Part shown: piece after piece, positions 1 to 64,000 of the stretch
How positions within the stretch are numbered: position 1 is the first letter of the stretch
Layout of the letters: each line of letters begins with the position of its first letter
Assembly (NCBI GenBank): GCA_964606305.1
Contig: CAZSGJ010000002.1
Span: 27,749 to 91,748 of the forward strand
Source of the DNA: an uncultured Armatimonadia bacterium
Lineage (GTDB): Bacteria > Armatimonadota > Armatimonadia > Armatimonadales > Armatimonadaceae
Length of the DNA: 64,000 bases
Reading direction: 5' to 3'
Made by a program: the position numbers and the translations under genes
The notes under the pieces: model-generated
Seen by the model: the letters and a program-made list of their open reading frames with translations, nothing else
The model's database searches: none
What the model was told of the DNA's origin: nothing

Positions 1-2234
1 TTTCAGGCTTTGGTGGAATGCCTGGCGGAGATGCAAATACTGCAGGCGGAATGGGTGGTTTTGATCTGTCACGTTTAGGTGGATCGACAGCTCAGATAAA
101 GACTTACCAACTGAAGTACTCGAATGCAACGCAAGTTGCCCGCATTGTGAATGAAGTCTTCCAGAACTCAGGTCAGGACCCCCTTAGTGGCATCATGTCA
201 ATGCTGGGTGGCATGGGTGGAGCAACCAACGGTACGTCGATTGCTATCCCCGGGGGTGCGGCGACAGTGACGCCAACGCAGGGTCGTGGTCCGAATGCTG
301 AACCGGATGCTAGTTCACCTGATCCGGATCCGCAACGTGGTGGTTTCGGTGGCTCCAACCCATTTCAGTTCGGGCGTGGTGGCGGTGGCTCCGGGTTCGG
401 TGGAATGGGAGGGTTTGGAGGGTTTGGAGGGTTTGGCAGAGGTGGCGGCAACACTGTTGTTCGTGCATCTGCCGATGATTATTCAAATTCGGTGATCATC
501 AACGCTCCGTCCAAGGAACAGGAACAGGTTGCAAAGTTGATTGATGAAATCGATCGCCAGACAGACCAACCGCAGTCCAGCAGAGTTTTCCGACTCGAGT
601 TTGCCACGGCGACAGATTTGGTTTCAGTTATTCAAAATGTCCTTCAGAGCAATGCCGTTCGTGGACGTGGTGGCCAGACATCCGGAAACACCGGCGGTGG
701 CGGATTCGGTGGGTTTGGTGGTGGTTTCGGGGGCTTTGGTGGTGGAAACAATGCTCGCCTCCAAGGCGGTAGCGTGGTTGCCGAAACACGTACCAACTCA
801 GTCGTCGTTACGACAACGACAGAGAACCTGATGATTGTTGAACGCGTTATCAAAGAGTTAGACAAAGAAATCACGGTTTCGAACAGCACGTTCGTTGTGT
901 CGCTGGACAATGCGCGTGCAGATGCTATCGCTAACCTGATCAACCAAAGTTTTGGCGGACGGACAACCGGTGGGACGACAAACGCGAGAACAACAGGTGC
1001 ACAAGGTCGAACTGGAACTGCTGGAGCTGGGGCTACTGGTGGTGGAGCCGGTGGCGCACGCTCGGGTCCAAATGCGGATGCCATGGCACTAACGTTGGCT
1101 GATCCTGATGCTGAAGCGGGTGAACTCGCTACAAGTGTATCGGTTCAGCAGGGCGGATTGTTTGGCCTCTTCGGCGGCGGAGGTGGCCAAAACTTCGGCC
1201 AAGGTGGCAACCGTAACGGTGCCTCAGCTTCAGGCGTACAAACCACCGTTGATGAAAACGGACGTGTCGTCGCAACCCGTAACCTTCAGGGTCAGGTAAC
1301 GGCCATCCCTGATGTAAACACTAACAGTGTGATTATCGTGACATCCCCTGCTAACAAAGCGCTGCTACAGAGCATCGTTGATCAGTTGGACAAAATTCCA
1401 CAACAGGTCATGATTGAGACGCTTATCGTGGAAGCCAGCTTGGATGCAACAGCAAAGCTTGGCGTCGAATGGAACTTCAGTCAGAAGTCGGCGTTGGGCG
1501 ATTCCACAACAAAGGGCACGGGCTCATCGTCCTTTGGCGATGCAGCAAAAACAACGCAGCCACAGGGAATGCGATACACACTGACCGGTGCACAGTATGG
1601 GGCTTTCCTACAGGCTGTTCAAACTGATGCCAACTTTGAGGTGCTGAGCAAGCCACGCATCTTTACCTCCAATAACTCGACGGCAGAAATTAACATCAGT
1701 CAGTCCCTACCCTATGTTTTGTCCCAACAGACAAACATCAATGGGAACCTGACGTTTAACTACGCCTTTCTGGATGTCGGAATCATCCTCACTGTTACGC
1801 CACGAATCACTCAGAATGGCTATGTCACGATGGATGTAACCCAGACTGCAAACGACTTTGTTCGCTACACAGAGTTTAATGCACCGGTCGTAAATCAACG
1901 TGAAGCGCAGACGACAGTCTCGGTCAAAGACGGAGAGACGGTTGTTATTGGCGGGATTATAAAGAACAGTATCTCGACAACGACTAACAAGCTGCCGGTT
2001 CTGGGTGATATCCCAGTCCTTGGAAACCTGTTCAAGTCCAATACCCAGACTAAAAGCAAAACTGAGCTTTTGGTTTTCCTGACACCACGGATCATTCGTG
2101 ACAACGTCGAGGCGGCTAAATTGCGAGATGACACCATCAAGCAAATGGCACCCCAATCGCAAGGTCGGATCAAAAAAGAAATTGAATCCAACAAGCCTGT
2201 AAAGGGAGTCACTGTCACGCCGGAAAAACCATAA
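1..2234 (+). CDS. Secretin (GspD/PilQ superfamily), 5'-partial, with Gly/Phe-rich low-complexity linkers
   Basis: Frame is open to the window edge (no stop between nt 3 and 18). Repeated secretin N-domain signatures are present (NSVIINAP, TNSVVVTTT, TNSVIIVTSP). The C-terminal secretin core is also present (FEVLSKPRIFTSNN, VLGDIPVLGNLFKSN...ELLVFLTPRII). Confidence 0.85.
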   Translation, partial: SGFGGMPGGDANTAGGMGGFDLSRLGGSTAQIKTYQLKYSNATQVARIVNEVFQNSGQDPLSGIMSMLGGMGGATNGTSIAIPGGAATVTPTQGRGPNAEPDASSPDPDPQRGGFGGSNPFQFGRGGGGSGFGGMGGFGGFGGFGRGGGNTVVRASADDYSNSVIINAPSKEQEQVAKLIDEIDRQTDQPQSSRVFRLEFATATDLVSVIQNVLQSNAVRGRGGQTSGNTGGGGFGGFGGGFGGFGGGNNARLQGGSVVAETRTNSVVVTTTTENLMIVERVIKELDKEITVSNSTFVVSLDNARADAIANLINQSFGGRTTGGTTNARTTGAQGRTGTAGAGATGGGAGGARSGPNADAMALTLADPDAEAGELATSVSVQQGGLFGLFGGGGGQNFGQGGNRNGASASGVQTTVDENGRVVATRNLQGQVTAIPDVNTNSVIIVTSPANKALLQSIVDQLDKIPQQVMIETLIVEASLDATAKLGVEWNFSQKSALGDSTTKGTGSSSFGDAAKTTQPQGMRYTLTGAQYGAFLQAVQTDANFEVLSKPRIFTSNNSTAEINISQSLPYVLSQQTNINGNLTFNYAFLDVGIILTVTPRITQNGYVTMDVTQTANDFVRYTEFNAPVVNQREAQTTVSVKDGETVVIGGIIKNSISTTTNKLPVLGDIPVLGNLFKSNTQTKSKTELLVFLTPRIIRDNVEAAKLRDDTIKQMAPQSQGRIKKEIESNKPVKGVTVTPEKP
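411..437 (+). repeat. In-frame 9-bp tandem repeat (GGGTTTGGA x3, last copy GGGTTTGGC) encoding GFG units
   Basis: Read directly: gggtttgga gggtttgga gggtttggc. It lies inside the first Gly-rich linker of the secretin. Confidence 0.9.
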
Positions 2235-2247
2235 CGGCTTTTAGTAC

Positions 2248-2285
2248 AAAAAACGCCCATGTCGGGGTTCTGACATGGGCGTTTT
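2248..2285. terminator. Bidirectional intrinsic terminator between the convergent secretin and smpB
   Basis: A6 run, 10-bp stem CGCCCATGTC/GACATGGGCG with an 8-nt loop, then TTTT. The element reads as a hairpin plus U-tract on both strands. Confidence 0.8.
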
Positions 2286-2338
2286 GCATTGTGGGATAGG
2301 CAGTGTTTTCGTTGTTACCTATCTGGACGGAATAATAG

Positions 2339-2821
2339 TCAACTCCGACCGAAAACTTCCCGCCGCGCTTCGCGGTCCCGATCGCGTTCCTTGATCGACT
2401 CTCGTTTGTCGTAGAGTTTCTTGCCCCGTGCAACAGCCAATTCTAGCTTGGCAAAACCACGTTCAAACACAATCGAAAGTGGTACCAGAGCCAGACCCTT
2501 CTGCTGCGTTAGTCCCTGCAAACGATCGATTTGTGCACGCTTCAAGAGAAGTTTGCGACTACGAATCGGAGGAACATTTGCACGGTTGCCCTCCAAATGT
2601 GGAGAGATATGCATGTTGTGCAGCCACATCTCACCATTTTCGACCTTGGCATATGCATCCACCAAGGTTGCCTTTCCTGCGCGAAGTGACTTGACCTCAG
2701 TACCAACCAATACGATTCCTGCTGTTAGCACATCATCAATGTGGTATTCATGTCGCGCACGCCGGTTTTGTGCCACAACGTGACGGCCGCCATCTTTTCC
2801 AACCGCCTTGGTTACTGACAT
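2339..2821 (-). CDS. smpB: SsrA-binding protein SmpB
   Basis: 160 aa with SmpB motifs (NRRARHEY, GTEVKSLR, KGLALVPL, C-terminal basic tail KLYDKRESIKERD). Confidence 0.95.
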   Translation of the reverse strand: MSVTKAVGKDGGRHVVAQNRRARHEYHIDDVLTAGIVLVGTEVKSLRAGKATLVDAYAKVENGEMWLHNMHISPHLEGNRANVPPIRSRKLLLKRAQIDRLQGLTQQKGLALVPLSIVFERGFAKLELAVARGKKLYDKRESIKERDRDREARREVFGRS

Positions 2822-2907
2822 CCTCTAAGCCTCTTCCATAAATTCAGGGTAACTCTTATATTACATCGCTGTAATCAACAAGATATGACACTCGACGCTT
2901 CGTACCT

Positions 2908-4455
2908 GTGAAGTTTGCCGTGTATTATGCGAACATGAGTGATGGATCGAAGCCTACCGGGTTACACGATGATAGTGAAGAGCGTGTCCTTGCAAAGCTC
3001 GGGTATGAACAACAGCTAGATCGGCGGCTCTCCGCATTTTCAAATTTTGCCGTATCGTTCAGTATCATCAGTATCCTAACAGGCGGCGTAAACTCTATCG
3101 CCCAAGTCACAAGCGGAGTTGGTGGCGCAGGCATCGGGATTGGCTGGCCTCTCGGATGCATGCTTTCTGGGTTGTTTGCCGTTGGCATTGCTCAAATTTC
3201 ATCGTCCTTCCCGACCGCAGGTGGGCTGTATCACTGGGCAACAATACTCGGTAACCGCTTTATTGGTTGGATAACCGCGTGGATGAACGTGATCGGATTG
3301 GTAACCGCCCTTGCATCGATAAATGCGGGTGCCTGGAACTTCTTTGTCGGTGCGTTTGGCGGACATCTTAACATTCCGGCTTCTCCGTACGTCTCGATCA
3401 CCGCTGTGGCGATTATGACGTTTGGTCAGGCGATGGTCAATGCGAGAGGCATCCGTCTAACCAGTAAGTTAACCGACATGACTGGATACCTGCTCCTGGC
3501 TACTACGCTGATCGCCAGCATTGCCTTATTGTTTTCAGCTGGTCCCCTGCCTATCGAAAGACTTTGGACATTTACAAACTTTACGGGTCCGTCTGGCGGT
3601 GATGTATGGCCGCATGTGACATCCGAATGGGCATTCCTTCTGGGTTTGCTACTTCCGATCTATACGATTACAGGATATGACGGAAGCGCTCATACGAGCG
3701 AGGAGACGAAAAACGCGACAGCGACAGTACCGCGTGCCATTGTCAGGAGTGTCTTCTGGGCGTTTCTGGCTGGATGGATTGTATTGTCTGCAGTCATCCT
3801 TGCGATACCCGATATGCAGGAAGCTGCGAGGCAAGGCTGGAATGTTTTCTTCTGGGTTCTTGATGTCCGGCTGCCTGCATTTATTCGCATTCCGATACTT
3901 GTGTCCATTTTTCTCTGCCAGATGCTCTGCGGGATGGCAACGGTAACAAGTACAAGTCGAATGACGTTCGCCTTTGCGCGCGATGGCGGCTTACCGATGA
4001 GTAAGCTGTTAGCATCCGTAAATCCAGTCACGAAAGCACCTGAACCTGCCATTTGGGCGACAGCATTGATTACATCCATTTTCATGGCAACGGCGACGCT
4101 CACCAATATCAAGGGAGTTTCTGTTTATGCAGTCGTCGTGTCATGTACTGTTATTTTCCTCTTTTTGACGTATGCAATCCCGGTTATTCTCGGTGGACTG
4201 GCACTTGGTGGCAAATTGTGGCCCGTTCCAGGAAAGTGGAGCATTGGCGTATTACCATTCAAGATTCTCGCTGGGTTCGTGGCAGGACTTTTGCTCTTCA
4301 TTCTTTATCTCGGTGTACAACCACCAAACCAATGGGCACTAACGGTACTTATTGCAACTGTTACACTCCTCTCTCTCTTCTGGGTTGCCATTCAAAAGCG
4401 TACATACAAGGGCCCCCCAGAGCTGAACCATCAGAAACTAAATGGCAACGATTGA
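2908..4455 (+). CDS. APC-superfamily amino acid permease
   Basis: 515 aa polytopic membrane protein with APC-type motifs (FSNFAVSFSIISILTG, PTAGGLYHWA). Start is ambiguous: GTG at 2908 or ATG at 2935. Confidence 0.8.
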   Translation: MKFAVYYANMSDGSKPTGLHDDSEERVLAKLGYEQQLDRRLSAFSNFAVSFSIISILTGGVNSIAQVTSGVGGAGIGIGWPLGCMLSGLFAVGIAQISSSFPTAGGLYHWATILGNRFIGWITAWMNVIGLVTALASINAGAWNFFVGAFGGHLNIPASPYVSITAVAIMTFGQAMVNARGIRLTSKLTDMTGYLLLATTLIASIALLFSAGPLPIERLWTFTNFTGPSGGDVWPHVTSEWAFLLGLLLPIYTITGYDGSAHTSEETKNATATVPRAIVRSVFWAFLAGWIVLSAVILAIPDMQEAARQGWNVFFWVLDVRLPAFIRIPILVSIFLCQMLCGMATVTSTSRMTFAFARDGGLPMSKLLASVNPVTKAPEPAIWATALITSIFMATATLTNIKGVSVYAVVVSCTVIFLFLTYAIPVILGGLALGGKLWPVPGKWSIGVLPFKILAGFVAGLLLFILYLGVQPPNQWALTVLIATVTLLSLFWVAIQKRTYKGPPELNHQKLNGND

Positions 4456-4549
4456 TCGTGTAGCCCCGGCAAAATGTCCATCACACAATTCAGGGCATTG
4501 CTGGGCCGGTCGGTGTCGCGACTCCTTCGTTAATTGAAAGGCACACTAA

Positions 4550-5956
4550 ATGGAATCATCCGTAACCCGCAGAAACATCCTTGGTCTCGCAGCCGCGGGG
4601 CTCGTCGGAACCACTATCGTCAAACCTGGGTTTGGGAAGTCATTCGGATCGGCTGCACATGACTTTGGAGCGGTTCTTCCAGGTTCTACTCCCGGAATTG
4701 CAGCCATTGATCCTCAGGAAAAAATACGCGTTGCCCTTATCGGATGCGGTGGACAAGGCAAAGCTAACCTACGCGTGTTTATGCAGCAACCCGACACGCT
4801 TGTAACGGTTGTCTGTGATCCGGATGCAAACCGGATGCGCGAGGCTGCGGATATGGCAGAGGACCGCTACGATGTGCGACCAGCGGAAGTCAAAGATTAC
4901 CGCAATGTTGTGACGCGCAAAGACGTTGACGTCGTAATCGTGGGGACTCCAGACCACTGGCACGCTCTGCCCATGATTGCTGCCTGTATGAACGGCAAAG
5001 ATGTCTTTTGTGAGAAGCCAATCTCGCACAACATCATGGAAGGTCGTCAAATGGTCGACTTCGCGGCGCACTACAAAAGAATTGTCCAAGTAGGAACCTG
5101 GCAACGAAGTCAACAGCAGTTTCTTGATGCTGTTACCTATGTCCGCAGCGGAAAGCTTGGCAAGATCAATGTATGCCGTGCCTGGAAGATACAGGCTCCC
5201 AAAGCGGCAGTTCTAGGCAAGGTAGCGCCATCGGAACCACCAAAAGAAGTCGACTACGACCTCTGGGTCGGTCCTGCGGCGATGGTTCCGTACCAGTCTA
5301 ACCGCCTGCACTACAACCATCGTTGGTACTACAACTTTGCAGGTGGAATGGTCGGAGACTGGGGCGTCCACATGATGGACATTGTTCTTCTTGGAATGTC
5401 TAAGTCGGACAACCTCGTTCAACCATCCAAAGTGACATCGCTGGGTGGTAAGTACTATGTCGGTCCCGATGATGACCGTACCACGCCGGATACCCTGCTC
5501 ACCTTATACAACTTCGATAACTGGATCATGGACTGGGAGGTGCATGTTGGTGATCAGGCCGTAGGTGTGGATGGTGGTCGTGATCATGGCGCACTGTTTA
5601 TCGGTTCCGAGGGGCGGTTACTGGTAGACAGAGCCGGCTGGAGCATTTTTGATGCACAGGGCAAACCGGTAGAGAAGCCAGCTCCACGTGATTGGGGTGG
5701 AACGATGAATGGCCTCGGGACCCACGTCCGCGAGTTCCTGAACTCCGTAAAGAGCCGCGGAACAACGCGTTCCAATGTTGCATCGATGCACCAGACCACC
5801 ACCGTTTGCCACCTCGCAAACCTTGCGTATCTAAGCGGGGAAACTCTTCACTGGGATTCTGCGACCGAGAAGGTCACAAATGTACGAAAAGCAATGGACG
5901 AGCTCCCGTATAAGCGGAAAAACCGCAAGGGTTATGAACTTCCAAAGCTGGGTTAG
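4550..5956 (+). CDS. Gfo/Idh/MocA-family oxidoreductase with twin-arginine export signal
   Basis: Has a Tat-like leader (TRRNILGLAAAGLVG), a Rossmann motif (IGCGGQG) and the CEKP motif typical of the family. Confidence 0.85.
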   Translation: MESSVTRRNILGLAAAGLVGTTIVKPGFGKSFGSAAHDFGAVLPGSTPGIAAIDPQEKIRVALIGCGGQGKANLRVFMQQPDTLVTVVCDPDANRMREAADMAEDRYDVRPAEVKDYRNVVTRKDVDVVIVGTPDHWHALPMIAACMNGKDVFCEKPISHNIMEGRQMVDFAAHYKRIVQVGTWQRSQQQFLDAVTYVRSGKLGKINVCRAWKIQAPKAAVLGKVAPSEPPKEVDYDLWVGPAAMVPYQSNRLHYNHRWYYNFAGGMVGDWGVHMMDIVLLGMSKSDNLVQPSKVTSLGGKYYVGPDDDRTTPDTLLTLYNFDNWIMDWEVHVGDQAVGVDGGRDHGALFIGSEGRLLVDRAGWSIFDAQGKPVEKPAPRDWGGTMNGLGTHVREFLNSVKSRGTTRSNVASMHQTTTVCHLANLAYLSGETLHWDSATEKVTNVRKAMDELPYKRKNRKGYELPKLG

Positions 5957-5965
5957 AACAAACAA

Positions 5966-6006
5966 AGTCGGTTGAACACCAAGTACATGTTCAACCGACT
6001 TGATTT
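5966..6006 (+). terminator. Intrinsic terminator after the oxidoreductase gene
   Basis: 13-bp perfect stem AGTCGGTTGAACA/TGTTCAACCGACT with a 9-nt loop, followed by the T-rich TGATTTATGATTT. Confidence 0.7.
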
Positions 6007-6024
6007 ATGATTTGACGTGTAGAA

Positions 6025-7230
6025 ATGACTGACCTACGAGTAATCACCAAGTCCCACGATGGCCGTATCCTCACCAATAACAACGTCTGGACAGCAGATT
6101 CCAAGTCGCTTGTCTATGACACACGCTCAGACCGCTTGGGAGATATCTTCGATGGCGTGCGCATTGTTCAGCTTGATATTGATTCCGGCGAAGAGCACTG
6201 CCTCTACATGTCCAGAAGTGGTGCCTGCTGTGGCGTAGTTACCACGCATCCATTTGACGATCGCTACGTGTTCATTGCAGGACCAGAAAATCCGACCAGT
6301 GACTGGATGTATGGACCTTCTCACCGGCAAGGAATGATTGGATATAGGTCATCACATCACAGCGTACAAAATATGGATGCCAGGCACATCACCGCACACC
6401 CTCTGTCTGGCGCGCTTCGGGGGGGAACGCATGTTCATATGTGGCACCCCAAAGGCGACTGGTTACGCTCGACATACAACGATGCTATAACTGCAACGAG
6501 TTTGCGCGATATTGCAATCCATATCCCGGGGACGGTCGATGTCCCCCCCTCACACCTGCGGAATCATAGCGGGACTTATCATTCATTTATCGTGACAGAC
6601 ACAGTTGAATCGCCGACTGGCCCGGAACAGATAACCCGCGCCTACGAAGAGACTTGGCTTGGCTCAACACGTCAGATTGCATTTTTGGCTGACACCGTGG
6701 TCGGTGCAGACTTAATCACTGAGATATTCAAAGTCGATGCTTCAAACTTATCGTTGGCATCGCAACACACCTTTGATGATTCAGGTCGCATAAAGCCACC
6801 ATCTGGCACGTCACAAATCCGCCTGACTCACCTTGCAGAGACAAACCTGCGTGTTGCCAAAAAACCCCGGCATTGGTTGGTTTCATCGCCGGATGGTGCC
6901 ACCTGTGCCGTACTTCTTCACTCAAAAAACAATCAGCCACAGCTGTATACACTTGATGTGCAATCGCTGAAACTGGTGCAGCGTACTTTTGTTCAAGGTG
7001 GAGTTACGACAGCCATCTCGTGGAGTCGCTCCGGTTCCATGATTGCGTTTGGGGCTGGCAATGACGTCTACATCCTAAATACAACAAACTGGAAAGTGCA
7101 GAAAGTCGCCTCACTATCTCTTGGAGAAATACTTCCGCTTTGTTGCTGTATTTCTCCTGATGAAAAACGGATCGCTGTAGTTGTCAGAAGCAATGAGACA
7201 AATCACATTGCAATCGCCACACTGGAGTAA
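6025..7230 (+). CDS. DUF3748 (YidR-like) beta-propeller protein
   Basis: The N-terminus resembles E. coli YidR as I recall it (LTNNNVWTADSKSLVYDTR; GVVTTHP..YVFIAGPENP). No signal peptide is apparent. Confidence 0.6.
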   Translation: MTDLRVITKSHDGRILTNNNVWTADSKSLVYDTRSDRLGDIFDGVRIVQLDIDSGEEHCLYMSRSGACCGVVTTHPFDDRYVFIAGPENPTSDWMYGPSHRQGMIGYRSSHHSVQNMDARHITAHPLSGALRGGTHVHMWHPKGDWLRSTYNDAITATSLRDIAIHIPGTVDVPPSHLRNHSGTYHSFIVTDTVESPTGPEQITRAYEETWLGSTRQIAFLADTVVGADLITEIFKVDASNLSLASQHTFDDSGRIKPPSGTSQIRLTHLAETNLRVAKKPRHWLVSSPDGATCAVLLHSKNNQPQLYTLDVQSLKLVQRTFVQGGVTTAISWSRSGSMIAFGAGNDVYILNTTNWKVQKVASLSLGEILPLCCCISPDEKRIAVVVRSNETNHIAIATLE

Positions 7231-7236
7231 GACTTT

Positions 7237-7542
7237 ATGACAATTCAGGAACTACTCGGATCCCATGAGCTCTTAGCATTGTCCAATGAGGTCATCCCGC
7301 CGTGCAGTGATGCAGCAGGAGCAGCATCATCAGATGTTCAAAAACAACTGGTGGTGATCTTCAGCAAGTACCGTAGAGACGACCTCGAATCACTGGAGTC
7401 GTTGCTAGCTGCGGCTAAAAGTGGTGGAGGTAAGCAGCATCCGTATTTTCCAACCTTTGCTGAAACTGTGACCGAAGCCTATTGGACGAGCGATATTGGA
7501 TTGTCGCTTGCTGGCTTCACAGTTGCCAAGGCACCTGACTAG
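7237..7542 (+). CDS. Hypothetical small protein (101 aa)
   Basis: ORF begins 6 nt after the DUF3748 gene, which suggests co-transcription. I recognised no family. Confidence 0.45.
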   Translation: MTIQELLGSHELLALSNEVIPPCSDAAGAASSDVQKQLVVIFSKYRRDDLESLESLLAAAKSGGGKQHPYFPTFAETVTEAYWTSDIGLSLAGFTVAKAPD

Positions 7543-8315
7543 TTGATGTTCCACTCCCGGAGTTGTCCAAGCACATCATGTCGTGTCAAGTCCAAATGTA
7601 ATGGCGTAACTGAAATTCGGTTGTTCTTTACAGCGTAAACATCGGTGCCAGGAATGGGGTCCGAATCAACGGGTTTACCACCGATCCAGAAATAAGCAGA
7701 GCCATGCGGGTCGACGCGGGCTTCATGCTTGTCTTCATAATGCCTCTCGCCTTGCCTTGTGATTTCAACAGAAACCTCGGTCGCCGGCAAATTCGGGACA
7801 TTGACGTTCAGGAGGCAACCTGCCGGAAGCGGGTTTTCAATAAGCTGGGGAACGATGACATTGGCGATGAACTCACCTGCGGTATCCCAGTGCGGCGCGG
7901 GATCAAACGATGCCATTGAGACGGCAACTGCCTGAAAGCCGTTTACGACCCCTTCCATTGCAGCAGCTACGGTGCCGGAGTATGTTGTATCCCAGCCGAG
8001 ATTTGGACCGTGGTTGATACCACTGACAACACAGTCAAAACGATGGTCCTGCATCAGCTGCGTAAGTCCCATGAGGACACAGTCAGCAGGCATTCCACTG
8101 CAAGCAAATGCGCGTGAGCCGTCATGAAGAGCGACTTCCTTCAGGCGAAGAGGCTTGTGTAGCGTTATCGAGTGCCCTGTTGCCGACCGGGGACGGTCTG
8201 GAGCGCATACGGTTACCGCGTGACCTGCAGCAGCCAATGCCCGACGCATCGCCAGTATCCCAGGAGCGTGTACACCGTCATCATTTGAGAGCAATATATT
8301 GAGGGGTCGATTCAT
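7539..8315 (-). CDS. surE: 5'/3'-nucleotidase SurE
   Basis: Has the ILLSNDDGVHAPGI motif and GINHGPNLG. I chose the start at internal Met MNRPLNILL (8315), which removes the overlap with the upstream gene. The longest ORF starts at 8390. Confidence 0.9.
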   Translation of the reverse strand: MNRPLNILLSNDDGVHAPGILAMRRALAAAGHAVTVCAPDRPRSATGHSITLHKPLRLKEVALHDGSRAFACSGMPADCVLMGLTQLMQDHRFDCVVSGINHGPNLGWDTTYSGTVAAAMEGVVNGFQAVAVSMASFDPAPHWDTAGEFIANVIVPQLIENPLPAGCLLNVNVPNLPATEVSVEITRQGERHYEDKHEARVDPHGSAYFWIGGKPVDSDPIPGTDVYAVKNNRISVTPLHLDLTRHDVLGQLREWNIN

Positions 8316-8343
8316 GCCGGCGGATACTACCATATTCTGGTTG

Positions 8344-9630
8344 CTAAATGGATGTGTCTGACTCACTGGCCCATATCGCAACGGTCGCAAGAGCAGCCGC
8401 GCAGCGCTTATAGTCGACAGGACTTATCTTGTCGACGGTATCGGCATGCGTATGATGAACATTCCAGTATTCCGTCGTATCGGTATTGAGACCGGCTGTC
8501 GGGTAGCCAAGGGCACCGCTCGGGGCGATATCCGCTCCCCCTCCTCCACTTGTGACTGCGATACCAAGAGTATCCGTCAGCAGCGGTGATAACTCAGCCT
8601 GAATCCCTCGAAACACTGGGTCACTTTTGGCCGTGATTCCCACAGCCAATGGATTTCCAACGCCACTGTCAGACTCGACAAGAAGCCGGTGGCGCTCGCG
8701 GAGCGACTTCACTCGAGCCGCATACTCAATTCCACCACGCGTACCGTTTTCTTCGTTCACCCAAAATGCCACACGGATTGTCCGGCGTGGTCTCCATCCA
8801 CCATGCTTGATGTGCATTAGTGCAGTCCACGCTGCACAACACCCGCCGGCATCATCATTAGCGCCTTGTCCAACATCCCAGCTGTCAATATGCCCACCGA
8901 GGGCGACCACCTCATCAGGGTATTGGGAGCCTCGTATATCTGCCCAGATGTTAGAGGAGCGTCTGTCAGGACGAAAATGTGCTGCCATCTTAAGCTGAAC
9001 AACAGGACTATCACCGGCATCATAGAGACGCTGAATGAGTTCCGCTCCTTCTATAGACACTGCACACGCCGGTATCTTCTCAATACCATCTTCATAAACC
9101 ATTGCACCGGTGTGCGGGGTCTGGAGTGATTTGGGTCCGACACTTCTTACGATGGATGCAATCGCGCCGACTCTGGCAGCTGCGGCTGCTCCTTTTGCCC
9201 GATACTGCACCGTCGCGCCATAAGTCGTAAATGGGACGTTAAAGAGCACGACCTTACCGCGAACCAAATCAGCTTTAGCGGCAAGATCCGTGAAATCCTT
9301 TACAGGCACAACGGGCGCGACTATTCCGCTTCTCCCCGTCCCAATACTTCCTCCAAGACCAAGTATCGCAAGTGATGTCTTTCTCGGAGACAAAAGTTCG
9401 AGGGACTCCTGCCCCCTTTCCCACCTTGGTACCAGTACTGGTTGGCGTGTTACAGAATCAAAGCCATCTCTGCGCAGCGTCGCTTCTAACCAGTCGAGCG
9501 AGCGTTCGAGTGAGTCTGAGCCACTAAGCCGGTGGCCGTACCGGTCGCACAACGTGATCAGGCGGTCCAATGCTTTGGCATCACCCAAAATCCTGGACTG
9601 GACATCAAGAACCCTCTGCGCAATGTTCAT
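8344..9630 (-). CDS. M28-family metallopeptidase (aminopeptidase) with PA-like insert
   Basis: Has M28 zinc-ligand motifs (GGHIDSWDVGQGANDDAGG; WVNEENG; HHTHADT). Confidence 0.8.
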   Translation of the reverse strand: MNIAQRVLDVQSRILGDAKALDRLITLCDRYGHRLSGSDSLERSLDWLEATLRRDGFDSVTRQPVLVPRWERGQESLELLSPRKTSLAILGLGGSIGTGRSGIVAPVVPVKDFTDLAAKADLVRGKVVLFNVPFTTYGATVQYRAKGAAAAARVGAIASIVRSVGPKSLQTPHTGAMVYEDGIEKIPACAVSIEGAELIQRLYDAGDSPVVQLKMAAHFRPDRRSSNIWADIRGSQYPDEVVALGGHIDSWDVGQGANDDAGGCCAAWTALMHIKHGGWRPRRTIRVAFWVNEENGTRGGIEYAARVKSLRERHRLLVESDSGVGNPLAVGITAKSDPVFRGIQAELSPLLTDTLGIAVTSGGGGADIAPSGALGYPTAGLNTDTTEYWNVHHTHADTVDKISPVDYKRCAAALATVAIWASESDTSI

Positions 9631-9762
9631 GTCTGTATTGTAAGAGACGACGATGACGTTGTCGAAATCTACACGTAGCCTGCCTGAGTACCCGAGCTGC
9701 TAACAACTGCTGCTTTACACGGCTAACGCGCGTTTACGAGGTGTTTACGATGAGTCGTTCAT

Positions 9763-10941
9763 TCACGGAAGGATTGTCGATGGGCTAAGTTTTTGTGATG
9801 AAACGATATGCCGTTCAATCGCTTCCAAGTCAGGATCGATGCCCCAACCATCACCCTTAGGTATCGTCATCAGACCATCCTCAAGGCGAAGAGCCCCTCC
9901 TCCGAGGTGATCCCGTAGAGGATCCCTCAGACCATCCCGCCTTAGTAGTGGCGGCGGAGCCTCCGTTCGGCCTGGTTGTCGGATATCTGTTGCGAGGAAG
10001 TGCATCGCAGCAGCAACTCCTACCGCGTTACCGGTTGCGATCGGTGAAACATTGATACCGTGAGCGGATGCGAGTGCGCGTATACGGAGTGCTTCTGTCG
10101 GTCCGCCGCACCAGGCTAGGTGGACATGCGCTACATGCACACATCGTGTCCGTAACAGATTTTCAAATTCGGTACGTGTTTGGAGGAGACGACCTGCCGC
10201 GAGAGGCATGCGGATTGCCGCAGCCAAATGTGTATATAGCTCGGGCATGTCTGCCGGAACCGGGTCTTCAAAAACTGAGAAGCGGTTTTCTTCCAGGAGT
10301 CGTCCAATGGCAATGGCTTCCGGGAGGTCGTAGGCGCCGTGTGCTTCTGCGGTGAATGCAGTTTCGGGTAATGCATTCCTGAGGCCTGATATGAGTGCTT
10401 TATCCTGCGTCAGGTTGCGCCCTAGTTGAATGGCGATGGCCCGGTATCCATTGTCGACAAGCGCTCTGGCTTCGTCAACAAGACGCGGGATCCGGTCAAC
10501 TTCAGGACCATCGATGGAATACAAGCCAATGGCAGCACACGGGAGCTTTTCGCGATGGATACCGCCGAACAAGTCACCCGCCCGAATTCCAAGTGTGCGT
10601 GCGCGAAGGTCCCAAATGGCCATATCGAGGCCGCTGATTGCTCCCATCATCGCACCTCGACGTCCATGAGGCTGGGCAGCAAGCCACATGGCCTGCCACA
10701 ATCGTTCATGGTTCAGCGCACATTGACCAAAGAGAATTGGTGCCAACCTTTCTTTGATCAGCGCCTCTGCAGCCTCAGGGAAACCACCACATTCACCCCA
10801 TCCAGTACGCCCATCGGCAGTGTCAACCGCCACGAGTAACGATTCTCGTCTGTACGTTTTCCCGTGGGGTGTACCGATGGGTTCCCAAAGTCTGGCCGCC
10901 AGACGGTAGGTACGAACCCCTGCGATAGGCGCATCCACCAC
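9763..10941 (-). CDS. Enolase-superfamily (mandelate racemase/muconate lactonizing) enzyme, probable sugar-acid dehydratase
   Basis: Has an MR/MLE-like N-terminal capping region (GRTGWGECGG) and a barrel domain. Its GTG start overlaps the eda stop by 1 nt. Confidence 0.7.
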   Translation of the reverse strand: MVDAPIAGVRTYRLAARLWEPIGTPHGKTYRRESLLVAVDTADGRTGWGECGGFPEAAEALIKERLAPILFGQCALNHERLWQAMWLAAQPHGRRGAMMGAISGLDMAIWDLRARTLGIRAGDLFGGIHREKLPCAAIGLYSIDGPEVDRIPRLVDEARALVDNGYRAIAIQLGRNLTQDKALISGLRNALPETAFTAEAHGAYDLPEAIAIGRLLEENRFSVFEDPVPADMPELYTHLAAAIRMPLAAGRLLQTRTEFENLLRTRCVHVAHVHLAWCGGPTEALRIRALASAHGINVSPIATGNAVGVAAAMHFLATDIRQPGRTEAPPPLLRRDGLRDPLRDHLGGGALRLEDGLMTIPKGDGWGIDPDLEAIERHIVSSQKLSPSTILP

Positions 10942-11588
10942 TATGTGCCCCGTGCCATCGCTACGGTACTTACGAACAACTTGGCTCTGGTTTGAATCCC
11001 GTCCGAATCCCGGTTGCTGAGGAGGGCTTCACTTACCAGATTACTCCCTGCAGCAACAGCGATGCATCCAGCAGAAAAAAGTTCAGGGATGGTCGTTACA
11101 TCCACTCCACCTGTTGGAATGATTCGCAGATGCGGAAGCGGTGCAAGAAGCGCCTTAATGTACTTCGCCCCAAGGGTATCAGCGGGAAAAAGCTTGACAA
11201 AGTCCGCACCTGAATCATGTGCCATTTGCGCTTCTGTTGGCGTGTAGGCACCGCACACAATCGGGATATCTGCGTCATTACACGCTTTGATAACGGCTGT
11301 GTTCAGAACAGGTGTCACCACAAACTGAGCTCCGGCATCGGCGGCAGCCAGAACGTGATCAACGCATAGGACACTGCCTATTCCCATGGTTACCTGAGGA
11401 AGGCGCGCGCGAACGTCAGAAACGAGTTTTAGCGCACCTGGCGTCGTAAGGGTCGCTTCCACCACATGGCAGCCTACTGACCCCAATGCCTCGACAGCTT
11501 CAAAACAGAATGCATCGGACTTTGAGCGAACGATAGCAATTAAACCCGCATCGGAGATAGTTCCAGAGACCGACTTTCTGTTCGTCAT
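10941..11588 (-). CDS. eda: 2-dehydro-3-deoxyphosphogluconate / 4-hydroxy-2-oxoglutarate aldolase
   Basis: 215 aa with Eda-like motifs (VVEATLTTPGA, GAQFVVTP, KLFPA, IPTGGV). Confidence 0.85.
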   Translation of the reverse strand: MTNRKSVSGTISDAGLIAIVRSKSDAFCFEAVEALGSVGCHVVEATLTTPGALKLVSDVRARLPQVTMGIGSVLCVDHVLAAADAGAQFVVTPVLNTAVIKACNDADIPIVCGAYTPTEAQMAHDSGADFVKLFPADTLGAKYIKALLAPLPHLRIIPTGGVDVTTIPELFSAGCIAVAAGSNLVSEALLSNRDSDGIQTRAKLFVSTVAMARGT

Positions 11589-11635
11589 AGGGATACACTC
11601 TCCTCTTTGGTGCGTCAGCGATATTGAATTACATT

Positions 11636-12646
11636 CTACCGGACGACGCCTGATGTTGAATTAGCAAGCATCACGGATTCGACATCCTTGCGTCCAAATG
11701 TGCAAAAATCGCCCTTTATGCCATGCTTGAGTGCAAGCGCAGCGGCTCCAAAGTTAAGGCAATGGTTCATCTCCTTCCCGCTCATCAACTCGGAGAGAAA
11801 TGCACCGGCAAATGCATCCCCACCGCCAACTCGTTCAATCATGGTGATACAGCGGTTTGGCGTTTGGTAAGTGTTACCAGCTGCGTCCATTGCGATAACA
11901 CTCCAGTTATCGTGAAAATCATCCTCAGCGCGACGACGCGATACAACCACGTTACTGAGGCCGGAATTGTGCTCGTGCAGGAAACTGGCTTTCTCAAAGT
12001 CAGACTCTTGCGTGCAGTCAAAGAGCATCCTGGCATGGTTTTCGTTTACGATGAGTGTGTCGACGAAAGACAGCACCGGACCTACCCCCTCCCTTGCCTT
12101 CTCAACGGACCATAGTTTCATGCGATAGTTGACATCCATTGACACATGAATGCCGGAATCCCTGCATCGCCTAAGTAACCGCATAAGCGTATCTGTTGCT
12201 TGCCCACCGATTGCGATCGTAATTCCAGTGAAGTGAAAATGGGTCACTCCTTCCAGCATCGCCCCTATTTCGGAATCGGATGGGCTCCAGCATGTCACAG
12301 CAGATCCAGCACGATCGTAGATGACAGATGCTGGCAGTAATCCAGATGCAGGCTCAACGAAATAAATCCCAAGCCTGCCGGGCATACAGTGGATGTGAGC
12401 GGCGTCGACCCCGAAAGACCGAACCTTCATCATGGCAGCATCGGCTAAGGGATTATCAGGCAGTGCAGTGACGTAACGAGCACTGCTCCCCATTCGGGCT
12501 GCAGCCACGGCAACATTACACTCGGCACCGCCAAACGCGAGATCTGCAATGTTAGCGGTAATCAGCCTGCTGTCCCCAGCGGGCGAAATACGGAGCATTA
12601 ACTCTCCGAACGTCATTAGCATCGGCATACTTTCACAATAACGCAT
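11636..12646 (-). CDS. kdgK: PfkB-family sugar kinase, probable 2-dehydro-3-deoxygluconokinase
   Basis: Has PfkB motifs (FGGAECNVA; C-terminal GGGDAFAGAF). It lies in an operon with eda. The start may be one of the internal Mets (MLMTFGELMLR). Confidence 0.75.
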   Translation of the reverse strand: MRYCESMPMLMTFGELMLRISPAGDSRLITANIADLAFGGAECNVAVAAARMGSSARYVTALPDNPLADAAMMKVRSFGVDAAHIHCMPGRLGIYFVEPASGLLPASVIYDRAGSAVTCWSPSDSEIGAMLEGVTHFHFTGITIAIGGQATDTLMRLLRRCRDSGIHVSMDVNYRMKLWSVEKAREGVGPVLSFVDTLIVNENHARMLFDCTQESDFEKASFLHEHNSGLSNVVVSRRRAEDDFHDNWSVIAMDAAGNTYQTPNRCITMIERVGGGDAFAGAFLSELMSGKEMNHCLNFGAAALALKHGIKGDFCTFGRKDVESVMLANSTSGVVR

Positions 12647-12697
12647 ATCACACCCTCTTCACGGTAAAATTCGCGTTTGGAAGACCAAAGGTGACTC

Positions 12698-14137
12698 ATG
12701 TTTGACAATCTTGCCGAAAAGCTGCAAACAGCTTTTGCTAAGCTGCGTGGAAATCAGAAGCTAACGGAAGCGGATATCGATGAAGCGATGCGCATCGTTC
12801 GTTCTGCATTGCTCGAAGCGGATGTCAACTTCCGTGTGGTCAAGAGTTTTATCAGCCGGGTTAAAGAGCAGGCTCTGGGCGCTGAAGTCCTTGATGGGCT
12901 TCAGCCAGGTCAACAGGTCATCAAGTTCGTCCATGATGAGCTTGTCCGTACGCTGTCAGGGCTTGGTCCAGATGAGTCCATTGACGGAGCCGTCGCAGTT
13001 CCACTGAATATTCAATCCCGTGCGATGACGGTGATCATGCTTTGCGGCTTACAGGGTGCTGGTAAAACAACGCTTGCCGGAAAACTTGCTAAGCGGTTGA
13101 TTGGTCAGGGTAAGCAAGTGTTACTTGCTGCCTGTGACATCCAGCGCCCGGCAGCCATCCAGCAGCTTCAGGTCGTTGGAGGTCAGGTTGGCGCAACCGT
13201 GTATACCCAGGCGGGCATGGGTCCAGTGGACGTTGCGAAAAATGCGGTGGCCTTCGCCACTGACAAGCGTCTGGACATCGTGATATTGGACACGGCAGGC
13301 CGTCTCCATGTTGATGGAGCGCTTATGGATGAGCTCAAAGCCGTCCACAGCGCAACGTCCCCGCATGAGACATTGCTAGTTGTTGATGCGATGACAGGTC
13401 AGGATGCAGTCAATGTAGCAACACAGTTCACAGAAGCAATTGATGTGACCGGTTTCGTACTGACAAAGGTCGACGGCGACACACGCGGCGGTGCGGCGAT
13501 TTCTTTGCGGGCGGTGGCGGGAAAGCCCATAAAGCTTGCGGGAATCGGCGAGAAGATGGATGCTCTGGAGCCATTCCATCCAGACCGTATCGCTCAGCGT
13601 ATCCTCGGCATGGGCGATGTTCTTTCATTGATAGAGAAGGCGGAAGCCGCTGTCGATGAAAAGCGCGCCGTTGAGATGGAAAAAAAGCTTCGTCAGGGCA
13701 AGTTTGACTTCGAGGACTTTCTGGAGCAAATGCAGCAAATGCGTAAGCTTGGCCCCTTGGAGCAATTGTTAAAGATGATTCCGGGAGTTGGCTCTCAGCT
13801 CAAAGATGTCGACTTTGGAGCTGGCGAAAAGGAAATGGCAAAGTTCGAGGCCATTGTGCGGAGCATGACGCCCAAAGAGCGAAAGAACCCGGAAATTATC
13901 AATGGAAGCCGCCGAAAGCGGATTGCTGCAGGCTCCGGGGTACCTGTTTCTGATGTAAATATGGCATTGAACCGATTTGAGCAGATGAGAAACCTGATGA
14001 AAGGTCTTTCAAGTGGTAAGATGCCCGGGTTGTCTGGAATGCCTGCGGTCCCTGGAATGCCAGGACAGCGGCGTCCAGCGAAGAAGGGTAAGGGTGGAGG
14101 TCCATCTGGACGGATCCGTCCTCCGTTTGTTCGTTAG
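12698..14137 (+). CDS. ffh: Signal recognition particle protein Ffh
   Basis: Has the N and G domains (GLQGAGKTT, DTAGR, TKVDGD) and a Met-rich M domain with a basic tail. Confidence 0.97.
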   Translation: MFDNLAEKLQTAFAKLRGNQKLTEADIDEAMRIVRSALLEADVNFRVVKSFISRVKEQALGAEVLDGLQPGQQVIKFVHDELVRTLSGLGPDESIDGAVAVPLNIQSRAMTVIMLCGLQGAGKTTLAGKLAKRLIGQGKQVLLAACDIQRPAAIQQLQVVGGQVGATVYTQAGMGPVDVAKNAVAFATDKRLDIVILDTAGRLHVDGALMDELKAVHSATSPHETLLVVDAMTGQDAVNVATQFTEAIDVTGFVLTKVDGDTRGGAAISLRAVAGKPIKLAGIGEKMDALEPFHPDRIAQRILGMGDVLSLIEKAEAAVDEKRAVEMEKKLRQGKFDFEDFLEQMQQMRKLGPLEQLLKMIPGVGSQLKDVDFGAGEKEMAKFEAIVRSMTPKERKNPEIINGSRRKRIAAGSGVPVSDVNMALNRFEQMRNLMKGLSSGKMPGLSGMPAVPGMPGQRRPAKKGKGGGPSGRIRPPFVR

Positions 14138-14193
14138 GCGATTTTTCGGCTTCCAATGCCGTAAACTGGGTTTGAGGGAAATTAGGAAAGCAT

Positions 14194-14466
14194 ATGGTTA
14201 AGATTCGTTTGCGCCGTGATGGCGCCAAGAAGCGCCCGTTCTACCACATCGTTGCAGCAGATGTTCGCCGTGCGCGTGATGGTCGCTTTATTGAAGAGCT
14301 CGGCTATTACAATCCGATGGTTGCAGCAGATGTTGCTCCAATTGTGGAACTAAAAGAAGACCGCGTACGCTATTGGCTTGGAGTTGGCGCTCAACCGACA
14401 GATAAGGTTCACCATATCCTTTTGAAGAGCGGTTTGATCGAAGCAACAACAAAGGCTGAAGGCTAA
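14194..14466 (+). CDS. rpsP: 30S ribosomal protein S16
   Basis: Canonical [18 protein letters not shown]-terminus. Confidence 0.97.
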
Positions 14467-14494
14467 ACTTCAGTCGTTCAAAGAAGGTCCACCG

Positions 14495-14725
14495 TTGAAA
14501 TCGACTGTTGAATTTCTGGTAAAAGAGCTCGTAGACAATCCTGATGCTGTAGAGGTAACAGAGATTGAGGGTGATGATGCGACGACTTACGAAGTTCGCG
14601 TATCACCCGATGACTTGGGAAAGGTTATTGGAAAGCAAGGGCGCATCGCCAATGCCATCCGCACCCTTGTCAAGGCTGTTGCCATGAAGGACAAGCGTAA
14701 AGTATACGTGGAAATTCTTGCATAG
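14495..14725 (+). CDS. KH-domain RNA-binding protein (UPF0109/YlqC family)
   Basis: 76 aa with the GKVIGKQGRIANAIRTL KH motif. It sits in the conserved position between rpsP and rimM. TTG start. Confidence 0.9.
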   Translation: MKSTVEFLVKELVDNPDAVEVTEIEGDDATTYEVRVSPDDLGKVIGKQGRIANAIRTLVKAVAMKDKRKVYVEILA

Positions 14726-14772
14726 CCAAGATCGACCGTTTGTACTTTGTGGGCGTGAAGTGAGTTTCATAA

Positions 14773-15282
14773 ATGGATAGTCAATCCGTACTCATTGGAA
14801 CAATCGCTGCGCCATTTGGTGTACGGGGCGAAGTCAAAGTCATGGCACACTTCGCCCGGATGCCTCAGATAAAATCATTCACATCGCTTGAGCTTGTGTC
14901 ACCGGAGGGCGTGGGTGCACCGGTGAAGGTCGTCTCGGTGCGTCATCACCCACCTAGCTGGCTGGTGTTACTCGATGGAATCGATCGCAATCAGGCGGAA
15001 CTTCTGCACGGCTACACATTACGTGCGCTCAAGACTGAGCTGCCTGCCCTACCGGCGGATGAGTATTACGCCTTTGACATTGAAGGCTGTCGTGTCATCA
15101 CAGACGCTGGTCGCGACTTCGGTACGGTTCACACAGTGCATGTCAATGCGAATAGCAATGATGTCTACGAAACCGATGTAGCGATGATTCCAGCCGTTGA
15201 ACAGTTCGTTCTGGCTGTCGATATTGCAAGCAAACAAATTACAGTCCGTGATGTACCGGGCCTGCGGGTAGATGAGCTCTAG
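14773..15282 (+). CDS. rimM: 16S rRNA processing protein RimM
   Basis: 169 aa with [12 protein letters not shown] and a PRC-barrel C-terminus, in the conserved context. Confidence 0.9.
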
Positions 15283-16048
15283 CGACAAACCATTTCAGGG
15301 CTACTCGGTCAATGTCGTAACCCTCTTCCCGGAATTTATACTGCAAGCCGTTGATCACAGCATCCTTGGCCGTGCAATTGCCGCGGGATTAGTCACGGTG
15401 AACGTCATAAACCCGCGGGACTTCTCAACCAACAAGCACAAAACTGTGGATGATTACCCATTCGGTGGCGGTGCCGGAATGGTTATGAAAACCGAGCCAC
15501 TCGTTGCGGCGATTGAGGCATCCCGGGAATCCAGCCAAATCGCGGTACCCGTCATTTACATGTCGCCGGCGGGTGAGACCCTTACACAAGACATCGCAGC
15601 CGAGCTCGCTACTCTCAATGGCATCACACTGGTTTGTGGTCATTATGAAGGCATTGATGAGCGCGTGCGAGAACATTGGATTGACCGGGAACTTTCAATT
15701 GGTGATTATGTCCTAACGGGCGGCGAACCCGCAGCATTAGTCGTTATTGACGCAGTATGCCGATTGCTCCCAGGGGTGCTTGGAAACACCGAAAGTCCTG
15801 CTGACGAATCATTTTCTACCGGAAAACTGGAATACCCGCATTACACACGCCCGGCGGACTTTCGCGGACACAAAGTTCCTGATATTCTATTGTCGGGTCA
15901 CCACGCCAATATAGATGATTGGCGGCGAACACAAGCGCTCGTGCGTACGCGTTCCCGCCGACCAGATCTTTGGGAGCGGTTGCAGCCCTTGTCGAAGGAA
16001 GACCGAAAACGGATCGACACCTATGACAGGCTCGCAGAGTCTAAATGA
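15272..16048 (+). CDS. trmD: tRNA (guanine37-N1)-methyltransferase TrmD
   Basis: Motifs [32 protein letters not shown] and LTGGE. Overlaps rimM by 11 nt. Confidence 0.97.
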
Positions 16049-16163
16049 CTCTGGTCCCCCGGATGGTGAACGGATAACGTCACCGAGGCGGCAAGAGATT
16101 GTCGTGGCGACGCTTTCAATGTCCCAACCTGCCCTCTGGCTGGGGTCGACCTCTTGAAAACGG

Positions 16164-16199
16164 CCGAAACCGACCTACGGCTCAACCGTCGGTTTACGG
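16164..16199 (+). promoter_or_regulatory. Possible rplS 5'-leader hairpin abutting the Shine-Dalgarno sequence
   Basis: 8-bp perfect stem AAACCGAC/GTCGGTTT inside a 161-nt trmD-rplS spacer. The 3' arm runs into ACGGAG just upstream of the ATG at 16210. Confidence 0.3.
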
Positions 16200-16209
16200 A
16201 GTTAGTTAA

Positions 16210-16581
16210 ATGGCAAACGAAACCATTATTCGTGCAATTGAGAATGCGCAAAAGCGCACCGATGTTCCTCGCTTCCGAGGTGGAGACACTGTTCGTGTTC
16301 ACGCTAAGGTTGTTGAAGGTGGTAAGGAACGTATCCAGATCTTTGAAGGTGTTGCACTTGCACGCCGCGGCGAAGGCATCCGAGATACGGTTCTCGTACG
16401 TAAAGTCACCAATGGTGTTGGTGTTGAGCGTACATTCCTGGTGCATTCACCACGCATTGATAAAATCGAAGTTGTCCGTCGAGGCGCTGTCCGACGTTCC
16501 AAGCTCTACTTCCTGCGTGATCGCGTAGGTAAGGCAGCGCGTATCAAGGAAGACCGCAACGGTCGCTTCGCTGACAAGTAA
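16210..16581 (+). CDS. rplS: 50S ribosomal protein L19
   Basis: Motifs [22 protein letters not shown] and VHSP.I..IEV. Confidence 0.97.
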
Positions 16582-16607
16582 GTACTTTGGGAGCAACGCA
16601 ACGTTAA

Positions 16608-17429
16608 GTGGAGTCCTTAACCGATAAGCTTTCAACTCTTCCGTTGCCCGTTGTTGTCTCAATACTTGCCCTCCTTACGGCTGTCCGTGTTTCCTGGAAA
16701 GGTGACCGGTCAGCCGTTTTTCGTATCCTCACCGAGATAATCGAAACAATCCAGATTGCCGTAGCGCTCGTTTTCCTAATCATCCGACCGTTTCTCGTTC
16801 TAACGTTTCATATACCGACAGGGTCTATGCAACCTACACTCGATATAAACGACAGGATTGTTGTCAATAGAGTTATCTATCGGGTGGTACCGATTCAATA
16901 TGGTGATGTTGTCGTCTTCAGGGCTCCTGTTGCCGCAGACAAACAAGAGAAAGAGTTCATCAAGCGCGTCATAGGACGTGCGGGGGATTTGATTTCAATT
17001 GAACCGGGCAGCATAACAATTGATGACTCAGTTCTCACGCATACCGACATCCGAACAATACTACGAAGCAAAAACATTATCGAATCATCGGATTCACCGC
17101 TTCTCTTTGCGAAGGACGGCCTCTGGACTGGGAAGAGGAAAATCGATGTTCAGGAGATCAAGGATTTGCTGAAATGCAAGTCACGGCCGTTGATCACACC
17201 CGGTCACGTAAAGCGGAATGGCAACGTCCTGACAGAGCTGTACATCAGAGAAGATCCTGACTACATCGATTTCGATCACAAAATCCCACCAGGGCATATT
17301 TATGTGCTTGGCGACAATCGAAATGACTCGCATGACAGCCACCGCTGGGGCAGTGTACCGGTTGACAGGGTCATCGGTCGTGCAGATGCCGTCATCTTTC
17401 CGCTGGCACGAATGAAACTGATTCAATGA
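16608..17429 (+). CDS. lepB: Signal peptidase I
   Basis: Has an N-terminal TM segment, the catalytic Ser box (GSMQPTL), the Lys box (KRVIG) and GDNRNDSHDSHRWG. GTG start. Confidence 0.93.
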   Translation: MESLTDKLSTLPLPVVVSILALLTAVRVSWKGDRSAVFRILTEIIETIQIAVALVFLIIRPFLVLTFHIPTGSMQPTLDINDRIVVNRVIYRVVPIQYGDVVVFRAPVAADKQEKEFIKRVIGRAGDLISIEPGSITIDDSVLTHTDIRTILRSKNIIESSDSPLLFAKDGLWTGKRKIDVQEIKDLLKCKSRPLITPGHVKRNGNVLTELYIREDPDYIDFDHKIPPGHIYVLGDNRNDSHDSHRWGSVPVDRVIGRADAVIFPLARMKLIQ

Positions 17430-18052
17430 CCACTGACCGAACCGTATTCGAAGCAGAATGCCATGCAAATGGCTGGCTAAATGTTGCCGGAGTTGATGAA
17501 GTTGGACGTGGTCCGTTAGCGGGTCCCGTTGTAACCGCAGCGGTCATCTTCCCACCCGGGTTCATGCACGCAGATATCAAGGATTCCAAAAAGCTATCCG
17601 AATCCAGGCGATCTGCACTCGTTGACGTCATTAAACAAAACGCGATTTGCTGGAACGTAGATATTGGACCGGTTCATGAAATCGACAGTATTAACATTCT
17701 TCAGGCGACCTGGGCATCGATGCGAAGAGCTGTTACTGGTCTCGCTGTATATCCGGATGCGGTACTGGTTGATGGAAGTCCGGTGCCCCGGCTGCACGAT
17801 CGATGCACGTCCATAGTCAAGGGAGATGACAAATCGGTGAGTATCGCAGCAGCATCCATTCTGGCGAAGGTCACCCGGGATAACATCATGATGCAAGCCC
17901 ATACGGATTACCCGGTTTACGGCTTTGATCGCCACAAGGGCTATCCAAGTCCTGAACACCTTCTGGCGCTGCGCACCTATGGACCATGCCCACTCCATCG
18001 CAGGAGCTATGCTCCGGTTGCACAAGCCTCTCTGGACTTCGGCATTCAATAA
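17426..18052 (+). CDS. rnhB: Ribonuclease HII
   Basis: Motifs AGVDEVGRGPLAGPVV, DSKKLS and GYPS.EH. Overlaps lepB by 4 nt. Confidence 0.95.
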   Translation: MTTDRTVFEAECHANGWLNVAGVDEVGRGPLAGPVVTAAVIFPPGFMHADIKDSKKLSESRRSALVDVIKQNAICWNVDIGPVHEIDSINILQATWASMRRAVTGLAVYPDAVLVDGSPVPRLHDRCTSIVKGDDKSVSIAAASILAKVTRDNIMMQAHTDYPVYGFDRHKGYPSPEHLLALRTYGPCPLHRRSYAPVAQASLDFGIQ

Positions 18053-18130
18053 TGTCTGGCATTACCTGCCGACCAGTTTTAGATAACTTCGTTCGAAGCC
18101 CGGATCATCGCCGTTGCATCATAGTAGAAA

Positions 18131-19087
18131 CTAGTAGCCACGCTTGAAGTCCACAACATTTAGTAATGGCTCATCACTGACATAACGCCTAAGATTGTCA
18201 ACAAATAAGTCCAACAGCCGAACACGCAGGCCATCGGTCCACGCACTGCTGTGACAGGTTATATGTACGCTTGGATGGCTCCACAGTGCACTGTCGGTAG
18301 GAAGTGGCTCCGGAGTCGTGACATCAAGGATTGCTGTGCTGACCTTGCCGGAATCCAGACACCGTAAGAGCTCTTCCTGATCAATGACGCCCCCGCGTGC
18401 AACATTGATTATTTTGGCACCCGGCCGTAGCACTTCCAGCACCTGTTGGCTCACAAGTCCAGCAGTCTCAGGAGTCATGGCACACGCAAGGATGAGCCAA
18501 TCGACTTTCGGGACCATCTCCATCAAACCAGAAAGACCAGAGTAAACGGCATCGACCCCTGCGACTGAAATGGGACGTTTACGATGCATCATCACCGTAC
18601 AGCCCACCGCCTTACATGCGTGCGCTATGTGTTGCGCGACGGGACCCGCTCCTATGATTCCTACGGTACTCCCTGCCACCTCTGAATGCGTGACCCACTC
18701 CCAATGTCGGTCTTTCTGCATCTCCAAAAACTGGGGAACCTTATGCGTCACCGCAAGCATCCATGTAATGACAAACTCTGCCATTGATGGCCCGTATGCA
18801 GGTCCACTGTCCGTGAGAATAAGATCCGGATGCGACAGCACTGCAGGAACCATGACGTGGTCAACGCCAGCGGATGCCGTGTGGAGCCATTGTTTCCGGC
18901 TTTGGTCCATCAGCTCATCAAAGCGTGCGCCTGCAATCCAACGGATGACGACATCGGCATGGGAATCACGCAGATTGGGGGCATTGTCAGCAAATCCAAC
19001 AAGTTCGACATAATCTGACCCGCTGGAACGCAGGCGGACGGTGAGGTCCTCAACGATCGACTCAGGAACAAGGACTCTAATGGGCAT
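18131..19087 (-). CDS. D-isomer-specific 2-hydroxyacid dehydrogenase family protein
   Basis: Has an NAD-binding motif (GIIGAGPVAQHIA) and ARGGVIDQEEL, followed by a catalytic His region. Confidence 0.8.
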   Translation of the reverse strand: MPIRVLVPESIVEDLTVRLRSSGSDYVELVGFADNAPNLRDSHADVVIRWIAGARFDELMDQSRKQWLHTASAGVDHVMVPAVLSHPDLILTDSGPAYGPSMAEFVITWMLAVTHKVPQFLEMQKDRHWEWVTHSEVAGSTVGIIGAGPVAQHIAHACKAVGCTVMMHRKRPISVAGVDAVYSGLSGLMEMVPKVDWLILACAMTPETAGLVSQQVLEVLRPGAKIINVARGGVIDQEELLRCLDSGKVSTAILDVTTPEPLPTDSALWSHPSVHITCHSSAWTDGLRVRLLDLFVDNLRRYVSDEPLLNVVDFKRGY

Positions 19088-19755
19088 CAGAGTTTCTCAA
19101 AGACCACGATATGTTGCCACGGAAGCGATGGGTTCGTTTCAACCCACTTTACGGGAAACAATGCCAACTCTTTACGAAGCTGTGCCTGAGACATTTTGTG
19201 CACTTCCTTGATTGGCACACGTCGGTCTTCTTTACGATATTCAACGATAACCAGACGTCCCCCAACTTTGAGGGACTTGACCATGGATGCAGTCATCTCG
19301 TATGGCTTGTCAAACTCATGGTAAACATCAACCAATAAGATGAGGTCAACTGAATTTGGCTTTAGGCACGCATCGTCCGTCTTTCCCAAAACTGTTTCGA
19401 CATTGTTCACCCGTTTTATGCGCGACCGTTCATTGATAATCGCCAACATTTCCGGCTGGATATCCACAGCGAGAATTTTTCCCTTCGTGCCTACCCGTGG
19501 AGCCATCCTAAAGGTGAAATATCCACTGCCGGCACCGATATCAGCAACAACCATTCCGGGTTTCAGTCTGAGCGCGCGCACCAACACATCCGGAGCCTCC
19601 TCCGTTTCCCGCTCAGGTCTCTCGAGCCAATCTGCACCCTCGTGCCCCATCACCAACGCAATCTCACGGTCCATGTAAAAAATGCCGGTTCCGTTCGGGT
19701 CATGCATTGCACGTCGCTCATATATCGGTTGTCTCTGGTTTTGTAATGGCCACAT
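19087..19755 (-). CDS. Class I SAM-dependent methyltransferase
   Basis: Has SAM motif I (VADIGAGSGYFT) and the post-I acidic residue (AVDIQ). The start may be an internal Met. Confidence 0.8.
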   Translation of the reverse strand: MWPLQNQRQPIYERRAMHDPNGTGIFYMDREIALVMGHEGADWLERPERETEEAPDVLVRALRLKPGMVVADIGAGSGYFTFRMAPRVGTKGKILAVDIQPEMLAIINERSRIKRVNNVETVLGKTDDACLKPNSVDLILLVDVYHEFDKPYEMTASMVKSLKVGGRLVIVEYRKEDRRVPIKEVHKMSQAQLRKELALFPVKWVETNPSLPWQHIVVFEKL

Positions 19756-19818
19756 GCCCCGATTCTACCCGGAGACCAATCTAGCGGATACCATAAATGC
19801 AGACTTATTCTGTGAGGA

Positions 19819-20841
19819 ATGCTCGTGATAAAGGTAGCAGTCGTTGGCTATGGGCCATCTTTCAATATGGGGCGTCAGCACTTGACCCAGATGCGGGAAG
19901 CTGGAATGTCACCGGTAGCTGTTTGTGATACGGACCCTGCTAGATTGACCGCCGCGGAAGCGGACTTCCCGGGGATTGCGACATTTAGCTCTGTCGATGA
20001 CCTTTTGGCAATGGGCGATGCAGACCTGATCACAGTGATTACTCCCCATGACTCCCATACGGCTGTCGCATTGCAATGCCTGAACGCAGGAAAGCATGTT
20101 GTTATCGAAAAGCCGATGACGATCACGACCGAGCAGTGTGACTCACTGATCGCCGCAGCAAATGCCAGTGGGGTAGTTTTGTCGACTTACCACAATCGCC
20201 ACTGGGATGGTCACCTCCTCGAAGCTCTCCACCACATTAATGCCGGAGAAATCGGTGATGTCTTCCGAATCGAATGTCATATGGGTGGTTATGATCAACC
20301 ATCCACTTGGTGGCGTAGCCAAAGAAGCGTTTCCGGTGGAATCCTTTATGACTGGGGTGTACACCTCCTTGAGTACAGCCTGCAGATTCTTAATCCAGCA
20401 TCCATCGCTGAAGTTTCTGGTTACGCAAAGCAAGGCTTCTGGGCAGACAACCTTCCTTTCCCACAGGATGCAAATGAAGATGAAGGGCATTTGACAGTGC
20501 GATTCGATGATGGCCGTTGGCTTTCATTGAACATTTCGAGTATCGATGCGCACAACAAGGGTGACCGTGGAATCCTTGAGATAACAGGTACCAAGGGCAC
20601 GTACTTAATGTTTTTTGATAAATGGGTTATCCGCACTAAAGTGGATGGCGTATTGACCACCCGGGAAGGCAAAAATCAGCCAGGTCAGACGGAAAAGTTC
20701 TATCAGAATATCGAGGCAGCCATATCAGGGCGTGAACCATTGGTCATCACTCCTGAATGGGCCCGTCGTCCGGTCCACATCCTGGATTTGGCAGTGGAAA
20801 GTGCAAAACTGGGACGAAGTCTGACAGCTAAATACGCCTAG
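19819..20841 (+). CDS. Gfo/Idh/MocA-family oxidoreductase (cytoplasmic)
   Basis: Has an N-terminal Rossmann fold (KVAVVGYG) and the EKP motif (VIEKPM). No signal peptide. Confidence 0.85.
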   Translation: MLVIKVAVVGYGPSFNMGRQHLTQMREAGMSPVAVCDTDPARLTAAEADFPGIATFSSVDDLLAMGDADLITVITPHDSHTAVALQCLNAGKHVVIEKPMTITTEQCDSLIAAANASGVVLSTYHNRHWDGHLLEALHHINAGEIGDVFRIECHMGGYDQPSTWWRSQRSVSGGILYDWGVHLLEYSLQILNPASIAEVSGYAKQGFWADNLPFPQDANEDEGHLTVRFDDGRWLSLNISSIDAHNKGDRGILEITGTKGTYLMFFDKWVIRTKVDGVLTTREGKNQPGQTEKFYQNIEAAISGREPLVITPEWARRPVHILDLAVESAKLGRSLTAKYA

Positions 20842-20987
20842 ACTGTTACCCGCCAGTCAAGTGATCGGCAACGAATGCGTGTTAAGGCGTGTACGGCAAC
20901 GCAGCGATATTTCTTTATAGTTCGTTAACAAAAGACCTCTCTCCGAAACCTAGACTAATGTCTGGTTAGGTTGGAGGTCTTGTCCTT

Positions 20988-21971
20988 ATGAGATTACATT
21001 CGTTTTCACCCAAAGTTGCAGCGAGCTCACCCGGATTGCTTGCACCAACACAAAACGTTGCCATTAATGGAGCAGGTGCAACGTTTCCAGCGCCTTTGTA
21101 CAATGCGTGGGCTCAGGACTATGCGCAAAAGCGACAAGTCTCGATCAACTATCAGGCAATCGGGTCCGGTGGTGGCATCAAAGCGATAACCGCACGCTCC
21201 GTTGATTTCGGTGCTACAGATTCCCCTATGACCGATGCTGAGCTCGCTCAGGCACAAGGTGTACTCCACATTCCAACATGTGTTGGTTGTGTTGTTGCTG
21301 CCTACAATATTCCGGGAGTCCAAGTTTCAATCAGACTTACCGGTGCCGTTTTGGCAGAAATGTTCACCGGTAAGGTCGGTACGTGGAATCATCCATCCAT
21401 TGCTGCACTGAACCCCGGCGTCAAGCTCCCGGCGATCAGAGTCGTACCAGTTTCCCGTGCAGATTCCAGTGGAACTACGGCCATCTTCACTTCCTACCTC
21501 ACACGCGTGTCGCCATCCTTTAAGGCCGAAATTGGTGAAGGTAAGAGCGTCAATATAAAGGTCGGTGTCAAAGGCAAGGGCAATGACGGAGTAGCAGCAC
21601 TGGTTCGGCAAACCCCGGGTGCTGTCGGTTATGTGGAACTGGCTTTCGCTGAAAAGAACAAAATGCCTTTTGCAACGATTCAAAATGCAAAAGGTAACTG
21701 GATTGTTGCATCAATTCGGTCTGCTACTGAGAGCGCGACGGCTAAAGACCTCCCGGCAGACTTTCGTGCGATGATCACAAACACACAGGACAAAGAAGGC
21801 TACCCAATTGCCGGCTTCACCTGGTTGCTCATGTATCCAAATGCGAAGCGTGAGGTCAAAGACTTCATACGCTGGTGCCTAACCGACGGTCAGAAGTTGG
21901 CCGCAAAATATGATTACGCCCCATTGCCAGAATCCGTTCGCCGCCGCGCATTCGCAGCGATTGGAAAGTAA
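20988..21971 (+). CDS. pstS: Phosphate ABC transporter substrate-binding protein PstS
   Basis: Motifs GAGATFPAPLY, IGSGGGI and SGTT. A GGAGG RBS lies about 10 nt upstream, and an in-frame TAG at 20967 blocks any upstream extension. Confidence 0.9.
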   Translation: MRLHSFSPKVAASSPGLLAPTQNVAINGAGATFPAPLYNAWAQDYAQKRQVSINYQAIGSGGGIKAITARSVDFGATDSPMTDAELAQAQGVLHIPTCVGCVVAAYNIPGVQVSIRLTGAVLAEMFTGKVGTWNHPSIAALNPGVKLPAIRVVPVSRADSSGTTAIFTSYLTRVSPSFKAEIGEGKSVNIKVGVKGKGNDGVAALVRQTPGAVGYVELAFAEKNKMPFATIQNAKGNWIVASIRSATESATAKDLPADFRAMITNTQDKEGYPIAGFTWLLMYPNAKREVKDFIRWCLTDGQKLAAKYDYAPLPESVRRRAFAAIGK

Positions 21972-21974
21972 TCG

Positions 21975-22973
21975 TTGGATTCTAAGTCAAGCGTGAACAA
22001 ACCCGCTGGAATAGTTCTGATTGAGGGCAATCGGGATAACTGGCGGGATTCTGCTTACGTCTGTGCGATTACAATTGCGGCGGTCGTGATAATGACCCTT
22101 GTCCTGGCGATTGGTACCGCACTATTGTGGCAATCATTACCGTCAATCCGGTCGCTCGGATTTGGCTTCCTTACTGGACATGAATGGGATGATGCAGCTG
22201 GTAAATACGGAAGTGCTGCATTCTTGTCCGGCACTCTCTATTCAAGTCTTTTAGCCATTATCGTAAGCGTTCCTCTGTCACTCTGTAGTGCGATTTTTCT
22301 GGCTGAAATCGCACCGAAGTGGATACGTTTACCGATTACATTCATTATCGAGCTATTGGCTGCTATTCCTTCCGTCGTCTACGGACTTTGGGGCATCTTT
22401 GTACTGATTCCGGTACTACGCGACAAAGTGATGACTCCGGCACTTGCATCTCCCGTCATCGCAAAGATTCCTGTTGTAAAGTCGCTGCTTACCGGTGCGG
22501 GTTACGGACCAAGTATGCTTGCAGCCGGCCTGCTGCTCGCAATTATGATTACCCCGTTCATTACCGCAATCTGTCGGGACATTTTGAACGCTATACCAAC
22601 GATTCAGCGCGATGCTGCAGCAGGAATGGGATGCACTCAGTCAGAGATTATTCTGAAAGTTGTCCTCCCAAGTGCCGCTCCTGGACTCATCGGTGCAGTT
22701 ATGCTGGGCTTTGGAAGAGCATTCGGCGAGACGATGGCAGTCACGATGGTGATTGGCAATATGACTCCCAATACACCGGATGGCAGGTCAATAGGACTTT
22801 TCGATCCCGGTTATACCATTGCCTCAGCGATGGCAAACAAGTTCACAGAAGCAACTCCCGGTCTTGCTACCGCAGCCTTAATCGAGCTCGGTTTAGTCCT
22901 GTTTGTGACGTCGATGTTGATCAACTTCGCCGCACGTTCACTTGTCAAAGTCGCATTGCGTAGGTTGGGCTAA
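21975..22973 (+). CDS. pstC: Phosphate ABC transporter permease PstC
   Basis: Polytopic protein with the EAA-loop region (REAAAGMG-like: RDAAAGMGCTQSE). Sits in the pst context. TTG start. Confidence 0.9.
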   Translation: MDSKSSVNKPAGIVLIEGNRDNWRDSAYVCAITIAAVVIMTLVLAIGTALLWQSLPSIRSLGFGFLTGHEWDDAAGKYGSAAFLSGTLYSSLLAIIVSVPLSLCSAIFLAEIAPKWIRLPITFIIELLAAIPSVVYGLWGIFVLIPVLRDKVMTPALASPVIAKIPVVKSLLTGAGYGPSMLAAGLLLAIMITPFITAICRDILNAIPTIQRDAAAGMGCTQSEIILKVVLPSAAPGLIGAVMLGFGRAFGETMAVTMVIGNMTPNTPDGRSIGLFDPGYTIASAMANKFTEATPGLATAALIELGLVLFVTSMLINFAARSLVKVALRRLG

Positions 22974-23839
22974 TGACATCAATAGCGCGAACCCCTAACC
23001 TCAGACGCAGACGCATCGCCAATAGCGTCTTTCAAGGAATATGCACAGCATCTGCTTTAATTGCCATGGCGGTGCTGGGCTACATTTTGTGGTTTCTCTT
23101 GCGTCAGGGACTAGCATTCTTTAAACCAACTCTTTTTTTACGCTTGCCGGACAACGTTAATCCTGCGCTGGGCGGTATAAGACAGAGCATTGTTGGGAGT
23201 GCCGGAATACTCTGTATTGCCCTGTGCATTTCATTACCTATCGGGATTTTGAGTGGCATCTACCAGGCCGAAGCCCGCGGAAAAATCAGCAATGCCGTCC
23301 GATTTCTAACGGATGTGCTAAACGGGATTCCCAGTATCGTAATCGGCTTGTTCGTGTACGCCATTTGGATCCTGCCTTATGCCCTGAGGCATCCTGGACA
23401 AGGTTACTCAGGATTCGCAGGCGGAGCGGCTTTAGGCATCATGATGATTCCTCTCGTGATGAGAACAACGGATGAAATGCTTCAGCTGGTCCCACAATCC
23501 CTTTGGGATGCATCTCTTGCATTGGGGACTCCAAGATGGAGAACGATGTTGCTTATCGTCCTTCCGGCAGCTCGTAATGGCATCGTTACGGGTGTCATGC
23601 TGGCACTGGCTCGCGTGGCTGGAGAGACAGCACCGCTTCTGTTCACCGTTTTGGGGAACGAGTTTGAGGGCCCCTTCTCAGGACCGATTGATGCTCTCCC
23701 CCTTCGACTTTACAAGTACGCTACGGCCGCAGATACTACACAGAATGCGATTGCCTGGTCAACGGCACTAACGCTGATTTTGATGATTCTTATCCTCAGT
23801 ATTGTTGCGCGGCTTGTCACCCGCTCTGGAAAGAAGTAG
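22973..23839 (+). CDS. pstA: Phosphate ABC transporter permease PstA
   Basis: Polytopic protein with the EAA-loop region (WDASLALGTPRW). Its start overlaps the pstC stop. Confidence 0.9.
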   Translation: MTSIARTPNLRRRRIANSVFQGICTASALIAMAVLGYILWFLLRQGLAFFKPTLFLRLPDNVNPALGGIRQSIVGSAGILCIALCISLPIGILSGIYQAEARGKISNAVRFLTDVLNGIPSIVIGLFVYAIWILPYALRHPGQGYSGFAGGAALGIMMIPLVMRTTDEMLQLVPQSLWDASLALGTPRWRTMLLIVLPAARNGIVTGVMLALARVAGETAPLLFTVLGNEFEGPFSGPIDALPLRLYKYATAADTTQNAIAWSTALTLILMILILSIVARLVTRSGKK

Positions 23840-23846
23840 TCCACCA

Positions 23847-24608
23847 ATGTCCTCTGCTACCTGCATTTCTATCGAAGACGTCTCCTTTTGGTACGGTTCC
23901 AATCAAGCGCTGTTCGAGATCAATATGGAGATTCCCAAGAATGCTGTAACTGCATTCATAGGACCATCAGGGTGTGGCAAATCGACATTCCTCCGATGTC
24001 TGAACCGGATGAACGATCGTATTGATGGTGCACGCATGACAGGCACCATTAAGTTTGAATCGCAGAACATCCGCGACAGTGCGGTATCTGTGGAAGCCCT
24101 GCGCAGGACGATAGGCATGGTCTTTCAAAAACCCGTGCCGTTTCCGATGTCCATCTATGACAACATCGCATTCGGACCGAAAACACATGGAATAGCCCGT
24201 GGCAGTGACTTGGATTCCCTTGTTGAAAAGTGTTTGGTTGATGCCGCTCTGTGGGAAGAAGTCAAGGACAAGTTAAAGTCATCGGCGATGGCCTTGTCAG
24301 GCGGACAACAACAGAGACTCTGTATCGCCAGAACACTATCGGTCTCCCCTCAAGTCATCCTAATGGACGAACCGTGCAGTGCACTGGATCCAAACAGTAC
24401 GCACAGAATTGAAGAGCTACTCAATCGCCTTAAAACAGAGTACACCGTTGTCATTGTCACGCACAATCTGCAACAGGCAAGGCGCATATCCGATATGACA
24501 GGATTCTTCCTGAAAGGTGACTTGGTCGAATATGGACCGTCAACTCAGGTCTTCGGGGCACCCAGCAAAGCGCAAACCGATGACTACATCAACGGACGGT
24601 TTGGCTAA
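23847..24608 (+). CDS. pstB: Phosphate ABC transporter ATP-binding protein PstB
   Basis: Walker A (GPSGCGKST), signature (LSGGQQQR) and Walker B (ILMDEP). I chose the start at ATG 23847 (MSSATC...) rather than the longest ORF at 23802. Confidence 0.95.
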   Translation: MSSATCISIEDVSFWYGSNQALFEINMEIPKNAVTAFIGPSGCGKSTFLRCLNRMNDRIDGARMTGTIKFESQNIRDSAVSVEALRRTIGMVFQKPVPFPMSIYDNIAFGPKTHGIARGSDLDSLVEKCLVDAALWEEVKDKLKSSAMALSGGQQQRLCIARTLSVSPQVILMDEPCSALDPNSTHRIEELLNRLKTEYTVVIVTHNLQQARRISDMTGFFLKGDLVEYGPSTQVFGAPSKAQTDDYINGRFG

Positions 24609-24643
24609 TTCCGATACCTTTGTGGTAATCGATAGCTGCTGTC

Positions 24644-25534
24644 CTATGCTTTTGCTGCATTCCATGAGCGGACAACATCTGCTGTTGCCTTGCTTTTGTT
24701 CAGCGTGTAGAAGTGCAACCCTGCGATACCACCCGAAACTAAGCCCTGCACCTGACTAAGGGCGTGTTCCTGTCCAATCCTGACGACGTCGTCCGGGTTG
24801 GTTTCGGCCGCTTCCAACCTCAAGAGGAGTGGATGTGCAATTTTCGCTCCGCAACGCGTAACAAAACGCTTAATCTGCGACACATTGGTTATTGGCATGA
24901 TGCCAGCGACGATGGGAACATCAATCCCATGGTTTAGTAACATATCCCGCCATCGGAACAGGTCATCATTGTCGAAAAACAACTGCGTGATGATAAAAGA
25001 TGCGCCAGCATCCAGCTTAGATTTCAAATGCTCTATGTCACGTGTCAGGTTGAGACATTGAGGATGACCCTCCGGATAGCCGGCCACTCCGATACAAAAT
25101 GGATGTCTTTCAGCAGCGAACTTGACAAGATCCGTCGCGTATTGAAACTTTCCGCCAGACAATGTGGTTTGACCAGGTTCAAGGTCACCACGCAATGCAA
25201 GGACATTCTCTACACCCTCAGCCCACAGCGTATCGAGGTGTGATGACATTTCATCCTCTGAGTGATGAACACATGTCAAATGAGACATCGAACGAATCCC
25301 AAGCTCACTCTGAATGCGCGTTGTGAGCCTCAGCGTCGCAGATGTACCTTCACCTGTGCGGGTGATCGAGACAAAATCAGGATTGAGGTCCTGTAAGCGC
25401 TTTATTGCCTGCCACAGTAACGTCTCACCCTCGTCTGTTTTCGGAGGAAAAAACTCAAAACTTACCGTTGGCCTATTGCTGGAAAATGCACCGGATATAC
25501 GCATCGACATACTCCCATATCCTACCATCGACAT
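24644..25534 (-). CDS. metF: Methylenetetrahydrofolate reductase
   Basis: Motifs FSFEFFPPKT-like (VSFEFFPPKT), ITQLFFD and FYTLN. Confidence 0.92.
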   Translation of the reverse strand: MSMVGYGSMSMRISGAFSSNRPTVSFEFFPPKTDEGETLLWQAIKRLQDLNPDFVSITRTGEGTSATLRLTTRIQSELGIRSMSHLTCVHHSEDEMSSHLDTLWAEGVENVLALRGDLEPGQTTLSGGKFQYATDLVKFAAERHPFCIGVAGYPEGHPQCLNLTRDIEHLKSKLDAGASFIITQLFFDNDDLFRWRDMLLNHGIDVPIVAGIMPITNVSQIKRFVTRCGAKIAHPLLLRLEAAETNPDDVVRIGQEHALSQVQGLVSGGIAGLHFYTLNKSKATADVVRSWNAAKA

Positions 25535-25555
25535 CCCTATGCGAGGTGATACCCT

Positions 25556-26284
25556 GTGCGCGTGTCTGTCCTAATTGTCATTCCCACATACAATGAGGTG
25601 GCAAACCTCCCAGTGATTATCGAGCGCGTTCGAAAAGAAGCCCCTTTGGCTCATTTGCTGATTGTTGATGACACATCACCGGATGGAACCGGTGAGCTGG
25701 CAGATACCTTCGCCCGTGCTGACACTGCTATTCACGTATTGCATCGCAAAGAAAAAGATGGACTTGGTCGTGCTTACGTCGCAGGATTTGAATGGGGTCT
25801 CTCCCGGAACTATGATGTACTGGTGCAAATGGATGGCGACCTTAGCCACAACCCAACCGATGTTCCCCGCCTCGTCGAAGCTCTCTCATCGGCAGATTTG
25901 GTCCTTGGGAGTCGATACGTCACAGACGGTGGTACCGTAAACTGGGGCGTTGGACGTCAGCTCCTCTCACGAGGAGGAAGCTTTTATGCGAGGACCATTC
26001 TGGGATTACCCATACGGGATGTCACCGGTGGTTTCAAAGCTTGGAAAGCAGACACGCTACGTTCTGTCAATCTCTCCACCATTCGCTCAAATGGATACTC
26101 TTTTCAAGTTGAAATGACATACCGCACAGCATGCCTCGGACTTGATATACAGGAAGTCCCGATCATTTTCGCCGACAGAGTGGATGGCGTGTCGAAAATG
26201 AGCAAAAAAATAGTCATAGAAGCCATGCTAATGGTCTGGCGATTGCGATTTACCAGTAAGCAACAATGGCAAAAACAATCCTGA
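25556..26284 (+). CDS. GT2 polyprenol-phosphate mannosyltransferase (Dpm1/Ppm1-like)
   Basis: Motifs VIPTYNE, VDDTSPDGT and MDGDLSHNP. GTG start. Confidence 0.85.
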   Translation: MRVSVLIVIPTYNEVANLPVIIERVRKEAPLAHLLIVDDTSPDGTGELADTFARADTAIHVLHRKEKDGLGRAYVAGFEWGLSRNYDVLVQMDGDLSHNPTDVPRLVEALSSADLVLGSRYVTDGGTVNWGVGRQLLSRGGSFYARTILGLPIRDVTGGFKAWKADTLRSVNLSTIRSNGYSFQVEMTYRTACLGLDIQEVPIIFADRVDGVSKMSKKIVIEAMLMVWRLRFTSKQQWQKQS

Positions 26285-27750
26285 TTCTAGGTGATCAGCT
26301 GTCACTCGATTACATCAATGCGATGGAACCGAATCGCGATGTTGACAAAATCCTGATGGTTGAAGATTGGGAATTTGTCCGCCGAAAACCGTATCACCGT
26401 AAGAAAATCGTGCTTGTTTGGAGTGCGATGCGTCATTTCCGCGATCGATTAAAGGATCTTGGATACGTAGTGGACTATCGCATCAATGAATCATTGATGG
26501 ACTGCATTCGTGATCAAGACGATGCTCTCAGCTGTATTGAACCCCGCGAATCTGGAATGCGGTCAAAGTTGCAAGCAGCAGGAGTAAAGTTCATACAAGA
26601 TCCTTATTGGTTTATGCCACAGGTTGATTTCGCGGAGTGGATGTCAACCAGAAGTCAACCTCGCCTCGAGCAGTACTATCGTTTAGTCCGTCAGCAAACT
26701 GGCTACCTCATGGATGGCAATCAGCCAGTTGGGGGTGTTTGGAACTACGATAAAGAAAACCGAAAGCCATTTCCGAAGAACCATCAGCCAATCTTTCAAC
26801 CAAGCTTTTCTCCCGACGACATCACCTTGAGCGTAGTTGACACTGTTATCAGTCTTAATGGTTTGATTGGAGATGTTGGAAACTTCAGTGAGCCGGTTAC
26901 ACGGGAGGAAGCACTTGAGCGACTATCCTGGTTTGTTCTGGAAGCTCTTCCCGACTTTGGACGGTACGAGGACGCGATGGCATCGAATGATATGTTCGGC
27001 TTTCACAGCATCCTGTCGCCAGCACTGAACCTGTCCTTACTCTCACCCGCTGAATGTATAGATGCAGCAGTTGCAGCTTTCCATAGAGGGACTGCCCCGT
27101 TGGCATCCGTTGAGGCCTTTGTCCGGCAGATACTGGGGTGGCGAGAATACATGTTTCATCTCTATGAGTGGCTGGGAAGTGCTGCATGGAATGACCAGAA
27201 CGCACTTGATGCCCACGAACCACTGCCTGAGTTGTATTGGACCGGAAACACCAAGATGCGCTGTCTCCGGACAACCATTTCCGACACGCTACGTACGGGC
27301 TATGCCCATCACATTATCCGGTTGATGGTCCAAGGTAACTTTGCACTATTGCTTGGGGTCAAGCCAACAGAGATTCGTGATTGGTTTTGGTCTGCATTTC
27401 TGGATGCATATGACTGGGTAGTAACCCCCAATGTGATTGGCATGAGCCAGGCAGCTGATAATGGCCTCACAGCGAGCAAGCCCTACGCAGCCAGCGGCGC
27501 ATACATCAATCGTATGAGTGATTACTGCAAGGGATGCGCGTACTCACCAAAGGCGTTTGCCGGGGATGATGCATGTCCATTTACGACCCTCTACTGGGAC
27601 TTTCTTATTCGCCACGAAAACACAACATTGGCATCGACACGGCTATCAACAAACTACCTCGCGTTACGAGGCAAAACGGCAGCGGACAGAGTTGCGATAG
27701 CGGAACGCAGACAGCAGCTGCAACATCTCTTACAAACAAGCCAGCTATAG
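26266..27750 (+). CDS. Cryptochrome/photolyase-family protein, FeS-BCP (prokaryotic (6-4) photolyase / CryPro) type
   Basis: 494 aa with the COG3046-like layout. It has a four-Cys pattern: one Cys in MRCLRTT plus C-x2-C-x12-C (CKGCAYSPKAFAGDDAC). This matches the [4Fe-4S] ligand spacing reported for PhrB/CryB. Confidence 0.8.
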   Translation: MAKTILILGDQLSLDYINAMEPNRDVDKILMVEDWEFVRRKPYHRKKIVLVWSAMRHFRDRLKDLGYVVDYRINESLMDCIRDQDDALSCIEPRESGMRSKLQAAGVKFIQDPYWFMPQVDFAEWMSTRSQPRLEQYYRLVRQQTGYLMDGNQPVGGVWNYDKENRKPFPKNHQPIFQPSFSPDDITLSVVDTVISLNGLIGDVGNFSEPVTREEALERLSWFVLEALPDFGRYEDAMASNDMFGFHSILSPALNLSLLSPAECIDAAVAAFHRGTAPLASVEAFVRQILGWREYMFHLYEWLGSAAWNDQNALDAHEPLPELYWTGNTKMRCLRTTISDTLRTGYAHHIIRLMVQGNFALLLGVKPTEIRDWFWSAFLDAYDWVVTPNVIGMSQAADNGLTASKPYAASGAYINRMSDYCKGCAYSPKAFAGDDACPFTTLYWDFLIRHENTTLASTRLSTNYLALRGKTAADRVAIAERRQQLQHLLQTSQL

Positions 27751-27762
27751 TTGTGACCGATA

Positions 27763-28596
27763 TTAGGCATCCTGTACGGGAGTTGCTTCGTCGGTCCGCT
27801 CAGCAGCTGTTAGAATGAAGGGCCCATCCTCCAAAATGGCCACCGTGTGCTCGAAGTGCGCTCCCAGCGTGCGGTCAGCAGAAATGATTGTCCAGGGATC
27901 ATCACCTGTATGTGATACTGTTCCCCGACCGGCTGTGACCATCGGCTCAATACAAAACGTCATCCCGACAACAAGCTTAGGCCCCAGTTTTGGGCGCCCA
28001 TAACAAGGTACATCCAATCCTTCTTCGTGCGGCGTCTGGCCAATACCGTGTCCCACGAGGTCACGAACGACTCCAAAACCGTTCTTTTCAACGTGTGACT
28101 GGATAGCATGGGATACATCGCCCATTGAATTCCCCACTATTGCTTTGCGGATAGCATTGTAGAGAGATGCCCGAGTCACGGAGACCAGCTTTTCCGCCTT
28201 TGGACTCTTTGCGTTACCGACGATTGTCGTGATGGCAGAGTCAGCGCACCAGCCATCAAATGTAGCCGCGATGTCCAACTTGACAACATCCCCGTCCCGA
28301 ATAATCCGATCTGCCTTAGGTACTCCGTGCAGAACCTCATTATTGATCGAGATACAGCTGTTATGGAGATACTTTATATCTGAGAACGGTGGTTGATAAT
28401 TTTTGAGTGCGGAAACGGCTCCGTAGCCGGCGAGAATCTCTCCGGCCAATTCATCGAGGTCAAGCGTAGAAACACCCGGTTGTGCAGCTTCTTTCATCGC
28501 TTTGAGCGCAGCCGCTACAGCTTTGCCAGCCTCCCGCATTTTTGCGAGGTCATCCGCACTCTTGAGAGTAAACTTAACCATTCGTTCTCGACTCAT
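27763..28596 (-). CDS. map: Type I methionine aminopeptidase
   Basis: Metal-ligand motifs DIAATFDGWCADS, HGIG and FCIEPM. Confidence 0.95.
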   Translation of the reverse strand: MSRERMVKFTLKSADDLAKMREAGKAVAAALKAMKEAAQPGVSTLDLDELAGEILAGYGAVSALKNYQPPFSDIKYLHNSCISINNEVLHGVPKADRIIRDGDVVKLDIAATFDGWCADSAITTIVGNAKSPKAEKLVSVTRASLYNAIRKAIVGNSMGDVSHAIQSHVEKNGFGVVRDLVGHGIGQTPHEEGLDVPCYGRPKLGPKLVVGMTFCIEPMVTAGRGTVSHTGDDPWTIISADRTLGAHFEHTVAILEDGPFILTAAERTDEATPVQDA

Positions 28597-28603
28597 TTCA
28601 AAC

Positions 28604-28969
28604 TCACTCCGGCATGACCACCCGAAAATTCATGATGGTTAAACCTTCATCTTTCAGCTTCTGCAGCTGTAGTTGCGCTAGCTCTGGAGACCGCTTTGCG
28701 ATTGCAATCCGTCCACCGAAACCGACGACCCGGTGCCACGGGATATCATCAGGGCACTCACGCATGGCTGATCCAACCATTCTCGGAGTAAGACCGAGAT
28801 AGCCGGCGATTTCGCCGTACGTACAAATAGAACCAGACGGGATCTGGTCGACATATTCATAGACCAAGTCCCGCCAGGTTTGTTCGGTTTCGTTATGCGA
28901 TCGATGCTTGATCAACGGTCTCGCGGAGCGTTTCTGCATCAATCGTCGGAGCCAGCGGATTCTCACCAA
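28604..28969 (-). CDS. Alkyltransferase-like protein (MGMT DNA-binding domain with the active-site Cys replaced by Trp)
   Basis: TYGEIAGYLG helix-turn-helix region. The motif reads IPWHRVV in place of the canonical PCHRV. The start is uncertain because the longest ORF overlaps the upstream gene by 77 nt. Confidence 0.8.
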   Translation of the reverse strand: MVRIRWLRRLMQKRSARPLIKHRSHNETEQTWRDLVYEYVDQIPSGSICTYGEIAGYLGLTPRMVGSAMRECPDDIPWHRVVGFGGRIAIAKRSPELAQLQLQKLKDEGLTIMNFRVVMPE

Positions 28970-30671
28970 TACGCGGGTATGCCGTCGGTATGTCAGTTAC
29001 CTCATACTCGAGATTCTCAATGTGTTCGCGGTCCGCTTCATTGTTCGGGTCGAGAACCTGAACAAAGCGCTCGAGGCGTGCCGGTCGATGCGCTGCCGCA
29101 ACAAGATCCTTCGTACGCTTATCATCAGGCGAACCGACGACGTGCACGATGACAGGCATTGCGAGTGCACGGATACTTGCAAGTGCAAGTCCCGCAGCGA
29201 GGAAGCCCATTTGTGGTGCGGCGACCTGTAATGCTGTGATGTTCTGCGTTCCGGTGGTGCGGTACTCCTCTTCGCCCGTTGCAAGGAAGAGCCTTAGGAA
29301 TGCATCAGCAGCAATCATATTGTCTGGCAAATCCTTTGTACCGAACTTCAGATGTCCAAGGGCATCTTCGCGAATCGGATGATCATGGAAGGCTCCGCCA
29401 GCACGGTCACTGAGTCGATTTTGCATCCAAACAGCCACCAGCTCACCAAGCATCAACCACTTGTCACCAACTCCAGCCTCGTAGAGATCAACCGCCGCTG
29501 CCAGAATGCGGGACGCATCCACAAGCAGACCTTCCGATGAGCCATCGGCTTCGGAGTGCCTTGGACATCCATCCTCAGCAACAAGGTTAGCAACTCGCTC
29601 CATGACGGCGACCGCTTTATCAAGCGCTGCACTATCGCCCGTGGCCTGCCAGTAGGAGTACCAAGCGCGTGCTGCCTGAGCATTTGCGCCCGAGACAAAT
29701 GTTTCGTCTATTGCGGGAGAGTTCCATTCGCGGCGTTCATCTTCTGGCTGTGAGTAATATTCGCCATCCGCGTACTGGCTTGCGCCATAACCTGCCCCGT
29801 CAATTGCAAGCTGTGTGTCAAGGTAACCAAGCGTGTCTGTGGCGACATCCAGCCAAGCACTGTCACCAGTTGCCTGATAGACACGCGCTGCAGCGCGCGC
29901 AATTCCAGCATTGTCATCCAACAATTTTTCAATCATCGGATTACGCCAGTCAGCGGTCTGGCAGTAGCGGAAGAATCCGTGGTTTACGCCGTCATGCAGC
30001 TCACCGCGCGTCAGGGACATCAGGGTGCGATCCAGCATGAATCGCAAATCCGGATCCCCTGCCCCTTCGCGGTACGAACGAACAAGAGCATCAGCAACCA
30101 GGTCAAGAACATCCACATGTGGGAACTTTTGTCCTGAGTGGCCAAAGCCGCCGAACGCAAAGTCGAACTCGAACTTTGATGCCATCAGGATATGCAATGG
30201 AAGTTGCGGTTGCAGTGGCGCACTTGGATCGAATGCGGGAGGAGTGTTCTGTTGACGCACCTGCAGTCGCAGCTGCGTGATGTGTGCGTTGAGAGCATTC
30301 TTGTCACCGCGATACTGTGCCAACACTTGCGGGAGAAGCTGCGCCATATGTTCACGTGGCAACGCGTTTCCGCCCCAGAGCAAGTCACCCTCACCGGTCA
30401 GGATACAAGTCGATGGCCATCCACCCTGTGTATAACGGGCATTGATTTCTGGTCGCACATCCGAGTCAACGCGAACAGGGATGTAGTTTTCATTAATGTA
30501 AGAAGCAATCGCCTCATTCGCATAGACATCGCTGTCCAGCTGCGCACAAAACTGACACCACTTAGCAACAATGGACAAGAGGACGGGTTTGTCCTGATCC
30601 CGTGCGTCTTCGAATGATGCATCCGACCACGGACGCCATTGAACCAAACTCATATTTTGACCTGCTCTCAT
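28893..30671 (-). CDS. Thioredoxin-domain protein of the DUF255/YyaL family
   Basis: N-terminal DUF255 thioredoxin-like region (DKPVLLSIVAKWCQFC) followed by a long alpha/alpha-toroid-like region. Confidence 0.8.
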   Translation of the reverse strand: MRAGQNMSLVQWRPWSDASFEDARDQDKPVLLSIVAKWCQFCAQLDSDVYANEAIASYINENYIPVRVDSDVRPEINARYTQGGWPSTCILTGEGDLLWGGNALPREHMAQLLPQVLAQYRGDKNALNAHITQLRLQVRQQNTPPAFDPSAPLQPQLPLHILMASKFEFDFAFGGFGHSGQKFPHVDVLDLVADALVRSYREGAGDPDLRFMLDRTLMSLTRGELHDGVNHGFFRYCQTADWRNPMIEKLLDDNAGIARAAARVYQATGDSAWLDVATDTLGYLDTQLAIDGAGYGASQYADGEYYSQPEDERREWNSPAIDETFVSGANAQAARAWYSYWQATGDSAALDKAVAVMERVANLVAEDGCPRHSEADGSSEGLLVDASRILAAAVDLYEAGVGDKWLMLGELVAVWMQNRLSDRAGGAFHDHPIREDALGHLKFGTKDLPDNMIAADAFLRLFLATGEEEYRTTGTQNITALQVAAPQMGFLAAGLALASIRALAMPVIVHVVGSPDDKRTKDLVAAAHRPARLERFVQVLDPNNEADREHIENLEYEVTDIPTAYPRIGENPLAPTIDAETLRETVDQASIA

Positions 30672-30817
30672 GAATCTCGGTCTAGAGCCATCTGCCCTAC
30701 ACGTTTAATGTTGTCGGATTATATCGCTGTGTTCATCCCGGTGATTTGACGGTAGGGATAGTGATGCATGGTAAAATCCCGCCCGGAAATGGGGAATTTT
30801 CCCTATAGGACGGTTGC

Positions 30818-31594
30818 ATGGCTCTACTAGAACTCACCAAGGTTGTAAAGCGTTTCGGGGGTCTGACTGCTGTAAACGATGTCAACCTTGCGATTGAGGA
30901 AGGGACTCTATGTGGGCTGATTGGTCCCAACGGAGCCGGCAAGACGACTGTCTTCAATTTGCTGACGGGTGTGTATGCACCGACAGAGGGCGACATTCGG
31001 TTTAATGGCGCTAGTATCGCAGGTTGGAAGCCGTATCGCATCTCCCGCGCAGGTATTGGCCGCACCTTCCAAAACATCCGCTTGTTCGGTGAGCTATCGG
31101 TTATAGACAACGTAAGGACAGCGCTTTCCGTCAGTGATGACCCGGGTCTGGTGCACGCCTTTCTCCGCACTTCCAAATGGGAGCAGCGGGAAAAGTCTAC
31201 GACTGCCGAAGCTGAACGTTTGTTGGACCTGTTGGATTTGTCTGATGTCGCATCGGAGCAATCAAACAGCCTTCCCTACGGACGTCAGCGTCGCCTTGAA
31301 ATTGCGCGTGCGCTTGCGACACGCCCCAAGCTCCTGTTATTGGATGAACCTGCGGCTGGCATGAATCCGCAGGAGTCCGCAGACCTCATGCATTTGATCA
31401 GACGCCTTCGTGATGAATTCGGCGTCACAATTCTCCTTATCGAACACGACATGAATGTTGTGATGCAGGTATGTGAAAAGATCACAGTCCTTGTCTACGG
31501 TCAACCTATTGCTTACGGAACGCCGGCAGAAATTCAGGCTAACCCGAAGGTTATCGAGGCATATCTCGGAACCACATCGGAGGATTCAATATGA
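30818..31594 (+). CDS. livG: Branched-chain amino acid ABC transporter ATP-binding protein (LivG type)
   Basis: Walker A (GPNGAGKTT), the signature region (LPYGRQRRLEIARAL), Walker B (LLLDEP) and the LivG C-terminal motif (VIEAYLG). Confidence 0.88.
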   Translation: MALLELTKVVKRFGGLTAVNDVNLAIEEGTLCGLIGPNGAGKTTVFNLLTGVYAPTEGDIRFNGASIAGWKPYRISRAGIGRTFQNIRLFGELSVIDNVRTALSVSDDPGLVHAFLRTSKWEQREKSTTAEAERLLDLLDLSDVASEQSNSLPYGRQRRLEIARALATRPKLLLLDEPAAGMNPQESADLMHLIRRLRDEFGVTILLIEHDMNVVMQVCEKITVLVYGQPIAYGTPAEIQANPKVIEAYLGTTSEDSI

Positions 31595-32310
31595 GCGTAG
31601 CCCTGCACCTTGAAAACCTCGATGTTTCCTATGGTGCCATTCAGGCGCTTCGAGGCGTTGATGTCACAGTAAACCAAGGAGAAATCGTCACACTCATCGG
31701 TGCTAATGGCGCAGGTAAGAGCACATTGTTGCGTGCAGCATCCGGTATGGTCCGTGCCAAGTCGGGACGTGTACAGTTCCTGGGCGAGGATATTACGCGA
31801 CAGTCAATAGCATCGATCGTTAGTCGTGGATTAATTCACTGCCCGGAGGGCCGACGGATTTTTGCCAACATGTCAGTGAAAGAAAACCTTGAGCTTGGCG
31901 CTTATTTGCGTAATGACAAGCAAGGCATAGCTGATGACTACGAGCGTGCTCTGAATTACTTTCCGAGATTGCGTGAAAGACTCGCGCAAAGCGCAGGCAC
32001 GCTGTCGGGAGGCGAGCAGCAAATGCTGGCAATAGGTCGGTCACTCATGAGCAAGCCAAAGTTGCTGATGCTTGATGAACCGTCTCTCGGACTTGCGCCG
32101 CTATTGGTCCAGGAGATTTTCAGGATTATCGTCACTATCAACGCCGAAAGCGGTACGAGTATTTTGCTGGTTGAGCAAAATGCTAACCAGGCTCTCGCCG
32201 TTGCCCATCGTGCATATGTTTTAGAGACGGGTACGATCACCCTTTCGGGAAATGCTGCGGACCTGAAGTCAAATCCGGACGTCCAAAAAGCTTATCTGGG
32301 ACACAGTTAG
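31591..32310 (+). CDS. livF: Branched-chain amino acid ABC transporter ATP-binding protein (LivF type)
   Basis: Walker A (GANGAGKST), LSGGEQQM, LMLDEPS and C-terminal KAYLG. Overlaps livG by 4 nt. Confidence 0.88.
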   Translation: MSVALHLENLDVSYGAIQALRGVDVTVNQGEIVTLIGANGAGKSTLLRAASGMVRAKSGRVQFLGEDITRQSIASIVSRGLIHCPEGRRIFANMSVKENLELGAYLRNDKQGIADDYERALNYFPRLRERLAQSAGTLSGGEQQMLAIGRSLMSKPKLLMLDEPSLGLAPLLVQEIFRIIVTINAESGTSILLVEQNANQALAVAHRAYVLETGTITLSGNAADLKSNPDVQKAYLGHS

Positions 32311-32486
32311 GCATTTCACTGTTTCAAACGGTTGCCTGAGCACATTGCCGGGTTGACATTTGTTTATAAATGTGCAATGATTCCAAACTAATGTTGCTCC
32401 GGCACCAGCAGTACCCGGTTCGGTGAAACGACATCGGGGTGAAATGATTCTGTAAAGAGACTATAAAGGCTCATAAGGATATATCC

Positions 32487-33290
32487 ATGCAAAATACCCG
32501 CAAGCAATCAGCATTTACACTGATCGAGCTTCTTGTCGTAATCGCAATCATCGCGATCCTCGCTGCAATCCTCTTCCCAGTTTTTGCACAGGCACGTGAA
32601 AAGGCCCGTGGCATCTCCTGTGTCAGCAACGCTAAGCAAATTGGCACCGCTGTCATGATGTATGCTCAGGACTACGATGAAACCATCATCCCATGGTTCA
32701 CCCGCTCCGGACTGCCACGCACATCCCAGCGTGCTGACCTCAACTCCTGGGTCATCAATCTACAGCCGTACATCAAGAACGGTGCACCTCGTGTTCTGAA
32801 CACAACCGCACTTGACTTCCAGAATGTTGAAGCACAGGGAATGTTCAAGTGCCCATCATTCAACCCGACCACGTTCCGCGCAGCTGCAAACATGCCAGAC
32901 TGCGATGGTCCTGGTGCTCTTGATGCTTGGATTCCAGCACGTCTGTATCACGCAAACTACGGAATTGGCTTTGGAGCTATCTTCGGATCCTGCACTCAGG
33001 CTGATCCATATTCGGCATTTGGCGGCAGCCGTGAAACAGCAATCATGTCTTTGGCCGCTGTTCAGCGCCCAGCGGAGACGGTTGAAGTTACCGATGGATT
33101 CACCGGTATCATCCAGTCCGGTGGATTTGGAACAACCATGGGCTGTGAAGCAGCGAATAGCCACACCGGTGGTGGAACGCACATCTTCCTTGATGGCCAT
33201 GCCAAGTGGATTGCCCGCAACTCCGAGCGGTACATCCAACAGGGTCCTGATGGATGCTGGTTCAAGACGTACTACACAGCTGACCGCTAG
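32487..33290 (+). CDS. DUF1559 (H-X9-DG) protein with prepilin-type N-terminal methylation domain
   Basis: N-terminus [35 protein letters not shown] and C-terminal [16 protein letters not shown] (H-X9-DG). Position -1 is Ala rather than Gly. Confidence 0.9.
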
Positions 33291-33306
33291 TTAGGTGTCA
33301 AATTAG

Positions 33307-33342
33307 CACGGTGGTCACGACTTATTGTGGCCACCGTGTTTT
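33307..33342 (+). terminator. Intrinsic terminator after the DUF1559 gene
   Basis: 12-bp stem CACGGTGGTCAC/GTGGCCACCGTG (one G-U pair) with an 8-nt loop, then TTTT. Confidence 0.75.
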
Positions 33343-33357
33343 CGTTAAGGGGACTGT

Positions 33358-33648
33358 ATGTTAGCTACACTCAACAAGGGACAAAAGATTGCGTTGGGTA
33401 CTGCGCTTGCAATCGTTATTGGTGGCATTATCGTCATGACGATTCTAATGAAGCCGGATGAGCAGAAGCCAAAGGCGGGTGTCGTCTACTATGAAGGCGC
33501 GATGATGAACAAATCGCGTACGATGTTGGTCGATGCTAAGGGAAACATCATCAAGAAGCTCGACCCGAATCGTCCGGATAAAGATGGAACGGCCGTAAAT
33601 CCAGGAAGCTCGAACAATCCGACTCCCGATGAAAAAGTATCAAACTAG
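33358..33648 (+). CDS. Small membrane-anchored protein (96 aa), paralogue of the next ORF
   Basis: Has a single N-terminal TM segment (IALGTALAIVIGGIIVMTIL), then KPDEQKPKAGVVYYEGAMM. That motif recurs in the next ORF. Confidence 0.55.
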   Translation: MLATLNKGQKIALGTALAIVIGGIIVMTILMKPDEQKPKAGVVYYEGAMMNKSRTMLVDAKGNIIKKLDPNRPDKDGTAVNPGSSNNPTPDEKVSN

Positions 33649-33661
33649 GAAGGTCAACATA

Positions 33662-33823
33662 ATGAACAGTAAGTTTTTGCGCCTAATCGCTGCAGTTAGT
33701 TTGCTATCACTGGTAGGTGTATTCGCCGCATCCTGCTCAAAGCCTGAAGAAACTAAACCTAAGAATGGCAGCTACTATGAAGGTCCGATGAAAGCAAAGG
33801 ATGCTACAGGCTCCGGAAGCTAA
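33662..33823 (+). CDS. Small putative lipoprotein (53 aa), paralogue of the previous ORF
   Basis: AGGAAGG RBS before ATG 33662. Has a signal peptide with a lipobox-like FAAS|C, then KPEETKPKNGSYYEGPM. Confidence 0.5.
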   Translation: MNSKFLRLIAAVSLLSLVGVFAASCSKPEETKPKNGSYYEGPMKAKDATGSGS

Positions 33824-33847
33824 GTCCTATTCATACATAAATCAGTG

Positions 33848-33886
33848 GCCTGAGATTGGATCGCTTGTTCCAACTCAGGCTTTTTT
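33848..33886 (+). terminator. Intrinsic terminator (T6) after the small-protein genes, abutting the hflX stop
   Basis: Stem GCCTGAG(A)TTGGA/TCCAACTCAGGC with an 8-nt loop, then TTTTTT. Confidence 0.8.
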
Positions 33887-35210
33887 ATGTCTGTAACCAA
33901 AATGGCGTTTCCTTGGGCGTGACATCAAACGGTGTCAACTCGATGTAAAGTGCATCGGGTAAATCAACTGTCAACTGGACGCCTTTATCAACGTACTCAA
34001 GGGAATGCACAATACCGTGCGCATGGCACTTTGCTAACAGATCTGAGCGGTCATATGGAAGCAAAACAGTCAATGTACGTACCAGAGACTTTAGTACGTC
34101 CGCTATCGCTGCCATTAATGACTCCATTCCGTCTCCTGTACGAGCTGAAATCGAGCATGAATTGGGTACGGTTGCCATCAGTGCAGACAACCCTGAAAGG
34201 TCGTCGACTGCATCCCGTTTGTTGAAAACAGTGATGATTGGCTTGTTCGCAGCCCCGAGGTTTTCCAAGGTCTCAAGAACTGTGTCGCGATGACGGTCTG
34301 CTTCATCACTACTTGCATCAACAATGTGGAGCAGCATGTCGGCATCGTTGACCTCCTCGAGCGTTGCCCTGAATGCGGCCACCAGATCGTGCGGAAGGTT
34401 TCGGATAAACCCAACGGTGTCGGTCAGGAGAATGCCACGTCCATCCGGGAGGTTCACACGCCTAGTCGTTGGATCTAGCGTTGAGAACAGCATTTTGTCC
34501 GCCAGAACAGCTGCATCGGAGAGTTTGTTCAGGATAGTTGACTTTCCGGCTGATGTATAGCCGACAAGCGTTGCGGTCGGAAATGGCAAATCTTTTCGCC
34601 CTTTGCGCTGAAGACGTCTCTTTTTCTTTACATCTTCAAGTTCCCGCTGTAGCTCCAAAATGCGCTCGCGCACCTTGCGGCGGTCGAGTTCGAGTTTTGT
34701 TTCACCTCCGCCTCCCCGTACGCCTATACCTCCCTGTTGCCGCTCAAACTTTGTGTACAACATGCTTAACCGAGGGAGCAAGTAGGACATTTGAGCTAAT
34801 TCAACCTGAAGTTTACCTTCGCGTGTTCTCGCACGTTGGGCGAAGATGTCCAGGATGAGCTGTGTACGATCGATTACCCGACACTTAAGTGCCTCACCGA
34901 GGTTCCGTTGCTGTGTGGGAGATAATTCGTTATCGAAGACAACGATCCCCGGAGTGTGCACCGAGACCTCATCAACGATTTCCTGAACCTTACCCTGCCC
35001 TACAAGCGTTGCCGGGTCAAGGCGGCGTTTACGCTGAGCAAGTGTCGATACAACCGTAATGCCCGCGGTATTCGCCAACTCCTCAAGCTCGAGCAGGCGG
35101 ACATCAATCGAATCGATATGTTCATCGGTTTCAACTGCAACCAACATTCCGAATATTTCTACTTTAGTCAGATGACCGCGTTCATTCAAGCTTGTATAAC
35201 CCTTTTCCAA
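33885..35210 (-). CDS. hflX: GTPase HflX
   Basis: Has the HflX N-domain, the Gly-rich GGIGVRGGGGETKLE motif and a G domain (GYTSAGKST, DTVGF, NKRD). The start appears to be TTG. Confidence 0.93.
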   Translation of the reverse strand: MEKGYTSLNERGHLTKVEIFGMLVAVETDEHIDSIDVRLLELEELANTAGITVVSTLAQRKRRLDPATLVGQGKVQEIVDEVSVHTPGIVVFDNELSPTQQRNLGEALKCRVIDRTQLILDIFAQRARTREGKLQVELAQMSYLLPRLSMLYTKFERQQGGIGVRGGGGETKLELDRRKVRERILELQRELEDVKKKRRLQRKGRKDLPFPTATLVGYTSAGKSTILNKLSDAAVLADKMLFSTLDPTTRRVNLPDGRGILLTDTVGFIRNLPHDLVAAFRATLEEVNDADMLLHIVDASSDEADRHRDTVLETLENLGAANKPIITVFNKRDAVDDLSGLSALMATVPNSCSISARTGDGMESLMAAIADVLKSLVRTLTVLLPYDRSDLLAKCHAHGIVHSLEYVDKGVQLTVDLPDALYIELTPFDVTPKETPFWLQT

Positions 35211-35271
35211 ATTCTACCGTTTGACGGATGGACACATTGACATCAAGTAGCAGGTGTGCTAACCTTGGCGA

Positions 35272-35337
35272 TGTGTGATCTCCTTTTCTCTCCACGATTG
35301 TGGAAGCGGCACTACATACGTGGTGCCGTCTTTTTTT
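35272..35337 (+). ncRNA. Candidate small RNA (about 66 nt) bounded by a promoter-like element and a strong intrinsic terminator
   Basis: TTGACA (35237-35242), a 17-nt spacer, then TGcTAACCT (35257-35265). The predicted transcript has a CU-rich stretch CUCCUUUUCUCUCC and a hairpin TCCAC-GATT-GTGGA. It ends in an 8-bp terminator stem (35307-35328) followed by TC and T7. Both flanking genes are on the opposite strand. Confidence 0.3.
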
Positions 35338-35345
35338 GCCACACG

Positions 35346-35999
35346 TCAAACTCCGATACTTAGCACTAATGCTTCTACATCAAACCCAGCTGCCACCAGC
35401 GCATCCGCCGCGGCTCGCATCGTCGCTCCGGTTGTTCCGATGTCATCGACCAATAAACACTTTCGATACATCTGAGCATTCCGGTGACCAACATTGACGT
35501 TGAATACAGTATCAGCATATCGATTGCTTCGGTCCGTCATTGACAATGATTGCTGCGACTTGCCCCCCAGCCTCGTAAACGCTCTCGTCTGCAATAGTGG
35601 AAGATTTGCCACCTTTGAGATCTCGCATGCAATGAGGCGTGCCGGATTGTAGCCACGTTTCCACGTTCGCCATGGATCTCCCGGCATTGGAATGACCACA
35701 TCAGTCCCTTCCATCCACGCTGCATCTCTGATGCGATTCACAACCGCTGAGGTAAACCGGACGAGTCTCCATGGCTGATCTTCATACTTTGCCTTATGAA
35801 GCACTTCCTTTACAGCGCCGGAATACTCCGTAAGAGCGCGTAAACCGCTGAATGAGCGTAAGTCATGCGATTCCGAAAACGGGAACAGCGTCACCTGGTC
35901 TCGGCATGCCGCGCACAACCACTGATTGCCCCATTTGTCACAACAGGAACACTGACAAGGAAACATCAACTCTGCCAAGGTGTCCATTGTGAACCGCAT
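35346..35999 (-). CDS. comF: ComF-family phosphoribosyltransferase-fold protein (ComFC type)
   Basis: N-terminal zinc-finger-like Cys cluster (CQCSCC...CAAC) and a C-terminal PRTase motif (LLVDDIGTTGAT). Confidence 0.85.
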   Translation of the reverse strand: MRFTMDTLAELMFPCQCSCCDKWGNQWLCAACRDQVTLFPFSESHDLRSFSGLRALTEYSGAVKEVLHKAKYEDQPWRLVRFTSAVVNRIRDAAWMEGTDVVIPMPGDPWRTWKRGYNPARLIACEISKVANLPLLQTRAFTRLGGKSQQSLSMTDRSNRYADTVFNVNVGHRNAQMYRKCLLVDDIGTTGATMRAAADALVAAGFDVEALVLSIGV

Positions 36000-36002
36000 T
36001 CT

Positions 36003-37697
36003 TTACTCCAATCTCGAAAACCTGTCCTGTAAGCCGGAATCGTTGACCATTGCCTCGGCAAATTGAATCCGTGCGCGAATTTCTCTGTTGTCCGGTATCC
36101 ACTTCAACACTTTGCGATATCCAAAGAGAGCACCAGAAAAGTCTTTGGCATCGTAGCGTGCATTGGCATCCTGCAACGTTCGTTCGAGATTTATTTTGGA
36201 ATGTAACTCCTGGATATCGTTGCTGACAAGCCCTGCTTTTCCCGCATCAACAGCAAGCATTGCAGCCAAGTCGAGATTCCCAGACGCTATATGTCTTGTC
36301 ATCTCGTGCAGGACCCGCATTGCAACACTGTCTGCATATGCTTTGGTATCGCGTGCAATTTCCGGTCCGACGACTACAAGCTCTGATATTCTCTGAATAC
36401 CAGATAGTTTGTTCAGTTGTTCCACGATGTCATCCGAATTTGCCATCAATGCACGATGTAGCTGCGTTGTGGTTGCATCGACAATAGCACGTGAGAACAC
36501 AGCGGGCAGTAATGTCTTTCCGGGAGAGCTTGTCACTTGCTTTAGAAAGTCAAGGAATTCTGGAAAGGCAACGGCACTTAATGCAACTATGAGCTCACAA
36601 GCTGCCAATGATGCCGATTCTGAAAAAGCCACGGTTTGGTTCTTCACCCACTTGCCACAGAAGTCGCTTATTGCTCGCGGGCTGTCTCCAGCGGACACGA
36701 ATTTTCTGAATGACTCGAGAGCAGCAACCTCAGAGACGGCATTCTTCGCAACCGAATCAATCTCGAAGCGAAAAATAGAGCCATCCCGGGTACTAACACC
36801 AAGATAGTTTCCACTCGGAGACAAAGAGATTCCGGATGGGCATCCGGTATCGATTAGAAGTTCCCAGTCCCGTAGAGCATCATTGTCCCCCACAAAAACA
36901 ATCTTGCCCGATCTGGCATCGACAGCTATCGGAATGACTACCGTCTCTCCACCAGGCAAAACTGAGATTCCGCATGGCTCGCCATCAATATCAGCGACGA
37001 GTCGGTATTCCCCCGTTGGGTCAATCACTTTGGCCTTCATTTGATTGTCAACCATGTCACGGCCAACGATTGCCATTGTGGACTCATTGTCGATGCACAG
37101 GCTACTTGGAAATAGTCCTGAGTGTACGGTTTGTACGACATCACGCGTATCCGTCAAAATGTAAACTTCCCCAGCCGTGCCAGCGACTGCGATGAACTTT
37201 CCATTCGGCGAAATGGCAACGAGGTCCGTGGGATGCTGAAGATCCTTAGTCCAGATCAGGCGATTACTGCTGTCACCCAATCCAACGGCATACCCATTCA
37301 TCAAGAGGTCACTCGCGACATATGCAAAGCGACCATTGTCGGCAAGAGCGATGGAGTGATAAGCCAGTCTACGATCTGTTAGAAACCTGGTCTTGCGGCC
37401 TTGATTAAAAATGTAGAAATCGTCATCCGTAATCCCGATACCTATCGTCCCATCGGGGCAAAGCTGTAAATTGCGCAGAGTTTCCACTGAGACTGTCTCA
37501 ACGATGGACGGTCTGTCAGCCGAACAATGCTGCGTAAAGTGTAGAACGCGGACCTCATAGTCATCGGGTACGGCAACAGTAAGAGAGCCATCATCCCCGA
37601 TAGCATTTGGATGGATAGCGTACGTACCCCGCGCTTTGCGCTGCGAAAGTAGACGGATGTCGGCGATAGTTGTCACAAGCAGGCATTTTACCCTCAC
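36003..37697 (-). CDS. Hypothetical cytoplasmic protein: N-terminal beta-propeller-like repeats plus a C-terminal helical/TPR-like region
   Basis: 564 aa with no signal peptide. Repeated beta-strand blades are visible (SPNGKFIAVAGTAGEVYIL, SLSPSGNYLGVSTRDGSIFRF). The C-terminus is TPR-like (YDAKDFSGALFGYRKVLKWIPDN). The stop lies 3 nt before the comF start. Confidence 0.6.
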   Translation of the reverse strand: MRVKCLLVTTIADIRLLSQRKARGTYAIHPNAIGDDGSLTVAVPDDYEVRVLHFTQHCSADRPSIVETVSVETLRNLQLCPDGTIGIGITDDDFYIFNQGRKTRFLTDRRLAYHSIALADNGRFAYVASDLLMNGYAVGLGDSSNRLIWTKDLQHPTDLVAISPNGKFIAVAGTAGEVYILTDTRDVVQTVHSGLFPSSLCIDNESTMAIVGRDMVDNQMKAKVIDPTGEYRLVADIDGEPCGISVLPGGETVVIPIAVDARSGKIVFVGDNDALRDWELLIDTGCPSGISLSPSGNYLGVSTRDGSIFRFEIDSVAKNAVSEVAALESFRKFVSAGDSPRAISDFCGKWVKNQTVAFSESASLAACELIVALSAVAFPEFLDFLKQVTSSPGKTLLPAVFSRAIVDATTTQLHRALMANSDDIVEQLNKLSGIQRISELVVVGPEIARDTKAYADSVAMRVLHEMTRHIASGNLDLAAMLAVDAGKAGLVSNDIQELHSKINLERTLQDANARYDAKDFSGALFGYRKVLKWIPDNREIRARIQFAEAMVNDSGLQDRFSRLE

Positions 37698-37733
37698 CTT
37701 TGTACATGTGATGAATCATCGTTAGAATGGATT

Positions 37734-40700
37734 ATGTTGCTAGCCGTAAATCGCTTCGCCAAGATGGCAGTCATGTTTGGATCGTTATTAGTGACCGGTG
37801 TCCTTGCTGCAGCACCTGAGTCGGCAGTACGGTCAACCCGCCCGGGCAAACCCCAGCCAGTATCCTTCGCACGAAGCATTCGCGCTATCCTTTCTGATAA
37901 CTGCTACAAGTGCCACGGTCCGGATGCAAAAACCCGTGCAGCGGGACTGCGTCTTGACACATTTGAAGGAGCAACGAAGAAACTGGCAAGCGGCAGGCAG
38001 GCAGTCATCCCACATGATCAAGTCGCTTCAGCGGTCATTGAGAGAATACTATTACCTGAGAGCGATCCGCGCCATATGCCACCGGCTACAACGCAGCGGC
38101 GTATCAAGCCATCACAGCTCCAGGACCTTCGGCGATGGATTGATGAAGGGGCCACGTATGAAAACCACTGGGCATTTACCCCTGCCTCCCGGCCAAGTGT
38201 GCCTAAAGGGACCATTAATCCTGTTGACTACTTTATAAACAAGGCACTTGTAGAGCAAACCATCAAACCGCTTCCTGTAGCCGACAAACTGACGCTGCTT
38301 CGCAGAGTGACATTTGACCTCACAGGCTTACCACCAAGCATTGAGGATATCGAAGCATTTACAGCAGATACAAAAGCCGGAGCATATGAGCGGGTTGTGG
38401 ACAATCTCCTAAATCGTCCCGCGTATGGTGAACGGATGGCACTGATGTGGCTGGATTTGGCCCGTTATGCAGATACGCATGGTTATCACATCGATAGCCA
38501 CAGGGATATGTTTCGCTGGCGAGACTGGGTCATCCGAGCGTTCAACAGCAATATGCCCTATGACAGGTTTCTGACAGAGCAGCTGGCTGGGGACTTGCTT
38601 CCGAACCCGACGACAGACCAGCTGGTTGCGACGGGATTCAATCGAAATCACCCGATTAACTTTGAAGGCGGAGCTATTCCCGAAGAGTACCAAACAGCCT
38701 ATGTCGCTGATCGCGTTGACACAACGGCGACCGTGACGATGGGCCTCACGTTACGCTGCGCGCAATGCCATGACCACAAATATGATCCTATAGCGATGCA
38801 GGATTACTACCGGTTTTATGCCCTCTTCAATAATATCGACGAAGAGGGCCTCGATGGGATGCGGGGAAATGCCAAGCCATTTATTCAGGCACCGTCTCCA
38901 GCTGAGCAATCCCACCTTGATGCGCTATCAAACCGGATAGCAGTCCTTACCAACGAGTGCAAGTCATTATCGTCAGGCATTCTGGCCGGATTGGGAAACG
39001 TTAATCGTGGACCGATAAAGCAGGATGAATATCGCTGGGTATTGGGAGAAAGAGCCTATAGCGTAGGTAGCAAGTCCAAAGATGGTCAGGCAGGAAGCAT
39101 GACGACATCAGGTGATGGCCCGGAGCGCATGCCAGCGATGCGTTTGGGCACTGGAACAGCTCCAATCATCACGAATGCTCCTGTTGTGAGTCTCAATCGT
39201 CCATTTACGATTGCATTTTGGTATTGGTCAGAAAACGGGGGTGGAATACCCGTCTCTCAAATGGATGTTGGAAACAACCTAAAGGGTTGGGATTTCTATC
39301 TGGATGGTGGCTCGCCTCTTCTGCACTTCATTAACAGCTGGCCAACAAATGCACTGCGCTTCCGATCTACATTCAGAGCGCCGATACGAAAATGGGTCCA
39401 TACCGTCATTACGAATAATGGCAGTGGAACCTATGACGGCATTACCCTCTATCTGGATGGAATTAATATCCCGATATCACCGGACCACAATACTCTTTCC
39501 AGCCCATTTTCGGTTGACACTCCAATCCATCTCGGCGATCGTGGTAACGGTTCTACATTTTCGGGATTGGTGTCCGACCTTTGTATAAAAGGCAGCATTG
39601 CAGCAGAAGACGATGTGTCAATCCATCGTTCAACGGGTCTGGCTTACATCACCTCGATGGCGCAGAAACCGGATGCATCCAGTGACCTTAGATTCTGTGT
39701 CGCCAGCACATTGGCAACAGACTCCATTGATGCGTTCCGTACACGCCGAAACCTGATAGAGCAACGACAAAAGCTGGCGGCGTCTATTCCGACGTCAATG
39801 GTGATGAAGGAACGCCAGGTTCCTCGCAAAACGTTTGTATTGGACCGTGGTCAGTATGACAAGCCAACTACGGAAGTTCAACCGGGCGTGCCATCCTTCG
39901 GTGCACTCTCAAACATGCCACAGATCAGGTCACGCCTCGGGCTAGCCCGATGGTTGACATCGGGTGAGCATCCCCTAACCAGCCGCGTTGCAGTCAATCG
40001 CCTTTGGCAGATCGCGTTTGGCACGGGAATCGTCCGAACATCAGAAAACTTTGGCGTTCAAGGAGAATGGCCATCCCATCCTGAGCTGCTTGATTGGCTC
40101 GCTACCGAATATGTGCGTTCGGGGTGGAACACCAAGGCAATGCTGCGATTGTTGGTAACATCCGATGCCTACAAACGGTCAGCGGCTCCTACAAAGTCAT
40201 TGAAAGACCGTGACCCGGAAAACATCTGGCATGCATATGCAAGCAGGCCGCGTCTGCAAGCGGAGTTTGTCCGTGACTTGGCATTGGCATCATCCGGCTT
40301 ACTCGCTACGGATATAGGTGGACCGAGTGTCAAAACCTATCAACCAGCAGGACTCTGGGAGGAGCTCTCATTCAAGGGCGACTTTACCGCTCAATACTAC
40401 GTTCAGGATCATGGTGAAAAGCTGTATCGTCGTTCGATGTACACATTTTGGAAACGGACTGTCCCTCCACCATCACTCCAGACCTTTGATGCTCCAGAGC
40501 GCGAGTTTTGCATCGTTCGACGCCCAGCAACAAATACACCGCTTCAGGCCTTGGTTCTTCTGAATGACCCTACTTATACCGAGGCATCCAGAGTACTGGC
40601 TGAACGTGTCTTGAGTACAACGCTGGGCGACAAAGATCGCATGCATCAGGTGTTTCTACGATTGGTCTCAAGACGAGCATCTCAGATTGAAATGCAACGC

Positions 40701-40880
40701 TTTACGCGTTTACTAGAAGCTCAGCGCAAGCGCTTTATGTCCGAACCTAAAGCAGCGGGTGATCTCTTGATGGTGGGAGAACATCGCCGGATTACCGAGT
40801 TTCCTGTAGCAGAAGTTGCCGCCTGGACAGTAGTCGCCTTGAGTGTGATGAACCTCGATGAAGCGATAACGCGTCCTTAA
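37734..40880 (+). CDS. PSCyt / DUF1549 / LamG / DUF1553 multidomain protein (planctomycete cytochrome-c domain family)
   Basis: Signal peptide, then a CxxCH heme motif (CYKCHGPD) and a DUF1549-like region (DYFINK..., TFDLTGLPP). A second C-x2-CH motif follows (CAQCHDHKYDP), then a central LamG-like module and a DUF1553-like C-terminus. The start may be Met at 37764. Confidence 0.8.
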   Translation: MLLAVNRFAKMAVMFGSLLVTGVLAAAPESAVRSTRPGKPQPVSFARSIRAILSDNCYKCHGPDAKTRAAGLRLDTFEGATKKLASGRQAVIPHDQVASAVIERILLPESDPRHMPPATTQRRIKPSQLQDLRRWIDEGATYENHWAFTPASRPSVPKGTINPVDYFINKALVEQTIKPLPVADKLTLLRRVTFDLTGLPPSIEDIEAFTADTKAGAYERVVDNLLNRPAYGERMALMWLDLARYADTHGYHIDSHRDMFRWRDWVIRAFNSNMPYDRFLTEQLAGDLLPNPTTDQLVATGFNRNHPINFEGGAIPEEYQTAYVADRVDTTATVTMGLTLRCAQCHDHKYDPIAMQDYYRFYALFNNIDEEGLDGMRGNAKPFIQAPSPAEQSHLDALSNRIAVLTNECKSLSSGILAGLGNVNRGPIKQDEYRWVLGERAYSVGSKSKDGQAGSMTTSGDGPERMPAMRLGTGTAPIITNAPVVSLNRPFTIAFWYWSENGGGIPVSQMDVGNNLKGWDFYLDGGSPLLHFINSWPTNALRFRSTFRAPIRKWVHTVITNNGSGTYDGITLYLDGINIPISPDHNTLSSPFSVDTPIHLGDRGNGSTFSGLVSDLCIKGSIAAEDDVSIHRSTGLAYITSMAQKPDASSDLRFCVASTLATDSIDAFRTRRNLIEQRQKLAASIPTSMVMKERQVPRKTFVLDRGQYDKPTTEVQPGVPSFGALSNMPQIRSRLGLARWLTSGEHPLTSRVAVNRLWQIAFGTGIVRTSENFGVQGEWPSHPELLDWLATEYVRSGWNTKAMLRLLVTSDAYKRSAAPTKSLKDRDPENIWHAYASRPRLQAEFVRDLALASSGLLATDIGGPSVKTYQPAGLWEELSFKGDFTAQYYVQDHGEKLYRRSMYTFWKRTVPPPSLQTFDAPEREFCIVRRPATNTPLQALVLLNDPTYTEASRVLAERVLSTTLGDKDRMHQVFLRLVSRRASQIEMQRFTRLLEAQRKRFMSEPKAAGDLLMVGEHRRITEFPVAEVAAWTVVALSVMNLDEAITRP

Positions 40881-40911
40881 TCAATCTTCGCATGAAACTT
40901 ACGAAAATTTC

Positions 40912-40939
40912 TTGATTTTCCTCCGACGATAGGTAGAAT
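40912..40939 (+). promoter_or_regulatory. Sigma-70-type promoter of groES-groEL
   Basis: TTGATT, a 16-nt spacer, then TAGAAT. It lies immediately upstream of the CIRCE-like inverted repeat. Confidence 0.55.
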
Positions 40940-40944
40940 TGGGA

Positions 40945-40971
40945 TTGGCACTCAAACCCCACGACTGCCAA
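40945..40971 (+). promoter_or_regulatory. CIRCE-like HrcA operator (variant)
   Basis: TTGGCACTC-N9-GACTGCCAA compared with consensus TTAGCACTC-N9-GAGTGCTAA, a 15/18 match. It occupies the classical position between the -10 element and groES. Confidence 0.7.
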
Positions 40972-41017
40972 GCATTTGTGGGTTGAAGTGAGAATGTAAT
41001 AGAAGGAGAGCACCAAT

Positions 41018-41305
41018 ATGACCCTACGTCCCCTTGGTGACAAGGTTGTCGTTAAGCCATCCGATGCAGAAGAGCGTTCTGCAGGTGGCATTTTCCTCCC
41101 GGATTCCGCAAAGTCCAAGCCACAGGAAGGCACTGTTATCGCAGTTGGTCAGGGCCGTATTCTTGACAACGGCGAGCGGAATGCGTTGAACGTATCCGTT
41201 GGCGATGTCGTTATCTATTCAAAGTACGGTGGAACCGAGTTCAAGCTCGATGGCGACACCGTCATGATTCTTGATGAAGATCAGATTTACGCAGTAAAGG
41301 GTTAA
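41018..41305 (+). CDS. groES: Co-chaperonin GroES
   Basis: 95 aa with the motifs [11 protein letters not shown] and [10 protein letters not shown]. Confidence 0.97.
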
Positions 41306-41311
41306 TCACAC

Positions 41312-42937
41312 ATGGCAGCAAAAGAGCTTTTATTTGACGAGGCAGCCCGTCGTGCACTAGAGCGCGGAGCAAATGCCGTCGCAAACGCAGTCAAGGTAAC
41401 GCTTGGTCCTCGTGGACGCAACGTCGTCATTGAAAAGAAGTGGGGCTCTCCTACGATCACCAAAGACGGCGTAACCGTTGCGAAGGAAGTCGAACTTGAA
41501 GACAAGTTCGAGAACATGGGCGCACAGCTCGTTCGCGAAGTTGCATCGAAGACCAACGATATCGCTGGTGACGGAACGACCACCGCTACCGTTCTTGCTC
41601 AGGCAATTGTAAATGAAGGTCTTCGTTATGTTGCCGCTGGTGGTGCACCTCTGAGCGTAAAGCGCGGTATTGACAAGGCTGTAGCAGCTGCTGTTGAAGC
41701 GCTTCGTGCAAACGCAATCGTTGTTGCAGATGCCGATATGGTTGCGCAGGTCGCTGCCATCTCCGGAAACAACGACAAAGAAATCGGTCAGTTGATTGCC
41801 GATGCACTTGACAAGGTTGGTAAGGACGGCGTCATCACCGTTGAAGAATCCAAGGGTACTCAGACGACATTGGATGTCGTCGAAGGTATGCAGTTCGACA
41901 AGGGTTACATTTCCCCATACTTTGTCACCGATGCAGAGCGAATGGAAGCAGTTCTCGAGAATCCTGCCATCCTTCTCTATGAGAAGAAGATCAGTGCAGT
42001 ACAGGATCTTATTCCTGTTCTCGAGCAGGTTTCACAGATGCGTCGCCCGCTTTTGATCGTCTCCGAAGACATCGAAGGCGAAGCGCTTGCAACGTTGGTG
42101 GTCAACAAGATTCGTGGCATCCTGAATGTGGTGGCAGTCAAGGCTCCTGGCTTTGGTGACCGCCGCAAGGCAATGATGGAAGACATCGCTATTCTTACCG
42201 GCGGCAAGTTCATCACTGAAGATCTCGGCATCAAGCTCGAGAACGTGGATGCAAGTATGCTTGGTTCAGCCAAGAAGGTTGTCATCACAAAGGATGACAC
42301 TACATTGGTGGAAGGTGCTGGCTCCAGCGCTGAAGTCAAGGGTCGTATCGACCTCATCCGCAAGCAAATCGATGCATCCGACTCCTCCTACGACAAGGAA
42401 AAGCTGCAGGAGCGTCTGGCAAAGCTCGCAGGTGGCGTTGCCGTCATCCAGGTTGGTGCTGCAACGGAAACTGAGCTGAAGGAAAAGAAGCATCGCTACG
42501 AAGATGCCCTCTCTGCGACACGTGCTGCCGTGGAAGAAGGCATTGTAGCTGGTGGCGGTGTTGCCCTGATTAATATCCTTCCAGCGCTTGCTGATGTTGC
42601 ATGCGACAACAGCGATGAGCAGGTTGGTGTAACCATTGTTCGCCGCGCACTCGAGCAGCCACTGCGTACTATCGCTGAGAATGCTGGTCTCGAAGGCTCA
42701 GTGGTTGTGAACAAAGTCAAGGACCTTCCAATCGGTCATGGCTACAATGCATTGACCGAAGAGTACGGTGACATGATTGCCTTTGGCGTCATTGACCCAG
42801 TCAAGGTAACACGCTTCGCGCTCTCTAACGCTGCGTCCATCGCATCGATGATTCTGACCACAGAGTCCCTCGTTGCTGAGAAGCCAGAGAAGAAGGCTCC
42901 TGCAGGTGGTGATCATCATCACCATGATGAATACTAG
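41312..42937 (+). CDS. groEL: Chaperonin GroEL with a His-rich C-terminal tail
   Basis: Canonical GroEL sequence throughout ([12 protein letters not shown] and others). The C-terminus is ...[13 protein letters not shown] instead of a GGM repeat. Confidence 0.98.
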
Positions 42938-42963
42938 GCTTATCCCGTCTGGTATTGAATCCC

Positions 42964-42995
42964 CCGGTGGTGCCATTGGCACCACCGGTTTTTTA
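42964..42995 (+). terminator. Intrinsic terminator after groEL
   Basis: 11-bp stem CCGGTGGTGCC/GGCACCACCGG with a 3-nt loop, then TTTTTTATTTTTTT. Confidence 0.9.
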
Positions 42996-43037
42996 TTTTT
43001 TTATTGGTCGTGTGTAGAATCGTTATGACAACCGAGA

Positions 43038-43610
43038 ATGAAGAATATGCGATGGATACAACCACCCACAGTCAAGCCCGGTGACTCTCCACGTCCCGGT
43101 CTCATCTCCTATCGGCGCCTAACCTGGGCTGACTTTGAGCCTCGGAATGTAAGTTCCGGTGCATCCGCGCAGACAAGCGCAGTTCTGCATGCCACCTACA
43201 AATGGGGGTGGATGAGCCGCGGGAACCAGTTTACAGGGTTTATCTCCGATGTTCGTATTGGAGCTTGGTTTGATCCCGCAGGATCGTGGCGCAAACCCGA
43301 TGTCCGAAGCGACAATTCCTGGTTGCTCGAACATGAACAACGGCACTTTGATCTATGCGAAATCGGTGCAAGAATGCTTCGAGATCAGGTTATAGGTATT
43401 CGTCAGGAGATCCGGGGAAACAGTGATTCAGAGATCAAAAACCAGATTCAAGCAATTATGAATCCTCTTGTGTCTTCCTTTATTGATGACGTCAAGCGGC
43501 AGCAGGAACGCTACGACAAAGAGTCAAACCATTCACGTAACCGTCGAGCCCAGCAGGAGTGGAACAATCGAATCCAACGTGACTTAGACCGGCTCGCACC
43601 TATCGCCTGA
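43038..43610 (+). CDS. DUF922-family putative zinc metalloprotease
   Basis: 190 aa with the LLEHEQRHFD motif characteristic of DUF922. Confidence 0.65.
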   Translation: MKNMRWIQPPTVKPGDSPRPGLISYRRLTWADFEPRNVSSGASAQTSAVLHATYKWGWMSRGNQFTGFISDVRIGAWFDPAGSWRKPDVRSDNSWLLEHEQRHFDLCEIGARMLRDQVIGIRQEIRGNSDSEIKNQIQAIMNPLVSSFIDDVKRQQERYDKESNHSRNRRAQQEWNNRIQRDLDRLAPIA

Positions 43611-44528
43611 CGGTTTTGAACAAAGTGTGGCAAGCACAATTTCCGGAGGGCAATTCAATCGTAACGGAAGAAATGTTTGACCTACTCCGCGGGACACGAA
43701 GCCCGACGTCGCATTAATGCTGTACCAACCTGACAGAATTGGAAAGTCTCCCAGACCTGGTGCACGGTGTGGTGCAATACCGGGGACCAGTATTTGGCCA
43801 CCATGAGTATGACCTGACAACACCAGTGCACTGGTATTTCTGAACAGATTGATTCCAACAGGGTTGTGTGAAAGTGCAATCATCCCGCAAGACGTTGGAC
43901 GATTTACCATCGCACGGTCAGGGTCGAAACTCCCCCGCCATGTGTCCTCAATACCGCAGAGAAACAAGCCATTTTGTAAGTCGACACCCTCATTCCGAAG
44001 AATGTGGACTCTGGCTTCTCTGGTCATTCGTTCAGACAACAGATTCGGGCGATAGTAATCGTGATTACCGAGAACGCCAAAAACGCCTAATGGGGCGTGG
44101 AGTTGAGCGAGTAACGGAACAACGCCACTCAAGTGCTCATTCGACCACTGAATGTAGTCGCCACCGAGGAGAATGAGATCAGGTGTTATTCGTTGTACCA
44201 GAGTAAGTGCTTTGACAATGGTGGATGTTGGTGTATCCGGACCATAGTGCAAATCAGAAAGAAAAGCCACCCGTAATCCATCACTCGTCTTCGGTAACCC
44301 AGGAAGTCCTATACGAAGCTCAGTTACACGAACATCCTGTGGCTCAAGGGCAGCCCGAATGCCAACGCCGGCAAGCGACATCCCCGCTCCGCCTGCGAGC
44401 ACGGAGAGAAATCTTCTTCGAGCAAGCTGACGCACTGTCTGTGATTCAACGATCACCCTAGCGTCCCCGTTGCGTGATATCGACGATGGTCTTTGCCAGA
44501 CGGGCAGGATCATGTCGGATGATGCCAT
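43584..44528 (-). CDS. Calcineurin-like metallophosphoesterase with Tat-type leader
   Basis: Tat-like leader (ARRRFLSVLAGGAG) and phosphoesterase motifs (LSDLHYG, GGDY, GNHD, GHTHGG). An alternative GTG start at 44456 would remove the 71-nt overlap with yvcK. Confidence 0.85.
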   Translation of the reverse strand: MASSDMILPVWQRPSSISRNGDARVIVESQTVRQLARRRFLSVLAGGAGMSLAGVGIRAALEPQDVRVTELRIGLPGLPKTSDGLRVAFLSDLHYGPDTPTSTIVKALTLVQRITPDLILLGGDYIQWSNEHLSGVVPLLAQLHAPLGVFGVLGNHDYYRPNLLSERMTREARVHILRNEGVDLQNGLFLCGIEDTWRGSFDPDRAMVNRPTSCGMIALSHNPVGINLFRNTSALVLSGHTHGGQILVPGIAPHRAPGLGDFPILSGWYSINATSGFVSRGVGQTFLPLRLNCPPEIVLATLCSKPSGDRCEPV

Positions 44529-45804
44529 TGTCCGACATCACGTTAGCGCGGATAATCTCTATCCCAAGCTGGTTTAGCGTACCAAAGTCGACGTCTACGG
44601 GAACGGCACCAGTCTCTTTGTACTTTACAAGTGCTGACTTGCCTGGAAGGACATCATTAACAATAATTGTGTCCACGACACGTGCATCCTTACCAACACA
44701 ATGCTTTGCATGGCCCTGAAGTGCTGCGATGTGCTGGCTGGCGGTATATCCATCTGTTTCACCAGGCTGGGTCATGATGTTACACACATAACAGCGGGGA
44801 ACGTTGCTTGCTGCGATTGCACGGGCAAGTTCCGGGACAAGCAGATGAGGGATCACGCTTGTATACAGTGAACCCGGTCCTAGCACGATGATATCGGCGT
44901 TGCGCACAGCATCTATGGCGCGAATGACAGCCCTTGGAGCTTCCGGGCAAAGACTAATTGACTTAATGGCTACGGAACTACTGGCAATACGTGTTTCGCC
45001 GGTAAGCTCTGAACCATCCACCATATGTCCTACAAGTGACACTGGTTCAACCGTGGAAGGCACTACGGTACCGCTAATTCTCAGAATTTTGGATGTCGCT
45101 TGTACAGCCTGTTCAAAATCGCCGGCAACACTCGCCATCGCGGCAAGAAACAAATTGCCAACACTATGGCCGCTCAAGCCATCCTCGCCAGTTCTGGTAG
45201 CGAATCTGTATTGAAACAGCTCCTGCATGATTGGTTCTTCATCGGCAAGTGCGACGAGGCAGTTACGGATGTCTCCGGGAGGAATCATGCCTCCAAGCTG
45301 GCGCTGAAGTTGCCCCGAACTGCCTCCGTCATCCGTCGTGGTGACAATGGCGGTAAGGTTGCTGGAATACTGCTTAAGTCCACGTAGTAGCGTTGAAAGC
45401 CCTGTGCCCCCCCCAAGGACAACGATGCGTGGACCACTTGCCAGACTTCGTTTTTTCCCGATAAAGTCTGCAAGGTGCCCCATTTCCGTCGGTGCAACGA
45501 CGGACACAATGCTACGATTGACAGCAATCAATGCTGCCATGATGACTGCGAGGCCAACAAGGATTGCTGTAAGGCCAGTAGGAATGGAAAAACGGGGATC
45601 GCCTATCTCAAGCTGTACGCGATCTGCTACCTGTGTTGCTACGAAGTCAAAGAGATCAGTGACACGCACTCCGACAATCAGTGCGACGCCGATTACTACG
45701 GCAAACAATCCGATCGGCAGGAGTAGCAACCATCGCTTGACGCCGAGACCCGGCCGAAGCCATTTCAACCAAGAGGTTATTGCTTGGCGCGTATCGCTGA
45801 GCAC
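44458..45804 (-). CDS. yvcK: YvcK/CofD-family gluconeogenesis-factor-like protein with an N-terminal membrane extension
   Basis: Core motifs are present (VVLGGGTGLSTLLRGLK, DDGGSSG). About 120 extra N-terminal residues carry two hydrophobic helices. Confidence 0.85.
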   Translation of the reverse strand: MLSDTRQAITSWLKWLRPGLGVKRWLLLLPIGLFAVVIGVALIVGVRVTDLFDFVATQVADRVQLEIGDPRFSIPTGLTAILVGLAVIMAALIAVNRSIVSVVAPTEMGHLADFIGKKRSLASGPRIVVLGGGTGLSTLLRGLKQYSSNLTAIVTTTDDGGSSGQLQRQLGGMIPPGDIRNCLVALADEEPIMQELFQYRFATRTGEDGLSGHSVGNLFLAAMASVAGDFEQAVQATSKILRISGTVVPSTVEPVSLVGHMVDGSELTGETRIASSSVAIKSISLCPEAPRAVIRAIDAVRNADIIVLGPGSLYTSVIPHLLVPELARAIAASNVPRCYVCNIMTQPGETDGYTASQHIAALQGHAKHCVGKDARVVDTIIVNDVLPGKSALVKYKETGAVPVDVDFGTLNQLGIEIIRANVMSDNGIIRHDPARLAKTIVDITQRGR

Positions 45805-46649
45805 TAATGATGCCCCTTGTTGACATCCCGATGATCAATAATCGTCCGGACGCCGGCATTACGAAGATACGTCCCAAGTCGTTCTGCGATGTAGACAGAC
45901 CTGTGACGTCCTCCCGTACACCCAATGGCAATCGTCAGATATGCCTTACCTTCATCGGAATAATGGGGAATGGTCCATTCAACGAGGTCTGAGAGTTTAT
46001 CCAACAGCGTCGCTGTACGCTCATCGCGGTCGATGAACTGCTGAACGTCTTCATCCAAACCCGAGTGCAAACGAAGTTCGGCTACGTAAAACGGGTTTTG
46101 CAAGAACCGTACATCAAAAACCAAATCTGCATCCAATGGAGACCCATGCTTGAAGCCAAACGATACAACCGAGACAATCAGGCTTGTATCGGACGCCTGT
46201 TCTAACGAAAATCGCTGACGTAACGCATGCCGGAGCTGTAATGCTGTAAGAACAGTCGTATCAATAATGACATCGGCTTCGGCTTTCAGCGATGAAAGTG
46301 CCTGTCGTTCTGCAACGATAGCCGGGATTATTCCGCCGCTCACTGTAAACATTGGATGGGACCGTCGCGTTTCCTTGAACCGGCGGACCAGTACTTCGTC
46401 CGTTGCGTCGAGAAACACCACGGTTGGCCTGGTTGTCCATTTGGCTAGGGCATCATGGACACCAATCAGATCACCTCCACGGGTATCACATATGATGCAC
46501 AGGGGGCGGTCGATGACAGGACCGAGCAGCTGCATCCATGCAGCTGGAAGATTGTCAATAACGGTCCAACCAATATCTTCGAAAACACTCGCAGCAAGCG
46601 ACTTGCCCGCCCCACTCATCCCAGTAAGCAGTACCAGTGGATTACTCAC
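45804..46649 (-). CDS. rapZ: RNase adapter / nucleotide-binding protein RapZ (YvcJ)
   Basis: P-loop (GMSGAGKS), the DNLP motif and C-terminal CTGGRHRSV. Confidence 0.93.
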   Translation of the reverse strand: MSNPLVLLTGMSGAGKSLAASVFEDIGWTVIDNLPAAWMQLLGPVIDRPLCIICDTRGGDLIGVHDALAKWTTRPTVVFLDATDEVLVRRFKETRRSHPMFTVSGGIIPAIVAERQALSSLKAEADVIIDTTVLTALQLRHALRQRFSLEQASDTSLIVSVVSFGFKHGSPLDADLVFDVRFLQNPFYVAELRLHSGLDEDVQQFIDRDERTATLLDKLSDLVEWTIPHYSDEGKAYLTIAIGCTGGRHRSVYIAERLGTYLRNAGVRTIIDHRDVNKGHH

Positions 46650-47020
46650 TCATCACCCCGCGACTTTGCCGGAACAATCAAATCTAATACCCATCCCAAA
46701 ATCGTCAATGCAATACTCGCAACAATAGCATCAAGTAAACCCTTGACGTGTAATCCAACATCGAGTTGGCTGACGAGCAACCACATTGCCCCGTTTACCA
46801 CCAACCGAAACAACCCGAAGGTCATCATATTGATCGCACATGCAAGGGCATTGATAATTGGTCGAAGGACAGCGTTTACCAGAGTCAACAGTGCGATGCT
46901 GACAAGGGCGGCACCAAAGTTATCGATCCGGACACCGTTCATGCCTGCGGCGTTTGCAACCTTGACAGCAATCGTCATAGCAATTGCGGCTAACACCCAT
47001 CGGATAATGGTCCTTATCAT
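46646..47020 (-). CDS. Four-TM membrane protein of the YvlD / phage-holin-4 superfamily
   Basis: 124 aa with four hydrophobic segments and sequence typical of PF04020-like proteins. Overlaps the rapZ start by 4 nt. Confidence 0.65.
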   Translation of the reverse strand: MIRTIIRWVLAAIAMTIAVKVANAAGMNGVRIDNFGAALVSIALLTLVNAVLRPIINALACAINMMTFGLFRLVVNGAMWLLVSQLDVGLHVKGLLDAIVASIALTILGWVLDLIVPAKSRGDE

Positions 47021-47048
47021 CGCATTTCCTTACAACTCGTCAATGGGA

Positions 47049-48179
47049 CTATCTCGGATTGACCGGCTCACCATTCCGTCGAACCTCAAAGTGAAGATGT
47101 GGTCCCGTCGCTCGCCCAGTCGAACCGACTCTTGCTATGAGCTGTCCCTGTGTGACCTGTTGTCCCTCACGAGCAATCAAGGATGAGCAATGTGCATACA
47201 GAGTGGACGTCCCGCCACCGTGGTCAATTAAGATTACGTTTCCGTAGCCGGACATCGTTCCGCGGAAGGTTACGATTCCTGCCGCAGCGGCTCGTATTGG
47301 TGAACCGGAGGAAGCTCCGATATCGATACCGGTGTGCATACGATTTCGTTTTAGGATTGGATGAAAGCGCATCCCATAACCGGACGTCACTGGTCCATCA
47401 GCAGGCTGCGCGAAGTTTCCACTGAACTTTTTGCTTAGGCGTGCTTTACCACTGGCCGTTCGTTCCATCGCGCGAATACGTGCAGAAATGGCTCTTGAGT
47501 CAGCGGCCAGATCCCGAAGCTCTTGCTCAAGTGCTTCACGAATTTGCTGCGCTTCTGCGAGTAAGCCCCTGCGACGTTGTACGACGCGTGCTTCTTCCTG
47601 CTGCTGGCTTCCAAGCTCGTTCTTCCGCTCCGCAATCTCACGCGCTTTATCATCTACCTGCTGTTTCCAGCGGACAACTTTGGCGCGGTCGGATTTAACG
47701 GATGCAATAAGCGAGGCATCATGTTTGATTATGGACCGTACAAACTGTGCACGCGTACTCAAGTCTGCCATCGACCTGGAACCCAGGAGCACTGAGACAT
47801 ATCGAACCGGTCCCTGACGATAATTGGCCACCAGGCGCTTGGCCAGCTGCAATTCTTGTTGCCTAAGCAAATCCTCACAGCGCCTGAGTTCAACTGTAAT
47901 CTGTTCAGATTCCGAGAGTGTACGGGCGAGTCGGGATTTCGTTTCTCTTAGCTTACTTCTCGTTGAGCTCAGAGCACTCTGGTTTCGGTCCAGTTCTTCA
48001 GCGATGGTTGCTTCGTTTCGTTTCGCACCTCGGAGCTCCTGCTTCGTTTGCTGTATCTGATTTTGTAGTACACGAACCTGATTCCTAAGTTTACTTGTAT
48101 CCGGTTTTACAGACTGTGCAGTGGCAGATTGAGCACAAAGAAGCAGGCAAGAAATAGAAGCAATTCCAAGGAACTTCAT
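47049..48179 (-). CDS. M23 peptidase with a long coiled-coil (EnvC-like)
   Basis: Signal peptide from Met 48179 (MKFLGIASISCLLLCAQSATAQ) and a coiled coil of about 200 aa. C-terminal M23 motifs are present (HTGIDI, IDHGGG, GPHLHFEV). The longest ORF starts at 48296. Confidence 0.88.
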   Translation of the reverse strand: MKFLGIASISCLLLCAQSATAQSVKPDTSKLRNQVRVLQNQIQQTKQELRGAKRNEATIAEELDRNQSALSSTRSKLRETKSRLARTLSESEQITVELRRCEDLLRQQELQLAKRLVANYRQGPVRYVSVLLGSRSMADLSTRAQFVRSIIKHDASLIASVKSDRAKVVRWKQQVDDKAREIAERKNELGSQQQEEARVVQRRRGLLAEAQQIREALEQELRDLAADSRAISARIRAMERTASGKARLSKKFSGNFAQPADGPVTSGYGMRFHPILKRNRMHTGIDIGASSGSPIRAAAAGIVTFRGTMSGYGNVILIDHGGGTSTLYAHCSSLIAREGQQVTQGQLIARVGSTGRATGPHLHFEVRRNGEPVNPR

Positions 48180-48334
48180 TACATGCCCCACTTGTATCGT
48201 ATTCATCCAGCGCCCCCCGGTTGCCGTCGTCATAACATACATGACACATCCGAATCTATCGGACATTGTACGTTCGAATCGCAGGGTTCCTGCCACTCTA
48301 TGGTCATCAATCGTCGGAATAAATTTAGTTCTAA

Positions 48335-50611
48335 TCAGAACTGGCGCTTCAACAATATCGCAGCCCCTGCCTTATCCAATGGTGTGTTGTTGTTCCCACA
48401 CTTTGGGGACTGAATACATGCCGGACAGCCGGCATCGCATCGGCAGCCACTGATTAGGGAAGCCGTTGCCCCGAGCCATTCCTTAGCAACTCGGAAACCG
48501 GCTTCAGCAATCCCTACCCCCATTGGTACCGCATCGTGTACAAAGACTGCAGGTCCACCCACGTGAGCGTGGTATGGAGTGGATACCCCTCCGATGTCAT
48601 TACGGTCACAGAGGGCAAACAACGGAAGTATGCCGATTGCAGCATGTTCAGCAGCGTGAACCGTACCAGGTAAATCTGCTCCTTGCTGCGCCAGGTAACG
48701 TTCCGTATCCGGCGTAACCGGGTACCAAACAGCCGTTGTGATGAACTCTGTCTCAGGCATATCCAGTGATACGACCTCAGGTGGGTCATCGGAACCCAAT
48801 CCACGTTTTTCATATCCGGTCACACGGCGTTTGACTCGGACCAGGCCAAAATACACAATCGTTTCGCCAACTTCCTTTGAGCCTACCGTTTCAATAACAT
48901 CAATGGAACCTGTTGACCTAGCATTCGTGATGTAGTCCCGATTTGCACGGGCAACCAGCACTTGACGTTTTGCCCGGTCAAGATGAGTCACTTCGTAGGC
49001 TATACCCTGATGATAGTAATAGGCACCAACAAAGGCTTCCTCGTTAATTCGGTGCCCCTCCAGCGACCCAATAACGTTTCCATTCGCATTCAAAACTGAA
49101 TAGGTAGTACCATCGGCTGAGCGAATACTGAACTGGTCGCACGCCCTTGATGGCCCAATGTAACGGTAAAAACTGCCATCAAATCGCAGGACACCACTTT
49201 TCTCCAGCAGATTAACTGCGTACTCGGCACGTTCCCCGTACATTTCAATTAACTGTTGATGATCAAGCAACCCTTCATCCGCGGCACAGCAAATATGTGC
49301 ACCCATTACATGTGGATTATCTGGATTGATCACCGCATTTTCCACTCCTGTTTCGAATAGATACGTTGGATTTCGCATCAGGAACTGATCGAGCGGATTG
49401 TCTGACGCAACCAAGATTGTCAATGAATCGGTTTCACGGCGCCCTGCACGACCGCTTTGTTGCCAGGTACTTGCAATGGTTCCGGGATACCCCGCAATAA
49501 CGGCTGCATCAAGCGAGCCTATATCAACACCAAGCTCAAGTGCACTTGTTGCAACCACGCCCATAAGTTCTCCGGAAAACAATCGTTGTTCGATATCACG
49601 ACGTTGTTCCTTTGTATAGCCTGCACGATATGGCGTTACGCGTTCGGCCAATTCCTCACCATGAATCGTAGCCGACAACATCGAAACCCAATTCTTATAA
49701 ACGAGTTCTGTTGAGCGCCTGGCTCGGGTAAACACGATTGTGCGTGCATCTCTCTTTACCAATGCGGTTGCCAAATAGGCAGCTTCGCCTCCGGCTCCAC
49801 GTCGTCGCAGCGTATCTCCTTTTGTGATTGGTGGATTCCACATGGCAAAGACACGACGGCCACGGGGAGCATCACCTCCATTCACATGCACTACCTTTTG
49901 CTGCGTGAGCTTGCCGACAAACTCAATCGGGTTGCCCACAGTCGCACTGGTCACAATCCATTGTGGAGATGAGCCATAGTGCCGGCACCACCTGGAAAGC
50001 CTTCGGAAAATACTACTGACATGTGTTCCAAAAATGCCACGATATGCATGTGCCTCATCCACCACGATGTATGCCAGGTTGCGGAAGAAGTGTGACCACA
50101 TGGCATGATTGTGAAGTATTGAAACATGCAACATGTCAGGATTAGTCAGAACGATGCGTGCAGCCCGCCGAATCGCCGCGCGCTCATCTTTGTGCGTATC
50201 TCCATCGTAGGAAGCATGAGAAACACGACCAAACAAATCAAGTTGAGACAACTTTTGTGCCTGGTCATACGCCAACGCCTTGGTTGGAAACAAATACAAT
50301 GCGCGTGCATCCCTATTCGTGAGCAGATGTTCATAAACCGCGCCGTTGTAGCACAGAGATTTTCCGCTCGCTGTCGGGGTGGTGATGACCGTGTTATAGC
50401 CACTTCGAAGCAAGTCGATCGCCTCACGCTGATGGGTCCACAGGTCAGCTATTCCCATACGAGCAAGTGCAAGCGCAAGCTCTTCGGGGAATGGAGGCTC
50501 CAGAGGCTGTGGTGATGCTTTGACTGCTGGAAGGACATGCCGGGAAACAAGCTGACCATCATAGTCCTGAGTTCGTATCAGAGTAGAAAGCATTGCATCA
50601 GGATCAAACAC
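48335..50611 (-). CDS. DEAD/DEAH-box helicase with a C-terminal DUF1998 (MZB) domain, MrfA/YprA-like
   Basis: Helicase motifs (TPTASGKS, DEAH, SAT, QQSGRAGR) and a C-terminal four-Cys cluster (CRCDAGCPACIQSPKCGNNN). Confidence 0.88.
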   Translation of the reverse strand: MFDPDAMLSTLIRTQDYDGQLVSRHVLPAVKASPQPLEPPFPEELALALARMGIADLWTHQREAIDLLRSGYNTVITTPTASGKSLCYNGAVYEHLLTNRDARALYLFPTKALAYDQAQKLSQLDLFGRVSHASYDGDTHKDERAAIRRAARIVLTNPDMLHVSILHNHAMWSHFFRNLAYIVVDEAHAYRGIFGTHVSSIFRRLSRWCRHYGSSPQWIVTSATVGNPIEFVGKLTQQKVVHVNGGDAPRGRRVFAMWNPPITKGDTLRRRGAGGEAAYLATALVKRDARTIVFTRARRSTELVYKNWVSMLSATIHGEELAERVTPYRAGYTKEQRRDIEQRLFSGELMGVVATSALELGVDIGSLDAAVIAGYPGTIASTWQQSGRAGRRETDSLTILVASDNPLDQFLMRNPTYLFETGVENAVINPDNPHVMGAHICCAADEGLLDHQQLIEMYGERAEYAVNLLEKSGVLRFDGSFYRYIGPSRACDQFSIRSADGTTYSVLNANGNVIGSLEGHRINEEAFVGAYYYHQGIAYEVTHLDRAKRQVLVARANRDYITNARSTGSIDVIETVGSKEVGETIVYFGLVRVKRRVTGYEKRGLGSDDPPEVVSLDMPETEFITTAVWYPVTPDTERYLAQQGADLPGTVHAAEHAAIGILPLFALCDRNDIGGVSTPYHAHVGGPAVFVHDAVPMGVGIAEAGFRVAKEWLGATASLISGCRCDAGCPACIQSPKCGNNNTPLDKAGAAILLKRQF

Positions 50612-51354
50612 AATGCATTCTAAAGGAACTAATCAGCCTGTGCAGAAGTTATGATGTCATGGACACTGCACTTCCCCCACGCGCTGCGATCATTTCAGAA
50701 TATGGCCCGCTATACACCCTGAGGAATGTTGCGCGAATTCCGGGCGACGGTGGATCGTATATCGATCTGAGAAATCTGGCTGGCAGAAATAATGCATCGA
50801 ATGCGAGCCGTGTACAAGTCGAAGTTCCTATGCGTAGAGGCACATTTCGCCTTTACTATGCCCCACTCTCAATAAAGGGTCAGGGTACCCTTGACAATGC
50901 ATCAACCTTCAAAGATGAAACTTTTGCCTCCGGAGTCCAGACGGATGTCCTATATGAGTTTCGTTCTTACCGCATCACGTATCGCCAGCCATGGAAGACA
51001 ACTGGTGGTTGGCACTTAGATCTCGGGGGCACGATGAAGGTTCGCGATGCAACTATTTCGCTCCGGCAACCAACCGTAAGTGCCGCTGAAGCCAATATCG
51101 GATGGGTACCCCTCGTCCATGTTTCTGGCGTCAAACGACTTTCTCATCGGGCCTCGATGTCATTCGATTTGGATGCTCTGGGTGGTGGCCCAGGTAGGGC
51201 TATAGACCTTGGAATACGGGCAAACTACAACATCGGTAATGACTACGCGGCAGGAATTGGCGTCAGAACTATTGAAGGCGGCGCAGATGTTCCACGCGTA
51301 TTTAACTTTGCATGGTTCGCAACACCGGTGTTGACGCTTACACGCCTGTTGTAG
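50593..51354 (+). CDS. Hypothetical beta-strand-rich protein
   Basis: 253-aa ORF whose C-terminal half has alternating hydrophobic patterning. I recognised no family and no clear signal peptide. The start is ambiguous (alternative Met at 50659). Confidence 0.45.
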   Translation: MHQDQTQCILKELISLCRSYDVMDTALPPRAAIISEYGPLYTLRNVARIPGDGGSYIDLRNLAGRNNASNASRVQVEVPMRRGTFRLYYAPLSIKGQGTLDNASTFKDETFASGVQTDVLYEFRSYRITYRQPWKTTGGWHLDLGGTMKVRDATISLRQPTVSAAEANIGWVPLVHVSGVKRLSHRASMSFDLDALGGGPGRAIDLGIRANYNIGNDYAAGIGVRTIEGGADVPRVFNFAWFATPVLTLTRLL

Positions 51355-53446
51355 ACAAGTTCCGTCTTCGTTTCTTTCCGGCTACGAACAGCTGCTGGGA
51401 ATCAACGCGACGTTTACGAGGTCCCGGTCGCAAGCGCTCCCACTCCCCTTCCGGATTGAGCTGCCTAGCCTGTGCAGTATCCGAGAGCATTGTCAACAGG
51501 ACTTGTTCGACGACATACTGCTTGTGACGGGCGAGTTCTATCGGGAACACCACTTCTACCCGCCTGTCAAGATTCCGTGTCATTAGATCAGCACTGCCCA
51601 TCCACAGCTGGGTGGCTCCATGATTGTGGAAATAATAAATCCGTGCGTGCTCAAGAAAACGTCCAACTATCGAAATGACACGGATGTTCTCTGACCACCC
51701 CTCAAGTCCCGGAACAAGACAACAGATGCCACGCACAATCAGATCAATCTGAACTCCATGCCGACTTGCATCGTAGAGTTCCCGAATCATCTCCTCATCG
51801 ACCAAAGCGTTCATTTGAAAGATAATGCGCGCTGCTCTACCTTTTCGAGCATGATGGGCTTCGCGTCGAATCATCTCAATCAATCGTTCACGAAGATTGA
51901 GTGGCGCAACCAACAGCTTGCGGAATGACTTTTGTTTTGAATAACCCGTCAGGACATTAAACAGGTCAGAGACATCCGCCCCAAGGTCAGGGTCGGCGGA
52001 CATCAGACCAAAGTCTGTGTAAATCCGTGCCGTTGTCGCGTTGTAGTTACCGGTACCGAGGTGAACAAATCGCCTGATGCTGCCATCCGGGTGCCGACGA
52101 ACAATCAGCAGAATCTTGGCATGTGTCTTTAGTCCAATCAGACCATACGCGACGTGTACGCCAGCTTCATCCAAACGACGTGCCCACGTGATGTTGTTTT
52201 GCTCATCAAAGCGGGCTTTTAGTTCGACAAGAACCGCTACTTGCGTATCGACATCCCGCGCTTCCATCAACGCCTGGACAATCGGTGACTTCGTCCCAAC
52301 ACGGTAGAGGGCTTGCTTGATGGCTAATACATCCTGATCGCGTGCCGCCTCTTGAACATACTGGATTACTGGATTAAAGCTGTCATAAGGATGGTGTAAA
52401 AGAATGTCCTCTCGGGATACAAGAGAAAAAATGTCCTCACCGCTTGCGAACACATCGGGTACGCGCGGCACATGCGGCGCATCCTTGAGCTCGGGATATG
52501 GCAAACCAACCAGCTCCATGTATGCTGAAACGCCAAGAACTCCAGGGCCGGTCTCAATGCTGACCGCGAGATTACGGGCATCCATTTCAAGACCTTGAAC
52601 AAGAAGTTCCCGGATATGTCCCGGCATATCACTGGAAACCTCAAGGCGAGTAACGAAACTGAAATGCCTTCGTTCAATGTCCGCCGTGACGGCCTGCATC
52701 AGGTCTTCTGCTTCCGCCTCGCGAATCTCGACATCGGCATCCCTCGTCACACGAAATGGATACGCCCCCGTCGCAACATAGCCCGGAAACAGCCGTCCGA
52801 TGTGTCGCGCAACGACATCTTCCAGCCAAACATACGTCGGTGCTACGCGGTCACCAACGGGTAGCAGTCGCGGCAAAGTTGCCGGAACCTTTACACGGGC
52901 AAAACGTTCCATTCCTTCATCATCAAGGGTGACGGCAAGGTTAAGTGACAGACTTGAAATGTGTGGAAACGGATGACCCGGATCAACTGCCAATGGAGTG
53001 AGAATCGGGAAGATATGGTCATCAAAATAAGATGACAGCGTCGCCTGTTCCTTTTCCGTAAGGCTTTCAACATTCATCACCCGAATGCCCTTGACGGCCA
53101 GCTCACTAATCAGCTGACGTCGACACTGTTGACTGCGATCCACCAAAGCTGCCGTCTTGGTACCAATTTTCTCCAAGGCTTCCGCCGGAGTAAGACCATC
53201 AGCTCCGCGATCTACTATCCCGGCTGAGCGCTGCGCCTGTAACGCGGAAACTCGAATCATGAAGAATTCATCCAAGTTACTGCCAAAGATAGCCAGAAAC
53301 TTGACTCGTTCCAGCAAGGGATGCCTTGTGTCGAATGCTTCATCAAGAACGCGCGCATTGAAGTCCAGCCATGACAGCTCACGGTTCATGTAGGGCATGC
53401 GCACAACCGGTACTACAGCCGAAACGGCATCTTCCAAGGGCTCCAT
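51338..53446 (-). CDS. ppk: Polyphosphate kinase 1
   Basis: Motifs YMNRELSWLDFNARVL, two PLD-like HKD-type regions (LKTHAKILLIV) and RFLEHARIYYF. The start may be an internal Met. Confidence 0.95.
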   Translation of the reverse strand: MEPLEDAVSAVVPVVRMPYMNRELSWLDFNARVLDEAFDTRHPLLERVKFLAIFGSNLDEFFMIRVSALQAQRSAGIVDRGADGLTPAEALEKIGTKTAALVDRSQQCRRQLISELAVKGIRVMNVESLTEKEQATLSSYFDDHIFPILTPLAVDPGHPFPHISSLSLNLAVTLDDEGMERFARVKVPATLPRLLPVGDRVAPTYVWLEDVVARHIGRLFPGYVATGAYPFRVTRDADVEIREAEAEDLMQAVTADIERRHFSFVTRLEVSSDMPGHIRELLVQGLEMDARNLAVSIETGPGVLGVSAYMELVGLPYPELKDAPHVPRVPDVFASGEDIFSLVSREDILLHHPYDSFNPVIQYVQEAARDQDVLAIKQALYRVGTKSPIVQALMEARDVDTQVAVLVELKARFDEQNNITWARRLDEAGVHVAYGLIGLKTHAKILLIVRRHPDGSIRRFVHLGTGNYNATTARIYTDFGLMSADPDLGADVSDLFNVLTGYSKQKSFRKLLVAPLNLRERLIEMIRREAHHARKGRAARIIFQMNALVDEEMIRELYDASRHGVQIDLIVRGICCLVPGLEGWSENIRVISIVGRFLEHARIYYFHNHGATQLWMGSADLMTRNLDRRVEVVFPIELARHKQYVVEQVLLTMLSDTAQARQLNPEGEWERLRPGPRKRRVDSQQLFVAGKKRRRNLSTTGV

Positions 53447-53510
53447 ATGTCAGTGTACCAAAGGCAATCCTGTGTGGTTCCCGACCTCCAACGGTAAACT
53501 ATGCGTCGAT

Positions 53511-55400
53511 ATGAGCCTCATTACAATTTCCGACCTGACGATGGAGTATGGACCGGACACGATTCTGGAAAACGTCTCTCTTTCGGTCGCACGTGGTGAA
53601 CGTATCGGAATTGTAGGTCGTAACGGTGGTGGCAAGACAACGCTACTCAAGGCAATCCTTGGCATTGAACAACCCGCTGGTGGCAGTATTCATATTGCCA
53701 AAGGTATCCGGATTGGATACTTATCGCAGATTCAGTCAATTGATGAATCACAAACAGTGATTCAGGCTGCAGAAGTGGCACTTAGCGCTGTAGCGGATGC
53801 TGAAGGCGAACTGCGAAGAGCGGAAGAGGCATTGGCCGAGAATCCGACAGATGAGGAGCTGACGGAAGCACTCGGTGCAGCTCAGGATCGCTATCAGTAT
53901 CTTGGTGGTCATTATGCAGTCGATGGACTGCATGCATCCCTTAAGGCCCTTGGTTTCCCGGAATCCACATGGCAAAAACAGGTTTCGGTGCTCTCCGGAG
54001 GCGAAAAGACCCGACTTGCAATGGCCCGGTTGCTCGCAACGAGTCCGGAAGTCCTCATCCTCGATGAGCCAACAAACCACCTTGACATCAAGGCCATAGA
54101 GTGGCTTGAAAACTTTCTGGTGCAGGTTCCAGGAGCCGTCCTTGTTGTAAGCCATGACCGCCGCTTTCTGGACCGGGTTACGAAAGCTACGTGGGAAGTT
54201 GATGCACATCGGGTGACCGTGTATGGATGTTCCTATTCAGAATACCGACAACGGCGGGATGCCGAACGCCAACAGCAGCTTGATGAATATCTCAGACAAC
54301 AGGCACATATTCAAAAGACCGAAGAGTACATCCGGCGGAACAAAGCTGGTCAAAACACCCGCAATGCGATGGGACGCCAGAAGGTGCTGAATCGTCTCGA
54401 GCGCATAGAGCGCCCAATGGACGACGGCGCGATGATGCGGGCTGCTATTGGTGATGCTGGTCGTAGCGGGTTGGATGTCGTGGTTGCGCAGAATCTCACC
54501 AAACGTTTCGGTGACCGGACAATTGTCCGCAATGCCAACTTTACGCTTCGACGCGGAGACCGCGTCGGTGTTGTGGGTCCCAATGGCGCGGGAAAAACGA
54601 CGTTGATCAATATGCTCATCGGTGATGATTCCATTGACTCCGGATACATTCGTACCGGTCATGGAGTAAAGATTGCACATCATAAGCAAGAGCAAGATGA
54701 CTTCGGAGACGATGAATCGCTGCTTGATGCTTTCTACGATCGAGCGGGTCTGACCATCGCCGAATGCAGAACCCACTTGGCAAAGTTCTTGTTCACTGGC
54801 GAGGATGTGTTTAAACCAGTCTCAGGTCTTTCCGGAGGCGAGCGTGCCAAGCTTGCGATGTCCCTTATGGTGCTGTCTCCGGCAAATCTCCTGATATTGG
54901 ATGAGCCGACAAACCACTTAGATGTCTTCTCCTGTGATGCCCTTGCGCAAACTCTGTCGAAATTCGCCGGTACCTTACTCGTCGTAAGCCACGATCGGTC
55001 CTTGTTGGATGAGACCACAAACAAAACGCTTTACTTTGATGGCCAAGGAAATTGTGTCCTTTATGACATGCCGTATTCGGCATGGAGGGATGCAATGGAG
55101 GCAGCAGAGTCGCAGCCGCTGCGCAAGAAGACCGCAGACCAAGTAGTCATTCAAAATGCTCCCAGCGCGCTGCAACGAAGCCGCGACAAGAGAAAGTTAT
55201 TGTCAAAATTGGAGTTAGTCGAAGCAAAGATTGCTGAGCTTGAAGCGACAATCACAGCGATAGAAGCGCGCCTATCTGCTCCTTCAAGCCCCGATGAAGC
55301 AATCGCTGACGCAAAGGCATACGAGACTAGCGGGCAGGAGCTCGAGCAACTGATGTGCGAATGGGAACAGCTCGGGTCTCAGATTGATGCTTTAGGCTAA
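53511..55400 (+). CDS. ABC-F family ATPase (two ABC cassettes, no TM domain)
   Basis: Two sets of Walker A motifs (GRNGGGKTT; GPNGAGKTT), signatures (LSGGEKTR; LSGGERAK) and Walker B motifs. There is an inter-domain linker and a C-terminal coiled coil. I chose the start at ATG 53511. Confidence 0.9.
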   Translation: MSLITISDLTMEYGPDTILENVSLSVARGERIGIVGRNGGGKTTLLKAILGIEQPAGGSIHIAKGIRIGYLSQIQSIDESQTVIQAAEVALSAVADAEGELRRAEEALAENPTDEELTEALGAAQDRYQYLGGHYAVDGLHASLKALGFPESTWQKQVSVLSGGEKTRLAMARLLATSPEVLILDEPTNHLDIKAIEWLENFLVQVPGAVLVVSHDRRFLDRVTKATWEVDAHRVTVYGCSYSEYRQRRDAERQQQLDEYLRQQAHIQKTEEYIRRNKAGQNTRNAMGRQKVLNRLERIERPMDDGAMMRAAIGDAGRSGLDVVVAQNLTKRFGDRTIVRNANFTLRRGDRVGVVGPNGAGKTTLINMLIGDDSIDSGYIRTGHGVKIAHHKQEQDDFGDDESLLDAFYDRAGLTIAECRTHLAKFLFTGEDVFKPVSGLSGGERAKLAMSLMVLSPANLLILDEPTNHLDVFSCDALAQTLSKFAGTLLVVSHDRSLLDETTNKTLYFDGQGNCVLYDMPYSAWRDAMEAAESQPLRKKTADQVVIQNAPSALQRSRDKRKLLSKLELVEAKIAELEATITAIEARLSAPSSPDEAIADAKAYETSGQELEQLMCEWEQLGSQIDALG

Positions 55401-55440
55401 CGGGAAGAAGACGAATACACCAGCCTTCCCGTCAAATCAA

Positions 55441-56595
55441 TCAAAGTGAGTCAACAAAGCGACCTATCCGGACAATCGCCTCTTCGAGAAGTTTCGGGGC
55501 TGTGGCATAACAACAGCGCACATGCCCCATACCTCCCGGACCAAAGACATCTCCGGGAACCACTAGGACCCGTTCTTCATGCAGGAGTCGCTCCGCAAAC
55601 GTTGATGCATCCAATCCAGTGTGTTCAATGTTTGGAAAAGCATAGAATGCACCACCAGGAAGTTCACACGGAATACCCACACGGTTTAGGCCAGCAACAA
55701 ACATCCTGCGCCGTCTATCATAATCTTCCACCATGTCGGCGACATCTCGCTCACCATGTCTGATAGCTTCCAACGCTGCAATCTGCGATGTAATGGGAGC
55801 GCATAGCATTGTGTACTGGTGGATTTTCATCATCGCTTCGATAATCGGTGCCGGTGCGCAAACATACCCGACACGCCACCCAGTCATCGCATAAGCTTTG
55901 CTAAACCCATTTAGTAAAATCGTGCGTTCTTTGGCACCATCCAGTCCGGCCACACAAACGTGGGGCGCATCGTATGACAGGCGGTCGTAGATTTCATCGG
56001 TGAGGATATAGAGATCGTGCGACGCAGCAACATCGACAACATCCTGAAGCTCTCTTCTGCCCATCGTTGCACCCGTCGGATTCGTGGGATAGCTGAGCAG
56101 GATGGCCTTTGTGTTGGGCGTAATGAAACGGGAAAGCTGGTCAGCACGGACCTTGAAGCCATCCGCGGCACGTGTGGGAACAGGAACGGGCGTACCACCA
56201 GCAAACATCACACATGGCGCATACGACACATAGCACGGTTCCGGTACGAGGACTTCATCGCCAGGATTCAATATCGCCCGGAATGCCGCATCGAGTCCCT
56301 CAGAGACACCAACCGTGATGAGGACTTCATTTCGATGGTTGTATTCAATGCCGTAACGGCTGGAGACGAGCTGGACGATCGCATCCCGAAGCTCTAATAG
56401 TCCATAGTTACTGGTGTAGGTCGTTCTACCCTGCTCAAGGCTGTGTATTGCAGCCTCGCGGACTCTCCAAGGTGTTATGAAATCAGGTTCACCTACACCC
56501 AGCGAGATGACATCATCCATCTCCGCAACAAGGTCAAAAAACTTTCGTATGCCGGATGCTGGCAGATTAGTTACTGTTTTTGAGAGGCTTTTCAC
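55441..56595 (-). CDS. PLP-dependent class I/II aminotransferase (aspartate/aromatic type)
   Basis: The PLP-lysine motif (SFSKAYAMTGWRVGY) and N.TG and P.NPTG motifs are present. Confidence 0.88.
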   Translation of the reverse strand: MKSLSKTVTNLPASGIRKFFDLVAEMDDVISLGVGEPDFITPWRVREAAIHSLEQGRTTYTSNYGLLELRDAIVQLVSSRYGIEYNHRNEVLITVGVSEGLDAAFRAILNPGDEVLVPEPCYVSYAPCVMFAGGTPVPVPTRAADGFKVRADQLSRFITPNTKAILLSYPTNPTGATMGRRELQDVVDVAASHDLYILTDEIYDRLSYDAPHVCVAGLDGAKERTILLNGFSKAYAMTGWRVGYVCAPAPIIEAMMKIHQYTMLCAPITSQIAALEAIRHGERDVADMVEDYDRRRRMFVAGLNRVGIPCELPGGAFYAFPNIEHTGLDASTFAERLLHEERVLVVPGDVFGPGGMGHVRCCYATAPKLLEEAIVRIGRFVDSL

Positions 56596-57095
56596 GGCGT
56601 AACCGCCAGACGTTCGTCGTTAGCCGGTCTCGCAAAGGCATCCCCTTCCTGCTTGTAGCACTTAAGGACGAAGCGGGTGGCCGTGCCGCGAACGCCATCG
56701 ATAGTTGCCAAACGTTCTGCAACAAAGCTGGCGACATCCTGCATCGTTTGCCCACGCACAACCACGCGGAGATCCTGCGATCCCGTAACAAGATGCACGC
56801 TTACCACCTCAGGAAACTGGCGTATGCGGTCTGCAATCCGATCGTAACCGTATCCGCGTTCAGGCTGCACCGCCAAGTCGATAAAGCTCTCCACGGGAGG
56901 TGATGTCACCGCTTCCCACTTTATTCTCGCACGGTAACCTGCGATGACTCCAATCGACTCGAGGCGGACACGCATCCGTTGTACAGTTTCTACATCAGAT
57001 CCAAGTACGGTGGCCAATTGATCATCCGTTATGCGAGCATTGGACTCAATTGTTTTGAGAAGTTGTTCTTCTGATTCGGAAATGTTCACGAGCAC
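56592..57095 (-). CDS. Lrp/AsnC-family transcriptional regulator
   Basis: N-terminal HTH region and a C-terminal AsnC-type fold (VVSVHLVTGSQDLRVVVR). Overlaps the aminotransferase start by 4 nt. Confidence 0.8.
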   Translation of the reverse strand: MLVNISESEEQLLKTIESNARITDDQLATVLGSDVETVQRMRVRLESIGVIAGYRARIKWEAVTSPPVESFIDLAVQPERGYGYDRIADRIRQFPEVVSVHLVTGSQDLRVVVRGQTMQDVASFVAERLATIDGVRGTATRFVLKCYKQEGDAFARPANDERLAVTP

Positions 57096-57098
57096 GGT

Positions 57099-58454
57099 TT
57101 ACAACCCCAACTCATCCATCAAGGTTGGGAGGAACTTTGTCGAAATCGCATTAGTTCGGTACCGTTCATCGGCAAGGATTGTCTTCAGGAACGATACGTT
57201 TGTAGGCAGTCCATCAACAGAAACTTCTGACAATGCACATTCCATTCGTACGATTGCTTCGTCTCGGGATGGCGCCCAAACAATCAACTTAGCAAGGTTT
57301 GAATCGTAATACGGAGGAACCGTGTAGCCGGAGTAACACTGCGAATCAATACGGATACCGAGTCCGCCAGGCATGATGAAGGATGACATTTTGCCAGCAC
57401 TCGGAGCAAATCCCTTGTCTGGATTCTGTGCAGTAACGCGACACTCAATTGAGTGACCATTCCAATTGACATCGTCCTGGGAAATAGTAAGTTGGTCACC
57501 TGCAGCAATCCGAATCTGCCACTTTACGAGGTCAATGCCAGTTACAGCCTCGGTAACAGGGTGTTCTACCTGAATGCGGGTGTTCATTTCCATGAAGTAG
57601 AAGTCACCATCTGGCGTGTAAATGAACTCCACAGTTCCGGCATTTGCGTACCCAACCGCTTTCGCGGCACGAACAGCAGCCTCGCCCATTGCAGTACGCT
57701 GATGAGGCGTGAGCGAAACACTGGGCGCTTCCTCGACAACCTTTTGGTGGCGCACAGTTTGCACCGTACATTCCCGCTCCCCCAAATGAATTACATTGCC
57801 ATGTTCATCTGCGAGGATCTGCACCTCTATATGACGCATGTCCGTGATGTACTTCTCAAGATAAACGCCCGCATTGCCGAACGCAGCCTCCGCTTCTGCC
57901 TGAGCCACTTTCAACACTTTGAGAAGTTCTTCTTCAGACCATGCAACGCGGATTCCCCGACCACCACCGCCTGCTGTTGCCTTTACGACAACCGGATAAC
58001 CAATCGCTCCGGCGATACGACGTGCATCTTCATCCGATGTCAACAACCCATCTGAACCAGGAACTGTGGGGACGCCAGCAGCGAGTGCAGTTTCACGGGC
58101 GGTTGCCTTGTCTCCCATTTGTTCAATGGCGGATACAGGAGGACCAATGAACTTTACGCCAATGGCATTGCAGATCTCGGCGAAACTAGCCACTTCGGAC
58201 AGAAATCCATAGCCCGGATGAACAGCATCTGCACCTGTGTTGCGCGCTGCAGCCACGATATTCGGAATGTTGAGGTACGAATCTTTACTGGCACTGGGTC
58301 CTACGCAAACAGCTTCATCCGCGAGCCTCACATGTAATGAGTCTGCATCGGCATCGGAGTGGATGGCAACCGTTGCCACACCGAGCTCCCGACATGCCCT
58401 GATGACACGCACAGCTATTTCGCCACGGTTGGCAATGAGAACTTTCTTAAACAT
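57099..58454 (-). CDS. accC: Acetyl-CoA carboxylase biotin carboxylase subunit
   Basis: MFKKVLIANRGEIAVRVIRAC N-terminus, an ATP-grasp fold (GGGGRGIR) and MNTRIQVEHPVTE. Confidence 0.97.
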   Translation of the reverse strand: MFKKVLIANRGEIAVRVIRACRELGVATVAIHSDADADSLHVRLADEAVCVGPSASKDSYLNIPNIVAAARNTGADAVHPGYGFLSEVASFAEICNAIGVKFIGPPVSAIEQMGDKATARETALAAGVPTVPGSDGLLTSDEDARRIAGAIGYPVVVKATAGGGGRGIRVAWSEEELLKVLKVAQAEAEAAFGNAGVYLEKYITDMRHIEVQILADEHGNVIHLGERECTVQTVRHQKVVEEAPSVSLTPHQRTAMGEAAVRAAKAVGYANAGTVEFIYTPDGDFYFMEMNTRIQVEHPVTEAVTGIDLVKWQIRIAAGDQLTISQDDVNWNGHSIECRVTAQNPDKGFAPSAGKMSSFIMPGGLGIRIDSQCYSGYTVPPYYDSNLAKLIVWAPSRDEAIVRMECALSEVSVDGLPTNVSFLKTILADERYRTNAISTKFLPTLMDELGL

Positions 58455-58474
58455 CTGTGTAACGTCTATCTCCG

Positions 58475-58843
58475 TTAAGGGTTGGAGGTCGAAATGAATC
58501 CAGCAGATTGGCTTACAACACCTGTAGCAGGATCATAGTTGAGGGGAGTCTTCGTGTTTGGATCAACAATCATTTGCTCTGTCACCCCGTATGGCTTCAA
58601 GTCGCTCAAGCTTGGCGGTAACTGATCATCGTGATCCATTTTGTACATCGTAATCGCTTGCTGTATTTGCGAAATGTACTCATTACCTGCAGTGATTCTT
58701 GCACGCTGCGTCGGTGTCGGTACTTTCCGACCGGCTTTGTCAACGCCACCGCCGCCTGTTACGTAACGAACAACAAAAACAGCAAGCACAGCAATTATGG
58801 CAATCGTAAGCAAAGTCCCGACGAGTGAAAATCCGCGTCTCAA
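58475..58843 (-). CDS. GspG-like pseudopilin with an atypical prepilin N-terminus (Gly at +5)
   Basis: N-terminus MRRG|FSLVGTLLTIAIIAVLAV. The C-terminal part resembles major T2SS pseudopilins (ISQIQQAITMYKMDHDDQLPPSLSDL...DPNTKTPLNYDP). Overlaps the upstream BCCP-like stop by 4 nt. Confidence 0.7.
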   Translation of the reverse strand: MRRGFSLVGTLLTIAIIAVLAVFVVRYVTGGGGVDKAGRKVPTPTQRARITAGNEYISQIQQAITMYKMDHDDQLPPSLSDLKPYGVTEQMIVDPNTKTPLNYDPATGVVSQSAGFISTSNP

Positions 58844-59259
58844 CTGGATTTACTCTCAAGAAGCGCAAACAAAATCTGACCATACTCCACAGGTTGACCA
58901 GGCTCCACGTGAACTGCGGTAATAACACCGGAAACCGGAGAAACAATCGCATTGGTGATGCCGACCGTATCTACAGCACCAAGCGCCCGAGTACCGTCAA
59001 CGATGTCACCAACTACAAATGCCGGCTCAGCGGGCACAAACACGCCCACACTTTGTGCGGTAACGGAATGGGTCGCCGTCTTGTCCGCTGCCGATGTAAT
59101 GCTCTCAGAATCCACAGGAACATCAACATCAGAAATAGCAATACTGCGCCGCAAGCGAACATGGATGCCATCGGCGATGACTTCAAGCTCTGTCATTTGT
59201 GGTTGCGATGACATCGCTGCCGCATAGGCTTCAATCAAACTCGTATCCATCGTTACCAC
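58840..59259 (-). CDS. Biotin carboxyl carrier protein (BCCP) homologue lacking the biotinyl-lysine
   Basis: BCCP-like N-terminus (MTELEVIADGIHVRLRR) and biotinyl-domain core (VGDIV..., SGVITAVHVEPGQPVEYGQ). The EAMKM box reads VDTVGIT, with codon GGC at the Lys position. The start is GTG 59259 or ATG 59250. Confidence 0.8.
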   Translation of the reverse strand: MVTMDTSLIEAYAAAMSSQPQMTELEVIADGIHVRLRRSIAISDVDVPVDSESITSAADKTATHSVTAQSVGVFVPAEPAFVVGDIVDGTRALGAVDTVGITNAIVSPVSGVITAVHVEPGQPVEYGQILFALLESKSS

Positions 59260-60362
59260 TTCTTTTCAAAAATAGCCCATTCAAGTGCATGGATAATCTT
59301 TGCAATGACCATGATCGAACCGGCAATGACAAACAACCAAATGGCGGATTCGTTCGGCTTAGCAACCTTTATCGCAGTCGTAGGATCGCCCGTAAAAGCG
59401 AATCTCCGAACTGTCATCTCGATGGCATTCATCACATTACCAACGGAATCACGCATCTCATATCCAAGGAAAGCACACAAGGCAATAGACAGCGTCATCA
59501 CCACTGGCAAGAGAATCTTGTACTTCTCGCGTTGATGCTCATTATAGATGATGCAGTTTCTGCAGCGTTCGACTTTCTGAGCATCCGAGAGAAAGACAAC
59601 CTTTTTCGGAGTGCTATTATTCGCGTAATTTTGCGACTCACTCGGAGCCATTTCTAGGACCGTCCCGCGGGACTTTTTCGTCGCAATATTTACGATTTCT
59701 TCATCGCAGTAGCAACCACGCCGTCGTTGCCAACATGTGTCCTTGGCTTTGAATATTGGACAGTGTGTTCGGACATAATCCCGGCAGTAAGCACCTTCCC
59801 AGCACTTACCGATGAGCGACATTCTGACCGGTCGGTCTTCCCTCTTGGCATCGTTACCAAACTGTAAGTCGGATGCAACCTTGCTTTGGCGCTCAACGGA
59901 ACGTATCACGCGAACGATCAGGTCCCGGACAACGAGTATGAGTGCAATCAGTCCAGGCGCCATTGCAGCGACTGGAAACTTCGCCACGGTCATTCTCATA
60001 GCAACCGAGGGCTCGCCACCCATACTGGCGAATGCCATCGGTACTCCAAAGTAGAGAGCTCCGGCCAATATGGCCATCAGGTAGCCTGCGGTTTCCTCGA
60101 ACCAGAATATGACCAGAGAGCAAATAGAGCCAACAACAGCCGCTGCAAGCATCGCATTTCCAGCAAGGTTAATATTCCCAAGCATCGTAACTTGACGCGT
60201 TCTGTCCCAAGATGCAAAGTCTCCCAAACCGAAAAACACGCCATAAAGTAAGTATGCCGTGGCGATTCCAAAAACGATGATGCAAATGTGAAACACATTG
60301 CTGGCAAAGGCCAGCATCACCGGTGTGCTTGCTCCAGTGCGACTATACTGCTCCTGGTCCAT
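59253..60362 (-). CDS. Polytopic membrane protein with a central Cys-rich module
   Basis: 369 aa with about 4 TM segments, then CWEGAYC-x7-C-x8-C-x6-CYC...CRNC (8 Cys), then 2 more TM segments. I recognised no family. The stop overlaps or abuts the BCCP-like start. Confidence 0.65.
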   Translation of the reverse strand: MDQEQYSRTGASTPVMLAFASNVFHICIIVFGIATAYLLYGVFFGLGDFASWDRTRQVTMLGNINLAGNAMLAAAVVGSICSLVIFWFEETAGYLMAILAGALYFGVPMAFASMGGEPSVAMRMTVAKFPVAAMAPGLIALILVVRDLIVRVIRSVERQSKVASDLQFGNDAKREDRPVRMSLIGKCWEGAYCRDYVRTHCPIFKAKDTCWQRRRGCYCDEEIVNIATKKSRGTVLEMAPSESQNYANNSTPKKVVFLSDAQKVERCRNCIIYNEHQREKYKILLPVVMTLSIALCAFLGYEMRDSVGNVMNAIEMTVRRFAFTGDPTTAIKVAKPNESAIWLFVIAGSIMVIAKIIHALEWAIFEKKW

Positions 60363-60369
60363 ATTCTTC

Positions 60370-60927
60370 CTACTTTACGCGTTCAAGGTAAGTATCAGTG
60401 CGTGTATCGACGCGCACTTTATCTCCTTGATTAACGAAAAATGGAACACGGATGACAGCCCCTGTCTCTAATGTGGCAGGTTTGCTTCCTCCGGATGCCG
60501 TATCACCCTTAAAGCCAGGATCGGTTTCAGTGATTACCAGCTCCATAAAGTCGGGAGCCGTGACCTGCACAATCTCTTCCTTAAAGATAATGACCTGAAC
60601 ATCGGTGTTTTCCTTCAGGTACTTTTCCTTTTCACCGATCAACTTACGATCCACAGTTACCTGTTCAAAGGTCTCCATGTCCATCAGGTGAAAGTCTGAA
60701 CCTTCGGAATAGAGGAACTGCATCACCTTACGGTCGAGGCGCGCTTGTTCAATCTTTTCACCTGCGTTCCAAGTACGATCAATAGTCGCACCCGTTCGCA
60801 GATTCTTCATTTTGGAACGTACAAACGCTCCGCCTTTACCTGGCTTGACATGTTGAAACTCAACAATGGTGTAGATGTCATTGTTGAACAAGATCGACAA
60901 GCCGTTTCGAAAATCTCCAGTATCCAT
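60370..60927 (-). CDS. efp: Elongation factor P
   Basis: 185 aa with FRNGL, HVKPGKGGAFVR.K.KN and VPFFV motifs. Confidence 0.97.
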   Translation of the reverse strand: MDTGDFRNGLSILFNNDIYTIVEFQHVKPGKGGAFVRSKMKNLRTGATIDRTWNAGEKIEQARLDRKVMQFLYSEGSDFHLMDMETFEQVTVDRKLIGEKEKYLKENTDVQVIIFKEEIVQVTAPDFMELVITETDPGFKGDTASGGSKPATLETGAVIRVPFFVNQGDKVRVDTRTDTYLERVK

Positions 60928-60954
60928 ACGGGCAGATTATAGCACGATAAAGAA

Positions 60955-60982
60955 AGCCCCCGGTTCGCGAGAACCGGGGGCT
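60955..60982 (-). terminator. Intrinsic terminator after the SLH outer-membrane protein gene
   Basis: 12-bp GC-rich stem AGCCCCCGGTTC/GAACCGGGGGCT with a 4-nt loop. On the minus strand it is followed by TTCTTTAT. Confidence 0.75.
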
Positions 60983-61012
60983 TGACTTTTAGCTGCGCAA
61001 GCGCAGTTCAGG

Positions 61013-62890
61013 TTAGAACTTAACCGAGAACTGGGTTGCAACAACTCCGCCCTTCTGGACGTCAGCTGTACCATCGTTGTACGAAACAACCTGGTAGAGC
61101 AAACGGAAGGTCGAAGTAGCGCTAAGGGTCTTTGCATAGGCATAGTTCGTGAATGTCTCACGTCCCTTGAGTGCGCCTGCATCCGTGTACTTGGTAACTT
61201 CCTGGGAAACAGAGAAGTCAGATGTTGAACCCAGCTTGTAGGTGAAACCTGCTCTGGTGTTCTCGGACTTCTGATCCTTGGTGTTGCCACCCTTGTCAGT
61301 ACCGGTGTAGTTCTGAGTTGCCAACATAACGTTCAACTTGGATGTTGGGGTCCAGTTCCAGGATCCGTAACCACCCTTGATGTCGGTTGGGTTGACGTTG
61401 GTACCCATACGGCCCCAGCTACCTGGTGCACCGAAGAGAGGCTCAACTTCACGGTAACCACCGGACAGGGTCCAGGAGCCGTTGGACAACTTGGTGTGTA
61501 CATTGTAAGCAGAGTTGTCGCGAACGTTGACGTTAGCGCCACCCAAGCGGGTGTTGGACTCAGCGTACTCACCGTAGACATCAAGGCCAAAGAGCTTGAT
61601 CTTAGCATCAGCGCCATAGACGTTGACCTGATCGAAGTCACCATTGGACTGTCCAGCTGCCAATACGGTGCTGACACCAACTGGGATGCTGAAGAGCTTG
61701 AAGCCTGCACGTCCACCAGCAACACGGCTGACAGTGATACCAGTGGAGTTCGGGGCTCCGATTTGGTCTGCACGGTCAAATGTGTAAGGAGCCTTCAAAC
61801 CAGCCTTGATACCGGTGGAGAGGGTTGCATCTCCGCCATTGATCAGGGATGAGTTAGCGATTGGATCCGTCTTACCAGCAAGCGCTGTGATGGAGAATGG
61901 ACCAAGCTTGAAGGATGCATTCAAACCGTCAACAAGGTAGTTGCCGTTATCGGTCTTGTTGTTGTTGAAGTAAGCATCAACATCGTATGCCTTGAAGGTC
62001 AAAGCAGACATTTGGCTTGGCACACGTCCGATGTTCGCTGCAACCGTTCCGAGAACAGGGATGCTCTGCTTGGTGGAGTAGACAGCCTTGTAGATGGTCT
62101 GACCCTGATCAGCGGTTCCGTTTGCATACTGAGCAATGGAGCCCAATGATGGCAGGTAGTTACCGAAGTTGAGGGTTACATCTACCGAAGGTGCGGAGAT
62201 GTTGACATCGAGGTCATGGCGAACCGTGCTCGTACCGAGAACGGTCGATCCAGCAGCGATTGCGGCGCTGTTGTAATCGAGTGCACCGAGACCGTTGGTG
62301 CCAAAGTCACCACGAACGTATGCATTGAATGCACCGGAGATCTTGACAGCGTTCTTGTTTGCTGCTTCGAGAGCTGCAATACGCTTTTCATGATTGTCAA
62401 GGGTCTTCTTTGCCTTGTCTACATCCACGCCAAGGGTGGTAAGTTCCGTCTGGAACTCAGCAACCATCTTGCGGATGAGGTCAATGTCAGACTGCTTTGC
62501 AAGTCCGGACATATCAACCTTAACAGGTGCAGGGATGTCAGACTTCTTGGCATAGCCACCGAGCAGGTCCTGAACCTGATCCATGGAAACACCGGCCTTA
62601 ACTTCAGGTGCTGCTGGCAGAGGAGCCTTAACGTAAGTAGCATCCGCCCAGCGAACGATACGGTCTACAACCATCGCGAGCTCGTAGCGGGTCAGGGAAC
62701 GCTTACCTGCGAACTTGCCATCGGTGTCACCGATAAAGACCTTGTCCTTGGCCAAGCGCTCGATTGCCTGGTATGCCCAGTGATCATTTGGAACGTCCTT
62801 GAAAGGACCATCCTGTGCGAACACAGGTGCGACGCCAATTCCGGCGAGCGTCACTGCGAGTGCGCCGACGGTCATCGTCATATTCTTCAT
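61013..62890 (-). CDS. SLH-domain / coiled-coil / beta-barrel outer-membrane protein (OmpM/Slp-like)
   Basis: GAGGAAA RBS, then a signal peptide from Met 62890 (MKNMTMTVGALAVTLAGIGVAPVFAQ). An SLH domain follows (FKDVPNDHWAYQAIERLA...LTRYELA), then a coiled coil. The long beta-strand-rich C-terminus ends in ...FSVKF. Confidence 0.85.
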   Translation of the reverse strand: MKNMTMTVGALAVTLAGIGVAPVFAQDGPFKDVPNDHWAYQAIERLAKDKVFIGDTDGKFAGKRSLTRYELAMVVDRIVRWADATYVKAPLPAAPEVKAGVSMDQVQDLLGGYAKKSDIPAPVKVDMSGLAKQSDIDLIRKMVAEFQTELTTLGVDVDKAKKTLDNHEKRIAALEAANKNAVKISGAFNAYVRGDFGTNGLGALDYNSAAIAAGSTVLGTSTVRHDLDVNISAPSVDVTLNFGNYLPSLGSIAQYANGTADQGQTIYKAVYSTKQSIPVLGTVAANIGRVPSQMSALTFKAYDVDAYFNNNKTDNGNYLVDGLNASFKLGPFSITALAGKTDPIANSSLINGGDATLSTGIKAGLKAPYTFDRADQIGAPNSTGITVSRVAGGRAGFKLFSIPVGVSTVLAAGQSNGDFDQVNVYGADAKIKLFGLDVYGEYAESNTRLGGANVNVRDNSAYNVHTKLSNGSWTLSGGYREVEPLFGAPGSWGRMGTNVNPTDIKGGYGSWNWTPTSKLNVMLATQNYTGTDKGGNTKDQKSENTRAGFTYKLGSTSDFSVSQEVTKYTDAGALKGRETFTNYAYAKTLSATSTFRLLYQVVSYNDGTADVQKGGVVATQFSVKF

Positions 62891-63150
62891 TATTTTCCTC
62901 AAATACATCGTGCAATTGGAGTTGCACAACAGGTTTCAAAATCCGACACCGTGAGGAAGAAGACCGCTAACGGGTAGTATCCATGTTGCCTTCCGCAAGC
63001 ATTGGCTGCTTTCGCACTACGTTGTCGTTCAGTAACCAATGTATATGATAACCGAAACTGGGCCGAGTTTCAGAAAAATTAAGAATTTATTACAGGGTAC
63101 GGACACATATCCAAGAATCCGGCACCGGCTTTGATAACCCCAACAACCCC

Positions 63151-63495
63151 TTACCCACCGAACGGAAAGGTGTATCTGGCATCCCGAAGCATGAACGACC
63201 GACGACTCGCGAGCCCCTTCTTATTGCCAAGAAACGCATCAAGCCAATAACTCACGACGTCCGGGTCAACATCCGAGCCATCTGGACTGAGAATGGCCAG
63301 CTCGTACGACCACACCTTTGTGCGTTCATCGCACTCGAGGGTCAGTTCGAGCCAAATGCCGTTGTGAAACCGTCGATAGCGTTCTCTGTCTATAACTCCA
63401 TACTTCTGCAATGCGAACAACGTCAGGGGTTCATTGTTCGCAAGTGTCCACATCTCCTGCACGACACGCATATCGCGCTCAGCGATACCGCTCAC
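63151..63495 (-). CDS. Hypothetical small protein (114 aa)
   Basis: The ORF start overlaps the upstream aminopeptidase stop by 4 nt. I recognised no family. Confidence 0.45.
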
Positions 63496-64000
63496 CCGAT
63501 GAGATTCCCGGGATTTAGGCCCTGCAGAGCATTAGGGATGAACAAGCCATCGCGGCGAATCAACACATCATCAAACCAAATCTCGCCACCACCCCACTCG
63601 GGTCGTTGGATCAAGACCATGTCCCAGTGCACTCCGGAGCGGTTTCCATTCCCGGGGGATGCGTATGCATTTCCTGGTGTGAAGTGCAATGACCCTGCAA
63701 TTTTCTCGTCGAAAAGCACATCACGCATGGGATTCAGAATCACAGGATTGAATCCAATGGCAAACTCTCCGATTCGGCGTGCACCTTCATCTGTATCAAG
63801 AATGTCATTGAGTGACTTCGTATCGGATGATGTTGCCTCGACAATGACTCCATCTTTAAGGACTAAACGAATATCACTGAACGGTTTACCTGCATACAGA
63901 GTCGGCGCGTTGTAACTTATGACACCGTTTGTCGAATCAATTGTCGGGCATGAGAAACATTCGCCATCCGGTACATTGCGCTTGCCGTAGCTCATGCGTG
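63492..64000 (-). CDS. M29-family aminopeptidase (AmpS/PepS-like), partial; the N-terminus lies beyond the window
   Basis: C-terminal part with [10 protein letters not shown] and [15 protein letters not shown], which resemble M29 aminopeptidases. The frame is open to the window end. Confidence 0.65.

Follow-up and report, generated by a model that had tools for sequence, protein, structure and literature searches.

The window analysed here, a 64,000-nt stretch of DNA from an uncultured Armatimonadia bacterium, contains a block of seven tightly packed genes, all on the minus strand. In the direction of transcription, these are efp (60370..60927), encoding elongation factor P (185 aa; TIGR00038, 255 bits against a cut-off of 186, with all three EF-P Pfam domains matched); a gene for an orphan polytopic membrane protein (59253..60362; 369 aa) with no Pfam or NCBIfam family; a gene for an AccB paralog, here termed BCCP2 (58840..59259; 139 aa, or 136 aa from the ATG at 59250); a gene for a small pilin-like protein (58475..58843; 122 aa; PF07963, 17 bits against a cut-off of 21.2); accC (57099..58454), encoding biotin carboxylase (451 aa; TIGR00514, 692 bits against a cut-off of 626); lrp (56592..57095), encoding an Lrp/AsnC-type regulator (167 aa; PF01037, 61 bits); and aat (55441..56595), encoding a class I/II PLP aminotransferase (384 aa; PF00155, 236 bits; nearest model PRK07682, 542 bits against a cut-off of 620). 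The gap between efp and the membrane-protein gene is 7 nt; the membrane-protein gene and BCCP2 overlap by 7 nt if BCCP2 starts at the GTG at 59259, or lie 2 nt apart if it starts at the ATG at 59250; BCCP2 and the pilin-like gene overlap by 4 nt; the pilin-like gene and accC are separated by 20 nt, and accC and lrp by 3 nt; and lrp and aat overlap by 4 nt. The original prediction, which had named seven minus-strand genes here, is borne out: all ORFs were found, every predicted junction was reproduced from the ORF coordinates, and the labels efp, accC, Lrp/AsnC, aminotransferase, and BCCP-like are supported by profile scores.

The spacer upstream of efp contains a terminator followed by a candidate promoter. 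Specifically, the intrinsic-terminator hairpin of the upstream SLH-porin gene (60954..60983, minus strand; 13-bp stem with 9 G-C pairs, T-rich tail) lies 27 nt ahead of the efp ATG, and an extended −10 box, TGCTATAAT (60936..60944, minus strand), is positioned 8 nt 5′ of this ATG, which lacks a Shine-Dalgarno sequence. Six genus relatives share the spacer at 97% identity, and a G-C to A-T change in the terminator stem is compensated; the −10 box is unchanged in seven sequences and is the sole occurrence of TGnTAnAAT in the block. Genome-wide, TANNNT peaks at −12 relative to start codons (136 versus ~25), indicating that leaderless mRNAs are common in this genome, and TGCTATAAT is likely the promoter that opens the block, giving a leaderless or near-leaderless transcript. 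Scanning the block revealed no convincing internal terminator or promoter. In particular, across the two strands of the 8.5-kb region scanned, the 12 terminator-like sites represent no excess over shuffled sequences (8.0 ± 2.9), and the three minus-strand sites in the block are weak and fall in coding sequence, in agreement with the earlier report that no hairpin terminator interrupts the genes. The block is probably a single transcription unit, in which transcription would begin at the extended −10 promoter, just past the terminator of the porin gene.

BCCP2 comprises an N-terminal BCCP region, a linker, and a biotinyl-type domain without the biotinyl-lysine and without the "thumb". It scores 29.4 bits against PF00364 (cut-off 22.1) and 43.7 bits against TIGR00531 (cut-off 115). 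Codons 96–101 (58957..58974, minus strand) encode a V-D-T-V-G-I hairpin that corresponds to V-E-A-M-K-M in Escherichia coli BCCP, with Gly100 (58960–58962) aligned to E. coli K122 in HMMER alignments to 1a6x and 4hr7. The motif (I/V)DTVGIT is present in 48/50 database homologs (68–99% identity), the remaining two being one with DIDTVGIT and one truncated fragment. The description of this protein as "Lys-less" holds for the biotinylation hairpin and not for the rest of the chain, where K60 and K137 are present. The substitution of Gly for Lys, together with the shortened thumb, indicates that the canonical site of BCCP2 cannot be biotinylated and that the protein is unable to carry CO2. BCCP2 still has the N-terminal ELEV...VRLRR region, profile searches against Pfam and NCBIfam identified no nucleic-acid-binding motif, and a signal peptide, a TM segment, and a coiled-coil hairpin are all absent.

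A census of 48 genomes from ~40 families revealed two accB paralogs across the phylum. The first, solo accB, is present in all 48 genomes, retains the Lys of the AMK biotinylation motif in all 48, has a thumb segment of 18 residues in 47/48, and adjoins hom in 40/47; in the genome studied here it lies on a separate contig (G000:C3), with motif IEAMKV, the thumb kept, and hom directly after it. In no genome of the census is solo accB linked to accC. The second, BCCP2, is located beside accC as a full-length, intact ORF in 47/48 genomes; it lacks the Lys in 28 of these 47, with G, R, H, T, N, S, or Q in its place, and keeps it in the other 19 lineages, and its thumb segment has 13 residues in 25/45. 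In the cultured relatives Armatimonas rosea and Chthonomonas calidirosea, the Lys of BCCP2 is replaced by H and N, respectively. Two of the Lys-less copies (genomes G041 and G167) have a Lys one position later, and it is possible that this shifted Lys is in use. In a phylogenetic tree, a branch with 99% support sets the solo copies apart, indicating a single old duplication and identifying BCCP2 as an ancient AccB paralog. When the K/non-K state was mapped onto a tree of the neighbouring accC genes, no fewer than 8 changes were required, 6 or more of them forced by strongly supported branches, and the lysine was lost independently at least 6–8 times. The main finding, which the sequence of the window alone could not reveal, is that the canonical accB lies elsewhere and that the copy linked to accC is an ancient paralog in which the Lys was lost many times. 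The working biotin carrier of this genome is the solo AccB, not BCCP2; Lys-keeping BCCP2 copies might still be working carriers, in which case the function of the family would be heterogeneous.

BCCP2 is under purifying selection, has an intact ORF, and is packed against the only accC of the genome. Within the genus its dN/dS is 0.105, compared with 0.015 for accC; its dN (0.168) is the highest of the block, indicating that the constraint on BCCP2 is looser than that on its neighbours. No frameshifted copies were seen among the sampled genomes, and in Lys-less copies the hairpin residues flanking the lost Lys (I, E/D, S/A/T, M/L) are conserved. The accC gene is single-copy, the next whole-genome match scoring just 52 bits, and the genome also holds one accD–accA pair and one birA. 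Other biotinyl/lipoyl-type matches above the Pfam cut-off are two ~400-aa ORFs and the lipoyl domain of an E1-lipoyl-FabH fusion, which is not a carboxylase.

The membrane protein has six predicted TM helices, with a basic loop (residues ~151–281) between TM4 and TM5 that carries eight Cys invariant in an alignment of homologs (C187, C193, C201, C210, C217, C219, C267, and C270), in line with its earlier label as Cys-rich, and also the motif CRNCIIYNEHQR. The Cys-rich loop is probably cytoplasmic, because basic residues flank it. In an AF2 model, the helices are confident and the Cys region has a pLDDT below 50. At E ≤ 0.01, neither Pfam nor NCBIfam gave a match; relaxing the threshold in Pfam and the PDB brought up only chance-level hits, and no detectable homology to any secretion component emerged from the three databases. 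A homolog is present in 192/201 genomes of the phylum, and all named homologs are from Armatimonadota and annotated as "hypothetical protein"; as judged from these searches, the protein is an orphan family.

The pilin-like protein has a leader, MRRG|FSLVG, followed by a hydrophobic helix, a Gly-rich linker, and a small helical/beta head bearing a conserved YDPxTG motif. The label "pseudopilin" given to it earlier is weakly supported for this copy, which scores below cut-off and has Gly in place of Glu at +5, and is better supported for its orthologs, of which 20/25 match PF07963 and 18/25 match TIGR02532. Its AF2 model (pLDDT 72) gave no significant match in Foldseek. The best small structural neighbours, all below significance, are type IV pilins; the non-significant match to Clostridioides difficile PilA1 has an rmsd of 2.4 Å over 65 columns.

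The core of the block, efp/membrane protein/BCCP2/pilin-like/accC, recurs across Armatimonadota orders, and its order persists at membrane-protein identities as low as ~26%; lack of conservation beyond this genome, named beforehand as a refuting observation, was not what we found. The efp gene is inside the cluster in 38/47 genomes, the membrane-protein gene is directly 5′ of BCCP2 in at least 28/47, and the pilin-like ORF is located between BCCP2 and accC at 34/39 loci. The lrp–aat tail after accC is restricted to this genus; lrp was seen in this position in the close relatives whose fetched DNA extends there (L033, L034, and L036–L038). The cluster is modular: some families have efp–BCCP2–accC or efp–BCCP2–pilin–accC, seven sampled genomes have efp–BCCP2–accC without either insert, and in one family efp and the membrane-protein gene remain paired with the acc genes elsewhere. 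BCCP2 remains beside accC in families whose cluster lacks the membrane-protein gene, and no recurrent partner of the membrane-protein gene was found outside the cluster. The core would represent an Armatimonadota-wide elaboration of an efp–accB–accC arrangement, with the lrp–aat pair as a genus-level addition, and the membrane and pilin-like proteins appear to be co-inherited envelope proteins. The proposal of a functional module accordingly stands in part: the conserved core and the absence of internal terminators or promoters favour it, whereas conservation covers only five of the seven genes and the cluster is modular. Joint action of the three inserted genes with acetyl-CoA carboxylase (ACC) is suggested by synteny.

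For BCCP2, the reading that we favour, at slightly better than even odds, is that of a non-catalytic partner of biotin carboxylase resembling the plant BADC proteins, as suggested by its sequence and gene position. Its biotinyl-type domain and the N-terminal BCCP region that it has kept would mediate binding to biotin carboxylase, and it would serve as a scaffold, or compete with holo-AccB, setting ACC activity. A purely cytoplasmic role of this kind leaves the two envelope-type genes of the cluster unaccounted for. It is possible, although we think it unlikely, that BCCP2 forms a complex with the pilin-like protein, anchored in the membrane, and with the presumed cytoplasmic Cys8 domain of the membrane protein. 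In this stronger version of the module first proposed, the complex would retain biotin carboxylase at the inner membrane or set it free, such that malonyl-CoA supply tracks the envelope, redox, or metal state, in parallel to BADC and the CTI dock in plastids. The frequent placement of the two genes on either side of BCCP2, gene ends that overlap or nearly touch, the near-universal presence of the membrane protein in the phylum, the probably cytoplasmic location of its Cys-rich loop, and the plant precedent for docking of ACCase to a membrane (PMC7712654) are consistent with such a complex. However, the modularity of the cluster, including the genomes that lack both inserts, those that lack the membrane-protein gene in the cluster, and the family that pairs this gene with efp away from the acc genes, argues against it, as do the lack of a recurrent partner elsewhere and the topology of a pilin-type head, which would point into the periplasm, away from ACC.

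The remaining readings concern BCCP2 itself. The unlinked state of solo accB and accC throughout the census would call for a balancing device, and BCCP2, which keeps the N-terminal BCCP region and sits just 5′ of accC, could mainly be an expression regulator rather than an enzyme subunit, tuning accC transcription or translation to solo AccB. The N-terminal part of E. coli AccB reportedly represses accBC expression; an N-terminal-only role does not explain the conserved biotinyl-type domain and hairpin flanks, and BCCP2 lacks a nucleic-acid-binding motif, such that we regard this role as improbable. A place outside ACC, as a biotin/lipoyl-like adaptor of its envelope neighbours of a HlyD-like type, with the adjacency to accC being historical, would fit the genes for membrane proteins on both sides of BCCP2, a score of 31.7 bits against PF13533 (Biotin_lipoyl_2), and weak matches to HlyD_3 and RND adaptor models. 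These matches, however, span only the 30-residue C-terminal half-barrel common to all such domains, BCCPs provide both the top full-length model and the closest solved relatives, the export and coiled-coil features noted above are missing, and BCCP2 keeps its place beside accC where the membrane-protein gene is absent, making an adaptor role very improbable. Least probable, in our estimate, is that BCCP2 is a functionless relic of operon inertia, with, for example, a frame that carries downstream translation signals. Its highest dN in the block, its score far under the BCCP cut-off, and the many Lys losses, as expected if catalytic constraint is relaxed, point in this direction, but a dN/dS far under 1, intact full-length ORFs phylum-wide, the conserved Gly motif and hairpin flanks after Lys loss, and the absence of frameshifts point away from it.

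Among known systems, BCCP2 can be compared with E. coli AccB/BCCP (TIGR00531; PDB 1BDO, 1A6X, and 4HR7), with which it shares the three-part organization with a Pro/Ala-type linker, the G-x-F and GQPVEYGQ blocks, and a gene immediately 5′ of accC. It differs in having Gly100 for K122, a thumb segment of 13 rather than 18 residues, a score far below the family cut-off, and a canonical carrier encoded by a separate gene. The pilin-like protein shares with T2SS/T4P pseudopilins (GspG; TIGR02532/PF07963) a short basic leader, a Gly-Phe cleavage site, and a hydrophobic helix of ~20 residues, and its orthologs match N_methyl and GspG models; in contrast, this copy has Gly rather than Glu at +5 and falls under both curated cut-offs, a Gly-rich linker interrupts the long pilin helix in the model, and the gene lies within a fatty-acid synthesis gene pair with no assembly genes nearby. 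In Bacillus subtilis, the order is efp, the spoIIIA operon, and accB–accC. Envelope-related genes are thus inserted between efp and the acc genes in both cases, but here they are one membrane-protein gene and one pilin-like gene rather than an eight-gene channel operon, and SpoIIIA components have no detectable homology to the Armatimonadota membrane protein; the comparison is a positional analogy only.

In plants, CTI proteins (carboxyltransferase interactors) dock ACCase to the plastid envelope (PMC7712654). The likeness is in concept only, namely a genetic tie between a membrane protein and heteromeric ACC: CTI is a single-pass coiled-coil protein that binds alpha-CT, whereas the protein here is a six-TM Cys8 orphan encoded near biotin carboxylase and BCCP2. 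The plant BADCs, BCCP homologs that are not biotinylated, compete with BCCP for binding to biotin carboxylase, and are described as non-catalytic subunits acting as competitors or as helpers of BC–BCCP subcomplex assembly (PMC7712654; PMC11889953; bioRxiv 10.1101/634550). We found no description of a bacterial equivalent in the open-access literature. Like the BADCs of plants and green algae (Arabidopsis BADC1–3, plastid heteromeric ACCase), BCCP2 is a BCCP homolog without the biotinyl-lysine, coexists with a canonical BCCP in one genome, and is associated with biotin carboxylase, here by gene position. Unlike them, BCCP2 is bacterial, is encoded in a probable operon with accC, and belongs to an Armatimonadota paralog clade in which the Lys was lost at least 6–8 separate times, indicating that it arose independently of BADC and is not its ortholog.

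The third gene of the minus-strand block at window 55441-60927 (efp, a gene for a membrane protein with eight cysteines, BCCP2, a pilin-like gene, accC, lrp, and an aminotransferase gene) encodes a BCCP homolog with an altered biotinylation site. BCCP2 (window 58840-59259, minus strand) matches PF00364 with 29.4 bits against a cut-off of 22.1 and aligns to positions 55-153 of the 156 positions of TIGR00531, with the BCCP layout recognised; the closest solved structures are BCCPs. Its TIGR00531 score is 43.7 bits against a curated equivalog cut-off of 115.2 bits, and the product of the solo accB of the same genome scores 81.8 bits. The description of this protein as Lys-less in the original prediction is borne out: VDTVGI aligns to VEAMKM of E. 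coli BCCP, placing Gly100 at the position of K122. An alignment artefact at the lysine column was rejected, since HMMER against E. coli BCCP and a MAFFT alignment of 93 sequences agree on the column. As judged from the sequence, BCCP2 cannot be biotinylated at the canonical site. By gene position, it is tied to the only biotin carboxylase gene of the genome. The motif (I/V)DTVGIT is present in 48 of 50 database homologs (68-99% identity), the remaining two being one protein with DIDTVGIT and one truncated fragment. Public records label BCCP2 proteins 'acetyl-CoA carboxylase biotin carboxyl carrier protein'.

The 'thumb', an insertion between strands 2 and 3, is typical of ACC carriers. Measured from G-x-F to V-G, the thumb segment comprises 13 residues in the window BCCP2 and 18 residues, with an E. 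coli-like FYRxPSP pattern, in 47 of 48 solo AccB proteins; the E. coli segment, GTFYRTPSPDAKAFIEVG, likewise has 18 (our own count from the 1a6x alignment). A segment of 13 residues is found in 25 of 45 BCCP2 copies, lysine kept or lost alike. Because three defining features are absent (the lysine, the thumb, and the curated score), we do not file BCCP2 as AccB.

A second BCCP gene, with the canonical motif IEAMKV, is located on another contig of the same genome (G000:C3:29230-29664; positions 1339-1773 of extracted locus L001), with the homoserine dehydrogenase gene hom directly 3′. The genome carries accC once, in the window, and likewise a single accD-accA pair and a single birA. A further candidate, a second carboxylase with its own carrier, was suggested by a fourth biotinyl/lipoyl match in a pyruvate-carboxylase-like ORF (G000:C94:1668-5027) and was rejected: the ORF has no BC domain, carries an EADK lipoyl motif, and is a fusion of 2-oxoacid dehydrogenase E1 alpha/beta, lipoyl, and FabH-like (ketoacyl synthase III) parts in one 1120-aa chain, not a biotin enzyme. 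This fusion may convert branched 2-oxoacids to fatty-acid primers on a single chain. With a single accC, and with the fusion being no carboxylase, solo AccB must be the working carrier for the window AccC.

The pairing of the two BCCP genes extends across the phylum. In a census of 48 genomes from about 40 families, the solo copy is present in all 48 and the accC-linked BCCP2 in 47. Solo accB adjoins hom in 40 of 47 Armatimonadota genomes, hom starting within 1-50 nt; the accB-hom pair is a second phylum-wide linkage, one whose metabolic logic is not obvious. In an unrooted phylogeny of 93 sequences, a branch supported at 99% separates the solo copies from the rest, which fits a single old duplication with either copy as the original.

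The two paralogs differ in retention of the biotinyl-lysine, which is kept in 48 of 48 solo copies and in 19 of 47 BCCP2 copies. In the other 28 of the 47 genomes, the BCCP2 lysine is replaced by G, R, H, T, N, S, or Q, a count to be read with the caveat that in two of the Lys-less copies position +1 is Lys. Mapping the K/non-K state onto the tree of the adjacent accC requires at least eight changes, at least six of them forced by strongly supported branches, indicating that the lysine was lost repeatedly and independently. The residues around the lost lysine stay conserved in BCCP2 (I, E/D, S/A/T, and M/L). Within the genus, BCCP2 has the highest dN in the block (0.168) and a dN/dS of 0.105, indicative of purifying selection. 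On the strength of this dN/dS, of ORFs that are intact throughout the phylum, and of the fixation of the Gly motif, the reading of BCCP2 as a pseudogene or relic was rejected, and a functionless BCCP2 is to our minds highly improbable.

The layout of the block agrees with the original prediction: all seven minus-strand ORFs are at the positions it gave, and so are the junctions. Specifically, efp and the membrane-protein gene are separated by 7 nt; the membrane-protein gene and BCCP2 overlap by 7 nt with GTG 59259 as start codon, or are separated by 2 nt with ATG 59250; BCCP2 and the pilin-like gene overlap by 4 nt; a 20-nt gap precedes accC and a 3-nt gap precedes lrp; and lrp and the aminotransferase gene overlap by 4 nt. 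Most of the gene labels are likewise upheld by family searches, the exceptions being the membrane protein, which matches no family, and the window copy of the pilin-like protein, which is below the N_methyl cut-off. The efp product matches TIGR00038 with 255.4 bits (cut-off 185.8) as well as EFP_N, EFP, and Elong-fact-P_C; the accC product matches TIGR00514 over its full length with 692 bits (equivalog cut-off 626.5); and the aminotransferase gene product is of class I/II. The Lrp/AsnC-type protein matches PF01037 with 61.2 bits (cut-off 25), is borderline for HTH_24 (20.4 against 21.9), and reaches no equivalog cut-off.

The proposal that the block is an undescribed functional module is supported in part, for a five-gene order and not for the seven-gene unit. 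The refuting condition of the original prediction, a gene order confined to this genome, does not hold for efp, membrane protein, BCCP-like, pilin-like, and accC: their order recurs in Armatimonadales, Capsulimonadales, and Chthonomonadales (34 named loci), at membrane-protein identities down to 26%. The lrp and aminotransferase genes lie downstream of accC in the six closest relatives only, and we therefore take the conserved unit to be five genes. In the second sample, of 48 genomes, at least 28 of 47 have the membrane-protein gene immediately 5′ of the BCCP-like gene, 38 of 47 have efp inside the cluster, and in 34 of 39 a pilin-like ORF separates the BCCP-like gene from accC. Reduced versions of the cluster, efp-BCCP-accC and efp-BCCP-pilin-accC, also occur, and in one family efp and the membrane-protein gene stay paired and the acc genes lie at another place; the cluster is thus modular. 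The gene directly upstream of efp (window 61013-62929) encodes a protein with an SLH domain and a long C-terminal part rich in beta structure, resembling OmpM/Slp-type outer-membrane tethers, and this adjacency is kept at family level (loci L040, L041, L043, and L044). Locus L043 (CAZUJM010000405.1) is a 3.4-kb contig binned as 'uncultured Pirellulaceae' that carries the SLH-porin gene, efp (81% identical), and the eight-cysteine gene; this gene order is the Armatimonadota order, and the contig is probably mis-binned.

The transcription signals predicted in the block fit one transcript from efp onward. A hairpin scan identifies a strong minus-strand terminator at 60983-60954, at the end of the upstream SLH-porin gene. 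The terminator lies in the 85 nt that separate efp from the SLH-porin gene (window 60928-61012), a spacer that also contains a small hairpin, CTGCGCTTGCGCAG, and an extended −10 box; on the minus strand, the terminator is followed by TGCTATAAT, which is 8 nt away from the efp ATG and is accompanied by no Shine-Dalgarno sequence. The spacer is 97% identical in genus relatives, though synonymous sites of the flanking genes are near saturation, and one pair of the terminator stem shows a compensated change among these relatives. The sequence TGnTAnAAT occurs nowhere else in the block. Across the whole genome, TANNNT is about five times commoner at −12/−11 before the first start codons of long ORFs than at other positions (136 and 64 occurrences versus about 25 elsewhere; 2410 ORFs), and the peak at −12 indicates that leaderless mRNAs are common in this organism. 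As had been reported, the block has no convincing internal hairpin terminator: the terminator-like sites there are weak and all within coding sequence, and such sites are no commoner across the scanned region than in shuffles. An Rfam match to Tymo_tRNA-like on the opposite strand to the terminator (window 60989-61073, plus strand) scores 31.8 bits against a gathering score of 40 and is taken as chance.

The eight-cysteine membrane protein (369 aa) is a phylum-wide orphan: of 201 genomes drawn from the whole phylum, 192 encode a homolog, and its named relatives are all Armatimonadota, mostly freshwater MAGs. None of 27 members matches a Pfam or NCBIfam family, and sequence and profile searches against the PDB return chance-level matches only. 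The AF2 model has six confident helices and, between helices 4 and 5, a loop of 100 residues with pLDDT below 50. The loop contains eight invariant cysteines and an invariant CRNCIIYNEHQR motif, which together suggest a metal site, zinc or iron-sulfur, and the basic residues at its flanks indicate that it is probably cytoplasmic. A prepilin-peptidase-like identity, considered because of the cytoplasmic Cys pairs, was rejected, there being no invariant Asp and no A24 match. The analogy drawn earlier with the SpoIIIA secretion-like genes does not extend to homology for this protein, which has none to described secretion or pilus components in Pfam, NCBIfam, or PDB profile searches. Outside the cluster the gene has no recurrent partner, its neighbours varying from genome to genome and including bioB-like, T2SSE ATPase, sigma-54 activator, and methyltransferase genes. 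Two of these are single cases: a bioB-like radical-SAM/BATS gene 3′ of the eight-cysteine gene (L171, G048:C1, 4755-7063), and two T2SSE (PilB/PilT-type) ATPase genes 5′ of it (L167, G046:C1, 1164-6020). In one family, the protein has an N-terminal extension of ~260 residues that is Pro/Ala-rich and of low complexity (L167 4218-6020, L168 4914-6710).

The label 'pseudopilin' holds for the family, which is of prepilin-type descent, and less well for the window copy, which is a degenerate member on the evidence of its motif scores. In particular, the window copy scores 17.0 against 21.2 for PF07963 and 13.8 against 16.3 for TIGR02532 and has Gly, not Glu, at +5; among 25 orthologs, PF07963 is matched in 20 (best E 4.7e-8), TIGR02532 in 18, and GspG weakly in 14. 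The AF2 model (pLDDT 72.1) contains a helix at 7-29, a helix at 44-70, and small strands, the usual long helix being interrupted by a Gly-rich linker; a Foldseek search with this model returned nothing at E ≤ 0.001, with pilins among the weak matches. Many orthologs (for example L045 11598-11948, L051 7090-7461, and L066 11735-12133) end in CPxGGxxYxYDPxTGxVxCPHPGHE with conserved Cys, possibly a zinc or disulfide site. In the window's family and in Capsulimonadaceae, the tail Cys/His residues are lost and +5 is often Gly.

Our preferred reading, held with moderate confidence, is that BCCP2 is a non-catalytic partner of biotin carboxylase that either serves as a scaffold or competes with holo-AccB. 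It is consistent with the recognised BCCP layout, the conserved surroundings of the lost lysine, and the position beside the single accC. That BCCP2 instead joins the two adjacent envelope proteins in a control complex docked at the membrane would draw on the five-gene order; set beside it are the simpler clusters with efp, BCCP, and accC only, and we consider it rather unlikely. A more specific form, which we judge clearly unlikely, is membrane-tethered control of the first step of fatty-acid synthesis, in which BCCP2, the eight-cysteine membrane protein, and the pilin-derived anchor would hold or release the only biotin carboxylase. The membrane protein would then be an Fe-S or zinc protein, and envelope, redox, or metal state would set malonyl-CoA production.

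Two further alternatives place BCCP2 outside the enzyme. A regulator of accC expression would also lie next to accC, as BCCP2 does; the conserved residues around the lost lysine count against it, and we find this role quite improbable. An envelope adaptor outside ACC would suit the membrane-protein and pilin-like neighbours; against it, the closest solved structures are BCCPs, and it seems to us very doubtful.

In bacteria, acetyl-CoA carboxylase, a drug and engineering target, is regarded as the product of four genes (accA, accB, accC, and accD). Searches of open-access text yielded no account of a Lys-less BCCP subunit in bacteria, no mention of BCCP in Armatimonadetes, and no paper linking spoIIIA, accB, and efp together. 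The present analysis adds three points: throughout the phylum a solo accB-hom is paired with a thumbless paralog linked to accC, the lysine of BCCP2 was lost repeatedly, and two Armatimonadota-specific envelope genes are present within an acc cluster. A fifth, non-biotinylatable BCCP-type subunit, if real, would alter the modelling of bacterial ACC stoichiometry and regulation; the public annotation of BCCP2 as carrier would be wrong, the true carrier being encoded next to hom. Armatimonadota offer a natural experiment in BCCP2 lysine loss, and the question is directly testable because orthologs with and without the lysine are available in culture: BCCP2 has His in its place in Armatimonas rosea and Asn in Chthonomonas calidirosea, and Capsulimonas and Fimbriimonas strains are examples that retain it.

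We infer that BCCP2 is a BADC-like, non-catalytic bacterial BCCP in a new gene context. Plant BADC proteins are BCCP homologs that lack a biotin site; they compete for biotin carboxylase with BCCP or, in an alternative role, aid in assembling the BC-BCCP subcomplex (PMC7712654; PMC11889953; bioRxiv 10.1101/634550). BCCP2 resembles them in being a BCCP homolog without the biotinyl-lysine and in coexisting with a canonical BCCP, a pattern that 28 of the 47 Armatimonadota genomes show; binding to biotin carboxylase would be a further resemblance, with the adjacency of BCCP2 to the single accC as its evidence. BCCP2 differs from BADC, as the latter is described in the literature, in that its lysine losses arose inside one bacterial paralog clade, and these repeated losses argue for an origin independent of BADC, without orthology. 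BADC-type subunits would then no longer be a plant peculiarity, and membrane-tethered control, if it were to hold, would make the Armatimonadota cluster a counterpart, evolved independently in bacteria, of the plant system of BADC and CTI, the CTI proteins being those that dock ACCase to the plastid envelope.

Follow-up and report, generated by a model that had tools for sequence, protein, structure and literature searches.

The window, a stretch of 64 kb of DNA from an uncultured freshwater Armatimonadota bacterium, carries on its minus strand a compact gene cluster with an accB orthologue. The encoded biotin carboxyl carrier protein (BCCP) homologue lacks the biotin-accepting lysine and appears to have been kept as a functional protein. 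The features of the locus are as follows:

60370..60927, minus strand: efp, elongation factor P (TIGR00038, 255 bits), which heads the tight cluster and ends 7 nt before X
59253..60362, minus strand: X, a membrane protein of 369 amino acids, with its stop 2 nt before the start of the accB orthologue
58840..59250, minus strand: the Lys-less AccB/BCCP orthologue, 136 amino acids from the ATG at 59250
59149..59250, minus strand: its N-terminal domain (amino acids 1-34), a helix and a beta-hairpin, MTELEVIADGIHVRLRR
59074..59148, minus strand: its variable linker (amino acids 35-59), with a pLDDT of 59-64 and unconserved in alignments A1 and A2
58843..59073, minus strand: its C-terminal biotinyl-type beta-barrel (amino acids 60-136), without the E. 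coli 'thumb'
58951-58971, minus strand: the hairpin tip of the barrel, DTVGITN (EAMKMMN in E. coli), encoded by GAT ACG GTC GGC ATC ACC AAT
58475..58843, minus strand: Y, a pseudopilin-like protein of 122 amino acids, whose TTG start overlaps the stop of the accB orthologue (TTGA)
57099..58454, minus strand: accC, biotin carboxylase (BC), 451 amino acids (TIGR00514, 692 bits versus a cut-off of 626.5)
56592-57095, minus strand: an AsnC/Lrp-type regulator (Pfam), after a 3-nt gap behind accC
55441-56595, minus strand: a class I/II aminotransferase (Pfam), with a 4-nt overlap with the regulator gene

The mechanical open reading frame of the BCCP homologue spans 58840..59259 on the minus strand, starts with GTG and would encode 139 amino acids; the ORF list confirms this location, which the first-pass annotation had given. 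The gene almost certainly begins with the ATG at 59250 rather than with the GTG at 59259: The former was chosen by gene callers on six independent contigs, and it lies 2 nt past the stop of the upstream gene X. The gapless match of 31 residues to E. coli BCCP, with intact flanking blocks, was reproduced with MAFFT, which places DTVGI under EAMKM and also aligns the blocks ELEV..VRLRR and GQPVEYGQ. At the position of the biotinyl-Lys, the minus strand reads GGC (58960-58962), a Gly codon that differs from AAA and AAG at all three positions and not merely at two. The only lysines of the protein are K57 in the variable linker and K134 in the C-terminal tail; the hairpin is thus free of any other Lys, as had been noted, and the motif E-(A/V)-M-K-(M/L) with the biotin-accepting Lys is absent from its tip. 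The protein is predicted to be unable to be biotinylated.

The homology to BCCP claimed at first sight is borne out by profile, Pfam, TIGR00531 and Foldseek comparisons. The family profile, built on alignment A3, matches the full-length E. coli BCCP (4hr7_B, residues 21-176) end to end over profile positions 2-134 with an E-value of 2.8e-34, far beyond chance, and residues 66-133 of the protein score 29.4 bits with the Pfam model Biotin_lipoyl (PF00364; gathering score 22.1). The match to the curated BCCP equivalog model TIGR00531 (E=3.8e-11, 43.7 bits) is below the cut-off of 115.2 bits; this low score reflects the divergence of the lineage, since the Lys-bearing relative P0206 (74.3 bits) stays under the cut-off as well, as does the homologue of Armatimonas rosea (52.7 bits). 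The AF2 model based on the 122 sequences of alignment A3 has a pLDDT of 89.6 (an earlier, shallow alignment, A2, gave 58.5 and was not used) and consists of an N-terminal helix and hairpin, a disordered linker and a barrel. Its top Foldseek matches in the PDB are biotinyl domains of BCCPs (5gua, 2evb, 1bdo, 4hr7; TM on target length 0.8-0.9, probability 1.00), with 0.81-0.89 for the C-terminal domain against 1bdo, 5gua and 2evb. The N-terminal domain is modelled with a pLDDT of 87-95 (helix 6-18, strands 24-29 and 32-37 in the numbering of the 139-aa frame) and aligns to residues 21-54 of 4hr7_B; judged from alignment and model, it is the counterpart of residues 1-30 of E. coli BCCP, which serve in BC binding and oligomerisation. 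E. coli AccB (TIGR00531; PDB 4HR7, 1BDO) thus shares with the Lys-less protein the N-terminal helix and hairpin, for which BC binding is predicted in our protein, the flexible linker and the flattened C-terminal beta-barrel with its GQPVE motif. The two differ in the tip of the hairpin (DTVGI instead of EAMKM with the biotinyl-Lys), in the score relative to the TIGR00531 cut-off and in the 'thumb', an insertion between strands 2 and 3 that is typical of ACC-type BCCPs: Opposite TPSPDAKA of E. coli the Lys-less protein has a gap of 4-5 residues, and this gap is common to the Lys-bearing members of the family (P0206). Another barrel-sandwich family (lipoyl, GcvH, HlyD/RND), a possibility raised in the first-pass annotation, was rejected, as BCCP was the top match in every search and none of the other families came above its threshold (GcvH TIGR00527, E=0.21; sucB and HlyD/RND models, E 1e-3 to 3e-2, far below the cut-offs; PF13437, 20.5 versus 22.2 bits).

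The loss of the lysine is a fixed property of this protein. The same 136-aa protein was found in at least six independent assemblies, and DTVGIT is kept in 49 of 49 homologues with identities of 68-99%; a sequencing error, initially judged unlikely, is thereby excluded, and the Lys-to-Gly exchange is seen to be conserved among orthologues. Since dN/dS against most orthologues suffered from saturated dS, pN/pS was determined by domain over 55 pairs. The values of 0.058 for the N-terminal and 0.156 for the C-terminal domain, as compared to 0.64 for the linker, speak against the degenerate carrier under relaxed selection that had been considered; the protein is retained as a functional protein under purifying selection. 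There is no compensating lysine: Among the Lys-less proteins no alignment column contains more than 11% Lys, and a relocated acceptor was rejected on this basis. The MYKM motif in Y was likewise rejected as a substitute acceptor; relatives have R or Q there.

The order efp, X, BCCP homologue, Y, accC is that of the Armatimonadota operon, and the genes are tightly packed, with a 2-nt gap between X and the accB orthologue, a 4-nt overlap of the latter with Y, and a 20-nt gap between Y and accC. A neighbourhood of efp, accB and accC, with accB upstream of accC, is typical of many bacteria and is shared with E. coli; unlike in E. coli, the two genes for membrane proteins, X and Y, are intercalated here. 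The linkage of efp to accB is kept in L001, L004, L016, L081, L085, L086 and in Chloroflexota loci. For X, hydropathy predicts six TM helices, and alignment A4 reveals a loop of about 130 amino acids with eight invariant Cys residues (CWEGxYCR..HCPIF..CW..RGCYC ... CRNCxIYNEH). X has no match in Pfam or NCBIfam, its named homologues are all 'hypothetical protein' of Armatimonadota, and its dN/dS is about 0.02. In 80 metagenome loci X is almost always followed by an accB-like gene. X is not specific to Lys-less accB genes, since at least 11 X-linked accB genes retain the lysine. Y has a prepilin-type N-terminus (MRRGFSLV and one TM helix) with weak N_methyl and TIGR02532 matches; its homologue in A. 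rosea matches N_methyl, and Y is found between accB and accC in L001, L004, L015, L081, L085 and L086. The accC gene, placed about 400 nt downstream by the first-pass annotation, starts (58454) 386 nt downstream of the accB orthologue on the same strand, with only the 122-aa Y gene between them. To judge from its sequence the AccC partner is intact: In the PDB it is matched best by plant BC (9eb7), the Staphylococcus aureus enzyme (2vpq) and BC2 of Chloroflexus aurantiacus (8hz5), and its dN/dS is about 0.02. The regulator and aminotransferase genes follow accC in the same order in L081-L084 but not in A. rosea, and their membership in the operon is only putative.

The arrangement efp-X-Lys-less accB-Y-accC is found in the window, in L081-84, L001 and L004, and in the cultured type strain A. 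rosea YO-36 (GCA_014202505.1; L086), where the protein in the accB slot carries His in place of Lys; across the Armatimonadota the cluster of X, the Lys-less gene, Y and accC is kept at identities from 30% to 99%, and a locus 99% identical to that of the window lies on VFQT010000025.1 in a MAG. A Lys-bearing Armatimonadetes MAG (L085) has efp-accB-Y-accC-nusB, and because of this same arrangement the Lys-less gene is the positional orthologue of accB; the label of a paralogue, which it had been given provisionally, could not be substantiated in any sense. The loss of the lysine extends well beyond this family. Among the 150 nearest representatives of 50%-identity clusters, the residue at the carrier position is Arg in 50 and Gly in 48, and in only 41 is it Lys; the variants in Lys-less proteins comprise R, G, H, N, T, A and S. 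Among the matches listed, the lysine is absent in 21 of 80 genome loci, which belong to Armatimonadota, Eremiobacterota and Chloroflexota; the Eremiobacterota and Chloroflexota have lost it although they are without X and Y. A scan of genome contigs that included the pattern GQPVEYGQ was dominated by canonical BCCPs, and none of the matches listed was closely related to the family of the window protein. In Chloroflexota and at some X-linked loci the Lys-less gene does not adjoin accC. Within each Lys-less subfamily the hairpin is strongly conserved, as EAMRL, ETLGIRNP or DTVGIT. The lysine appears to have been lost several times: The NJ/Fitch reconstruction gives about 11 changes between Lys and non-Lys, which on this short and noisy alignment is only a hint of recurrence. 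The first-pass annotation had regarded a Lys-less BCCP in a bacterial accB slot as unprecedented. This holds for the searchable literature, in which we found no description of such a bacterial protein and only papers on plant BADCs turned up, but not for sequence space, where such proteins make up the majority of the 150 nearest representatives and occur in three phyla.

Two known systems are helpful for the interpretation. First, plants have BADCs (biotin attachment domain-containing proteins), BCCP homologues without the lysine; they bind BC, and their effect is on the BC subcomplex, not in catalysis (PMC12706156, PMC11889953). Like the protein studied here, BADC1-3 combine a folded biotinyl-type domain with disordered regions, lack the biotinylation motif and are kept under selection. 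However, they are extra paralogues beside the catalytic BCCP1/2, whereas the Lys-less protein is bacterial, occupies the ancestral accB slot and belongs to a set in which the loss of the lysine seems to be a repeated event. Second, in BC1 of C. aurantiacus the N-terminal hairpins of the BCCP domains form an eight-stranded barrel that tetramerises BC and increases BC activity independently of biotin, while the K553A exchange abolishes both biotinylation and CT binding (PMC11077971). In this organism the fused BC-BCCP protein is the working carrier, and the standalone BCCP is reported to retain the motif (PMC11077971). The C. aurantiacus enzymes BC1 and BC2 (PDB 8HZ4, 8HZ5) illustrate that a standalone accB/accC pair is not the sole arrangement of a Terrabacteria ACC, and the AccC of the window scores higher with BC2 (557 bits) than with BC1 (499 bits). 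In contrast to the Lys-less protein, the BCCP domain of BC1 carries EAMKM and is biotinylated, and the C. aurantiacus system contains nothing like X or Y.

We consider it somewhat probable that the Lys-less protein is an AccB orthologue that cannot be biotinylated and that serves as a BC-binding scaffold or regulator, while another protein carries the biotin. The protein has kept the N-terminal helix and hairpin by which BCCP binds and bridges BC dimers, together with a free linker and a folded barrel, and it would be produced together with AccC from the tightly packed operon. Most likely, its N-terminal domain binds AccC, and the protein would support or modulate the BC subcomplex as a scaffold or regulator without catalytic function; a regulatory role like that of the plant BADCs is a reasonable analogy. 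As the barrel is predicted not to accept biotin, it would not shuttle CO2. For malonyl-CoA synthesis, the carboxyl group would have to be carried by another biotinylated protein encoded elsewhere in the genome, for example a fused BC-BCCP such as Chloroflexus BC1. Several observations do not fit easily with this reading. The 64-kb window contains neither another BCCP-like ORF nor an MK box with biotinyl-type surroundings, and no second biotinyl carrier was found within 10 kb on either side of the 21 Lys-less genome loci or within 4 kb on either side of the X loci. In Chloroflexota and at some X-linked loci, the Lys-less gene is moreover not a neighbour of accC. Finally, it is not evident why a pure scaffold should require the strongly conserved hairpin, and the tip may therefore have a specific role.

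A strict competitive inhibitor of the BADC type would occupy the BCCP sites on BC and lower ACC activity, with a carrier paralogue encoded elsewhere, and the ratio of the two proteins would set the flux into fatty acids. The putative BC-binding domain and the non-biotinylatable barrel are as compatible with this reading as with a scaffold, and the plant BADCs provide a precedent (PMC12706156). Even so, we regard it as unlikely: The ancestral slot, from which a protein would be co-transcribed with accC, belongs to the Lys-less protein and not to the hypothetical carrier, and this suggests a permanent partner in fixed stoichiometry more than an inhibitor whose level can be tuned. Moreover, a purely inhibitory model has been questioned even in plants, where a role in assembly is favoured (PMC12706156, PMC11889953), and no paralogue was observed in the 64-kb window or in the fetched loci.

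It is rather unlikely, in our view, that these genomes encode no AccB-type protein besides the Lys-less one and that it forms with AccC, X and Y a membrane-associated complex that works without tethered biotin; the biotin of such a complex might be free or bound in another way, or the complex might catalyse a BC-dependent reaction other than that of the classical ACC. This idea draws on the translational packing of X, the accB orthologue, Y and accC, on the conservation of this cluster across the Armatimonadota including A. rosea, on the near-constant presence of an accB-like gene behind X, on the lack of a second carrier in every fetched locus, and on the hairpin that stays strongly conserved despite the loss of the lysine. 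In addition, the carboxylation of free biotin by BC has been observed in vitro with C. aurantiacus BC2 and with BC1 without its BCCP domain; free biotin is, however, a very poor substrate with a Km of 11-17 mM (PMC11077971). The search for a second carrier covered only about 20-64 kb per genome. X and Y also pair with Lys-bearing accB genes (X in at least 11 loci, Y in L085), so that this gene context is independent of the loss of the lysine, and the lysine is gone in Eremiobacterota and Chloroflexota without X and Y. The more specific proposal that in Armatimonadota like A. rosea, and perhaps in the Eremiobacterota, the Lys-less protein is the sole AccB-type subunit and that AccC, the Lys-less protein, X and Y constitute a membrane-anchored carboxylase module, with a biotin (or carboxyl) carrier other than a classical BCCP, is quite unlikely. 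If true, it would mean either that the first step of fatty acid synthesis is organised in a new way or that a new activity depends on BC.

A Lys codon altered by a sequencing or assembly error, and a gene decaying into a pseudogene in this lineage alone, are readings for which only the low TIGR00531 score could be quoted before its explanation by lineage divergence. Both are effectively refuted by the 49 homologues with invariant DTVGIT down to 68% identity, the intact ORF with pN/pS values of 0.06-0.16 in the folded domains, the identical protein in six independent assemblies, and a Gly codon unlike those for Lys at all three positions.

The biotinyl-lysine is the defining feature of BCCP, and a bacterial accB gene that adjoins accC is as a matter of routine assigned to the carrier of ACC. 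Accordingly named is even the Lys-to-His protein of A. rosea, which is an 'acetyl-CoA carboxylase biotin carboxyl carrier protein' at NCBI. If whole lineages keep in this slot, under purifying selection, an AccB that cannot be biotinylated, biotin-carrier annotations and metabolic reconstructions would be wrong in Armatimonadota, Eremiobacterota and many Chloroflexota, and since the loss of the lysine is common in these phyla, the question arises which protein carries the biotin for their fatty acid synthesis. Under the same condition, the near-constant pairing of accB with the uncharacterised eight-Cys membrane protein X would point to a connection of the BC subcomplex with the membrane. To our knowledge, non-catalytic BCCP homologues have so far been known only as the plant BADCs; they would then exist in bacteria as well, and their role, be it as scaffold or as inhibitor, could be dissected in a simple operon of a culturable organism.

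The accB-like open reading frame is present on the minus strand as the first-pass annotation described, and it is followed here with its three neighbours:

59253-60362, minus strand: X, a membrane protein of 369 aa; six TM helices are predicted, and eight invariant cysteines lie in a loop of about 130 aa
58840..59259, minus strand: BCCP*, the AccB/BCCP homologue, as first annotated
58475-58843, minus strand: Y, small and pseudopilin-like, its N-terminus of the prepilin type
57099-58454, minus strand: accC, encoding AccC (TIGR00514, 692 bits)

BCCP* very probably starts at the ATG at 59250: this codon follows the upstream gene's TAA by 2 nt, and the same 136-aa product is called on six independent contigs. 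The claimed replacement of EAMKM by DTVGI, and with it the absence of the biotinyl-lysine, was borne out: minus strand 58951-58971 reads GAT ACG GTC GGC ATC ACC AAT, and the MAFFT alignment with E. coli BCCP is gapless across 31 residues. Also aligned are the blocks ELE..VRLRR (N-terminal) and GQPVEYGQ (C-terminal), and the only two lysines of BCCP* lie in the variable linker and in the C-terminal tail. The homology of BCCP* to BCCP goes well past chance: the protein reaches 29.4 bits with Pfam Biotin_lipoyl (gathering score 22.1), TIGR00531 matches with E=3.8e-11 (below the cut-off, as for Lys-bearing relatives), and the family profile matches the full-length E. coli BCCP of the BC-BCCP complex 4HR7 with E=2.8e-34, N-terminal domain included. 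The AlphaFold2 model (122-sequence alignment, pLDDT 89.6) has a helix plus beta-hairpin at aa 6-37 and a beta-barrel at aa 63-135, joined by a linker of low confidence, and its top PDB structural matches are BCCP biotinyl domains (TM 0.8-0.9 on target length). These data show that BCCP* has BCCP architecture and fold; in contrast to the AccB family, it lacks both the thumb and the biotinyl-Lys, the defining chemical feature of the family.

An artefact is virtually precluded: at least six independent assemblies, from four SRA runs and two freshwater metagenomes of JGI, encode the identical protein, in agreement with the earlier view that a sequencing error was unlikely, and the orthologue alignment proposed there retains the Gly, as DTVGIT, in 49/49 database homologues (68-99% identity). 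The option of a degenerate carrier or pseudogene had to be abandoned: close orthologues compared in 55 pairs give pN/pS values of 0.058 (N-domain), 0.64 (linker) and 0.156 (C-domain), the pattern expected for a working BCCP-type protein, and these values show that purifying selection acts on both folded domains. For the neighbours accC, efp and X, dN/dS is about 0.02-0.03.

One homologue (77% identity) comes from an Armatimonadota MAG. Armatimonas rosea (GCA_014202505.1), a cultured type strain, shares with the window the order M29 peptidase - SLH protein - efp - X - BCCP* - Y - accC. In the window, the five core genes are tightly spaced, efp-7 nt-X-2 nt-BCCP*-(4-nt overlap)-Y-20 nt-accC, and this operon holds across 30% to 99% identity in Armatimonadota. 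AccC, with plant, S. aureus and C. aurantiacus BC2 enzymes as best PDB matches, is a bona fide biotin carboxylase (BC); BCCP* is thus co-encoded with an intact BC. Around aa 225-240, AccC reads ERECTVQTVRHQKVVEEAP where plant BC reads ERDCSVQR-RNQK, i.e. with a one-residue insertion and a lost Arg right before the conserved HQK; QTVRHQK also occurs in comparison loci L001, L004 and A. rosea, QTPRHQK in L085 (a Lys-bearing Armatimonadetes MAG) and the usual QRRHQK in L015. All across Armatimonadota, Y separates accB from accC (L085, ~10430-10809; A. rosea, 6185-6586; L015, 1939-2346), even in a MAG with a Lys-keeping accB and no X, and distant versions of Y carry a C-terminal Cys-containing motif, ...CP...Y.YD...G.V.C..PGHE(R/Q)(F/Y). 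The remainder of the window consists of housekeeping genes, and no accA/accD, birA or further biotinyl-domain ORF was found across the 64 kb. Planctomycete-style genes lie at 37734-40880 (+), 32487-33290 (+) and 18-2234 (+), among them a 1048-aa protein with PSCyt1/PSCyt2(DUF1549)/PSD1(DUF1553) and Laminin_G_3 domains, an N_methyl + DUF1559 protein and a type II/III secretin. Four ORFs of 114-564 aa lack a meaningful Pfam match (36003-37697 (-), 35346-35999 (-), 43038-43610 (+), 63151-63495 (-)), the sole one being a sub-threshold beta-propeller in the 564-aa protein.

Lys-less accB is not unique to the window. When 1.84 billion cluster representatives were searched exhaustively with the profile, 3086 matched at E<=1e-3; the best 150 of these have R (50), G (48), K (41) or one of H, A, T, S and N (two each) at the carrier position. 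Among the matches listed from species-representative genomes, 21 of 80 loci are without Lys.

Lys-less loci among these 21, by phylum
Armatimonadota: 5 loci; hairpins EAMRL, ETMRI, EVMRL, ESMGM, EALTL
Eremiobacterota/Vulcanimicrobiota: 10 loci; hairpin E[AT]LGIRNP
Chloroflexota: 6 loci; hairpins ESLNV, EALNV, EAMRM

In A. rosea the carrier region is IDTMHLLSDC, and both NCBI and UniRef label the protein acetyl-CoA carboxylase biotin carboxyl carrier protein. The context is folP-folB-folK-BCCP*-accC-nusB in Eremiobacterota and pepP-efp-BCCP*-xseA, with accC missing, in Chloroflexota, where accC appears to have been excised from an ancestral pepP-efp-accB-accC-...-xseA cluster. Since a Lys-bearing Armatimonadetes MAG has efp-accB(K)-Y-accC-nusB-folD, the Lys-less genes are positional orthologues of accB; assignment to a family unrelated to BCCP, raised initially, is contradicted by this synteny and by the BCCP profile match. 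No compensating conserved Lys was found elsewhere in the alignment of Lys-less sequences, and BCCP* is therefore predicted to be unable to accept biotin, be it at the canonical or any conserved alternative site. A rough NJ/parsimony count on a weak tree suggests that the Lys loss recurred.

Several loci have unusual arrangements. In Ktedonobacteraceae and Chloroflexia, a K->N accB lies between efp and xseA with no accC nearby (L010, 1859-4222; L051, 9139-11371). On the Eremiobacterota chromosome OY970388.1 (L038, 9344-10246), a FolK (HPPK)-like N-terminus leads directly into a Lys-less BCCP-like domain within one 300-aa ORF, and L002 has two genes in its place (9506-9964 and 9971-10378); a real fusion, a stop-codon loss and an assembly error are all candidate explanations. 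One contig (L159 and L160) carries two Lys-less BCCP-like genes (TVEVLGIANEV) 3.5 kb apart, at 4390-5538 and 8658-9011, separated by a 1097-aa tricorn-protease-like gene; the first copy has no adjoining accC or Y.

X homologues also occur at L001 (5228-6547), L004 (8679-9932), A. rosea (4625-5764) and L088-L167. The last are the 80 loci returned by a metagenome scan with the X alignment; where enough sequence follows, the next gene is almost always accB-like, with G (30), K (11) or R (4) at the carrier position. Since X-linked accB genes carry K as well as G and R, the pairing predates the Lys loss and extends beyond it, and the loss cannot be put down to X. The invariant pattern CWEGxYCR..HCPIF..CW..RGCYC...CRNCxIYNEH suggests a metal or Fe-S site. 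Pfam and NCBIfam searches with X matched no family, and all named homologues are Armatimonadota 'hypothetical proteins'; within the phylum, X accompanies accB as a conserved but unexplained partner.

By analogy, we are inclined, if only slightly, to the idea that Lys-less AccB still organises BC but has lost the delivery of carboxybiotin to the carboxyltransferase (CT), another carrier taking over. The N-domain of BCCP* would bind AccC as in 4HR7, BC would be organised with no carboxybiotin handed to CT, and biotin carriage would pass to some other protein; that alternatives of this kind exist in related phyla is shown by the fused BC-BCCP of Chloroflexus. In C. aurantiacus BC1, equivalent BCCP hairpins assemble into an eight-stranded barrel, which makes BC tetrameric and increases its activity independently of biotin, and K553A abolishes biotinylation and CT binding (PMC11077971); it is from this pair of observations that a Lys-less AccB can be expected to organise BC and not to feed CT. 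The proposed role corresponds to that proposed for plant BADCs, which are Lys-less BCCP homologues. These were regarded as inhibitors in the first view and now also as assembly factors (PMC12706156, PMC11889953); that BCCP* is a strictly inhibitory paralogue of this kind seems unlikely. The main rival, slightly less probable still, is a different kind of module made of AccC, BCCP*, X and Y in genomes devoid of any other carrier. A biotin carrier was found neither in the 64 kb of the window, nor in the 10 kb on either side of the 21 Lys-less genome loci, nor in the 4 kb on either side of the X loci, all of them small fractions of the genomes.

The first-pass annotation knew of no Lys-less BCCP in a bacterial accB slot. 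This stands for the searchable full text, where no description of one was found (most subscription journals lie outside its coverage, so absence is unproven), and fails for sequence space, with loss in three phyla. Plant BADCs are probably the closest functional analogues; BCCP* instead fills the ancestral accB slot in bacteria. With A. rosea, a Lys-less AccB is directly testable in a culturable organism.
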